Part shown: piece after piece, positions 1 through 38,431 of the stretch | How the letters are laid out: every line of letters begins with the position of its first letter | Numbering within the stretch: position 1 is the stretch's first letter | From: Chiayiivirga sp. | GTDB taxonomy: Bacteria > Pseudomonadota > Gammaproteobacteria > Xanthomonadales > Xanthomonadaceae | DNA length: 38,431 nt | Direction: 5' to 3' | Assembly: GCA_046590875.1 (NCBI GenBank) | Contig: JBKJTK010000238.1 | Coordinates: forward strand, 1 to 38,431 | Program-made: the position numbers and the translations under genes | Notes under the pieces: generated by a model | The model's database searches: none | Told to the model about the DNA's origin: nothing | What the model saw: the letters and a program-made list of their open reading frames with translations, nothing else

Positions 1-585
1 GCGGTCGCGATCCAGATGATCATCAACAAGGAACTGGGTCTGAATTTCTGCGAGAACCCCTGGCAGGGCAGCTTCATCGTCGACAAGCTCACCGACATCG
101 TCGAGGAAGCGGTCTACAAGGAATTCGAAGCGATCAGTGAGCGCGGCGGCGTGCTCGGCGCCATGGACACCATGTACCAGCGCGGAAAAATCCAGGAAGA
201 ATCGATGTACTACGAGCACAAGAAACACGATGGCAGCCTGCCGCTGGTCGGCGTCAATACCTTCTTGCCCCGCGAACACGGCGGCGACATCGTCACCGAG
301 ATCGAGTTGATCCGTTCCACCGAAGCCGAGAAGGGCCAGCAAATCGACAACGTGCTGCGCTACCAGCAACTCCGCAACACCGCTCATCTCCCTCCCCTTC
401 AAGGGGAGGGTAGGGGTGAGGATGGTGTTGCTCGCTCAGGATCAGGCCTCGCCTACCTCCAATCCACCGCCCGCAACCGCCAGAACGTTTTCGCCTCGCT
501 GATGGAAGCCGTAAAAACCCACAGCCTCGGCCAGATCAGCCACGCGCTCTACGACGTGGGCGGCGAATACCGGCGCAATATGTAG
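1..585 (+). CDS. icmF: 3' part of a fused isobutyryl-CoA mutase (IcmF) / methylmalonyl-CoA-mutase-family protein; partial, enters from the left edge
   Basis: Frame 1 is open from base 1. The translation NPWQGSFIVDKLTDIVEEAV...GVLGAMDTMYQRGKIQEESMYYEHKKHDGSLPLVGVNTF...VGGEYRRNM* matches the substrate-barrel C-terminus of MCM-family mutases. Ending right after the barrel, with no C-terminal B12 domain, is the IcmF layout. TAG at 583-585. Confidence 0.8.
   Translation, partial: AVAIQMIINKELGLNFCENPWQGSFIVDKLTDIVEEAVYKEFEAISERGGVLGAMDTMYQRGKIQEESMYYEHKKHDGSLPLVGVNTFLPREHGGDIVTEIELIRSTEAEKGQQIDNVLRYQQLRNTAHLPPLQGEGRGEDGVARSGSGLAYLQSTARNRQNVFASLMEAVKTHSLGQISHALYDVGGEYRRNM
388..427 (+). repeat. REP-like hairpin unit (ccctcccc-ttcaa-ggggaggg plus tail ggggtgaggatggtg) lying in frame inside icmF
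   Basis: ctccctccccttcaaggggagggtaggggtgaggatggtg matches 37 of 40 nt of the copy at 35172-35211. It is also the reverse complement of 35086-35125. It encodes LPPLQGEGRGEDG. Confidence 0.8.
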
Positions 586-597
586 CCGGCCCCGACA

Positions 598-1119
598 ATG
601 GCCTTCAACGTCCGCGAGATATTCGGTGCCCTCAACGGCGCAGAGGTGGATTACGTCGTCGTCGGCGGGCTCGCCGTCATCCTGCACGGCTACCTGCGAG
701 CAACCGCCGATCTTGATCTGGCCCTTGGCTTGTCGCCCGAAAACGCCCGGCGCGGCATGGTCGCGCTAGCATCCATCGGGCTGCGGCCAAGGTTGCCGGT
801 GGCACTGGAAGACTTCGCCGACGCTGACAGGCGCGCGGAGTGGATCAATACACGCAACATGCTCGTGTTCCCATTGTGGGACCCGGCCAATCCGTTGCGG
901 TCGGTTGATGTTTTCATGAACGAACCCATTGCCTTTAGCCGCCTGCTGGAAAATGCGGTCATCAAGGACCTGGGTGAATTGCCGGTGCCGGTGGCTTCCA
1001 TTGACCATCTGATAGAGATGAAGCGACTGGCCGGGCGGCCACGCGATCTGGAGGACATTGATAAGCTGCAGCAGATTCGTGATGCGAAACAGGCCGATAC
1101 CGATGACAGCCAATCTTGA
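598..1119 (+). CDS. Minimal nucleotidyltransferase-fold protein (AbiEii/DUF1814-like, pol-beta NTase superfamily), 173 aa
   Basis: ATG lies 12 nt after the icmF stop. NTase signature VVGGLAVILHGYLRATADLDLAL, a third acidic motif SVDVF, and a C-terminal IEMKRLAGRPRDLEDIDKL helix typical of AbiEii-type NTases. High GC3. Confidence 0.75.
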   Translation: MAFNVREIFGALNGAEVDYVVVGGLAVILHGYLRATADLDLALGLSPENARRGMVALASIGLRPRLPVALEDFADADRRAEWINTRNMLVFPLWDPANPLRSVDVFMNEPIAFSRLLENAVIKDLGELPVPVASIDHLIEMKRLAGRPRDLEDIDKLQQIRDAKQADTDDSQS

Positions 1120-1315
1120 ACAGGTGCCAAGCTGCACCTTTGAGGACGCCGAGCGCGAGCACCTTCGCGCGTGGATGGGACTCAGCACAGCAGCAAAAAT
1201 CGATTTCTTCGAGGAAATGATAGAGCTGGCCTACCAGAGCGGCGCCTTGTCGCCCGAGCGCTTGGCGTTGCGAGCGCGCGTGCCCAACGAACCACCAACG
1301 CCTCGGTCTAGTTGA
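1103..1315 (+). CDS. Small hypothetical protein (70 aa), putative partner of the upstream NTase
   Basis: ATG at 1103 overlaps the NTase 3' end by 17 nt. The frame is GC3-rich. Weak colinear similarity to the ORF after the second NTase (IDFFEEMIEL...PER vs IDLMEVVEAL...PER). No strong RBS. Confidence 0.5.
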   Translation: MTANLEQVPSCTFEDAEREHLRAWMGLSTAAKIDFFEEMIELAYQSGALSPERLALRARVPNEPPTPRSS

Positions 1316-1413
1316 TCATCGACATTCTGATGGAAGCGGTGAAGGCGCATTTGCGGGGGCAGACCAGCCATGCCCTCCATGACGTCGGCGGCGAATACCG
1401 CCGCAACAAGTGA
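1312..1413 (+). pseudogene. Ghost of an icmF allele: junction codons (L)IID fused in frame to the last 29 codons of icmF
   Basis: 1313-1324 tgatcatcgaca matches icmF 17-28 with 1 mismatch. 1327-1413 aligns ungapped with 499-585, about 64/87 nt by hand count. Translation ILMEAVKAHLRGQTSHALHDVGGEYRRNK* compares with SLMEAVKTHSLGQISHALYDVGGEYRRNM*. Confidence 0.75.
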
Positions 1414-1943
1414 CGATGTCACGCCTCGCCGATCAGATCCGCGAGGCCGTCGCGGCCTTCGCCGAACTCGCGTTGCCGCACGCGCTCATCGGGGGTCTCG
1501 CACTCGCCGCGCACAAGGTGGTGCGCGCGACGCGCGACGTCGACTTCCTGGTCGATGCCCACGACGCTGACCGCGTACACGATATGGTGATCCGGCTCGG
1601 CTACCGCTGCGTGCACCGCAGCCCCGACGCGGCGAACTACCTGCGCGGCGACGAAGGCCTGGATTTTCTCTACGCACATCGCCCCGAAGCCCGCCGCCTC
1701 TTGCTCGAAGCCGACCATCGCGACAGCGCGCTAGGCCGCCTGCGCGTGGTCAGCGCCGAAGGCCTGATCGGCTTCAAGTTGCAGGGCTATGTGAACGATC
1801 CGCGTCGCGTCCAGGACCTGGAAGACATCCGCAACCTGCTGCGCGTGAATGCCGATCAGCTCGACATGCAAGAGATCCGCCGCTACTTTGCGATCTTCGA
1901 CCGCGAATCCCTGCTCGATGACCTCCTCACCGACCGACGCTGA
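1410..1943 (+). CDS. Second minimal nucleotidyltransferase-fold protein (AbiEii/DUF1814-like), about 175 aa
   Basis: GTG at 1410 overlaps the ghost icmF TGA; the first ATG is at 1416. Signature LIGGLALAAHKVVRATRDVDFLV, GLDFLY, and C-terminal GFKLQGYVNDPRRVQDLEDIRNL. Only distantly related to the 598-1119 protein. Confidence 0.7.
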   Translation: MTMSRLADQIREAVAAFAELALPHALIGGLALAAHKVVRATRDVDFLVDAHDADRVHDMVIRLGYRCVHRSPDAANYLRGDEGLDFLYAHRPEARRLLLEADHRDSALGRLRVVSAEGLIGFKLQGYVNDPRRVQDLEDIRNLLRVNADQLDMQEIRRYFAIFDRESLLDDLLTDRR

Positions 1944-1980
1944 CAACGGTGCACCGCCGACCGAAGCCCCGCTCACCGTC

Positions 1981-2118
1981 GTGGCCGGCTGGCACTCCGT
2001 GCTGCCCGTGCCCCAGTACCCAATAGAGGCCTGGATCGACTTGATGGAAGTGGTGGAGGCGTTGTGTCCGGTGTGGCCGGAGCGTGATGGTGCGGGGCAG
2101 TGCGATTATCGGTTGTGA
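1981..2118 (+). CDS. Possible small partner ORF of the second NTase (start uncertain; may be decayed)
   Basis: This frame stays open through the NTase stop. GTG at 1981 gives MAGWHSVLPVPQYPIEAWIDLMEVVEALCPVWPER..., which is colinear with the 1103-1315 product. The only ATG (1849) would give a 95-nt overlap with a junk-like N-terminus. Confidence 0.3.
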   Translation: MAGWHSVLPVPQYPIEAWIDLMEVVEALCPVWPERDGAGQCDYRL

Positions 2119-2197
2119 GAGCACGGGGCAACTCGCGCTGAGGCACCCCACTTTCTCCGGCCTTACCCAGGCTTCAACGCCTGACTTCTTTGAGATA

Positions 2198-2677
2198 TCA
2201 GCCCTTCCGCGCCGCCTCGATCGCGCCGATATCGATCTTCCGCATTTCCATCATGGCGTCGAACGCACGCTTGGCCGCCGCGCGGTCGGGATCGGTAATT
2301 GCCGCGGTCAGCGCGCGTGGCGTGATCTGCCACGACAGCCCCCACTTGTCCTTGCACCAGCCGCATGCGCTTTCCTCGCCGCCGTTGTCGACGATCGCGT
2401 TCCACAAGCGGTCCGTTTCGGCCTGGTCATCGGTCGCGACCTGGAACGAGAACGCCTCGGAGTGCGCGAAAGCCGGCCCACCGTTGAGGCCGAAACAGGG
2501 GATGCCGAGCACGGTGAATTCGACGGTCAGGATGTCGCCCTGCTTGCCGTCTGGGAAGTCGCTTGGTGCGCGAAACACCGCACCCACCTCGCTATCCGGA
2601 AACGTCTTGGCGTAAAACGCCGCGGCATCGAGCGCGGTGCCGTCAAACCAAAGGCATAGCGTATTCTTGCTGACCAT
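2198..2677 (-). CDS. VOC-superfamily protein, PhnB-like / 3-demethylubiquinone-9 3-methyltransferase-domain family (159 aa)
   Basis: MVSKNTLCLWFDGTALDAAAFYAKTFPDSEVG...LTVEFTVLGIPCFGLNGGP...CGWCKDKWGLSWQI are family hallmarks. AGGAGA lies 7 nt upstream of the ATG at 2677. The longer 299-aa ORF extension is R/P-rich junk. Confidence 0.85.
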   Translation of the reverse strand: MVSKNTLCLWFDGTALDAAAFYAKTFPDSEVGAVFRAPSDFPDGKQGDILTVEFTVLGIPCFGLNGGPAFAHSEAFSFQVATDDQAETDRLWNAIVDNGGEESACGWCKDKWGLSWQITPRALTAAITDPDRAAAKRAFDAMMEMRKIDIGAIEAARKG

Positions 2678-2787
2678 ATCGCTTCTCCTGGATAAGGTGG
2701 ATCGGTTCATGCCCGCAGCAAACGCGGGTGCAACGCGCCTTATTCCATGGCACGGGAAATAGGCGCGCAATGGCCGAAGGACAAGTC

Positions 2788-3456
2788 TCAATCCCGATCG
2801 GGCGCCCCCAATGGAAAATACGCGCGATACGGCCGCGCCTCGTCCACGCAATGTTTGAACGAAGGCCGCGCCAGCAGCCGTTCGCGATACGCGCGGACAT
2901 GGGCGAAGCGCGCATCGATCGGGTGCGTCCAGTCGGCGTAGAACAGGAAGGGTGCGGCGGCGCAGTCGGCGAGGGTGAAGGTCGGACCGACCGCCCATTC
3001 GCGCGTGGTCATGCGTGCGTCCAGCCAGACGTAAGCGGTCTCGAGCATGCCGCGGGCTTGGCGGACACCGTGGGGATCGCGGTCGGCTTCGGGGCACATG
3101 CGATCAAACACCACCTTTTGTTGTGGCGTGGAAACGTAGTTGTCGAAGAAGCGGTCCAGCATCCGCACCTCGAGCGCGACGTCGCGATCCTCAGGGATCA
3201 GCTTCACCGGACCGGGATAGTGCAGGTCCAGGTATTCGATGACGCAGGTCGCTTCGATCACCGTGCGGTCGCCGTCGACCAGCACCGGAAAACGCCGCAT
3301 CGGCCACAATGCCGTTAGTTCGGCATTGGCTTGCGCGTCCTCCAGGTTGCGGTAGTCGAACGGCGTCTGGTTTTCGTACAACGCAATCAGCGCTTTCTGG
3401 CTGTAGGATGAGAATGGATGGGCGTACAGGCGCAAACGGGGGGTGGGTATGTGCAT
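2788..3456 (-). CDS. Glutathione S-transferase family protein (222 aa)
   Basis: The N-terminal thioredoxin-like part is LYAHPFSSYSQKALIALYENQTPFDYRNL...FPVLVDGDRTVIEATCVIEYL, followed by a helical C-terminal domain. Start chosen at MHIPTPRL. Confidence 0.85.
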   Translation of the reverse strand: MHIPTPRLRLYAHPFSSYSQKALIALYENQTPFDYRNLEDAQANAELTALWPMRRFPVLVDGDRTVIEATCVIEYLDLHYPGPVKLIPEDRDVALEVRMLDRFFDNYVSTPQQKVVFDRMCPEADRDPHGVRQARGMLETAYVWLDARMTTREWAVGPTFTLADCAAAPFLFYADWTHPIDARFAHVRAYRERLLARPSFKHCVDEARPYRAYFPLGAPDRD

Positions 3457-3487
3457 TTTCCGGCGGTAGGAAGATACGACTGACAGG

Positions 3488-3555
3488 ATGATCATCGACA
3501 AGGAACTCGGCTTCAACTACTGCGAAAACCCGGGCAGAGCAGTTTCATCGCCGGC
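3488..3555 (+). pseudogene. Ghost fragment of an icmF allele (internal piece, frameshifted and truncated)
   Basis: atgatcatcgacaaggaactcggcttcaactactgcgaaaaccc-gggcagagcagtttcatcgcc aligns with icmF 16-81 (MIIDKELGFNYCENP vs MIINKELGLNFCENP). It has a 1-nt deletion. No similarity exists left of 3486. Confidence 0.75.
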
Positions 3556-3603
3556 ATGCTGCCTTCGTTCTCGCACGGATCATCGCTATTTAAGCATCTC
3601 AAC

Positions 3604-4152
3604 ATGGCCACCATTCGCAGTCCCCTGCAGGAACAACTACTGAAAGCCGGTTTGGCGAAGAAGTCCAAGCTCGATCAGGTGGCGCGCGAACAGGCCAAGC
3701 AACGCAATGCCAAGTCCGCGCCGGCGCCCAGCACTGACCACGGCGACGCCGAGCGCGTGCGGTTGGAAAAGGTGGAACGCGACCGTGCGCTATCGTCCGA
3801 ACGCAATACGCATGCGCGCGCCCTGGAACTGCGCGCCCAGGTGCGGCAGATCGTCGAGCTGAACAAGCTGAAGCCCGACGGCGAAATCGATTACCGCTTC
3901 ACCCACGGCGGTGTGATCCACAGCGTGCTGGTCACCGATGGCGTGCGCCGGCAGTTGGCCAGCGGCAGCCTGGTCATTGCGCGTCACGACTCCAGCTACG
4001 CGATCATCCCGCGCGCGGCCGCCGAGAAAGTTGAAGCGCGCGATGCCTCAATGATCGCGCTCGACCACCGGCGCACGCCGCCGCCGGCGTCGGATGCCTC
4101 CGACGACGACTACTACCGCCAGTTCAAGGTGCCGGATGATCTGGTCTGGTAG
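3604..4152 (+). CDS. DUF2058 (YaiL-like) protein, 182 aa
   Basis: The N-terminus MATIRSPLQEQLLKAGLAKKSKLDQ, a charged K/R/E-rich middle and the acidic tail DDDYYRQFKVPDDLVW are typical of DUF2058/YaiL. Confidence 0.8.
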   Translation: MATIRSPLQEQLLKAGLAKKSKLDQVAREQAKQRNAKSAPAPSTDHGDAERVRLEKVERDRALSSERNTHARALELRAQVRQIVELNKLKPDGEIDYRFTHGGVIHSVLVTDGVRRQLASGSLVIARHDSSYAIIPRAAAEKVEARDASMIALDHRRTPPPASDASDDDYYRQFKVPDDLVW

Positions 4153-4173
4153 GACACGTTGCGGGGCGGCAGC

Positions 4174-5148
4174 ATGATCGTCCCCGAATACTGGGCGGAA
4201 GGACGGGCGCAGCATCGCGCGCCGAACAAGCAGGTCACGATTCACCGCTTCGGTTGGTCGGACACGAGCCAGGTGGACGCGCAATTCATGGCCGACGCGC
4301 GTGTCGCCGAGGCCCTGGCGCGGTTTCTGGCCGGCGAGGACATCAGACGACGCGATCACAAGCTTGCCTACAACGGCGCCGAAGGCTTGCCTATCCGCGA
4401 GGAGGTGCTGGAACGCCATGGCACCGCTGTGATCACGCGCAATATTTACGGCGCGCGCTGCCTCAATGTGCCGGAGGTGCTGTTCGCGGATGTCGATTTT
4501 TCGATCCGGAAGCCGGTGCTCCCTGCCGCCGTCAGGGTCACATTGGTGGTCGCCGCGATCTGCGCGGGTGGCTATTGGTACGACTGGACGGTGGCGGTGC
4601 TGATGGGCGTCGTCGTCGGGCTCGCCGGCCATGCGTTATCGAAGTTCTTGACCGCTGCACGAGAACGAACAGCGGGTGCACCCGAGCCACGGGCGCGCGC
4701 GAAGGTTGATCGCTTCATGGCGTCGCATCCGGACTGGCGCGTGAGGATGTATCGCACGCCGGCCGGTCTTCGATTGCTGGCGTTGCACCGCTTGTTCGAT
4801 CCGACCGAAGCCGCTGTGAGGGAGTTCTTCGAGGCGATCGGTGCCGACAAGGTCTACGCCCGCATGTGCGAGAACCAGCATTGCTTTCGTGCGCGGCTTA
4901 GCGGCAAGCCCTGGCGTGTCGGCATGACCGCACATCTGGCGCCACGCCCGGGCGTGTGGCCGATCAAACCCGAGCACCTGCCTCGCCGCGAGCAGTGGAT
5001 AGCCGAGTACGAGCGCCGCGCAGCGGGGTACTCCGCGTGTCGTTACGTTGCGACATTCGGCATTGGCGCGGTGAACGCTGAAGCGGACCGCATCCGGGAA
5101 CTGCACGATGAAATGACGCGCGCTACACAGGCATTGCCGATGGCTTGA
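4174..5148 (+). CDS. Hypothetical membrane protein: two soluble domains split by a predicted two-helix hairpin (324 aa)
   Basis: ATG at 4174; the ORF-track start at 4159 is TTG. Hydrophobic stretch AAVRVTLVVAAICAGGYWYDWTVAVLMGVVVGLAGHAL. GC3-rich along its whole length. I recognise no family. It starts 21 nt after the DUF2058 gene. Confidence 0.65.
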   Translation: MIVPEYWAEGRAQHRAPNKQVTIHRFGWSDTSQVDAQFMADARVAEALARFLAGEDIRRRDHKLAYNGAEGLPIREEVLERHGTAVITRNIYGARCLNVPEVLFADVDFSIRKPVLPAAVRVTLVVAAICAGGYWYDWTVAVLMGVVVGLAGHALSKFLTAARERTAGAPEPRARAKVDRFMASHPDWRVRMYRTPAGLRLLALHRLFDPTEAAVREFFEAIGADKVYARMCENQHCFRARLSGKPWRVGMTAHLAPRPGVWPIKPEHLPRREQWIAEYERRAAGYSACRYVATFGIGAVNAEADRIRELHDEMTRATQALPMA

Positions 5149-5340
5149 TGCTCGCGGACGTGAAGAAATGTCCGACTTTCGTGTCACCGCCAATCAGAAG
5201 CTCCGTTCCGGCGCATACGACACGCGATGCGACGGATTTCACTCTTGCGCTGGCGGGCGGGCGACCGGCCTACTCGAAGGGTGCGCGGTTGAGTCCTTTG
5301 TGGCCGCTTCGGATGCATTCCTTCTACTGACTAGACAACC

Positions 5341-5766
5341 ATGAATCCCAACACTCCGATGCTCGCGCCCGTGATCGCCCTGGTCCTGTGGTCGGCGCTG
5401 ATCTGGGCCTGGATGTATGCCACGCGCATTCCGGCGATTGTGAAAGCGCGGATGAGGCTCGATCCGATGGCGCCGAACGGTGTGCAGATGAGCACGCTGC
5501 CGGCGGTCGTGCGCTGGAAGGCCGACAACTACAACCATCTGATGGAGCAGCCGACGCTGTTTTACGCGGTCGCGCTGAGCCTGGCGACGCTGGGTGACGC
5601 GTCGTTGGCGAGCGTGTGGCTGGCTTGGGCCTACGTCGCGTCGCGTGTGGTGCACTCGCTGGTACAGGTGCTGGTGAACATCATCACCCTGCGCTTTGCC
5701 GTGTTTTCGGTTTCATCGCTGATCTTGTTCGCGCTCGCGGGCCGAGCCGCACTTCGGGTGTTCTGA
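5341..5766 (+). CDS. MAPEG-family membrane protein (141 aa)
   Basis: Four hydrophobic segments, and RWKADNYNHLMEQPTLFYAVAL resembles the MAPEG core motif. Confidence 0.8.
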   Translation: MNPNTPMLAPVIALVLWSALIWAWMYATRIPAIVKARMRLDPMAPNGVQMSTLPAVVRWKADNYNHLMEQPTLFYAVALSLATLGDASLASVWLAWAYVASRVVHSLVQVLVNIITLRFAVFSVSSLILFALAGRAALRVF

Positions 5767-6154
5767 GGTCCCAGGTTCAGGCGACTCTGCATTATCGTCC
5801 GAGAAGCGGAGATTCCGCTCCTCTATCTGGACCAGCGCCTCGTTCGCTCCAAAAACTGGAACGCGCCTTCCAGTCTTGTACATCGAAAACGAGCCCGAGA
5901 ACGCGCGAATCAATTCCTGGGCACAGTGGCTGTTGCCGCTGCTGCTCGCTGGCTTCGGTATTGCACTCGCCTTGGGGTGGACCACTGGCCTGCGCGAGCG
6001 GCGCTTCGGGTTTCGCTGGAACAACGATTGAAAGAACGGCGCTGTGGTGCCGGCCCAACGGCACGCCGGAAAACAAGCAGAAGTACCGACGCGTCGAGGT
6101 GATCGTTCGAACGCGCTGATGCGGTCGCGCCAGCGCAAGTGGCATGCTTGCGCG

Positions 6155-6270
6155 CCCTTCGATACCTCAGGGCGAACGGACTTTCGCTCTGAACCACCAG
6201 CACTCCCAATTCCGTTCGCCCTGATACTTCGACAGGCTCAGTATAGAGTCGCCTGCGGCGATCGAAGGGC
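6155..6270. repeat. MITE/REP-like element with nested inverted repeats
   Basis: Outer arms are cccttcgat (6155-6163) and atcgaaggg (6262-6270). Inner arms are cagggcgaacgg (6168-6179) and ccgttcgccctg (6212-6223). Related copies lie at 10091-10201 and 23732-23747. It shares cttcgacaggctca (6227-6240) with 24811-24824. Confidence 0.6.
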
Positions 6271-6288
6271 CAGCGACCACGAGCCCTA

Positions 6289-7419
6289 TTACTTCGCCGG
6301 CAAGAACGCCTTGTTTACGCAGCGCTGATAGCGCTCCTGCACCTTGGTGGCAAACCACTCGGTGGTGAGCTTGCGGGTGATCTTCGGACTTTCCAGGGTG
6401 ATGCGCGGCATCACGGCGCGTGGAAGGGTTTTTCCCGCCATCCGCTCGGCCAGGGCGAAGACGCGCTCGTACAATTCGGATTGTTCGAAATCGAAGCGGT
6501 CGCCCTGTTCGAGTACGCGGCGAATCGCGGCGTCGCTGAGGCCGAGTTGCGTGCGCAGCGAACGCACCGCGGCCTCGGTGGCGCCGGACTTGCGATCGCG
6601 TCGACCGCTATCGTGCAGGATCAAGTCGCCGTCGAGTGCGAGCGGCACGCCTGAGGCCACCGTCACCGCCGCTTGAAATGCGGCGTTGCGGCTCGCGTAC
6701 CAGCCGGCGTTGAAGTCGGCATAGCGATACAGGTGGCGCTGGTATGAATTCTCGTAGCCCAGCAGGTGCGCGATGCCGAAGTACATGCCGCCGCGCCGGG
6801 TGAAGACCTCGTGGCGAATCGAATCGGCGCTGGCGTAGGGGTAGCCGATCTCGTCGGCATGCCGTTCGGAAAACGCGATGCTGACCTGCATTGGTCCACC
6901 GGTGCGCACCGGATTGGCGTCGCCGAACAAGCGCTGTCCCAGTGGCACCTTACCGATGAAGTCCTCGAACAGGCGGCTCAGTTCTTTTTCGCTGCGCACC
7001 GCGGCGATGCGCTGGCCGTAGGATTTGCCATTGGGAGAAGACAGGCTCAATGCCGCACGTACCAGGACCTGCGGGATACGCAGGTGTGCCGCGCGACGGT
7101 CGATTTCGCCGCGCGCGATCTTCGCGAGATTCGGCACCACCGGATCGGCGCTGTATGTGGATTCCTGCTCGGTCACCGCCAGCGCGGCGCAGAGGTTCTC
7201 GGTGCTGGGCGGGATATCCAGCAGTTGGAACGCGGACTGGATGTCCGTGGCCCAGCCTTCGCGATCCGCAAGATTCGACGGCAATAGCTGCACCAGCTGC
7301 GTACGTACCTCGACGGGCGAACGCGGTGGCGCTATGGAGCGCGGCGGCGTGGCACAGCCGCCCAGCAGCAGCAGCGCGACGCACGCCAGCGGCGCGCCGG
7401 CGCGGCCGCCAATCCTCAT
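6289..7419 (-). CDS. DUF1615 domain-containing lipoprotein (376 aa)
   Basis: Signal peptide with lipobox LLLLGGC. Conserved stretches VTEQESTYSADPVVPNLAKIA, GPMQVS and ADFNAGWYASRNAAFQ are typical of DUF1615. Confidence 0.85.
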   Translation of the reverse strand: MRIGGRAGAPLACVALLLLGGCATPPRSIAPPRSPVEVRTQLVQLLPSNLADREGWATDIQSAFQLLDIPPSTENLCAALAVTEQESTYSADPVVPNLAKIARGEIDRRAAHLRIPQVLVRAALSLSSPNGKSYGQRIAAVRSEKELSRLFEDFIGKVPLGQRLFGDANPVRTGGPMQVSIAFSERHADEIGYPYASADSIRHEVFTRRGGMYFGIAHLLGYENSYQRHLYRYADFNAGWYASRNAAFQAAVTVASGVPLALDGDLILHDSGRRDRKSGATEAAVRSLRTQLGLSDAAIRRVLEQGDRFDFEQSELYERVFALAERMAGKTLPRAVMPRITLESPKITRKLTTEWFATKVQERYQRCVNKAFLPAK

Positions 7420-7589
7420 TTGGCGGCTGGCGGTTCCGACGCGTCGCTGGGGGCAGGCGCCGGCTTCGGCTCCGCAGCGGCCTTCGCGGCCTCGCGCGCC
7501 TCGCGTTTGCGCGCGTCCTTTGCGTCCTGCTCTTTCTTCTTGGCGAGTTCGCGTTGCTTCTTTTCAAACGAATAATTGGGCTTTGCCAC
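7416..7589 (-). CDS. Small lysine/alanine-rich hypothetical protein (57 aa), not in the ORF track
   Basis: GTG at 7589 is preceded by GAGG about 8 nt upstream. Product is VAKPNYSFEKKQRELAKKKEQDAKDARKREAREAAKAAAEPKPAPAPSDASEPPAAK*. Its TGA overlaps the ATG of the DUF1615 gene (ATGA). Confidence 0.5.
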   Translation of the reverse strand: MAKPNYSFEKKQRELAKKKEQDAKDARKREAREAAKAAAEPKPAPAPSDASEPPAAK

Positions 7590-7795
7590 GGGTCTGCCTC
7601 AGTAGGGGGTGATGCAGTGTAATGGCCCGGAGCCAGGCTGCGACAGCCGAACACGCGCAGTCGCAAAACCCGGGAAGCCATGGCCCGCGTCTGGCGCAGG
7701 TTGCCGGGCCGGTAGCTGTGGCTGTAAAACGGTACACACCAGCGCGTGCCTTGGCGCGCCACTCAGGCTCGCTGGGCCGCTCTCGGGGGAGAAAC

Positions 7796-9694
7796 ATGCT
7801 TATCCGGAACCGATTGGTGCTGCTGGCCGTGATGCCGGCGGCGCTGCTGTGTACGGCCGTCGTCCAGGCCGCCGATCCGCTGGTCTATCGCGGCGTGCTG
7901 AACGACAACGGCGCGCCGGCCAACGGCCGCTACGACCTGGAATTTCGCCTGCGCGGCGGCAAGGACAGTCCGCTGTCAATGGTCGGCCCGGTCCGGGTGG
8001 AGGACGTGCAGGTCAGCGATGGGGCGTTTGCCATCGTCTTGCCGGTGGATCAGACCTTGTTGCCGGCGAGCGGCTGGATCGAGGTTGCGGTACGCGACGG
8101 CGGCAGCGAGGCCGTGTTCGAGCCGCTGCCCGACAAGCAGCCGTTTGCACTGTTCGCCAAGGCGGTTTGCCCGGGGAGTTGGGAGGTGGTCGGCAATCCG
8201 GGCATTGCGGCGGGGAATTTTCTTGGGACCACGGACAACGCTCCGCTGGAGCTACGAGTGAACAATGCTCGAGTGTTCCGCGCCAGTCAGGCCCAGATTG
8301 ACTTCGGTATTGGGCTGAACGTGGGTACCAACGTGATTGCCGGACATGCATCGAACACCGCTCCAATCGATGCCGTCGGTGCAACGATCGCCGGAGGAGG
8401 AGGATCGTTTGGCGCATCTTTGCGGCCAAACGCCGTTGGAGGGCAGTGGGGAACAGTCGGCGGAGGTTCGAACAATGCGGCGCTTGGCGGCCATGCAGTC
8501 GTCGCCGGGGGGATTGGCAACCAAGCGCTTGGTGGTGCGAGCTCGGTCGGCGGAGGCGAGAACAACCTTGCCCTTGAAGCGCATGCCGCTGTGGCTGGAG
8601 GCGCGCAGAATGCAGCACGTGGCAGTTCATCCTTTGTCGGTGGAGGCTTTCAAAATCAAGCGAATGGACAGGCCTCCGTGGTTCCGGGCGGAGACAACAA
8701 CTTCGCAGACGGCGACTACAGTTTCGCCGCGGGCCGCAGGGCCAAGATCGACGCCGTGCACGACGGCACCTTCGTCTGGGCCGACGGCACCGACGCCGAT
8801 TTTGCCTCGACCGGGGTCAACCAGTTCCTGATCCGCGCGGGCGGCGGGGTGGGCCTGGGTACCGGCGCGCCCTTCGAGCAACTCACCATCAACGGCAACC
8901 TCGCCTTCACCCGGGATGCGGCGCGCAGTCTCTATGTCGGACAGGAGCCCGACAACACCACTTCGGGCAAATCGCTTACGGTTCGGGCCGGCAGCGCCAG
9001 CAACACCGGTATCCCGTTCCAGGCGCGGCTCGGCGGCGACCTCGTGCTGCAGGCGGGCAACGCGTTCAACGGCAACCAAGCAAATCAGGACGGCGGCGAC
9101 GTGATCCTGCGCTCGGGGGCGAATTGGCGCACCGCCGATACCGTTGGCTTTTCCGGTGGCGACATCGTGTTACAGACCGGCACCCACCTCAATGTCTTCA
9201 ACGAGCGCATGCGGGTGTTGGATACGGGTGAGGTCAGCATTGCCGTCTTGGGCGCGGCGGGCGCGACAAGTTTGTGCCGCAACGCCAGCAACCAGATCGC
9301 GACCTGCTCCTCCAGCGCCCGCTACAAGGACGCCATCGTCGACAGCGCGCTCGGGCTGGCCACGGTCGCCGCGTTGCGAACGGTGGATTACGTGTGGAAG
9401 GACAGCGGCGACGCCGATGTCGGCCTGGTGGCAGAAGAGGTTGCCGCAGTCGCACCGCGACTGGTGACGCGCAACGCCCAAGGGGCGATTGAAGGCGTGA
9501 AATACGACCGCCTGGCTGCGGTGCTGGTGCAGGCGATGCAGCAGCAGCAGGCGACGATCGAGACCTTGCAGCAGCAGTTGGCCGCGCAACAGACCAGCCA
9601 TGCGCAATCCTTGCGTACGCTCACCGAGCGTGTCGATGCGCTGCTGGCGACGCCGTCGTTGGTATTGAGCGGGGTGCCAGAGGCGACGCCATGA
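7796..9694 (+). CDS. Secreted tail-fibre-like protein with C-terminal Peptidase_S74 intramolecular-chaperone domain (632 aa)
   Basis: ATG at 7796 follows GGGGGAG. Signal peptide MLIRNRLVLLAVMPAALLCTAVVQAAD. N-terminal YRGVLNDNGAPANGRYDLEFRL domain. Central GGxxNxAxG repeats. C-terminal SSARYKDAIV...VGLVAEEVAAVAPRLV...GVKYDRLAAVLVQAMQQQQATIETLQQQL matches the S74 motif Sxx(R)xK plus a coiled coil. Confidence 0.85.
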   Translation: MLIRNRLVLLAVMPAALLCTAVVQAADPLVYRGVLNDNGAPANGRYDLEFRLRGGKDSPLSMVGPVRVEDVQVSDGAFAIVLPVDQTLLPASGWIEVAVRDGGSEAVFEPLPDKQPFALFAKAVCPGSWEVVGNPGIAAGNFLGTTDNAPLELRVNNARVFRASQAQIDFGIGLNVGTNVIAGHASNTAPIDAVGATIAGGGGSFGASLRPNAVGGQWGTVGGGSNNAALGGHAVVAGGIGNQALGGASSVGGGENNLALEAHAAVAGGAQNAARGSSSFVGGGFQNQANGQASVVPGGDNNFADGDYSFAAGRRAKIDAVHDGTFVWADGTDADFASTGVNQFLIRAGGGVGLGTGAPFEQLTINGNLAFTRDAARSLYVGQEPDNTTSGKSLTVRAGSASNTGIPFQARLGGDLVLQAGNAFNGNQANQDGGDVILRSGANWRTADTVGFSGGDIVLQTGTHLNVFNERMRVLDTGEVSIAVLGAAGATSLCRNASNQIATCSSSARYKDAIVDSALGLATVAALRTVDYVWKDSGDADVGLVAEEVAAVAPRLVTRNAQGAIEGVKYDRLAAVLVQAMQQQQATIETLQQQLAAQQTSHAQSLRTLTERVDALLATPSLVLSGVPEATP

Positions 9695-9975
9695 AAGGCG
9701 CAATGTGGTTGGCGCTGGCCAGCTTGGTCAGCATCAGCTCCGCATTCGCCGAACCAACGCGCGAATCCTCCGGGCAACGGTTTGCGATCAAAGCCGCGCG
9801 GCTGACAGCCGAGCCGCTTGCTGCACCCGGACAGCGCTTTGCACTGTCGGCGACGGCGGTGCAACGGGGGGTGGCCGCGGAGAGGGATGCCCAAGCGCGC
9901 TTCGCGCTCAAAGGTGGACCGGTCGTGCCGCCCGGCGCCTGCGGCGACGTGGTGTTCCGCGACAGGTTCGAGTAA
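9691..9975 (+). CDS. Small secreted protein with three RFA(L/I) repeats (94 aa)
   Basis: Its ATG overlaps the fibre gene stop (ATGA), with AGAGG upstream. Signal peptide MKGAMWLALASLVSISSAFA. Repeats are GQRFAIKAA, GQRFALSAT and ARFALKGG. Ends in FRDRFE. Confidence 0.6.
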   Translation: MKGAMWLALASLVSISSAFAEPTRESSGQRFAIKAARLTAEPLAAPGQRFALSATAVQRGVAAERDAQARFALKGGPVVPPGACGDVVFRDRFE

Positions 9976-9992
9976 GTCCGGCTGCGTTGCAT

Positions 9993-10018
9993 CCACGGGG
10001 ATCGTCCGGTCCCCGTGG
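9993..10018 (+). terminator. Hairpin after the fibre operon
   Basis: ccacgggga-tcgtccgg-tccccgtgg forms a 9-bp stem 18 nt after the stop. There is no clear T-tract. Confidence 0.4.
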
Positions 10019-10090
10019 TCACGTTGTTGGCTAAAACGGGGCGGTCGGACAGAATGGCGGTTCGTCGCCGATGTTGCGATGCATCCCCAG

Positions 10091-10201
10091 CCTTTCGCCC
10101 TGAAATATCAGAGGGTGACCGGATCGGCTGCGTAGCCCTTGCTTCGATAGCTACCCATGAACCGCTCTCCAAAATCCGTTCGTGCTGAGGTATCGAAGCG
10201 C
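10091..10201. repeat. Second copy of the cttcgatacctcag / gggcgaacgg MITE-like family
   Basis: The reverse complement of 10175-10201 (gcgcttcgatacctcagcacgaacgga) matches 6153-6180. cctttcgccctga at 10091 matches ccgttcgccctga at 6212. Confidence 0.5.
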
Positions 10202-10337
10202 CCGCGACAAAGTTGCAGCGCTCGAACAGGTTCATGGGCAACACCCGGCGTGCTGGCGCGCAGTTTTCTCAGCACGAACGGGTTTATTGAGGCGATGTGA
10301 AGCCTGGAGTCGTGGGCCATCCAGAGCCAATCAAGCT

Positions 10338-12479
10338 CTACGGTGCGCCCTCGAAACCACTCGCAAACACGCGACCGTCCGGCAACACTTCCCACAACGG
10401 CCCATCCGATGTGACCTGGATGCCTTGCACTCCGCCGTAAAGCGACACCGGTAGCTGGCTGCCGGTGGCGATCGATCCGCCGACCGAATCCATCCCTTTC
10501 ATCAACACCACGGTGGCGTTGCCGCGGCTGGGATGGGTCAGTGCGATCGACCAACGATCGTCCAGATCGGTGAGGCTGGCGGTCACCGCGGCTTCGCCCA
10601 CATCGCGGCCGCTGACCACGTTGAGGAAGTAGTTTTCCACGCTGCCACTGCTGTCGAGTTCCAGTCGGAACTGGCCGGCAGCCGGGTTTCCGGCGCTGTC
10701 TTCGTTGACGATTCGGTAAGTCGGAGCCGCAGGCAGCAGGGTGCGCAGGTCCACGATCTGGTCGCCGACCGTGGCGCTCACGCTGCTGCTGCCGACGGTC
10801 GGGTTGGTTTCGAAATGCATCACGAAGGTACGGTTGACCTGCTCGGCCGGAACTTGCACCGCCAGCGGTTCGCCGAGCCCTACCCAGGCGTCGGTGTTGT
10901 AAAAACTCATCAGCGAATCGCTGCTGGAGCGCATGCGGTCCAGTATCAGCAGCGTCTGCAGCGGTCGGATGAAGAGGAACTCGCGTGTCGCCCGATCGGC
11001 GTAGGGCCAGTCGACGCGGCGGCCGTCGGTATTGCGATACGCATCGGTGTAGTCGGCGACCAGAAATGCATAGTCGGGGTGATGCTGCAAGCGCACGACT
11101 TCGGGCATGCCGTTGGGCTGATCGTCGCGCGGCAGACCCGGGGCAATGATGCGGGGACCGCCGCCGATCCAGCGCCCGGTGGTGCGCCCCTGGAACAGCA
11201 GTCCGTTGTGCGCGAGATGATCTCCGGTATCGACAACGCCGGTGCCACCGAAGCCCGTGAGGTTCTCGGCATAGCCGACGGATTCGCGCGTCAGCCAGCG
11301 ACCCTGACGCCAGATCTGGAAACTGCCGGCATCCAGATGGCGATGTTCGACGCCACCCGGAGTGCCGATCTGCAGATGCACCTGCATCGCCTCGTCGTCG
11401 TGGCGGTTGCGAATGTCGAAGACCATGGCGCCAGGGGCGTAGTAGTCGAGCGGCAAGGGCGCAAGATCGGCCGCATTGCCCGCGCCGCCGAGTGCGTCGA
11501 ACAACCATTGCCGTCCGGCACTGGTATCAGCCAACCACGCTCGTATGTGTCGCGCGTTACCCGAGGCCGGCTCGCGCTGGCCCATGAAGCGCGCGAAATC
11601 GCCGAGATAGTCGCGCTGGTTGATCACCCCGCCATTGCGAAAATTCTCGTCGTCGTTGAACGGAATCAGCAGGTGCCCGCCGGAGAACTCGCCGGTGATG
11701 CTGGTCGGCCCCGGCGTCGTTCCGTAGATCAGCGCGTAGATGCCCTCGCGGAAGAACGCGGTGCGCTGATACGGATCGAGACCATAGTCCGCCGCTGAAG
11801 CAAACGGAATCATCGGGTAGGACAGCATCACCGCGCCGTAGTCGCCGCCTTCAACAAACACGCCGCCGCGGCCGAAATTGTTGTACCAGCTGGCAAACCA
11901 GGTATCCAGACGCAGGTCGAGCGAGTTGTTGATGAACTCCTGCGCGCGCGGGTTGTCGCCGAAGCTGACAATGCCCCACGCCAGATTGTTGCTCACCCGG
12001 CCCCAGAAATAGTTGTTGGCCTCCGAGCCCCGGTTCGCGAAACTGTCGGCGTTTTCAGTATCCAGATAGCCGTTCCAGCGCGCGACCAGGGTCGTGATCT
12101 GCGACGGTGTCAGCCGGTGGTGGCACCAGTCATAGATTTGCAGCAGCGCGTCACCTTGCTGGCGCATGGCGTCACGGAAGCTGCCAGAGAACTGCCACGT
12201 CGCAAGGTAGGCAGCGGCCAGATCGCAGTCGGCATTGCTCTGCGTCATGAGGCCGCGCAACGCGCGCGCCCGGTTGAGTTGGGTCTGATCCGAAGCTGGA
12301 GGCAGCGCGAAAGGAGTGGTCAGGAAATAGGCGCGCGCTTGCGTCAGACGCGCCGCGTTGCCGTACCAAAGCCGCGGATGGGTCGACGGGAGATTGAGCT
12401 GTGCCGCCGAGGTCGCACCGGCGACGAGGGCGCCGCCGAGGATCAGCGCCGCAATTTTCAGCTTGTTCGCGATGGGCAT
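10338..12479 (-). CDS. Secreted heparinase II/III-like polysaccharide lyase family protein (713 aa)
   Basis: Signal peptide MPIANKLKIAALILGGALVAGATSAA. N-terminal THPRLWY helical region. VEHRHLDAGSFQIWRQGRWLTRE resembles the heparinase II/III H-x-D-x-G-S-F core. Confidence 0.75.
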   Translation of the reverse strand: MPIANKLKIAALILGGALVAGATSAAQLNLPSTHPRLWYGNAARLTQARAYFLTTPFALPPASDQTQLNRARALRGLMTQSNADCDLAAAYLATWQFSGSFRDAMRQQGDALLQIYDWCHHRLTPSQITTLVARWNGYLDTENADSFANRGSEANNYFWGRVSNNLAWGIVSFGDNPRAQEFINNSLDLRLDTWFASWYNNFGRGGVFVEGGDYGAVMLSYPMIPFASAADYGLDPYQRTAFFREGIYALIYGTTPGPTSITGEFSGGHLLIPFNDDENFRNGGVINQRDYLGDFARFMGQREPASGNARHIRAWLADTSAGRQWLFDALGGAGNAADLAPLPLDYYAPGAMVFDIRNRHDDEAMQVHLQIGTPGGVEHRHLDAGSFQIWRQGRWLTRESVGYAENLTGFGGTGVVDTGDHLAHNGLLFQGRTTGRWIGGGPRIIAPGLPRDDQPNGMPEVVRLQHHPDYAFLVADYTDAYRNTDGRRVDWPYADRATREFLFIRPLQTLLILDRMRSSSDSLMSFYNTDAWVGLGEPLAVQVPAEQVNRTFVMHFETNPTVGSSSVSATVGDQIVDLRTLLPAAPTYRIVNEDSAGNPAAGQFRLELDSSGSVENYFLNVVSGRDVGEAAVTASLTDLDDRWSIALTHPSRGNATVVLMKGMDSVGGSIATGSQLPVSLYGGVQGIQVTSDGPLWEVLPDGRVFASGFEGAP

Positions 12480-12634
12480 GGGATCCCGCGCATGGTCAGT
12501 TTCGTTGCATAACCCAACGCGATTCGCCCATCGGAACGGCCAAAACGCCTGGCTAACCTGGAATGCTTGCGAAATCCCCTAGTCGGCCACAGATAATCTA
12601 GGCGCGTTCGGGCGCAGACTCAAGGGAGACAGCC

Positions 12635-12901
12635 ATGGCCACCGGCTGGGCGCAAGACGGCGCCGTGCAAGACCAGATCGACGCGACCATCAAGGACGCG
12701 ATCAAACGCGCCCGCAGCCAATTGCCGACCGGGCCGGGACTGACGCATTGCGAGGAATGCGAAGCGAAGATTCCGGCGGCACGACGCAAGGCGATGTCGG
12801 GCGTGCGCCTGTGCGTGGTCTGTCAGGAGCAGCACGACCGAGAGCAGGGCATCTCCGCCGGCTACAACCGGCGCGGCAGCAAGGACAGCCAGTTGCGCTG
12901 A
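12635..12901 (+). CDS. DksA/TraR-family C4 zinc-finger protein (YbiI-like, 88 aa)
   Basis: CEECEAKIPAARRKAMSGVRLCVVCQ forms a CxxC-x17-CxxC finger. GGGAG RBS. Confidence 0.85.
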   Translation: MATGWAQDGAVQDQIDATIKDAIKRARSQLPTGPGLTHCEECEAKIPAARRKAMSGVRLCVVCQEQHDREQGISAGYNRRGSKDSQLR

Positions 12902-12991
12902 CAAGTGGTTCGCCCGGTCGCGATCTCCGACCTGTGCGAGCAATGAGTGGCACCGCGTGATTCCGGTTGAATTCGTTTGCGACGCAAGCGA

Positions 12992-13023
12992 AGGATGCGG
13001 CGACCGAATAGCCGCCGCATCCT
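12992..13023. terminator. Bidirectional hairpin between convergent genes
   Basis: aggatgcggcg (12992-13002) pairs with cgccgcatcct (13013-13023), giving an 11-bp stem and a 10-nt loop. Confidence 0.5.
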
Positions 13024-13028
13024 CGGGC

Positions 13029-13127
13029 TTACTTCTTCTTCTTTTCCTGCTTGGCGGCCCGTTTCTCCTTCAAGGATTTCTCGGGCTCCTTCTTCTTGCT
13101 CTTTTTCTGATCCATTCCCTTGCTCAT
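13029..13127 (-). CDS. Possible very small lysine-rich protein (32 aa)
   Basis: Product is MSKGMDQKKSKKKEPEKSLKEKRAAKQEKKKK*. AAGAGG lies 7 nt upstream of the ATG at 13127. The 115-aa ORF-track version has a junk-like N-terminus. Confidence 0.35.
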   Translation of the reverse strand: MSKGMDQKKSKKKEPEKSLKEKRAAKQEKKKK

Positions 13128-13180
13128 GGTGACCTCTTGCTCGTAGTGTTCCATGACGATACCGAACGCACGGGACGAAA

Positions 13181-13903
13181 TCAAAACCGCTCCGTCGCCG
13201 GCAGGTATCGCCATTCCCCGGCCGGCATCTTGCCGAGAGGGACTTTGCCGATGCGGATGCGGCGGATCGCCACAACCTCCAGCCCGACCTGCGCACACAT
13301 GTAGCGCAATTGCCCCGGCTGCACCGCCTTGATCGCAAACCGCAGGCGAATCTCGTTCTGCCAGCTGACCTTGCACGGCGGCAGCACGCGGCCCTGGAAA
13401 CTGAGGCCACGATTGAGCCGCGCCAGGCCGTAAGGTGCGATTTCACCACCGACTTCGACCACGAACTCCTGTTCGATGAGGCCGGCATCCTCGGTAAGCC
13501 GACGCCAGACACGACCGTCCTGCGTCAAAACCATCAGTCCGCTGGCTTCCACGTCGAGCGGCACCAACGGCGTCAGGCGCTGGAAGTGACGCTTCAGCGG
13601 ACGGATGCCTGAAGCGTCGTCGGCCCAGCGCGTTGCGGGTGCAACCAGGCTTGCGGCGGGCTGGTTGCCGTCGATCGCATCGAAGCCCGGCGGCTTGTGC
13701 AACAACAGGGTCGCGGGTTCCGCAGCTTCCAGGTGCGCCTCGGGATCGATCACGACGACTTCGGTCGTCACCATATGCTGCGGCGCTTCCACGATCTGTC
13801 CGTCGACCGACACCCAGCCACCCTCGATGTACTGCTCGGCTTCGGTGCGGGAACAGTGCGCAAGTTCGACCACGCGTTTGGCAAGACGAACCGGGTCGGA
13901 CAT
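13181..13903 (-). CDS. RsuA/RluE-family pseudouridine synthase with N-terminal S4-like domain (240 aa)
   Basis: Contains VRLAKRVVELAHCSRTEAEQYIEGGWVSVDGQIV (S4-like). The catalytic-Asp motif PLDVEASGLMVLTQDG compares with RLDxxTxGLLLLTNDG. Also has YxVEV-like FVVEVGG. Confidence 0.85.
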   Translation of the reverse strand: MSDPVRLAKRVVELAHCSRTEAEQYIEGGWVSVDGQIVEAPQHMVTTEVVVIDPEAHLEAAEPATLLLHKPPGFDAIDGNQPAASLVAPATRWADDASGIRPLKRHFQRLTPLVPLDVEASGLMVLTQDGRVWRRLTEDAGLIEQEFVVEVGGEIAPYGLARLNRGLSFQGRVLPPCKVSWQNEIRLRFAIKAVQPGQLRYMCAQVGLEVVAIRRIRIGKVPLGKMPAGEWRYLPATERF

Positions 13904-14067
13904 GAGCAAAGCCGTATTCTTGAAGTTGGAGTTTATCGGAGCAGTGTATCGGCAACCTACGTCGATGCCGCATCGAAGGGCTGGAACTGGCAATCGTGGT
14001 ACTGATCGTGTTTGAGATCGCGCTTGCGCCGTTGGGCATTGACCGATGCGCATGGCGACCAGGCCGC

Positions 14068-14082
14068 ATCCGGATTCCGGAT
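14068..14082. promoter_or_regulatory. Perfect 7-1-7 palindrome atccggaTtccggat in a divergent intergenic region
   Basis: Seen directly in the sequence. It lies between the pseudouridine synthase start (13903, minus strand) and the beta-propeller gene start (14271, plus strand). Confidence 0.25.
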
Positions 14083-14270
14083 CGCAACAAGCCGCGGTAT
14101 GTCATCAATCGGCTCGCTTGCTCGTCGTAAGGGATGCAAGCCTGCCACTCCGGCGTACCATGGCTGTGCTCCCGCGCGTTGCCTGCGTTCGGGGGCGGAT
14201 CCGATCCTTCAGTTCGCGCCGTGCTGGGCAATGCGGTTCATTCTCCCGACTACCGGGAAGCGAGGCCACC

Positions 14271-16982
14271 ATGCGATCGATTTGCTTGCGACTCCTGATG
14301 CTGGTTCTTATGTTCGGCGCGTGCAGCGATGCACTGCAAGCCGCTCGGCTGTCGGAACGTTCCCCGGTGCGACTCGGCGTGTGGTGGGATCCGGCGCGCA
14401 GCGGCAACGGCTTCGAGCTGTTCCAGGGGGGCGACCAAACCGCCGTGGTCTGGTACACCCATCGGCCGGATGGTTCGCCGGTGTGGTACATGGCGGTGGC
14501 GTCCTTCGATGCGGAAGGCCGATGGGATGCGCCGCTGTATCGTCATCGCTGGGTCGACGGCGCACCCGCCGCGCCAACCCTTGTAGGTCGGCTCCGGTTC
14601 GAACGCACGCACTTCGAGGCGCTGGTCTTGCATTGGTCGCTCGATGGTCGCGAGGGCACGCAGGAACTCGAACCGTTTCCGATATCGGGTGTCGTGACGG
14701 AGATCGATCACTCCGGTGCCTGGTACGACCCAAAGCGTTCCGGCTTCGGGCTCAGTCTCACCGAGCAGGGCGAATGGCTGGCCGCTGGCCTGTACTTCTA
14801 CGATGCCGCCGGCGAGCCAACCTGGCGCGTGGGCAGCAACGACGGGCGCGGCCGGAAACTGGCGATGCTCGGCATGACGGGTGCTTGTCCGGGATGTGAA
14901 CCCCGCAGTACGCAACGATTGGATGAAGGCCAATTGCAACTCGACTTCAGCAGCGAAACCGCGCTGCGGGCGGACTACGCCGGTGCCGCATCTGCCGCGT
15001 GGTCGCTCGACGGCGACCTGGTGCAGCTCAGCACACCGGCGTCGCGGCGTCCGGCGGATCGTCAGCTCGCGGGATTCGACGACGCCACCACGCTACGCAC
15101 CTTCCTGGACCAGACCTTGCTGACAGCGAGCGGGAACTCACCCTTCATGGGGGTCGATTTTTCTTCGCCCCCACCGCCGTCCGAGAGTTTCTCCACGACC
15201 AACGTGCAGGAGATCGGCGTCGACGAAGCGGATCGCCTGAAGACCGACGGCACCTGGCTTTACGCCATCGCAAAGGATGCGCAAGGACGCGATCGAAGCG
15301 CGCTGCGCGTGGCCGAGGCGCGCGAAGGTGGAAGCCAGTTGCTGCTGCACGGCGAGATCGCCTTGCCGGAATCCACACAGCCCATCGGTTACAGCGGGCT
15401 CTACGTCGCCGACGACAGGCTGACGACGCTGCAGGGGACCAGCCCGAGCGGTTTCGGCATCGAGCCGCTCTGGCTCAGCGCGCCGGCGTGGATCGCGGGA
15501 TCGACCCACGTTGCGTTGTTCGATCGCGTTTCGCCAGCGGCGCCTCGTGCTCTGTGGAAAGCGGAAATCGACGCTCACCTCGTCGCCAGTCGCCGTATCG
15601 GCGAGCGCCTCTACCTGGTGCTGCGAAAGACCATCGCCGTGCCCGGCATCGAATTCGGTGCGAGCCTCGATGCGGCGCGCGACGAACGCAATCGCGCGTT
15701 GCTGAGCCAGATCCCGCTGACCGAATTGCTGCCGCGCATCCGCGTCGGCACTGGCGAGTGGCGGGCGTTGGTCAAGCCGGAGGACGTCTTCCTGCCGGTC
15801 GTGGGGGCGCTGCTGCCGTCACCGCAGTTCATCACGGTGGTGGCGATCGATCTCCATGCGCCTGATGAATTGCGTTCGCTGGCGGTCGTGGGTGCGGTGA
15901 ATGCGGTCTATGTGTCCACGGAGCGCATGTATCTCGCGACCTCGCGCTCCAGCCTCGTCTTCAATTCCCAACTTGGCTATCACCCGACCGGATTTCCTGT
16001 GACGGACGTGCACGAGATCGCGCTGGGCGCCCAGGGACCGAACTTCGCGGCCACGGGCGCGGTCGAGGGTTATCTGGATCGCGATCCGGATCGTGCCCCG
16101 TTCCGTTTCAGCGAGCGCGACGGCAAGCTGCGCATGGTCACGGTGGGCGGGCTCTGGGGCGAACTGGGACAGAATCGACTGACGGTACTGGAGCGTTCGA
16201 CGATCGCGCCCGGGCTGCTGCGCACCCTGTCCCACCTGCCCAATCGCGATCGGCCCGCGCCGCTGGGCAAGCGCGACGAGCAACTCTACGGCACGCGTTT
16301 CGTCGGCGATCGCTTGTATGCCGTCACCTTCCTGAAGACCGATCCGCTGTACGTGGTGGACCTGTCCGACCCGGCCGCACCGCGCATCGCCGGCGCGCTC
16401 GAACTGCCCGGATTCTCCGACTATCTGCATCCGGTGCGCGAAGACGTGCTGTTGGGCATCGGACTCGATGCGCGTCCGGCGCAATCGAGTTGGGGCGACA
16501 ACCAGTTCGCGTGGTTCCAGGGATTGCTGTTCAGTCTGTTCGATGTCAGCGATCCGAGCCGTCCACGCCTGTTGCAGCAAGTTAACCTGGGCAAGCGCGG
16601 CAGCGGCAGCGCGATCCTGTCCAACCATCACGCGCTTAGCGTGCTGCCAGGCAGCAACGGCGTCAGTTTCGCATTGCCGGTGCGCGTGCACGAATCCGAC
16701 GGCAGCGAGCCGATCGCGCCGCCCGACAACTACCCGTACCCCTGGTCCTGGAGCGGACTGCAAAAGCTCGAAGTCACGGGTAGCAACGCGAGCAATGCGC
16801 GCCTGCTACCGGGTCCGGCGCTGGTAACCAACCGACGCAGTACCGGCGGTCCGGCGATCTACCCCGACGACGCCCTTTACGGCGCTCGCTCGGTACAGTT
16901 CGCTCGCGGCACGGTGTACTTCGAGAATGGTCGCTTCTGGCGTACCGATCTCTCCGGCACCCAGGTCAGCGGACCGCACTGA
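14271..16982 (+). CDS. Secreted/lipoprotein beta-propeller domain protein (Beta_propel, PF09826-like; 903 aa)
   Basis: GGGAAGCGAGG lies upstream of the ATG at 14271. Signal MRSICLRLLMLVLMFGAC. Hallmarks are TNVQEIGVDEADRLKTDGTWLYAI and GTRFVGDRLYAVTFLKTDPLYVVDLSDPAAPRIAGALELPGFSDYLHPV. Confidence 0.85.
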   Translation: MRSICLRLLMLVLMFGACSDALQAARLSERSPVRLGVWWDPARSGNGFELFQGGDQTAVVWYTHRPDGSPVWYMAVASFDAEGRWDAPLYRHRWVDGAPAAPTLVGRLRFERTHFEALVLHWSLDGREGTQELEPFPISGVVTEIDHSGAWYDPKRSGFGLSLTEQGEWLAAGLYFYDAAGEPTWRVGSNDGRGRKLAMLGMTGACPGCEPRSTQRLDEGQLQLDFSSETALRADYAGAASAAWSLDGDLVQLSTPASRRPADRQLAGFDDATTLRTFLDQTLLTASGNSPFMGVDFSSPPPPSESFSTTNVQEIGVDEADRLKTDGTWLYAIAKDAQGRDRSALRVAEAREGGSQLLLHGEIALPESTQPIGYSGLYVADDRLTTLQGTSPSGFGIEPLWLSAPAWIAGSTHVALFDRVSPAAPRALWKAEIDAHLVASRRIGERLYLVLRKTIAVPGIEFGASLDAARDERNRALLSQIPLTELLPRIRVGTGEWRALVKPEDVFLPVVGALLPSPQFITVVAIDLHAPDELRSLAVVGAVNAVYVSTERMYLATSRSSLVFNSQLGYHPTGFPVTDVHEIALGAQGPNFAATGAVEGYLDRDPDRAPFRFSERDGKLRMVTVGGLWGELGQNRLTVLERSTIAPGLLRTLSHLPNRDRPAPLGKRDEQLYGTRFVGDRLYAVTFLKTDPLYVVDLSDPAAPRIAGALELPGFSDYLHPVREDVLLGIGLDARPAQSSWGDNQFAWFQGLLFSLFDVSDPSRPRLLQQVNLGKRGSGSAILSNHHALSVLPGSNGVSFALPVRVHESDGSEPIAPPDNYPYPWSWSGLQKLEVTGSNASNARLLPGPALVTNRRSTGGPAIYPDDALYGARSVQFARGTVYFENGRFWRTDLSGTQVSGPH

Positions 16983-17266
16983 GGTTCAGTAGTCCTCAGC
17001 ACTAAGGCTCACTCGCACTCGCCCGCTATCGCAACGACGGCGAGATGCGAATCGTTGTGCACCGTCCATCCCCGCGAGCGCGCCATTCATGGACTGTTTT
17101 CTGCCATCCATCCCGCATGCGTTGCGCGCGCGCCCGGCGGATGGGTTCATGGCGGCGGCTGGAACGCAGCGTCGCCCTCAATCACGTTGCGCTCCAGCGC
17201 GCGGCGGCCGCCGCACCGTTACCCCCGGTGCGGCGGCCCGCTTCATGCCATCGACTGGAGCACGCC

Positions 17267-17698
17267 ATGGATACTGTCCTGCACACGGCGCTCGCCTTTG
17301 AGCTCGTACCCGCGTCTTTTGTTGCAGGCAAAGCGAGCGGCCCACGCTGGCAAGCACTGCAGCGCGCAGAGTTTCTCGCGCCCCTGTTTGTGCAGGGCGA
17401 CTGGTCAGGTGTGCTCGGACCAGCCGCCCGCGACATCGTCGTGTATGCAACCCGCACCTGCCCCTGGTGCACCAGGACGCGCGAACTGCTGATCGCCAGC
17501 GGCGCGCTGTTCCGCGAATTCCTGATCGATGAATCTGGCGACGCGCAGCGAGCTTTTTCCGCGCTCGATGGCGAAGCCGTCCCGCTGATCTTCGTTGGCG
17601 AACGCCGCATCATCGGTTTCGACGAACCCGCCATCCGCGAGGCGTTGCAGTGGCTTGCGTCTGCCTCCAGGCCTTCAAGGAGTACAGCAAGTATTTGA
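17267..17698 (+). CDS. Glutaredoxin-domain protein with about 55-aa N-terminal extension (143 aa)
   Basis: Contains VVYATRTCPWCTRTRELL...VPLIFVGERRIIGFDE (CPWC active site, GRX fold). GGAG lies 8 nt upstream of the ATG. Confidence 0.8.
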   Translation: MDTVLHTALAFELVPASFVAGKASGPRWQALQRAEFLAPLFVQGDWSGVLGPAARDIVVYATRTCPWCTRTRELLIASGALFREFLIDESGDAQRAFSALDGEAVPLIFVGERRIIGFDEPAIREALQWLASASRPSRSTASI

Positions 17699-17786
17699 AA
17701 TCGAACCTGACCGAATCCCTGTTTGCAGGATAGACCCACCGTCAGCGATGCGTCGCGGCCGGCGTGCACTGCTCGCTGCGCACCGC

Positions 17787-17811
17787 GGTCCGTCACTCGC
17801 CGTGACGGACC
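17787..17811 (+). terminator. Strong hairpin between the glutaredoxin and kinase genes
   Basis: ggtccgtcac-tcgcc-gtgacggacc forms a perfect 10-bp stem. There is no T-tract, so its function is unclear. Confidence 0.3.
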
Positions 17812-17905
17812 CCAAGGCACCCGGTCGGGACGAACAGCACACCGTGATATACGAACCTCGGTGCTCGTCTTGTCGTGCGAATGCCGACGTACTACCGTGT
17901 ACCGC

Positions 17906-19021
17906 ATGCGAAGCATCCTCATCCTGGGGGCGATCTCCATCGCCTTGTGGAGTGCCTACGCCTTGTTCTATGCGAGCCTGCTCGTCGGGATGGGCACGCC
18001 GCTCGACGCGTCTCTGGACGGCGGCGAGGCACTTCGCCTCAGCGTGATCGGGACGCTGCCGTGGGTTCCACTGAGCCTGGGAATGTATGCGCTGGTTCGC
18101 CGCTTCCCGCTCGACCGCAAGCGGCCCTGGCGCTCGCTCGCGCTGGTCGGCGCGATGTCCGCCGGCGTGGTTGTCGTGCGTGCAGCCTACGTGGGTGCGC
18201 TCAACCCGCACCTGACGTACTGGTATCGCGACGCTCCCGCGTGGACCGAGTTGCTGAGTGCCAGCTTGCATAACAATTTGGTCATCAGCCTGATGTTGAT
18301 CGGCACGCTGCACGCCTGGGTGCTGGCCCAGCGCAGCGAGGCGCAGCGCGTGCGCATCGCGGAACTCGAAGCGGGCCTTATTCGAGCGCGACTGGATGCG
18401 CTAAGTGCGCAGCTCAATCCGCATTTCCTGTTCAACACCCTCAACTCGGCTGCCGAACTGGTGCATCACGATCCGGATACCGCCGATCGCATTCTGGTCT
18501 CGCTCAGCGCGCTGCTGCGCAACAGCCTGTCCGGGTCAGCTGCGCACGAGGTGCCGGTCGAAGAAGAAGTGGCGCTGGCGCGCGAGTATCTGGCGATCGA
18601 GAAGATACGCTTTGGCGAGCGGCTGTTAGTCGAGTTTGCAATCGAGGAGGGCTGCGAGCGCGCGCTGCTTCCGGCGATGCTGTTGCAACCACTGCTTGAG
18701 AACGCAATGGTGCATGGCGTCGCGCGTCGGCGAGGGTCGAGCCTGATTCAGATCGAGATCTGTGCAATTGGCGACAGTTTGCGCACCGTGGTGCGCGACA
18801 CCGGGCCTGCGCAAATCGCCACGAGCGGGCATCGAGGCTCGGGCGTGGGACTCGCCAACACGCGCGCGCGTCTGCGCTGCCTGTACGGCGAGCAATGGAG
18901 CCTGACAATCGAAGGCGACTTCGCCACGGGCACCGAAGTACGGGTCGAGCTTCCGCTGCGTCGCGCACCGCGCGTATTTTCTAGCCCTTTTGCCCGTGCA
19001 AACGAGGCGCTCGCCGGATGA
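17906..19021 (+). CDS. LytS/YehU-type sensor histidine kinase (371 aa)
   Basis: An N-terminal polytopic membrane region is followed by the His_kinase (PF06580) motif LNPHFLFNTLNSAAELV. HATPase_c boxes are LLENAMVHG and GSGVGLANTRARL. Confidence 0.85.
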   Translation: MRSILILGAISIALWSAYALFYASLLVGMGTPLDASLDGGEALRLSVIGTLPWVPLSLGMYALVRRFPLDRKRPWRSLALVGAMSAGVVVVRAAYVGALNPHLTYWYRDAPAWTELLSASLHNNLVISLMLIGTLHAWVLAQRSEAQRVRIAELEAGLIRARLDALSAQLNPHFLFNTLNSAAELVHHDPDTADRILVSLSALLRNSLSGSAAHEVPVEEEVALAREYLAIEKIRFGERLLVEFAIEEGCERALLPAMLLQPLLENAMVHGVARRRGSSLIQIEICAIGDSLRTVVRDTGPAQIATSGHRGSGVGLANTRARLRCLYGEQWSLTIEGDFATGTEVRVELPLRRAPRVFSSPFARANEALAG

Positions 19022-19749
19022 AATCGCTTAGCGTTGCGATCGTCGACGACGAACCCCTGGCGCGCTTGCGTCTACGCCGATTGCTGTTACCGCTGGACGG
19101 CATCACCGTCGTCGGTGACTACGAGAACGGCGAATCGCTGCTCGCCAGTTGGAGCGAACGGCCGGCCGATGTGGTTTTCATGGATGTAGAAATGCCCGAG
19201 ATCGATGGCCTGCAGCTCAGCGGTCGACTGACGCCAGCGCCGCTGATCGTCTTTGTCACCGCCTACACACAGTACGCGGTCGATGCCTTCGAACTGGAGG
19301 CCGCAGACTATCTGGTGAAACCGTTTTCCTCCGAGCGCCTGCGTGCCTCTTTGGAGCGGGTGCGACGCCGCGTCGAGAGCGTCGTGAACCCGGCAAACTA
19401 TCCTGATCGTCTCGCGCTGCCGCTCGGTCGCCGCACTCAACTGGTCGGTGTAGACGAGGTGGACTGCGTGCTCGCGCAAGCAAACTATGTCGAAATCCAC
19501 GCCGGGTCGCGCCGGTTCGTGCTGCGCAAGACGCTGTCTGACTTGCAACGCCTGCTCGATCCAGCGCGCTTCGCCCGGGTGCATCGATCGCTGCTGGTCC
19601 GTGTTGGTGCGGTGACCGCATTGGAGGCGATCGGCTCGGGTCGCTTTCGCCTGAGCCTGACTTCCGGCAGCCGCTACGTCACGGGGCGCAGCTATCGCAG
19701 CCAGGTGCGTGAGCGCTTCCATCTCGATTCGGACGAGCGTGAGGGGTAG
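19018..19749 (+). CDS. LytTR/AlgR-family response regulator (243 aa)
   Basis: Receiver domain VAIVDDEPLARLRLRRLL...DVVFMDVEMPEIDG...YLVKP plus a C-terminal LytTR DNA-binding domain. The start overlaps the kinase stop by 4 nt. Confidence 0.9.
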   Translation: MKSLSVAIVDDEPLARLRLRRLLLPLDGITVVGDYENGESLLASWSERPADVVFMDVEMPEIDGLQLSGRLTPAPLIVFVTAYTQYAVDAFELEAADYLVKPFSSERLRASLERVRRRVESVVNPANYPDRLALPLGRRTQLVGVDEVDCVLAQANYVEIHAGSRRFVLRKTLSDLQRLLDPARFARVHRSLLVRVGAVTALEAIGSGRFRLSLTSGSRYVTGRSYRSQVRERFHLDSDEREG

Positions 19750-19855
19750 GGACGCCGCAGGTGCGGTTCGCTTACCACGATGCGCGCTTCGTCCCGACGG
19801 ACTTGCGCGCTTCCACCCTGATGCGATGTGCTGCGCGCAACCTCCGGAGCCGCGT

Positions 19856-20305
19856 ATGAGCCCTCGCATCTTCCTACCGAGCGTGGATCAACTGCTGCCG
19901 CTGCCGTTCGCGCTCGCGCTGATGCGAATCACCACGGCGCTGTTGTTCATGGCACACGCCGCGGTGCGGTTGGCGAATGGCAGTGTGCCGGGCTTCAGCA
20001 ACTTCCTCGCTGCGAACGGGTTGCCGTTTCCGATGGCGACGGTTTACGCGATTAGCGCGGTGGAGTTGAGCGCGGGCCTCGCGTTGGCGCTGGGACGATG
20101 GGTGCGGTTGTCGGCGGCCAGCCTGCTGGTGATCGCGACGACCGGCATCGTGCTAATCCACGCGCGTAACGGCTGGTTTGTCGGCGAGCACGGCATTGGC
20201 GGCGTGGAGTACAGCCTGAGCCTGATCGCAGCACTCCTGACGTTGATCGCCGCCGGGTCTCCGGCGAGCAATAGCATCACTCACGGGCTCGGCGTCAGGC
20301 GTTAA
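19856..20305 (+). CDS. DoxX-family membrane protein (149 aa)
   Basis: Four hydrophobic helices. The LMRITTALLFMAHAAVRL and HARNGWF pattern resembles DoxX. GGAG RBS. Confidence 0.75.
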   Translation: MSPRIFLPSVDQLLPLPFALALMRITTALLFMAHAAVRLANGSVPGFSNFLAANGLPFPMATVYAISAVELSAGLALALGRWVRLSAASLLVIATTGIVLIHARNGWFVGEHGIGGVEYSLSLIAALLTLIAAGSPASNSITHGLGVRR

Positions 20306-20391
20306 TACCGAACATCGTTTGTCGATCTTCCTGGCGCCCAAAAGGCCGGCGCGCTACTGCGCCAGGATGAAAGCATCACTTGGTTGGATCT

Positions 20392-20760
20392 TCAGTGGCG
20401 GGTGCTGCTTTTCTGCGCACCTTTCGTCCTGGCCGGCGCGGCTTCCACTACCAGGGTAAAGCTGCGTTGCTCGCCCGAATTGATCGCGCCCACGCCGATG
20501 AGCTTGCGCGCGATCTCATCACCGCGTTCGTTGCGCACCGTCACCACGACGCTGTATTCCCAGGGTGGAGCATCGGCCGGGTGGCGGATGCTGCCCTCGA
20601 CCCGCAGCGGGGTAAGCGTTTCCGCCGGCGCGACGGCACCGGCCTCGAAGCGCAAGTGATGCCGGCAAGCCGGGCAGGTCGTTGCGCTTTCGAGAATGGT
20701 TTCCTTGCAGTGCGGGCACTCGCGGGTCGACCCCGGAGTGCCCGAGCGCGGGTTGTTCAT
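20392..20760 (-). CDS. Zinc-ribbon protein with C-terminal FxLYD/DUF3426-like beta-sandwich (122 aa)
   Basis: Ribbon CPHCKETILESATTCPACRH, then LRVEGSIRH...YSVVVTVRNERGDEIARKLIGVGAINSGEQRSFTLVVE. Its ATG overlaps the bactofilin stop (ATGA). Confidence 0.7.
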   Translation of the reverse strand: MNNPRSGTPGSTRECPHCKETILESATTCPACRHHLRFEAGAVAPAETLTPLRVEGSIRHPADAPPWEYSVVVTVRNERGDEIARKLIGVGAINSGEQRSFTLVVEAAPARTKGAQKSSTRH

Positions 20761-21308
20761 GCGTCGAGACCACGCTCCGCGTGGCTGCCGTTGCGCAACG
20801 GTTTTTCCGACTTAGCAATCTTGCTGTCGTCCCAGCCGAACACGGCCTGTCCGCGCATGCGAGCGCCGGCGGCAACGGTGAAGGACCCCGTCTTTACGTC
20901 ACCGCTGATCGCACCGCTGGGCTGCAGTTCCACGCGGGTAGCGGCTTCGATATTGCCTTCCAGTTCGCCGGCGACGATGACCTTGTCGGCGCGCACGCTG
21001 CCAATGAGCTTGGCGCCGGATTCGATCATGAGGTCGCCCTGCACGTTGACATCGCCTTTGAAGTTGCCGGCGATGCGCACGCTGCCGGCACCCTCGATCT
21101 TGCCTTCGATGGTGATATCGGCGGCGATCAGCGACTCCTTGCGCGCGCGATCCGGTTCGGCTCGCGCCACGGGCGCATACGGTGCCGCGTCCGGCTTCGG
21201 GCTGGCTTCAATGCGAGTGGCTTCGCGCGACTCGGGTGTGACCGGGGTCGGGGTCGGGGTAGGATTCGAGCCCGATTTCGGCGGAGTGTTGTCTTTCCAG
21301 AGTGACAT
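20757..21308 (-). CDS. Bactofilin-family polymer-forming protein (183 aa)
   Basis: A P/T-rich N-terminus is followed by beta-helix repeats ITIEGKIEGAGSVRIAGNFKGDVNVQGDLMIESGAKLIGSVRADKVIVAGELEGNIEAATRVELQPSGAISGDV. Confidence 0.85.
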   Translation of the reverse strand: MSLWKDNTPPKSGSNPTPTPTPVTPESREATRIEASPKPDAAPYAPVARAEPDRARKESLIAADITIEGKIEGAGSVRIAGNFKGDVNVQGDLMIESGAKLIGSVRADKVIVAGELEGNIEAATRVELQPSGAISGDVKTGSFTVAAGARMRGQAVFGWDDSKIAKSEKPLRNGSHAERGLDA

Positions 21309-21496
21309 GGGGGTGACCCTGCGGTGAGGGGTTTTGAGGCTAACATCTCAGGCCACGCGCCGACACTGCGGCTTCAGTTGCGAGTCAGGTACCTGACCGA
21401 GGCGGAGGCGGCGCCATGTTGTCGACATCCACCGCCAAGCCCTGGGTGCTCGCGCTTACTACGTTGCAACACGCATCGCCGCCTCTCGGAGACCTC

Positions 21497-21982
21497 ATGA
21501 ATCATCAGTCCCTACGATTCATCGCCATTCTGCTCGCCGCGCTGGCGATGGGGATGCATCTGGCGCACGCGATGGAGTTGGCGCCCAAGTTGCAATGGAG
21601 TCCCGATCTCTACCTCGCGGTGCAGTCCACGCTGTACCTGTGGTTCGGCCGCATCGGTCCGGTAATCGAGTTCGGCGCCTTGCTGGCCGTGGCGTTGTTG
21701 ACGCTCCGCCTGCGTGGTCGGCGGCCGGCATTTGCGCTGACGGCGACAGCGACTGCGATGCTCGTGCTGTCGCTGGCGACGTGGGCGGTGGTGGTGCTGC
21801 CGGCCAATACGCAGATCGGGATGTGGCCGTCCGCCGTGGTCTCCGGGGTCGCGGCCGCACCGGCCGACTGGATGCACTGGCGCGATCAGTGGCAATACGG
21901 CCAGGCCGGCATCTTCGTGCTGCACCTGATCGGGTTTTGCGCGTTGCTGCGTTCGGTTCTGGTCGAGCTGAAACCGGCTTGA
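21497..21982 (+). CDS. Hypothetical 4-TM membrane protein (tentatively DUF1772-like; 161 aa)
   Basis: GGAG RBS. Four hydrophobic segments. The family name is tentative. Confidence 0.65.
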   Translation: MNHQSLRFIAILLAALAMGMHLAHAMELAPKLQWSPDLYLAVQSTLYLWFGRIGPVIEFGALLAVALLTLRLRGRRPAFALTATATAMLVLSLATWAVVVLPANTQIGMWPSAVVSGVAAAPADWMHWRDQWQYGQAGIFVLHLIGFCALLRSVLVELKPA

Positions 21983-22186
21983 GACGACCTCGTCGAGGCG
22001 CCGGGTAGATCAACCAACCCGGTTGGGGAGGGTTTGGGTTGTTGCACCTTCGCATGAATCCCCAACCGGATTTCTGCGATCACGCCTCAAACGAGATTTG
22101 TCGCTCCCTTGAAAAGGCCGCGCTTGTGGCGCTCTTGCGCATGCGGACAATGACGGCATCGAAACCCGATCGAGTTGGCGCATTCC

Positions 22187-23080
22187 ATGTCCTCCACCGA
22201 ATCCTTTGCCCTGCCCATGCCTGCCGCGCGTGCACGCGCTTGGTTGACGCCGTTCGAACTCGGCGTGCTCGGTGCGATCTGGGGCGCCTCGTTCCTGTTC
22301 ATGCGCATCGCGGCGCAAGAATTCGGCGCAATTCCGCTGGTCGAAGTGCGACTTGCGCTTGGATCGCTGGTGCTGTTGCCGTTCCTGTGGCACTCGCGCG
22401 CCGCGTTTCCGCTGAAGTTGTGGCCGAAGCTGGCGCTGATCGGCGCGATCAATTCGGCGCTGCCGTTCGTGCTGTTCGCCTGGGCGGCTCAGCATGCACC
22501 GGCTGGGGTCGGCGCGATCGCCAATGCGATGACGGTACTGTTCACCGCTCTGGTCGGTTTCCTGTTTTTCGGCGAGAAGATCGGCGGCAAGCGCGCTGTC
22601 GCCTTGTTCGCGGGGTTCGCCGGGGTGGTGGTGCTGGCCAGCGGCAAGGTCGCCGGCGCCAGCATCGGCTGGGCGGTCGTGGCGGGTGCCACGGCGTCCT
22701 TCCTCTACGGCATCGGCATCAATCTGGTACGCCGGCATCTGACCGGCTTGCCGCCCGCAGCGGTGGCCTGCGCCACGCTCGGTGTCTCGGCCCTGCTGAC
22801 CTTGCCGTTCGCGCTCGCTACGTGGCCCTCGACAGAAATTTCCATGAACTCGTGGCTGTCAGCGGCCATGCTCGGCGTGTTGTGCACCGGTCTGGCGTTC
22901 GTGATGTATTACCGCCTGATCGCACGCATCGGCGCCAATCGCGCCTCGACCGTGACCTACCTTATCCCGTTGTTCGGCGTGGCCTGGGCCTGGTTGCTGC
23001 TGGACGAACCGCTGACCCTGACGATGGGCATCGCGGGCGCCTTGATCCTGGGCAGTGTGGCGATGAGCCAGAAGCGCTGA
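22187..23080 (+). CDS. DMT-superfamily (EamA-type) transporter (297 aa)
   Basis: Ten hydrophobic segments form two EamA repeats. Contains the FVMYYRLIARIGANRASTVTYLIPLFGV motif. Confidence 0.85.
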   Translation: MSSTESFALPMPAARARAWLTPFELGVLGAIWGASFLFMRIAAQEFGAIPLVEVRLALGSLVLLPFLWHSRAAFPLKLWPKLALIGAINSALPFVLFAWAAQHAPAGVGAIANAMTVLFTALVGFLFFGEKIGGKRAVALFAGFAGVVVLASGKVAGASIGWAVVAGATASFLYGIGINLVRRHLTGLPPAAVACATLGVSALLTLPFALATWPSTEISMNSWLSAAMLGVLCTGLAFVMYYRLIARIGANRASTVTYLIPLFGVAWAWLLLDEPLTLTMGIAGALILGSVAMSQKR

Positions 23081-23131
23081 GCGCTCGCACACTGGCATGA
23101 TGCGCGGCACCGCCGCCGCGCGAGCCACGTG

Positions 23132-23686
23132 ATGCCCTATTTGCTGGTGCTGCTGACCAACCTCGCCGCCTTCCTGCCGGTCTGGCTCGGACACTGGAGC
23201 GTGTTCGCCCTGCTCGGACTGTACTGGTTCGAGAACGTCGTCACCGGCGTCCTGCAATTCCTGAAGATGCGCGCGGTGGAACGGGTACAGAAGCGCACCG
23301 ACCCTTTCGCGACGAGCATCTTCTTTGCCGTGCACTACGGAATTTTCACCTTTGTGCACGGCGTCTTGGTGCTGGTGTTCTTTGGCTTCGTACTGACCGG
23401 CGCACACGAGGGCGGCGCGACGCTGTGGTGGCTGTCGGCGGGCGTGGTCGCGTTGACCCTGATCAGCGAGTACCGGCGCGGATATGTGCGCGGTGCCGAG
23501 GCACGGCACGCGAGCCTGGATCGGCTGATGTTCGAGCCTTACGGACGCGTGGTGGTTCTGCACTTGGTGGTGCTGGGCGGCAGCTGGATGGCGCTGACTT
23601 CGCAGCAACCGCGCCTGGTCTTGTTGCTGCTGATCGGGCTGAAGCTGGTAGTGGAATTGGTGCAGGCGAAGTGGAAACGAGCCTAG
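23132..23686 (+). CDS. Uncharacterised polytopic membrane protein (184 aa; possibly DUF6498-like)
   Basis: Five to six hydrophobic segments. Contains LGLYWFENVVTG and FAVHYGIFTFVHG. The family name is tentative. Confidence 0.6.
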   Translation: MPYLLVLLTNLAAFLPVWLGHWSVFALLGLYWFENVVTGVLQFLKMRAVERVQKRTDPFATSIFFAVHYGIFTFVHGVLVLVFFGFVLTGAHEGGATLWWLSAGVVALTLISEYRRGYVRGAEARHASLDRLMFEPYGRVVVLHLVVLGGSWMALTSQQPRLVLLLLIGLKLVVELVQAKWKRA

Positions 23687-23731
23687 AACTTGTTCCAAAG
23701 GGTGATCGTATGATGGTACGGGTGTAGTAGA

Positions 23732-23747
23732 CCCTTCGATACCTCAG
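23732..23747 (+). repeat. Partial copy of the cccttcgatacctcag repeat
   Basis: Exact 16-mer shared with 6155-6170. Confidence 0.5.
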
Positions 23748-23761
23748 AGCCTGCGATTAAG

Positions 23762-24481
23762 TCAAGCCGCCGGCAAATCCGCGTTGTGATAAACGTCCTG
23801 CACGTCGTCCAGTTCCTCCAGCCACTCCACCAGCGCGCGCATGCTGTCGGCAGCGTCGCCTGTCACCGCCACGCGGTTGTCCGGGCGCATCACCACGTCG
23901 GCCGAGTCGGGCGTGAAACCGGCGGCGTTCAACGCCTTTTCCACGGCATCGAAGCTGTCCGGTGCGCACAGCACCTCGCTCCAGCCGTCTTCGGATTGCA
24001 CATCGTCGGCACCGGCATCGATGGCTGCGTCCATCAGCTTGTCTTCGCTGGCGGCGTCGGTGGTCTTGATCCAGAACTGGCCGCTGCGGGCGAACTGGAA
24101 CGCGACAGAACCTGACGTGCCGAGATTCCCGCCGTTCTTGCTCAATGCGTGCCGCACTTCGGCCACGGTACGCACCGGATTGTCGGTCAGCGCATCGATG
24201 ATCAGCGCGACGCCACCCGGGCCATAACCTTCGTAGCGCATTTCCTGCATATCGGCGCCACCTTCGGCACCCGAACCGCGCCGGATCGCGCGTTCCATCG
24301 TGTCCTTGGTCATGTTCGCGGCCAGCGCCTTGTCCATCGCGCTACGCAATTTGGCGTTTCCAGCGGGGTCGCCACCGGCGCGCGCGGCCAGGGTGATGTC
24401 GCGGATGAGTTTGGTGAAGACCTTGGCGCGCTTGGCGTCCTCGGCGTTCTTGCGACCTTCGATGCTTGGGCCTCTGCCCAT
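23762..24481 (-). CDS. yebC: YebC/PmpR-family transcriptional regulator (239 aa)
   Basis: [60 protein letters not shown] matches the family over its full length. Confidence 0.9.
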
Positions 24482-24665
24482 GGGGAAACCTTTGGGTGAA
24501 TGAACTGGGGATCGGGCGAAGCGGAGGCCTGGTCGCCATCCACTCGGCTAGGGGCGCGTATTGTGCCCGTCTGCGGGCGTCGTTGCGATGCGGCCCTCTC
24601 GTGTCGACGTCCGGCGAAAGCGCAAGTAGGCCGCGTCATGGAACTGAATCTACGCGGGAACTCCA

Positions 24666-24740
24666 GCGGTCGTAACAGATGTAGACGCCGATCTTTGCGT
24701 ACTGGGTCTGAAACACCGGATAGCCGAGATTGCTAGGACG
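24666..24740 (-). pseudogene. 75-nt ghost fragment of a carbon-nitrogen hydrolase gene (catalytic-Cys region)
   Basis: 71 of 75 nt are identical to 28065-28139 in the same orientation. On the minus strand it encodes RPSNLGYPVFQTQYAKIGVYICYDR, against RPGNLGYPVFQTQYAKIGVYICYDR in the intact gene. Three of the four differences are synonymous. Confidence 0.8.
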
Positions 24741-24795
24741 CGGAAAAACAGCAGTCAGAGTCGAATGGCGCCTACTTAAGCGCGACCGCGCCTGT

Positions 24796-24923
24796 CCCGT
24801 CATCCCAGCCCTTCGACAGGCTCATGACCGGCCGGCCTGTGGCCGAGCTGGGATCCATCTTGATCCCGCGATACACGTACCAGCAACGTCAAACTGGATT
24901 CCAGCTTTCGCTGGAATGACGGG
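24796..24923. repeat. MITE-like element with 14-bp terminal inverted repeats (the VIPA...WIPAFAGMT type of proteobacterial repeat)
   Basis: The TIRs are cccgtcatcccagc (24796-24809) and gctggaatgacggg (24910-24923), with 1 mismatch. Internal hairpins are attccagc-tttc-gctggaat and tcccagc...gctggga. Confidence 0.6.
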
Positions 24924-25201
24924 CGGTGGGTCTAATCAGCCCTAAAGTAAGCGCCATTCCGCTCAGAGTCATATTCGAGCGCCGGAGAAATGGTGCTCAA
25001 CCCTTTTGACGCTGCGTTCGCCTTCCCCCCACATCGTCGAGCCGAGCGAGCCCAAGAGAAGGCACGTGCTCCCGCGGGTCGTTCGGAACTCGTTAGTGCG
25101 GCGACTGATGCAGCGCGCGGTTCAGCTTCGGTCGTGACGCGGTGCGACCTTTTTGCACTCCATCGTGGTCTCGGTACGATTCTTCGGCTAGCATCCGCCC
25201 G

Positions 25202-25945
25202 ATGATTTTTCTTCGTACTCTCATTGCCCTGTTCCTGTTCGGGACTGCCGGGGCCGCCGCTGCCGCGTCCGACGCGGGCGCGCTACTCGACACCTTGGTC
25301 GTGCTCGCGCCCGATATTTCGACCGAGGCGCTTGAGCGCGCGCTCGAAGCGCGCGAGTGCGCGCTCGCGAGTGGGGCCGCGCTCGCGGCCTCGCGCCTGG
25401 CGGTGATCGACTACTCGCGGCCCTCGACCGAGCCTCGGCTCTGGATCTTCGAGCTGGGAACGGTGCCGAAGCTGCTGTTCACCGAACATGTGGCGCACGG
25501 GCAGGGCAGCGGGGAGAACTTAGCGCGCAGCTTCTCCAACCGGGAAGGCAGTCACCAGACCAGCCTCGGGTTGTTCCGTACCGCCGAGACCTATCAGGGC
25601 GGCAACGGTTACTCGTTGCGGCTCGATGGTCTTGAGCCCGGCACGAACGACGCCGCGCGCCCGCGCGCCATCGTGATGCACGGCGCGCCCTACGTGAATC
25701 CGGCGCTGGCGCTGAGTCAGGGGCGGCTCGGACGCAGCTACGGTTGCCCAGCGGTACGCCAGGCGGTGGCGCGAGAGATGATCGACAGCCTGCGCGACGG
25801 ACAGCTACTGTTCGCCTATTTCCCGGATGCGCAATGGAAAGCGAACTCGCCATTCCTCGGCTGCCAGGCACGCCCCGCCACACTCATGGCGGTGAATACC
25901 GCGGCGGCAAGCGGCAACGGGCCGTCGAGCGCCGCCGCGCCATAA
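25202..25945 (+). CDS. Murein L,D-transpeptidase catalytic-domain family protein (YkuD_2-like; 247 aa)
   Basis: Signal peptide MIFLRTLIALFLFGTAGAAAAA. Contains SLGLFRTAETYQGGNGYSLRLDGLEPGTNDAARPRAIVMHGAPYV...GRLGRSYGCPAV, with the catalytic Cys. Confidence 0.8.
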   Translation: MIFLRTLIALFLFGTAGAAAAASDAGALLDTLVVLAPDISTEALERALEARECALASGAALAASRLAVIDYSRPSTEPRLWIFELGTVPKLLFTEHVAHGQGSGENLARSFSNREGSHQTSLGLFRTAETYQGGNGYSLRLDGLEPGTNDAARPRAIVMHGAPYVNPALALSQGRLGRSYGCPAVRQAVAREMIDSLRDGQLLFAYFPDAQWKANSPFLGCQARPATLMAVNTAAASGNGPSSAAAP

Positions 25946-25950
25946 GCCGC

Positions 25951-27570
25951 GTGACGCCCGCCGGCGAGCGTGCCCGCATCTCGCGCACCCAAGCCGGCGC
26001 ATTGCTGATCATTCTGTTGATCGGCGCCGGTTGCAGCGAGCAGCGCGACGAGGTCAGCAAACACGAACCTGTCCGAACTGCGGTCGATCCGACGCCGATG
26101 CTCGACCTGACGCCCGCCATCGACGCACTGCCGCTGCACGATCGCGATGCCGTGCGCGCGTTCTACGCCGCTCGCCACCATAAACCCGCTTGGCTGGGGC
26201 CGGAGTGCGAAGTGCGCTTGGCCGCGCTGCGGCGCGAGATCGGCGCGGTGACGGAACACGGACTGACGCCGGCGCACTATCACGCGGGCGGGCTGGCGCA
26301 AGTCGCCTGCGACTCCAACGGCGAGGTGCTGGCGAGCGACGCCTGGATGGCGCTGGCGTCGGACCTGCACCGCGGCCGCGTCGATCGCGTGAAGGTGGAA
26401 CCGCACTGGAACCTGCCGCGCCGCGCGTTCAACGCTCCGGCCGCGCTCCAGTCGGCGGCGCAGACGTCCCAGGTGGCCGCGATCCTGCCCTGGCTTGCAC
26501 CGCAAGATGACTACTACCGCGCACTGCGCGACATGCTCGCGCTGCAGCGTCAGCTCGCGGCGAGCGGCGGTTGGCCCAGCATTTCGCAGGGCTCCAAGCT
26601 ACAGCGTGGCGATCGCGGCGAGCGCGTCGATCAGTTGCGTCGACGTCTCGACGCCGACGCGCTGCTCGATCAGACCGCCGTCGTGCCTGGCCTGCCTTTC
26701 GATGACGTGCTGGAAGAGGCGGTGGAAGCTTTTCAGCGGCGCAGCAATATCGACGCGGATGGCGTGGCCGGCCACGCGACGCTGGCCCTGCTCAACAAGT
26801 CGGTCGAAGAGAGAATCGCGCAGCTACGGGCGAATCTGGAACGTTTGCGCTGGATGCAGTCCATGCCTCGGACGCGACACGTGCGCGTATTCATCGCCGA
26901 CTTCCACCTCGAAACCTGGGACGAATCCGGCCTCGTGCGCGAGCATAAGGTGATCGTCGGCAAACGTTACCGCACCACGCCGAGCTTCGCCGGCAAGATC
27001 GAGCGCGTCGTATTCGCCCCGCGCTGGCACGTGCCGCGCCGTCTCGTAGTGGAGGACAAGCTGCCCCTTTTCCAGAAGGACCCTCAGGCATTCCATCGGC
27101 TCGGTTACGAGCTGTTCAAGCCGAACGGCGAGCCGGTGCAGGACGAAGTCAACTGGCACGCCTACACGGCGGACGACTTTCCGTTCCGTCTGCGCCAGCG
27201 CCCTGGCACGGCGAATGCGCTCGGCAATGTGAAGATCCTGTTTCCCAACGAGAACGCTGTCTACCTGCATGACACACCGCAGCGCGCGCTCTTCGCCAAG
27301 ACACGTCGCGACTTCTCCTCCGGCTGCATCCGGGTAGACGACGCGCTGGGCCTGGCGGGCTGGTTGCTGCAGGACGATGCGCGCTGGAACCGAGCCGCGA
27401 TCGATGCGGCCGTCGCGGCGGGGCAGGAGAGCACTGTGCGGCTCAAGCAAGAGATGCCGATCTTCATCACGTATCTGACCGTGAGTTACGACGAGAGGCG
27501 CTACGTCCGGCTCCTCGAAGATCTATACGAGCGCGACCCCGCAGTTGTGCGGGCGCTGGATGCGGCTTGA
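25951..27570 (+). CDS. YcbB-like L,D-transpeptidase with peptidoglycan-binding domain (about 539 aa; start approximate)
   Basis: GTG at 25951 lies just after the upstream stop. Lipobox-like LLIGAGC. PG_binding_1-like AVEAFQRRSNIDADGVAGHATLALLN. YkuD core VYLHDTPQRALFAKTRRDFSSGCIRVDD. Confidence 0.8.
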   Translation: MTPAGERARISRTQAGALLIILLIGAGCSEQRDEVSKHEPVRTAVDPTPMLDLTPAIDALPLHDRDAVRAFYAARHHKPAWLGPECEVRLAALRREIGAVTEHGLTPAHYHAGGLAQVACDSNGEVLASDAWMALASDLHRGRVDRVKVEPHWNLPRRAFNAPAALQSAAQTSQVAAILPWLAPQDDYYRALRDMLALQRQLAASGGWPSISQGSKLQRGDRGERVDQLRRRLDADALLDQTAVVPGLPFDDVLEEAVEAFQRRSNIDADGVAGHATLALLNKSVEERIAQLRANLERLRWMQSMPRTRHVRVFIADFHLETWDESGLVREHKVIVGKRYRTTPSFAGKIERVVFAPRWHVPRRLVVEDKLPLFQKDPQAFHRLGYELFKPNGEPVQDEVNWHAYTADDFPFRLRQRPGTANALGNVKILFPNENAVYLHDTPQRALFAKTRRDFSSGCIRVDDALGLAGWLLQDDARWNRAAIDAAVAAGQESTVRLKQEMPIFITYLTVSYDERRYVRLLEDLYERDPAVVRALDAA

Positions 27571-27695
27571 TGTTTCCAACGCTCCCGCTTCTTTGCGAAA
27601 TGGGGTATGGAAAAACAGGGGTCACCATTTCGCCGCCTGCGTCGAATGGGCACGAGTAGTGATGGATTAGCGTAGGTACGCCGGCAACTCGCAGG

Positions 27696-28565
27696 CTATG
27701 GCGCGACCAAATCGCCGTACGAATCCGGTCGCCGATCACGATAGAACGGCCAGACGTTGCGCACTTCGCGGATCTGGTCGAGATCGAGTTCGGCGGTGAC
27801 GAGTTCGTCACGGTCGCGCGAGCCGGTGGCGAGGAAGCGGCCGCGGGGATCGCAGAAATAACTCTGCCCGTAGAACTCGCCGATGTTCCAGGGCGCCTCG
27901 GTGCCGACGCGGTTGATCGCACCGATGAAGTAGGCGTTCGCGACCGCGTGCGCGGGTTGTTCGAGTTTCCACAGGTATTCGGATAGCCCGGCGACCGTGG
28001 CAGAAGGATTGAACACGATCTCCGCGCCGTTCAACCCCAGTGCGCGTGCGCCTTCAGGGAAGTGGCGGTCGTAACAAATGTAGACGCCGATTTTTGCGTA
28101 CTGGGTCTGAAACACCGGATAGCCCAGATTGCCAGGACGGAAGTAGAACTTCTCCCAGAACCCCGGCGCGCAATGCGGGATGTGATGCTTGCGGTATTTG
28201 CCGAGATAACTGCCATCGGCATCAACCACAGCCGCGGTGTTGTAGTAGATGCCGACGCCGTCTTCCTCGTACAGCGGCACTACGATCGCCATGCGGTGCT
28301 TGCGCGCGAGTTCTTGCATCAGCGTCACTGTTGGGCCGTCGGGAATGCGCTCCACTGCATCGAACCAGCGCGGGTTCTGCTCGGCGCAGAAGTACGGCCC
28401 CGTGAAGATTTCCTGCATGCACAGGATCTGCACGCCTTCTCGACCGGCTTGTTCAACAAACGCGACGGTTTTTTCGACATTGGCCTGGCGGATGGCGGGA
28501 ATCGGATCGCTGGCGCTGCCGGCGAGCGAAGTCTGGATCAAACCGCATTTCACATTGCGTGGCAT
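27696..28565 (-). CDS. Nitrilase-superfamily carbon-nitrogen hydrolase (beta-ureidopropionase / N-carbamoyl amidase-like; 289 aa)
   Basis: E-K-C triad contexts are ILCMQEIF, GKYRKHHIP and IGVYICYDRHFPE. Confidence 0.9.
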   Translation of the reverse strand: MPRNVKCGLIQTSLAGSASDPIPAIRQANVEKTVAFVEQAGREGVQILCMQEIFTGPYFCAEQNPRWFDAVERIPDGPTVTLMQELARKHRMAIVVPLYEEDGVGIYYNTAAVVDADGSYLGKYRKHHIPHCAPGFWEKFYFRPGNLGYPVFQTQYAKIGVYICYDRHFPEGARALGLNGAEIVFNPSATVAGLSEYLWKLEQPAHAVANAYFIGAINRVGTEAPWNIGEFYGQSYFCDPRGRFLATGSRDRDELVTAELDLDQIREVRNVWPFYRDRRPDSYGDLVAP

Positions 28566-28672
28566 GGCGCGTTCCTAGGCAAAGGAGGCCGACATGGTTG
28601 CGCAGACGCGTGACCGACGCAAAGCCCGCACGATTTTCCGTCTCGGATAGGGCACTCTCTGCACCCGGCCTT

Positions 28673-28693
28673 TGCATGCAGTGACTGCATGCA
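28673..28693. promoter_or_regulatory. Perfect 9-3-9 palindrome tgcatgcag-tga-ctgcatgca, a candidate operator
   Basis: Seen directly. It lies 22 nt upstream of the alpha/beta hydrolase GTG, in the divergent region shared with the C-N hydrolase gene. Confidence 0.3.
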
Positions 28694-28714
28694 CCGAAAA
28701 TCAGGAGCGTTCGC

Positions 28715-29617
28715 GTGGCACAGCTTTCCGCCAATGGCCTGCAACTTGAAGTCGAAACGCTTGGCGATCCCACCCACCCGGCCGTGCTGCTGATCATGGG
28801 GCTGGGCATGCAGCTGCTGGCATGGCCGGATGCGTTCTGTCGCACCCTGGCGGATGCGGGCTACTACGTGATCCGCTTCGACAATCGCGATATCGGCCTG
28901 TCCAGCAAAGTCGACACTGGGGTGCCGGTAAACCTGGCGCTGGCCACCCTGCGATATGTCCTGCGTCTTCCGGTGCGGGCGCCATACCAGATCGACGACA
29001 TGGCGGCGGACGCGGTCGGGGTGCTTGATGCCCTCGGCATCGCGAAGGCGCACGTGGTAGGTGCGTCGTTGGGCGGCATGATTGCGCAGAATGTGGCCGC
29101 GAACTGGCCGGATCGCTGCCTCAGCCTGACCTCGATCATGTCTTCCAGCGGCGACCGGCGCTTGCCGAAAGCCAGCTTGAAGGTCACGCGGTTGTTGCTG
29201 GCCAGACCACCGGGCAAGGCCTCGCTCGAAAAACGGGTGGAGCACTTCGTGCGCCTGTTTCGCGCGCTCGGCGGGCCCGGATTTCCGGCCGCAGACGAGG
29301 TATTGCGCGAACGCCTGACAAGATCCTTGCAGCGCAGCTACTACCCGCCGGGCACCGGGCGACAACTGCTGGCAATCGTGGCTTCGGGCGATCGATCACC
29401 TGTGCTACGCAAGATCGCGCGGCCCACGCTGGTGTTACACGGCGACGCCGATCCGCTGCTCCCAGCCGCGCATGGCGTGGACTGTGCGCGCAAGATTCCT
29501 GGCGCGAGCTTGCAACGGATTCCCGGCATGGGTCATGACCTGCCGCCGGAACTGTTGCCGATCCTCAGTGCTGCAATCCTCTCGCATGTGCGCGGTGCGG
29601 AGCGTGCACGGGTTTGA
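28715..29617 (+). CDS. Alpha/beta-fold hydrolase (300 aa)
   Basis: GTG start follows CAGGAG. Contains HPAVLLIMGLGMQ, the nucleophile elbow VVGASLGGMIAQ, and C-terminal PGMGHDLP. Confidence 0.85.
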   Translation: MAQLSANGLQLEVETLGDPTHPAVLLIMGLGMQLLAWPDAFCRTLADAGYYVIRFDNRDIGLSSKVDTGVPVNLALATLRYVLRLPVRAPYQIDDMAADAVGVLDALGIAKAHVVGASLGGMIAQNVAANWPDRCLSLTSIMSSSGDRRLPKASLKVTRLLLARPPGKASLEKRVEHFVRLFRALGGPGFPAADEVLRERLTRSLQRSYYPPGTGRQLLAIVASGDRSPVLRKIARPTLVLHGDADPLLPAAHGVDCARKIPGASLQRIPGMGHDLPPELLPILSAAILSHVRGAERARV

Positions 29618-29718
29618 TGGCCGCGTCGTTCCAGACGCGGTGCAGGAGCGGCTGTAACCGGATCGCGTCGAGTGCATGAGAGAATTGCCGCCGACCACGT
29701 TCCCTACCAGGACCCCGC

Positions 29719-30228
29719 ATGACCCTCTCGATGTATTCCGCATCCGTTCCCGTCTTCCGCCAGATGCTCGGCGGCTTGTCCGATGTCCTCGCAAAGGCCG
29801 AGGCGCACGCGCAGGAAAAAAAGATCGATCCCGTCGTGCTACTGCAGGCGCGGTTGTTTCCCGACATGTTCCCGTTGACGCGGCAGGTGCAGATCGCCAG
29901 TGATTTCGCCAAGGGCGTGTGCGCGCGCCTGGCGGATGCCGAGATGCCGGCGTTCGAGGACAACGAGCAGACATTTGCCGAATTGCAGGCGCGCATCGCG
30001 AAGGCGCGCGCGTTCATCGACGGCCTCGATGCGGCCGCGTTCGCCGGCAGCGAACAGCGCGACATCGTGCTGCGTCCCGGCACGCCGAAGGAACGCAAGC
30101 TCGACGGCCACACCTATCTGCTCGGCTACGGCTTGCCGCAGTTCTTCTTCCACGTCACCGCTGCCTACGCCCTGCTGCGCCACAACGGCGTGGAGGTCGG
30201 CAAGCGCGACTACATGGGCGCGTACTGA
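29719..30228 (+). CDS. DUF1993 domain-containing protein (169 aa)
   Basis: MTLSMYSASVPVFRQMLGGLSDVLAKAEAHAQEKKIDPVVLLQARLFPDMFPLTRQVQIASDFAKG is typical of the family. Confidence 0.85.
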   Translation: MTLSMYSASVPVFRQMLGGLSDVLAKAEAHAQEKKIDPVVLLQARLFPDMFPLTRQVQIASDFAKGVCARLADAEMPAFEDNEQTFAELQARIAKARAFIDGLDAAAFAGSEQRDIVLRPGTPKERKLDGHTYLLGYGLPQFFFHVTAAYALLRHNGVEVGKRDYMGAY

Positions 30229-30264
30229 TTGGTAGCTACGGCTCGAACGGCGCATCGCGCCGGA

Positions 30265-30280
30265 GCCACACCGGTGTGGC
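30265..30280. terminator. Perfect 16-nt palindrome/hairpin between convergent genes
   Basis: The palindrome is gccacaccggtgtggc. Its half, gccacaccggtg, is repeated at 30291-30302. Confidence 0.35.
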
Positions 30281-30312
30281 GCGCAATGCGGCCACACCGG
30301 TGCGAAGAACGC

Positions 30313-30699
30313 TTAGGCTGCCGCGTCCTTGACCTTCTTCAGCGGGCGCACCTTGACCTTGACCGAAGCGGGCTTGGCCGGGAACCAGCGCTCGGCGCCG
30401 GTGAACGGGTCCTTGCCGAAACGCTTGGCCTTGGCTGCGACTGCAACGGCGGTGATCTTGAGCAGGCCCGGCAGTACGAACTGCTGCGCGCCTTTCTTGC
30501 TCACGGCGCCCAGGACGGTGGACTCGAGCGCGGCGAGCACGGCCTTGACGGCCTTGCCTTCAACACCCGACGCCTCGGAGAGGTGACGCGCCAGGTCGGA
30601 CTTCGACATTACGTCCTTGACGGGCTTTGGAGCAGCCGGGGCCGCCTTGGCGGCTTTCTTCGCGGCAGGTTTTTTTGCGGCTTTCTTAGCAGTGGCCAT
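30313..30699 (-). CDS. HU-family DNA-binding protein with N-terminal lysine/alanine-rich (histone H1-like) tail (128 aa)
   Basis: The tail MATAKKAAKKPAAKKAAKAAPAAPKP is followed by an HU fold: MSKSDLARHLSE...GKAVKAVLAALESTVLGAV...FVLPGLLKI...RFGKDPFTG. Confidence 0.8.
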   Translation of the reverse strand: MATAKKAAKKPAAKKAAKAAPAAPKPVKDVMSKSDLARHLSEASGVEGKAVKAVLAALESTVLGAVSKKGAQQFVLPGLLKITAVAVAAKAKRFGKDPFTGAERWFPAKPASVKVKVRPLKKVKDAAA

Positions 30700-30859
30700 A
30701 GTTCTCTTTCTCGAAAGCAAAAGGTTCGTCCGAACAGGTGAGAGCGGACGGCCTGGACAGGCCGCCAAACTGTAGCGCAGAAAGCGCCAAAAAACAGCGG
30801 TTTTTCACTCAGGATGCAATCGATGGCGCTGCAAACGCAGGACGAGGGACAATAAGGCC

Positions 30860-32389
30860 ATGTCCGAGATCGTTCTGACCACCCTCAATGCGCGCTATGC
30901 CCACGCCTCGCTCGGGTTGCGTTACCTGCGAGCTAACCTCGGCGGGTTGCGCGAACGCTCGGTCATCCGCGAGTTCGTGATCGGGCAGAAGACCGAAGAG
31001 ATCGTCGAGAAATTGCTGGCCGAACAGCCGCGCATCGTAGGGCTCGGGGTCTACATCTGGAATGTCGAGGAGTCCACGCGCCTGGTGGCGCAGCTCAAGA
31101 TGCTGATGCCTGAGCTGATCGTGGTGCTGGGCGGGCCGGAGGTCAGCTACGAAACCGACCAGCAGCGCATCTGCGCGCTCGCTGACTACATTGTCACCGG
31201 CTGGGGTGACGTGAGCTTCGCCAAACTCGTTGAGGCATTGTTGCGCGGCGAACGCCCCGCCGAGCGCGTGATCGTCGGCGTGCAGCCGCCGTTGCCGGCG
31301 CTCACCTTGCCCTACGCCGAGTACACCGACGAGGACGTGCGCCAGCGGCATCTCTATGTCGAGGCCTCGCGCGGCTGTCCGTTCAAATGCGAGTTCTGTC
31401 TCTCGGCGCTGGACAAGACCGCGTGGCCGTTCCCGCTCGACCCTTTCCTCGCCGAGCTGGAAACGCTGTGGGGGCGCGGCGCACGCCAGTTCAAGTTTGT
31501 GGATCGCACCTTCAATCTCAAAATCGATGCGTCGCTCGCGATCCTGGATTTTTTCCTCACCAAGCTCGAAACCTGCCCCGACGATCCGCCCTTCATCCAC
31601 TTCGAGCTGGTGCCGGATCATCTCCCCGAACGCCTCAAGGCGGAAATCGTGCGTTTTCCGGCTGGTACGCTGCAATTCGAGATCGGCATCCAGACCTTCG
31701 ATCCCGAGGTCCAGGCGCGCGTCTCGCGACGTCAGAAGAACGACGTCGCCGCCGACAATTTGCGCTGGTTGCGTGCCCACACTCAGGCGCATTTGCACGT
31801 GGACCTGATCGCGGGCCTGCCGGGCGAAGATGTCGCCACTTTCGCGAGTGGTTTCGACCGCCTGGTGAAACTGGCTCCGCACGAAATCCAGTTCGGCATC
31901 CTCAAGCGCCTGCGCGGCGCGCCGATCGCGCGTCACACCCAAGCGCACGCGCTGCGCTTCAATCCCGATCCGCCCTACAACATCCTCGCCACGGATGTGA
32001 TCGACTTCGCCACCATGCAGCGCCTCACGCGCTTCTCGCGTTACTGGGACATCATCGCGAATTCCGGCCGCTATACCCGCAGCCTGCCGCGGCTCCTGGG
32101 CGAAACGCCGTTCGCGCGCTTTATCGCATTCTCCGACTGGTTGTACGCGCAAACCGGCCAGACCCATGCGCTGGCACACGAGCGCCTGGTGCATCTGCTG
32201 CACGAGTATTTTTGCGGTGAGCTTAACGAGGACGCCGGCGCGGATCTGGCGGCCGACTACCACGCCGCCGGCGGTCGCACTCGCTTGCGTTTCGAAGCCG
32301 CGGATGCGCCCGTGCCGCTGCCACGTACACCGCGCGGTGATGGCGTGACGCCGAAGCGTCAGGCTCGACATCTCGCAGGGCGGGCCTGA
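30860..32389 (+). CDS. B12-binding radical SAM protein with DUF4080 C-terminal domain (509 aa)
   Basis: N-terminus MSEIVLTTLNARYAHASLGLRYLRANL...GLGVYIWNVEE. Radical SAM cluster motif ASRGCPFKCEFCLS. Confidence 0.85.
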   Translation: MSEIVLTTLNARYAHASLGLRYLRANLGGLRERSVIREFVIGQKTEEIVEKLLAEQPRIVGLGVYIWNVEESTRLVAQLKMLMPELIVVLGGPEVSYETDQQRICALADYIVTGWGDVSFAKLVEALLRGERPAERVIVGVQPPLPALTLPYAEYTDEDVRQRHLYVEASRGCPFKCEFCLSALDKTAWPFPLDPFLAELETLWGRGARQFKFVDRTFNLKIDASLAILDFFLTKLETCPDDPPFIHFELVPDHLPERLKAEIVRFPAGTLQFEIGIQTFDPEVQARVSRRQKNDVAADNLRWLRAHTQAHLHVDLIAGLPGEDVATFASGFDRLVKLAPHEIQFGILKRLRGAPIARHTQAHALRFNPDPPYNILATDVIDFATMQRLTRFSRYWDIIANSGRYTRSLPRLLGETPFARFIAFSDWLYAQTGQTHALAHERLVHLLHEYFCGELNEDAGADLAADYHAAGGRTRLRFEAADAPVPLPRTPRGDGVTPKRQARHLAGRA

Positions 32390-32400
32390 GGCGGCGTCAC

Positions 32401-33144
32401 GTGATTCTCAACCTCGCCGCCTACCACTTCACTCCGGTCGACGACCCGCAGGCCCTTGTCGCAGCCGTGCGCGCGCAGGCCGAGCTGGGTGACTTGCGTG
32501 GCACGGTGCTGGTGGCGGGTGAGGGCATCAATCTGTTTCTCGCTGGAGCCGACAGCGGGCTGCGCGTCTTTCTCGAGTGGCTGCGCGCGGATGCGCGCTT
32601 CGCATCGATGCCGGTCAAGCTCAGCCACAGCGCAACCCAACCGTTCGCGCGGCTCAAGGTCAAGCTCAAGCGCGAGATCATCGCGTTCCGGCGCGACGAG
32701 GCCTCGCCGGTGTCGGGACGTGCGCCTCACATCACACCGAAAGATCTCGCGCGCTGGCTGGATCAGGGCCACGACGATGCCGGACAACCCGTGCGACTGC
32801 TCGACACCCGCAATCGCGAAGAAGTCGGCTACGGGACTTTCCAGGGTGCCTTGACCCTGTCGATCGACAACTTCACCGACTTCCCCGAGGCACTGGCGCC
32901 GCATCGAGAGGCACTACACGGCGTCACCATCGTCCCGTTCTGCACCGGTGGCATCCGCTGCGAGAAGGCCGCGCTGTGGATGCAGTCTGCTGGCTTCGAA
33001 CAGGTGCGTCAGCTTGAAGGCGGCATCCTGGGTTACTTCGAACACGTGGGTGGCCGTCACTACGACGGGCGCTGCTTCGTGTTCGACCAGCGCGTGGCGC
33101 TCGACCCGCAGTTGCAGCCGCTGGTCAACGCCGCGGAGTCGTAG
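32401..33144 (+). CDS. trhO: Rhodanese-related UPF0176/TrhO-family protein (tRNA U34 hydroxylase family; 247 aa)
   Basis: GTG start. Contains ILNLAAYHF...GTVLVAGEGINLFLAG and the rhodanese loop FCTGGIRCEKAALWM. Confidence 0.8.
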   Translation: MILNLAAYHFTPVDDPQALVAAVRAQAELGDLRGTVLVAGEGINLFLAGADSGLRVFLEWLRADARFASMPVKLSHSATQPFARLKVKLKREIIAFRRDEASPVSGRAPHITPKDLARWLDQGHDDAGQPVRLLDTRNREEVGYGTFQGALTLSIDNFTDFPEALAPHREALHGVTIVPFCTGGIRCEKAALWMQSAGFEQVRQLEGGILGYFEHVGGRHYDGRCFVFDQRVALDPQLQPLVNAAES

Positions 33145-33215
33145 CGATCCGCGATTGCCACTACAATCGCGCCCCTCGCTCGCAAACCAGAGACTGCCTT
33201 GCACGTTCGATCCGC

Positions 33216-34073
33216 ATGAAAACTCCGTCCGGCTTGCAACCGTTGATCGACGATGGCGTGATCGACGAAGTAATGAGGCCGCTGAAAAGCGGCAAGGAAG
33301 CCTCGGTCTACGTGGTGCGCGTCGGCACCGAGATCCGTTGCGCCAAGGTTTACAAGGACATGGCGCAGCGCAGCTTCCAGCAGCGCGTGCAGTACCAGGA
33401 AGGTCGCAAGGTGCGTGGTAGCCGCCAGGCGCGCGCGATTGGCAAGGCAAGCAAATACGGCCGCAAGGAACAGGAAACCGCCTGGAAGAATACCGAGGTC
33501 GACGCGCTGTACCAACTGGTAGAAGCGGGCGTCCGGGTGCCGCAACCGCACGGCTATTTCAATGGCGTGTTGGTGATGGAGCTGGTCACCGACGCCGACG
33601 GACATTCGGCGCCGCGTCTGGGGGAAGTCGATCTGAGTGCGGAGCAGGCGCGCGGTTACCACCGTTTCCTCATCCGGCAAGTGGTCAAGATGCTTTGCGT
33701 CGGCTTGATTCACGGCGACTTGTCGGCATACAACGTGCTGGTCGCGCCCGATGGCCCGGTGGTGATCGATTTTCCGCAGGTCGTCAGCGCTGCCGGCAAC
33801 AACGCCGCACGCGCGATGTTGCAGCGCGACGTGCGCAACCTCACCGACTGCCTGTCGCAGTTCGCGCCCGAACTCGCCGATACGCGTTATGCCGAAGAAA
33901 TGTGGGCGCTGTTCGAGCAGGGCGAACTGCGACCCGACAGCGAACTCAGCGGCGTGTTCGTCGAGGACGAAAGCGCGGTGGATGTCGACGGCATCGAGGA
34001 TGCGATCCGCGATGCCCGCGAAGAAGCGCTGATCAGGCAGCAGGGACGCGAGGCGGCGAACGATCCGGATTGA
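33216..34073 (+). CDS. RIO1-family serine protein kinase (285 aa)
   Basis: Contains GKEASVYVV, AKVYK, VLVMELV, LIHGDLSAYNVLV and VIDFPQ. Confidence 0.85.
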   Translation: MKTPSGLQPLIDDGVIDEVMRPLKSGKEASVYVVRVGTEIRCAKVYKDMAQRSFQQRVQYQEGRKVRGSRQARAIGKASKYGRKEQETAWKNTEVDALYQLVEAGVRVPQPHGYFNGVLVMELVTDADGHSAPRLGEVDLSAEQARGYHRFLIRQVVKMLCVGLIHGDLSAYNVLVAPDGPVVIDFPQVVSAAGNNAARAMLQRDVRNLTDCLSQFAPELADTRYAEEMWALFEQGELRPDSELSGVFVEDESAVDVDGIEDAIRDAREEALIRQQGREAANDPD

Positions 34074-34094
34074 GTACCGACGCGGTTGCTGTTG

Positions 34095-34553
34095 TCACGG
34101 CGCCTCCGACGGCAGGCCGTCGCCGACTGAGTCGTCGGCATCGCGATCGCAAAGAAAACTCCAGAACGGCACCGCGTGGTCGCGCCATGCGCCCGCCACG
34201 TCGTCGAGCACTTCGATCAGGGTGGCGTAGTCGTCGAGCGACGCTTCGCGCAGCTCCTGGATGTTATCGAGCGCCAGCACGTAGCCATCTGCAGGCTCCA
34301 GCCATTCGAGATCCGACAGGCAGTCCGCCAACGCATCCCAGTTGCGCCCGAACCAGTCCGGAAATTCCAGCGCCTGCGCGATGCGATCGAGCGCAACGCC
34401 CTTGTCGCCGCAGCCAAGCAAGTCGATGCGGCGATGCAAAAACTGCAACTCGCGCGCGGCCTGCGCCAAGGTGTCCAACAGCGCAGCCGGCAATGAATAC
34501 GCGCCGGCCTCGTCAGCGCTGGGCAACAGTTCGACCAGAGGCACATCGTTCAT
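34095..34553 (-). CDS. Barstar-family ribonuclease inhibitor (152 aa)
   Basis: Contains ALEFPDWFGRNWDALADCLSDL and has an acidic overall composition. Its ATG overlaps the RNase stop (ATGA). Confidence 0.85.
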   Translation of the reverse strand: MNDVPLVELLPSADEAGAYSLPAALLDTLAQAARELQFLHRRIDLLGCGDKGVALDRIAQALEFPDWFGRNWDALADCLSDLEWLEPADGYVLALDNIQELREASLDDYATLIEVLDDVAGAWRDHAVPFWSFLCDRDADDSVGDGLPSEAP

Positions 34554-35017
34554 TTCGACACCTCGAAGCGTCGAAAGCGTTCGTAGTGATCGTTGCTGTA
34601 CCAGTACTCGCGCGGAGGATCGCCGCCAGTCACGATGCGGCGCGCACCGCGATCGCGTTCGCCCGGCGTACGCACGGTGTATTCGCGGTAGTAGCCGCGC
34701 GCTTGCGAGGGCAGCCGACGCTCGCGGTTCTGGAACACATTGCCGTCCTGGCGATGGAAGAACGGGCCACCGTCGGCGATCAAGGCCAGGGTCTGATGTG
34801 CTTCCGGCGGCAAGAAGGCGGGCAGCTCGCGCGATCCACGTGCGGACGGTGATGAATCTCGTTTGGGTAAAGGCGGCAACGGTTGTGGCGCAGGCAAATC
34901 GGACCGCGTGACCGGAGCCGGCGTGCGTGCCGGCGCGTCGCGCGTTGGGGCTTGCGTCTGCCAGTACCACAGCGCCACCAGGGCCAGCAGCACGAGGGCG
35001 ACGCGAAGCTGTTTCAT
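34550..35017 (-). CDS. Secreted guanyl-specific ribonuclease (barnase/RNase Sa, N1/T1 family; 155 aa)
   Basis: Signal MKQLRVALVLLALVALW. Contains DGGPFFHRQDGNVFQNRERRLP, GYYREYTVRTPGERDRGARRIV and YSNDHYERF. Confidence 0.85.
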   Translation of the reverse strand: MKQLRVALVLLALVALWYWQTQAPTRDAPARTPAPVTRSDLPAPQPLPPLPKRDSSPSARGSRELPAFLPPEAHQTLALIADGGPFFHRQDGNVFQNRERRLPSQARGYYREYTVRTPGERDRGARRIVTGGDPPREYWYSNDHYERFRRFEVSK

Positions 35018-35085
35018 GCGCGGGAAGTCTCGGGGTAACGGCGGAATTCTACGCGTCGCCGTGGCTACATCAACCAGGAGATCGA

Positions 35086-35125
35086 CACCATCCTCACCCC
35101 AGCCCTCTCCTTGAAGGAGAGGGAG
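35086..35125 (-). repeat. REP-like hairpin unit, inverted copy
   Basis: Its reverse complement ctccctctccttcaaggagagggctggggtgaggatggtg matches the 35172-35211 copy. The two stem differences are compensatory: ccctctcc/ggagaggg versus ccctcccc/ggggaggg. Confidence 0.8.
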
Positions 35126-35171
35126 AAAGGCCGCGCGGCGATGTCAGAGAACGTTAGCGTCGGTGCTGTTG

Positions 35172-35211
35172 CCCCCTCCCCTTCAAGGGGAGGGCTGGGG
35201 TGAGGATGGTG
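35172..35211 (+). repeat. REP-like hairpin unit
   Basis: The unit is ccccctccccttcaaggggagggctggggtgaggatggtg. Together with 35086-35125 it forms an inverted pair 46 nt apart. Confidence 0.8.
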
Positions 35212-36223
35212 TGGCTTCGCCCTCGTCCTCGCCCGCACCCACCGCATCTGGCGCTTCCACCTCATACCCGTGCGCTTTCATCGCATCCAGATAGCCACCC
35301 TCGCGCAGCAACAACCCCAGCGGCAGCATCGCGAAACTCGACGCGTTCTTCTCCAACGCGGTCTCGGCGGCGCTCAACCAGACTGCCTTCACCTGCGTTT
35401 CGATCTCGTTGAAACCGTGACGCTGCGCGATGCGCGTCTCCAACAGCGCGTCGGCACAGGCGCGGGCGTTGTCGGTGTGCGGCAATTTGCGCAGGATACC
35501 GATTTCGCCCAGGGCCCAAGCGTTGGCACGCAGTTTCATGCTCTCAATTTCCACTTCGAGCCGATCGAGCGTCTTGCGAAAACACTCGATGTCATCGAGC
35601 GGCGACTCGCTGAACTCGCGGATCAGCGCTTTTGGATCCGAAATTGTGATCGCGATGCTGGGACGGGTCATGACGACGTCGTGCTTCTTCGCCGCACGAC
35701 TTACCACCTTGGCTGCGACGTTGCGCATCGACAGGTCGACATCGTCCAGCGCCTCCTCTTGCAACTTCTGCGCTGCAACGATCGGGCGTCGTTTCTCCAC
35801 GCCGCGATCACGCCCGAGATACCGCTGCTTCAGTATCAGCCAGCGCGCATATAGATCGGCAGGGAGCACATCGGCGAGCTGGTTCTGGTCGGGATTGTTG
35901 CGCGCCTTCAACAGCGAGGGGAGCAGGAGCAGCCCACGAAACATGCCAATGTCGGTCTTCATTGTGACCGACGGCGGCATCAGCACTTCCTGCGAACGCG
36001 CGATGATGGCTTCGACTTTGCCCGACTCCCAGCTCATGTGCTTGGGCAACGGCGCCAGCGTGCCGAGTATCCACAGCACATGTTCGCCCTTGCGGACTTT
36101 CCACAATCCCGGCCCGGGTAATTTGCCACTCACCACGACCGTGTCGAGCACGCTTACTGGCGACGCGATTTCAACCTCCGACGCCACCGACGCGGGGACG
36201 ACCAGCAACAACCCCAGCCTCAT
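35183..36223 (-). CDS. TraB/GumN-family protein (346 aa; start approximate)
   Basis: Signal-like MRLGLLLVVPASVAS. Contains GPGLWKVRKGEHVLWILGTLAPLPKHMSWES. The last codons and the TGA (35183-35185) lie inside the REP unit. Confidence 0.8.
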   Translation of the reverse strand: MRLGLLLVVPASVASEVEIASPVSVLDTVVVSGKLPGPGLWKVRKGEHVLWILGTLAPLPKHMSWESGKVEAIIARSQEVLMPPSVTMKTDIGMFRGLLLLPSLLKARNNPDQNQLADVLPADLYARWLILKQRYLGRDRGVEKRRPIVAAQKLQEEALDDVDLSMRNVAAKVVSRAAKKHDVVMTRPSIAITISDPKALIREFSESPLDDIECFRKTLDRLEVEIESMKLRANAWALGEIGILRKLPHTDNARACADALLETRIAQRHGFNEIETQVKAVWLSAAETALEKNASSFAMLPLGLLLREGGYLDAMKAHGYEVEAPDAVGAGEDEGEATPSSPQPSP

Positions 36224-36240
36224 CAGCTTGCGAAACGTCG

Positions 36241-37422
36241 TCACAACGCCACTCCCGCCGCATGCCCGGATGCCCAGGCCCACTGAAAATTGTAACCGCC
36301 CAACCAGCCCGTCACGTCGACCACTTCGCCGATGAAATACAGCCCGGGCACGTGTTTTGATTGCATCGTCGTCGATGACAACTCATCGGTGTCGACGCCG
36401 CCCAGCGTTACCTCGGCGGTGCGATAGCCTTCGGTGCCGCTTGCGACCAGTGGCCAGCTTTGCAACTGCGTGGCGAGGTCGCGTAATTCGGGCTCGTTGT
36501 ACTGCCGCATCGGCCGACTACCAAACCAGACTTCGCACAACCGCTGCGCGAGCCGCTTGGGCAGCAGGTCGCCAAGCACGGTACGCAATTCGGCGGCGGG
36601 ACGTTCGGCTTGGTGCGCCTTAAGCAATGTGTGAGCTTCACCCTGTGGCAGCAGGTCCAGACGCAGCTCGTCGCCAGGTCGCCAGTACGAGGAAATCTGC
36701 AGGATGGCCGGGCCGCTCACGCCGCGATGCGTGATCAACATGAAATTGCTGAAGCTCGTGCCGTTGCAACTCGCGGTCACCGGCAGGGCCACGCCGCTCA
36801 GATCCTGCAATCGTTCCTGATGCTTTCCGCTCAAAGTCAGAGGCACCAGACCCGCGCGAGTCGGCAGTACGTTGTGCCCAAACTGCCGCGCCAGTTCGTA
36901 GCCGAAGCCACTCGCGCCCATGCTGGGAATCGACAGCCCCCCGCACGCCACCACCAGGGCCGGCGCCGCGAACACACCGAGCGCGGTATGCACGCGAAAA
37001 CCAGACTCGCCGTGCTGCACCCTTTCGACAGCGCAAGAGGTATTGATCTGCACGTCCGCCAGAGCGCACTCGTCCAGCAGCATCTTGACGACAAGTTTGG
37101 AAGACTCGTCGCAGAACAATTGTCCGAGTTCCTTCTCGTGATACGCGATGCGATGGCGATCCACCATCGCGATGAAGTCGGCCGGCTTGTAACGCGCCAA
37201 CGCGGACTTGCAGAAGTGGCGATTGGCCGAGAGGAAGTTCTCGGGCGTGGTACCGGTATTGGTGAAATTGCAGCGACCGCCGCCCGACATCAGGATCTTC
37301 TTGCCGCAGCGGTTGGCGTGCTCGATCAACCGCACACGCCGCCCGCGTTGGCCGGCAGTCAGCGCACACATCAAGCCTGCCGCACCGCCGCCGATCACGA
37401 TGACGTCGGCTTGATCGGTCAC
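36241..37422 (-). CDS. HI0933/YhiN(BaiN)-family NAD(P)/FAD-dependent oxidoreductase (393 aa)
   Basis: Contains DVIVIGGGAAGLMCA, KILMSGGGRCNFTN and the C-terminal GLYFIGEVVDVTGWLGGYNFQWAWASG. Confidence 0.9.
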   Translation of the reverse strand: MTDQADVIVIGGGAAGLMCALTAGQRGRRVRLIEHANRCGKKILMSGGGRCNFTNTGTTPENFLSANRHFCKSALARYKPADFIAMVDRHRIAYHEKELGQLFCDESSKLVVKMLLDECALADVQINTSCAVERVQHGESGFRVHTALGVFAAPALVVACGGLSIPSMGASGFGYELARQFGHNVLPTRAGLVPLTLSGKHQERLQDLSGVALPVTASCNGTSFSNFMLITHRGVSGPAILQISSYWRPGDELRLDLLPQGEAHTLLKAHQAERPAAELRTVLGDLLPKRLAQRLCEVWFGSRPMRQYNEPELRDLATQLQSWPLVASGTEGYRTAEVTLGGVDTDELSSTTMQSKHVPGLYFIGEVVDVTGWLGGYNFQWAWASGHAAGVAL

Positions 37423-37425
37423 GCG

Positions 37426-37980
37426 CTACTTCGCGCCGCCCGGAGCGTGTCGCACGATTGGCGTCACGCTGATCGTTGCCGCATCGCCCATCAACTGGAC
37501 TTCACCATCCTGGATCAGGCACGACAGTTTCACGTTTCGCGTCAGAAACACGGGCAGGGATTCCGCCGTGCCGGCCGGCAGTTCCAGCACGCTCAGATTG
37601 CCGCAGCGGGCGAGAGCGGCGCCGTTCTTCTCCCACCAAAGCGCAAAGCCGCGCCCGCTGTAGCCGATCACCACAACCGCGCGCGCGCGTCCGCAAGCCT
37701 TGCGGATACGCGATTCGTCCGGTTGCCCGAGTTCGATCCATTGCTCAATTTCCCCGGTCAGGGATTTACGCCACAGATCCGGTTCGTCGTCCGTGCTCAG
37801 GCCACGCCCGAATTCCAGGCGCTCATCGGCGAACAACGCGAACGCCAGCAGTCGCACCATCAAGCGTTCGTCGGTCTCCGAAGGATGCTGTGCCAGCGTC
37901 AGCGCATGGGTGGCGTAGTAGTGCCGATCCAGGTCGCTGATTTGCAACTCGGCTTTGTAGACGGTGGCCTTGAGCGCCAT
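37426..37980 (-). CDS. yaeQ: YaeQ-family protein (184 aa)
   Basis: MALKATVYKAELQISDLDRHYYATHALTLAQHPSETDERLMVRLLAFAL is typical of YaeQ. Confidence 0.9.
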   Translation of the reverse strand: MALKATVYKAELQISDLDRHYYATHALTLAQHPSETDERLMVRLLAFALFADERLEFGRGLSTDDEPDLWRKSLTGEIEQWIELGQPDESRIRKACGRARAVVVIGYSGRGFALWWEKNGAALARCGNLSVLELPAGTAESLPVFLTRNVKLSCLIQDGEVQLMGDAATISVTPIVRHAPGGAK

Positions 37981-38048
37981 CGAGAAGTCCGGAGGGGGAA
38001 ACGGGCGCCATTGTAGGGCGTAGCCCGGCCCTCGCCCCGACAGATCGG

Positions 38049-38431
38049 CTATTCGACGTTGGCCAACACCCGCGACGCGTGTCCTACGAGTTTCTCGGCA
38101 TCCGCACGCAACTCTTTCAGTGTCACGGTCTCTCGGCGCATCAGTAGCACCGTTAGCGCGTCCAGATCGGCGCCAGCGTCGACGCGCAATTCCTTATCGA
38201 GTGCAGCGAACACCGCAACAGCCTTGCGGGTGCGGTCGCGTTCGGACGTCGTGGCGCGCAGGGTGGTGACCTTTGCGCCCGATTGGCCTGCGGCCTTGAT
38301 TGCTTTTTGGAAACGGTCCTCGGAAATCAGTCCGGACCGACGGCCGATTTCCAGCGAATAGAACTCGCCGATGGCCTCGGCGATCCAGTCGTAGGCGGCG
38401 TCGGCGCGGATGTTGGTAACGACATGTATCA
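38049..38431 (-). CDS. 3' part of an unidentified CDS running off the right edge
   Basis: The minus-strand frame is open from the edge to TAG (38049-38051). It is GC3-rich and reads ...AAYDWIAEAIGEFYSLEIGRRSGLISEDRFQKAIKAAGQSGAKVTTLRATTSERDRTRKAVAVFAALDKELRVDAGADLDALTVLLMRRETVTLKELRADAEKLVGHASRVLANVE*. The plus-strand ORF 38059-38361 is S/R-rich antisense junk. Confidence 0.5.
   Translation of the reverse strand, partial: IHVVTNIRADAAYDWIAEAIGEFYSLEIGRRSGLISEDRFQKAIKAAGQSGAKVTTLRATTSERDRTRKAVAVFAALDKELRVDAGADLDALTVLLMRRETVTLKELRADAEKLVGHASRVLANVE

Follow-up and report, generated by a model that had tools for sequence, protein, structure and literature searches.

Diverged icmF gene ends and small gene pairs stacked behind icmF in Chiayiivirga: probable homology-anchored displacement at the icmF 3′ flank

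How does the 3′ end of a conserved metabolic gene come to be followed by diverged pieces of itself with small genes between them? The window analyzed here, a 38,431-nt stretch of DNA from Chiayiivirga sp., begins within icmF, whose last 194 codons and stop codon occupy positions 1–585 of the plus strand (Pfam MM_CoA_mutase, E = 1.3e-21). This gene end shares 73–85% amino-acid identity with the icmF ends of 160 Lysobacterales loci collected in two scans, and in relatives the gene carries B12-binding, MeaB, and mutase domains, of which the window holds the MM_CoA_mutase part. The gene is a functional IcmF-type fused isobutyryl-CoA mutase, not the IcmF of type VI secretion; its end is the resident tail of the locus and would serve as the homology anchor.

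Two pieces of this gene end, here called ghosts, lie downstream of it. A BLASTN comparison of positions 1–600 with the window matched 499–578 to 1327–1406 (76%, gap-free, E = 4e-11) and 15–89 to 3487–3560 (80% over 75 columns with one gap, E = 9e-13), and a repeat search of the window returned the same two pairs. Ghost1 (1312–1413, plus strand) consists of a 12-mer (1313–1324) and, at 1327–1413, a gap-free counterpart of the final 87 nt of icmF, in which frame and stop codon are intact (LMEAVKAHLRGQTSHALHDVGGEYRRNK vs LMEAVKTHSLGQISHALYDVGGEYRRNM) and the differences from the resident tail number 3, 5, and 15 at the first, second, and third codon positions. Ghost2 (3487–3560, plus strand) is a copy of icmF 15–89 that carries the 12-mer at 3489–3500, has a 1-nt deletion (3, 1, and 7 differences by codon position upstream of it), and is cut at 3560. 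Leftward of each 12-mer, similarity ends within 0–3 nt. The 12-mer TGATCATCGACA is present at 1313 and 3489 only, on the plus strand only, in the whole window, and TGATCATCAACA occurs once, at position 17; the chance expectation for a given 12-mer in 38 kb on both strands is ~0.005 by arithmetic. On all of these points the first-pass annotation, which had described both repeats, the in-frame gene end behind the first 12-mer, the continuation of the gene body behind the second, and the sharp left edges, was accurate, with the second copy running to 3560.

The genes between the repeats form two pairs. NT1 (598–1119, plus strand), which opens the newest unit and begins 13 nt past the icmF stop codon, encodes a small nucleotidyltransferase of 173 aa (Pfam DUF6036, E = 1.9e-5; PDB MenT1 8AN4, E = 4e-3 over residues 5–163) with a GG...DLD motif, and it directly follows icmF in loci L001, L003, L020, L051, L066, L069, and L121. 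Overlapping its end is sm1 (1103–1315, plus strand), a 70-aa ORF and putative partner, with its TGA stop codon supplying bases 1–3 of the 1313 12-mer; homologs stand behind NT1 in ~9 loci, and the conserved core stops near ...SPERLALR, the last ~12 codons being peculiar to the window. NT2 (1416–1943, plus strand) opens the older unit, begins 3 nt past the ghost1 stop codon, and encodes a MenT1-like nucleotidyltransferase of 175 aa (Pfam NTP_transf_5 and AbiEii; PDB 8AN4, E = 2e-4), the AlphaFold model of which (pLDDT 86) has MenT1 as its top fold match (TM 0.74, E = 1.7e-8). It has 2237 homologs, and in all three neighborhoods looked up it lies directly behind icmF. Its putative partner, sm2 (1918–2118, plus strand), is a 66-aa ORF that shares its first 26 nt with the end of NT2; a position-equivalent 66-aa gene is called in L081–L086, and tblastn matches follow NT2 in >12 loci. 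Homology between loci stops at the sm2 stop codon, past which no conserved sequence was found, such that the cassette ends without a shared site. Searches for a family assignment returned no match for sm1 (Pfam and PADLOC/NCBIfam), for sm2, or for the pairs as such (PADLOC/NCBIfam), and close relatives of NT1 and NT2 were absent from the plasmid and viral collections searched. The closest characterized counterpart is the MenAT1 toxin–antitoxin system of Mycobacterium tuberculosis (MenT1, PDB 8AN4/8AN5), in which MenA1 has 68 aa and menA1 usually lies upstream (PMC10435456). The likeness concerns the cargo only: NT2 has the MenT1 fold with weak sequence similarity and the GG...DxD nucleotidyltransferase motif, and in both cases the nucleotidyltransferase is paired with a small ORF (66–70 aa vs 68 aa); however, identity is ~20%, and in the window the small ORF is downstream of, and overlaps, the nucleotidyltransferase gene. 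We regard the pairs as putative MenT1-like toxin–antitoxin modules, and the cargo of the window as small, toxin-like gene pairs.

Between sm2 and ghost2, two genes occupy the minus strand: a VOC/PhnB-like gene (2198–2680; 3-dmu-9_3-mt domain, Pfam E = 3e-47) and a glutathione S-transferase gene (2788–3456; Pfam GST_N and GST_C). A hairpin at 2168–2183 (plus strand), in the gap that separates sm2 from the VOC gene converging on it, resembles a terminator, but is weak evidence for one since such matches are no more numerous in the window than expected from shuffled sequence. Relatives also have the VOC gene in their variable region (at +7.9 kb in L084, and in L124 and L029), and L084 and L124 possess GST genes that are 77–82% identical to that of the window and have different neighbors. 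The first-pass annotation counted all of 1414–3488 as cargo; this stands for NT2–sm2 behind ghost1, but VOC and GST (2198–3456), which relatives also carry in their variable region in other arrangements, are perhaps not mobile cargo. Past the stack, the next gene encodes a DUF2058 protein (3604–4152, plus strand; Pfam E = 6e-54) and is close to icmF in a few relatives (560 nt after it in L038, 1053 nt in L115).

Comparison with relatives, in every case between species, supports the view that the region is a stack of successive units at the icmF 3′ end, the newest closest to the gene. Across 154 related Lysobacterales loci with at least 1 kb downstream of icmF, synteny stops where icmF does, at its stop codon. 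Eight close genome pairs are homologous throughout icmF until at most a few nucleotides from this codon, or in one pair until ~50 nt past it, and no further. The flank is empty in some relatives and holds one or two units in others, with NT1 and NT2 in both orders, a polymorphism that supports the serial accretion suggested earlier. Ghosts of the icmF tail occur downstream in 27 of the 154 loci (~17%), all in the orientation of icmF; on the minus strand, REP-like elements alone gave matches. Their left ends are scattered over the whole last 560 nt in ~26 other loci (tail positions -1, 12, 15, 66, 103, 134, 137, 179, 186, 216, 216, 260, 297, 303, 363, 410, 450, 471, 484, 487, 498, 499, 515, 522, 529, and 559), and right ends are fixed, ~22 of ~30 ghosts reaching the stop codon. 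Right joints also occur outside the icmF tail, at the start of or within an older cassette: NT2 stands behind sm1 without a ghost in L121, NT1 behind NT2–sm2 lacks its first 55 codons in L130, and only the 3′ end of sm2 remains behind NT1–sm1 in L003.

Colinearity and substitution pattern support the view that each older unit is preceded by a once-functional tail. Window positions 1316–2089 (ghost1, NT2, and sm2) are colinear at 80.5% with positions 9901–10673 of L084, a Chiayiivirga relative in which the segment comprises the functional tail, NT2, and sm2. Likewise, L001 1291–2132 is colinear at 88.6% with L090 from tail position 477 to its end plus NT2 and sm2, and these two loci resemble the states before (L090) and after (L001) an insertion. 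Ghost1 is the tail that once functioned ahead of NT2; ghost2, which reaches 87% identity to native icmF of other species, is the oldest displaced icmF fragment. For 22 ghosts compared with the resident tail over their final 28 codons, substitutions number 46, 31, and 152 by codon position, third positions holding 152 of 229 (66%), and 14 of the 22 are free of indels. Since the differences lie mainly at third positions, ghost and resident copies diverged as functional alleles and the ghosts are displaced alleles, in agreement with the earlier view that they are not recent copies.

We consider it probable that these units arose by homology-anchored displacement via host recombination; the process looks like ordinary recombination rather than the work of a dedicated mobile element. 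Incoming foreign DNA beginning inside icmF, entering by transformation or another route, would be incorporated by host recombination functions, presumably with RecA. Its left end would be set by a homologous crossover at any point of the icmF body, which is highly conserved, so the incoming piece would bring its own icmF tail as the new functional one, tail and cassette moving together. The right end, where homology is absent, would be an illegitimate joint at a variable point. A joint within the resident tail would leave the remaining old tail downstream as a ghost, still fronting the gene that earlier adjoined icmF; a joint further right would remove that tail together with some of the cassette behind it. 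Repeated rounds would yield the order observed here: icmF with its resident tail, NT1–sm1, ghost1, NT2–sm2 (with VOC and GST), ghost2, and DUF2058.

A recombinase-free cassette that propagates itself through its flanking repeats is an unlikely alternative. The tail–cassette–ghost repeats would act as homology arms into a naive icmF, the "address" being the copy of the target, and the cassette could also loop out as a circle; purely homologous entry would form the ghost anew, its left end inherited, and push the recipient's downstream genes distally. Like left ends across genomes accord with this (484 and 499 after sm1 in L001 and the window; 134 and 137 in L162 and L156 with different cargo; 216 in L016 and L092), as do a derived 14-mer, TGATCATCGACATT, common to window ghost1 and the L152 piece, and the resemblance of the L001 ghost end and NT2 to sister genome L090. 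However, NT2–sm2 is followed by ghosts from 137, 260, 450, or 515 or by none, and with starts so varied the cassette needs many independent first events anyway; moreover, the sm1–ghost junctions of the window and L001 align unconvincingly, the NT1–sm1 subfamilies differ, and long direct repeats would delete cargo too.

Less probable still is the proposal of the first-pass annotation that integrative elements used a single 12-nt junction. The 12-mer TGATCATCRACA would be an attachment site and a surrogate 3′ end of ~570 nt would be carried, with a recombinase acting in trans or lost and shorter ghosts arising by later deletion. Within icmF, the 12-mer (17–28) lies in motif A, ATGATCATCAACAAG (MIINK; 16–30, plus strand), a 15-mer unchanged in 71 of 80 species; its codons are all GC3-preferred, so codon bias explains the conservation and no extra cause is required. 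GATGATCATC is a perfect 10-bp palindrome. Motif B, TTCATCGTCGACAAGCTC (FIVDKL; 73–90, plus strand), is an internal near-repeat of motif A, with the variants TTCATC[G/A]TCGACAAGCT (peptide FI[V/I]DKL). The ghost1 18-mer TTGATCATCGACATTCTG agrees with motif A at 11–12 of 18 positions and with motif B of many relatives at 13–15; in a widened 24-mer the two fit about equally, which makes an origin of the 1313 12-mer from 17–28 uncertain, and it may derive from motif B instead. For the three units said to share the 12-mer, the layering is supported and the common junction is not. The proposal has in its favor that the exact 12-mer is the left edge of both window ghosts, that the L020 ghost is nearly full-length and begins at CCAGATGATCATCAACAAG, that L163 (-1 to 34 plus 363 to 515) resembles an internally deleted full ghost, the palindrome, and that ghosts stay downstream of the 12-mer, L166 being the sole fragment to extend further upstream than this region. 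Edges near the 12-mer nevertheless vary (-1, 12, 13–15, and 16–17), most ghosts begin elsewhere with the stop codon kept, such that deletions must always spare the 3′ end, and close genome pairs run through the 12-mer with no break in identity; new insertions also end inside older cassettes, and 0.7-kb units are too small for an integrase gene. The annotation had seen no integrase or transposase, and a Pfam scan of 30 window ORFs found no such domain; no integrase was found in the Pfam lists of called genes around the loci looked up from NT2 (~10 kb on each side in L081–L086, ~4 kb in L167–L168) or among the 20 cargo ORFs tested. The sole transposase-type match near these loci is in L167, where a Y1_Tnp gene lies 2.4 kb downstream. 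The window contains no tRNA gene, and an Rfam search gave no match. Against the displacement reading, four or five ghost pieces (window ghost2, perhaps ghost1, L020, and L152/L163) do begin within ~18 nt of the 12-mer, vs ~0.6 expected if starts were uniform over ~860 nt, for an interval picked after seeing the data. Both window ghosts also have GAC at a codon that is AAC or ACC/ACG in each of the 80 native genes checked; together with the shared 14-mer, the clustered starts may reflect a hot spot at this place or ghost pieces that travel horizontally.

It is highly improbable that the icmF end was duplicated in tandem within one genome, with neutral decay and unrelated insertions and no horizontal transfer: the ghosts are direct repeats near the gene and some are 91–96% identical to the resident tail, but neutral decay would spread substitutions evenly rather than produce the third-position excess with few indels, window ghost1 is closest to the native tail of a Chiayiivirga relative (81% vs 76% to its own), and cassette content is patchy over the phylogeny.

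Displacement at icmF can be set beside known systems. Elements such as e14 and phage 21 in Escherichia coli icd, and many genomic islands, integrate at 3′ gene ends by means of an encoded integrase and supply a surrogate 3′ end, with one precise crossover site and an identical core at both junctions. There too a replacement gene end is supplied, the original lies at the far side of the insert, and tandem arrays are possible, but at icmF neither an integrase nor a precise identical-core site was found. Integron arrays add small promoterless cassettes beside a fixed point, each new one displacing its predecessors away from that point, as at icmF; unlike integrons, the icmF locus has no intI, attI, or attC-like element, its cassette ends share no sequence, and each unit is preceded by a copy of the neighboring gene's end. 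Downstream of full-length rhs and cdiA genes, 3′ fragments are stacked in the same orientation; each begins with some of the conserved region, and a small partner gene of its own comes next. The C-terminal displacement and orphan arrays of these genes are cited in passages of PMC5361080 and PMC3150448. The icmF stack shares their orientation, conserved starts, and small partners, but rhs/cdiA fragments are alternative toxic tips that can recombine back into use, whereas the peptide encoded by icmF ghosts is that of the resident tail, with no alternative function on offer. [quoted passage not shown] 2017, PMC5361080), as has an equivalent model for Rhs orphan arrays (PMC5361080). In both V. cholerae and the icmF locus, homology at the anchor, a conserved upstream gene, contrasts with a right end that lacks it, new modules adjoin the anchor while old ones shift downstream with remnants, and build-up is stepwise with no integrase. 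However, in V. cholerae it is the effector's variable toxin end that is displaced, and retention of orphan immunity genes is plainly beneficial, whereas the icmF anchor is a housekeeping metabolic enzyme with a conserved tail, useless tail relics, and cargo unrelated to it in function.

In Lysobacterales, the icmF 3′ flank is probably an order-wide insertion hot spot. Its lasting cargo consists mostly of putative addictive or conflict modules, namely pairs of MenT1-like nucleotidyltransferases and small ORFs, HigBA, DUF4160/DUF2442, and T4SS effector/immunity genes.

The IcmF-type fused isobutyryl-CoA mutase gene (icmF) contributes its last 194 codons to the window start (Pfam: MM_CoA_mutase), and in relatives the protein has the full B12-binding, MeaB, and mutase architecture of ~1190 aa. 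The resident gene is intact through its stop codon. A blastn search of positions 1–600 against the window bears out the icmF-derived repeats as the first-pass annotation described them: icmF 499–578 is repeated at 1327–1406 (76% identity, ungapped, E = 4e-11), and icmF 15–89 is repeated at 3487–3560 (80%, one gap, E = 9e-13). We call such same-strand partial tail copies ghosts, here ghost1 (1312–1413) and ghost2 (3487–3560), and number tail positions on the last 585 nt of icmF. Both ghosts retain the IcmF peptide, their differences at codon positions 1/2/3 being 3/5/15 in ghost1 and 3/1/7 in ghost2, and both have GAC where native icmF genes have AAC. A 12-mer like that at icmF 17–28 stands at both ghost starts; in the window TGATCATCGACA is found at 1313 and 3489 only and TGATCATCAACA at 17 only.

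Each of the first two units behind icmF is composed of a nucleotidyltransferase gene and an overlapping small ORF: NT1 (598–1119; Pfam: DUF6036) with the 70-aa sm1 (1103–1315), followed by ghost1, and NT2 (1416–1943; Pfam: NTP_transf_5 and AbiEii) with the 66-aa sm2 (1918–2118). A VOC/PhnB-like gene and then a GST gene, on the opposite strand, lie between sm2 and ghost2, and DUF2058 follows at 3604–4152; the region upstream of DUF2058, where we sought a deletion truncating ghost2, is not alignable to relatives. Both nucleotidyltransferases weakly match the MenT1 toxin in PDB (E = 2e-4 for NT2 and 4e-3 for NT1), and the best fold match of an AlphaFold model of NT2 (pLDDT 86, pTM 0.78) is also MenT1 (TM 0.74, E = 1.7e-8; top matches 8AN5/8AN4, TM 0.68–0.75). 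MenT1 is a tRNA-modifying toxin that is neutralized by a 68-aa antitoxin (PMC10435456). Based on these matches and the small antitoxin of MenT1, we posit that the NT-sm units are plausibly toxin–antitoxin pairs. NT2 shares with MenT1 the fold and the catalytic GG...DxD motif (the alignment shows no variation at G26, G27, and D41 and almost none at D43), whereas the small ORF of the units lies downstream of the nucleotidyltransferase gene, unlike menA1. Neither NCBIfam nor PADLOC assigned the cargo; the plasmid collection has no match to NT2 and none but distant ones to NT1, viral contigs match neither, and promoter and terminator matches do not exceed shuffled expectation. A stretch of sm2 at 2042–2061, TGATGGAAGTGGTGGAGGCG (DLMEVVEAL), and the beginning of the ghost1 tail copy at 1328–1347 (LMEAVKA) share 90% identity; the resemblance is probably due to chance, yet LMEAVEAL is conserved in the sm2 of relatives. 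Farther along, 7622–9694 encodes a 690-aa, tail-fibre-like protein with glycine-rich repeats and a C-terminal Peptidase_S74 (endosialidase chaperone) domain, with no other phage genes close by.

Scans with the IcmF tail yielded 80 species genomes and 80 metagenome contigs, all from Lysobacterales, and comparisons among the loci of relatives (L001–L168) are between species throughout. The closest matches in the genome and metagenome collections are 93% identical for NT2 (a 1.2-kb contig) and 85% for the icmF tail, and three of three NT2-homolog look-ups landed directly behind icmF. Gene content downstream of icmF varies greatly from locus to locus: even the most frequent ORF family is present in just 11 of 81. 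In eight close genome pairs homology runs through icmF and is lost within a few nucleotides of its stop codon, in one pair up to ~50 nt past it. Most loci have neither cassette. Directly behind the stop codon of icmF, NT1-sm1 is found in L001, L003, L020, L051, L066, and L069 and NT2-sm2 in L052, L084, L090, L104, L156, and L167; both cassettes are present in the window order in L001 and L121 and in the reverse order in L130. Ghosts were found in 27 of 154 loci when each locus with at least 1 kb downstream was compared with its own icmF tail, and all are on the icmF strand. The other cargo between icmF and ghost includes HigBA, X-Tfe effectors with LprI-like proteins, regulators, and enzymes. 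The X-Tfe type IV secretion effectors (XVIPCD and peptidoglycan-binding domains), their LprI-like putative immunity genes, and HigB/HigA lie in such positions at L053 11626–16943, L043 10799–12826, L153 8441–9973, and L163 11420–12970. Our literature search turned up no account of a hot spot tied to icmF, nor any mention of DUF6036.

The first-pass annotation had proposed that the units accreted in layers from diverged alleles and had called for a search for unit-number polymorphism; relatives without a cassette, with one unit, and with two units in both orders confirm that polymorphism, and two further lines of evidence sustain the proposal. First, displaced tails and cassettes are colinear with functional ones elsewhere. 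Window 1316–2089 (ghost1, NT2, and sm2) is colinear, at 80.5% identity, with the functional tail, NT2, and sm2 of the Chiayiivirga relative L084, and L001 1291..2132 is 88.6% identical to L090 from tail position 477 through NT2 and sm2. L090, with icmF-NT2-sm2, thus resembles the state before an insertion, and L001, with icmF-NT1-sm1-ghost-NT2-sm2, the state after it. A gene starts within a few nucleotides after many ghosts, which suggests that every ghost once served as the functional tail, at the time when the unit now behind it was the proximal one. L084 has its own ghost (tail 260–569) after sm2 and directly before a DUF4160/DUF2442 pair (11088–11616) that begins 2–3 nt past the position of the ghost tail's stop codon, so that a two-gene module of yet another, third kind once sat directly behind icmF. 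Second, when 22 ghosts are compared with their resident tails over the last 28 codons, the substitutions number 46/31/152 by codon position, and 14 of the 22 are free of indels. This third-position excess and scarcity of indels argue that both copies were functional alleles while they diverged, in separate lineages, and thus that an icmF end came in with the incoming DNA; ghost1 of the window is closer to the native tail of another genus than to its own. The displaced copies would then be distinct, horizontally acquired alleles rather than local duplicates.

The position of the joints bears on how the units arrived. The left ends of the ghosts are spread along the tail, at positions -1, 12, 15, 66, 103, 134, 137, 179, 186, 216, 216, 260, 297, 303, 363, 410, 450, 471, 484, 487, 498, 499, 515, 522, 529, and 559, so that tail joints occur at more than 20 positions, and ~22 of ~30 ghosts reach the stop codon. 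Right joints also fall outside the tail, in older cassettes (at the NT2 start in L121, inside NT1 in L130, and inside sm2 in L003), and behind one and the same cassette, NT2-sm2, tails begin at 137, 260, 450, and 515. We moderately favor homology-anchored displacement as the origin of the stack: a crossover in conserved icmF would be accompanied by an illegitimate right joint, and repetition of both events over time would build the stack. The cargo that survives at icmF would be MenT1-like pairs along with other conflict modules. The same mechanism has been proposed for T6SS effector–immunity arrays and Rhs orphan arrays (PMC5361080), and icmF shares with these HFIR-type arrays an anchor gene with a fixed left synteny boundary and variable, nonhomologous right joints.

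The first-pass annotation had instead placed all units at a single 12-nt junction, a claim that the scattered ghost ends, the joints in older cassettes, and the close genome pairs, in which the 12-mer marks neither an identity drop nor a recombination breakpoint, do not uphold. Unusual conservation of the 12-mer is ruled out, since every one of its codons is GC3-preferred and its near-invariance is due to codon bias. Within icmF there is a DNA near-repeat, 16–30 and 73–90 (ATGATCATCAACAAG and TTCATCGTCGACAAGCTC; TTCATCATCGACAAGCTG in some species), that may make truncated copies look as if they had a junction in common. The first 18 nt of ghost1 match icmF 73–90 at 13–15 of 18 positions versus 11–12 of 18 for 16–33, and with the start widened to a 24-mer the two fits are about equal; the seeming identity of the two window junctions may therefore be partly coincidental. 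Only one fragment extends upstream beyond the 12-mer, in L166; it is a 353-nt piece (15953–16305) 5.4 kb downstream of icmF that has 96% identity with the resident gene, spans icmF from -297 to +55 (counted from the start of the window), and adjoins a TPR/sulfotransferase gene.

Four or five ghost pieces do start within ~18 nt of the 12-mer (ghost2, possibly ghost1, L020, and L152/L163), with left ends differing by at most 18 nt; a derived 14-mer, TGATCATCGACATT, is common to ghost1 and the L152 piece, and GATGATCATC is a perfect palindrome. This edge cluster, together with the shared GAC, leaves room for a local hot spot near the 12-mer or for ghost pieces that move with the cargo as a second homology arm. 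In a stronger form, which we consider unlikely in its combination of claims, small nucleotidyltransferase/partner modules would have specialized on one housekeeping gene, with the icmF-end copy as their address; they would be expressed by icmF through starting 1–30 nt from its stop codon and would spread through Lysobacterales via homologous recombination alone, the ghost tail acting as second arm, as recombinase-free mobile cassettes defined by target mimicry; the edge cluster by the palindrome could then be a preferred break or joint point. On whether the functional tail travels with its cassette, residuals of tail-versus-body identity among loci sharing NT1 or NT2 give no clear signal, NT2 distance correlates weakly with adjacent-tail and body distances (Spearman rho 0.1–0.18), and the functional tail and the ghost of L001 match L090 about equally (77/87 and 76/87).

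An integrative element with one junction, also suggested in the first-pass annotation, fares worse than homology-anchored displacement. Integrase-mediated elements that bring a surrogate 3' end likewise leave a displaced gene end at the distal junction and keep the gene intact through the incoming end, but they require a recombinase and one precise crossover core, and we found neither at icmF: Pfam searches detected no integrase or transposase domain in 30 window ORFs and no recombinase in 20 cargo ORFs of ghost-bearing loci, and precomputed Pfam annotation lists no tyrosine or serine recombinase among the genes around icmF in L081–L086, L167, and L168. The window has no tRNA gene, and positions 1–8000 have no Rfam match. 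An integron, which would have an intI integrase, an attI site, and attC at its cassette ends, is disfavored: the 30 window ORFs include no integrase domain, inverted repeats at the ends of the units are not significant, and no sequence is conserved past the sm2 stop codon across the compared loci.

The icmF gene itself has two further features. At 385–440 its variable linker contains an in-frame insertion of a palindromic, REP-like element (ctccctccccttcaaggggagggtagg...) that adds ~18 codons (AHLPPLQGEGRGEDGV...); copies 34.5 kb away at 35085–35126 (minus strand) and 35174–35216 (plus strand) are 90–93% identical. REP-like hairpins lie directly past the icmF stop codon in L028, L070, L119, L130, L152, and L162, and the IcmF of L130 has repeated linker insertions. 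The sole transposase-type match around the looked-up relatives, a Y1_Tnp gene (IS200/RAYT-type; L167 6941–7633, minus strand) 2.4 kb downstream of NT2, may be related to these elements. In addition, the last ~15 codons of icmF (window 540–585) use the A/T-ending codons CAT, TAT, GGT, and AAT in most Lysobacterales, and in L001–L166 GC3 is ~0.95 in the icmF body and on average 0.12 lower in the last 120 nt. We rejected this low-GC3 end as an RBS or coupling signal for the next cassette, as A/T-ending codons are fewer in coupled loci (p = 0.018, the opposite direction).

Displacement of 3' ends would thus extend beyond polymorphic toxin genes (rhs, cdiA, and T6SS effectors) to a metabolic gene that is ordinary and highly conserved, and would do so throughout a bacterial order. 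For annotators, short icmF-like pseudogene fragments would be displacement footprints and not att sites. Insertions are dated and ordered by their ghost tails, and past acquisitions can thus be read from the layers of the locus. The locus would offer a concrete case of toxin–antitoxin and effector–immunity modules building up at a fixed chromosomal address without an integrase, with a bearing on integrase-free hot spots of defense and competition.
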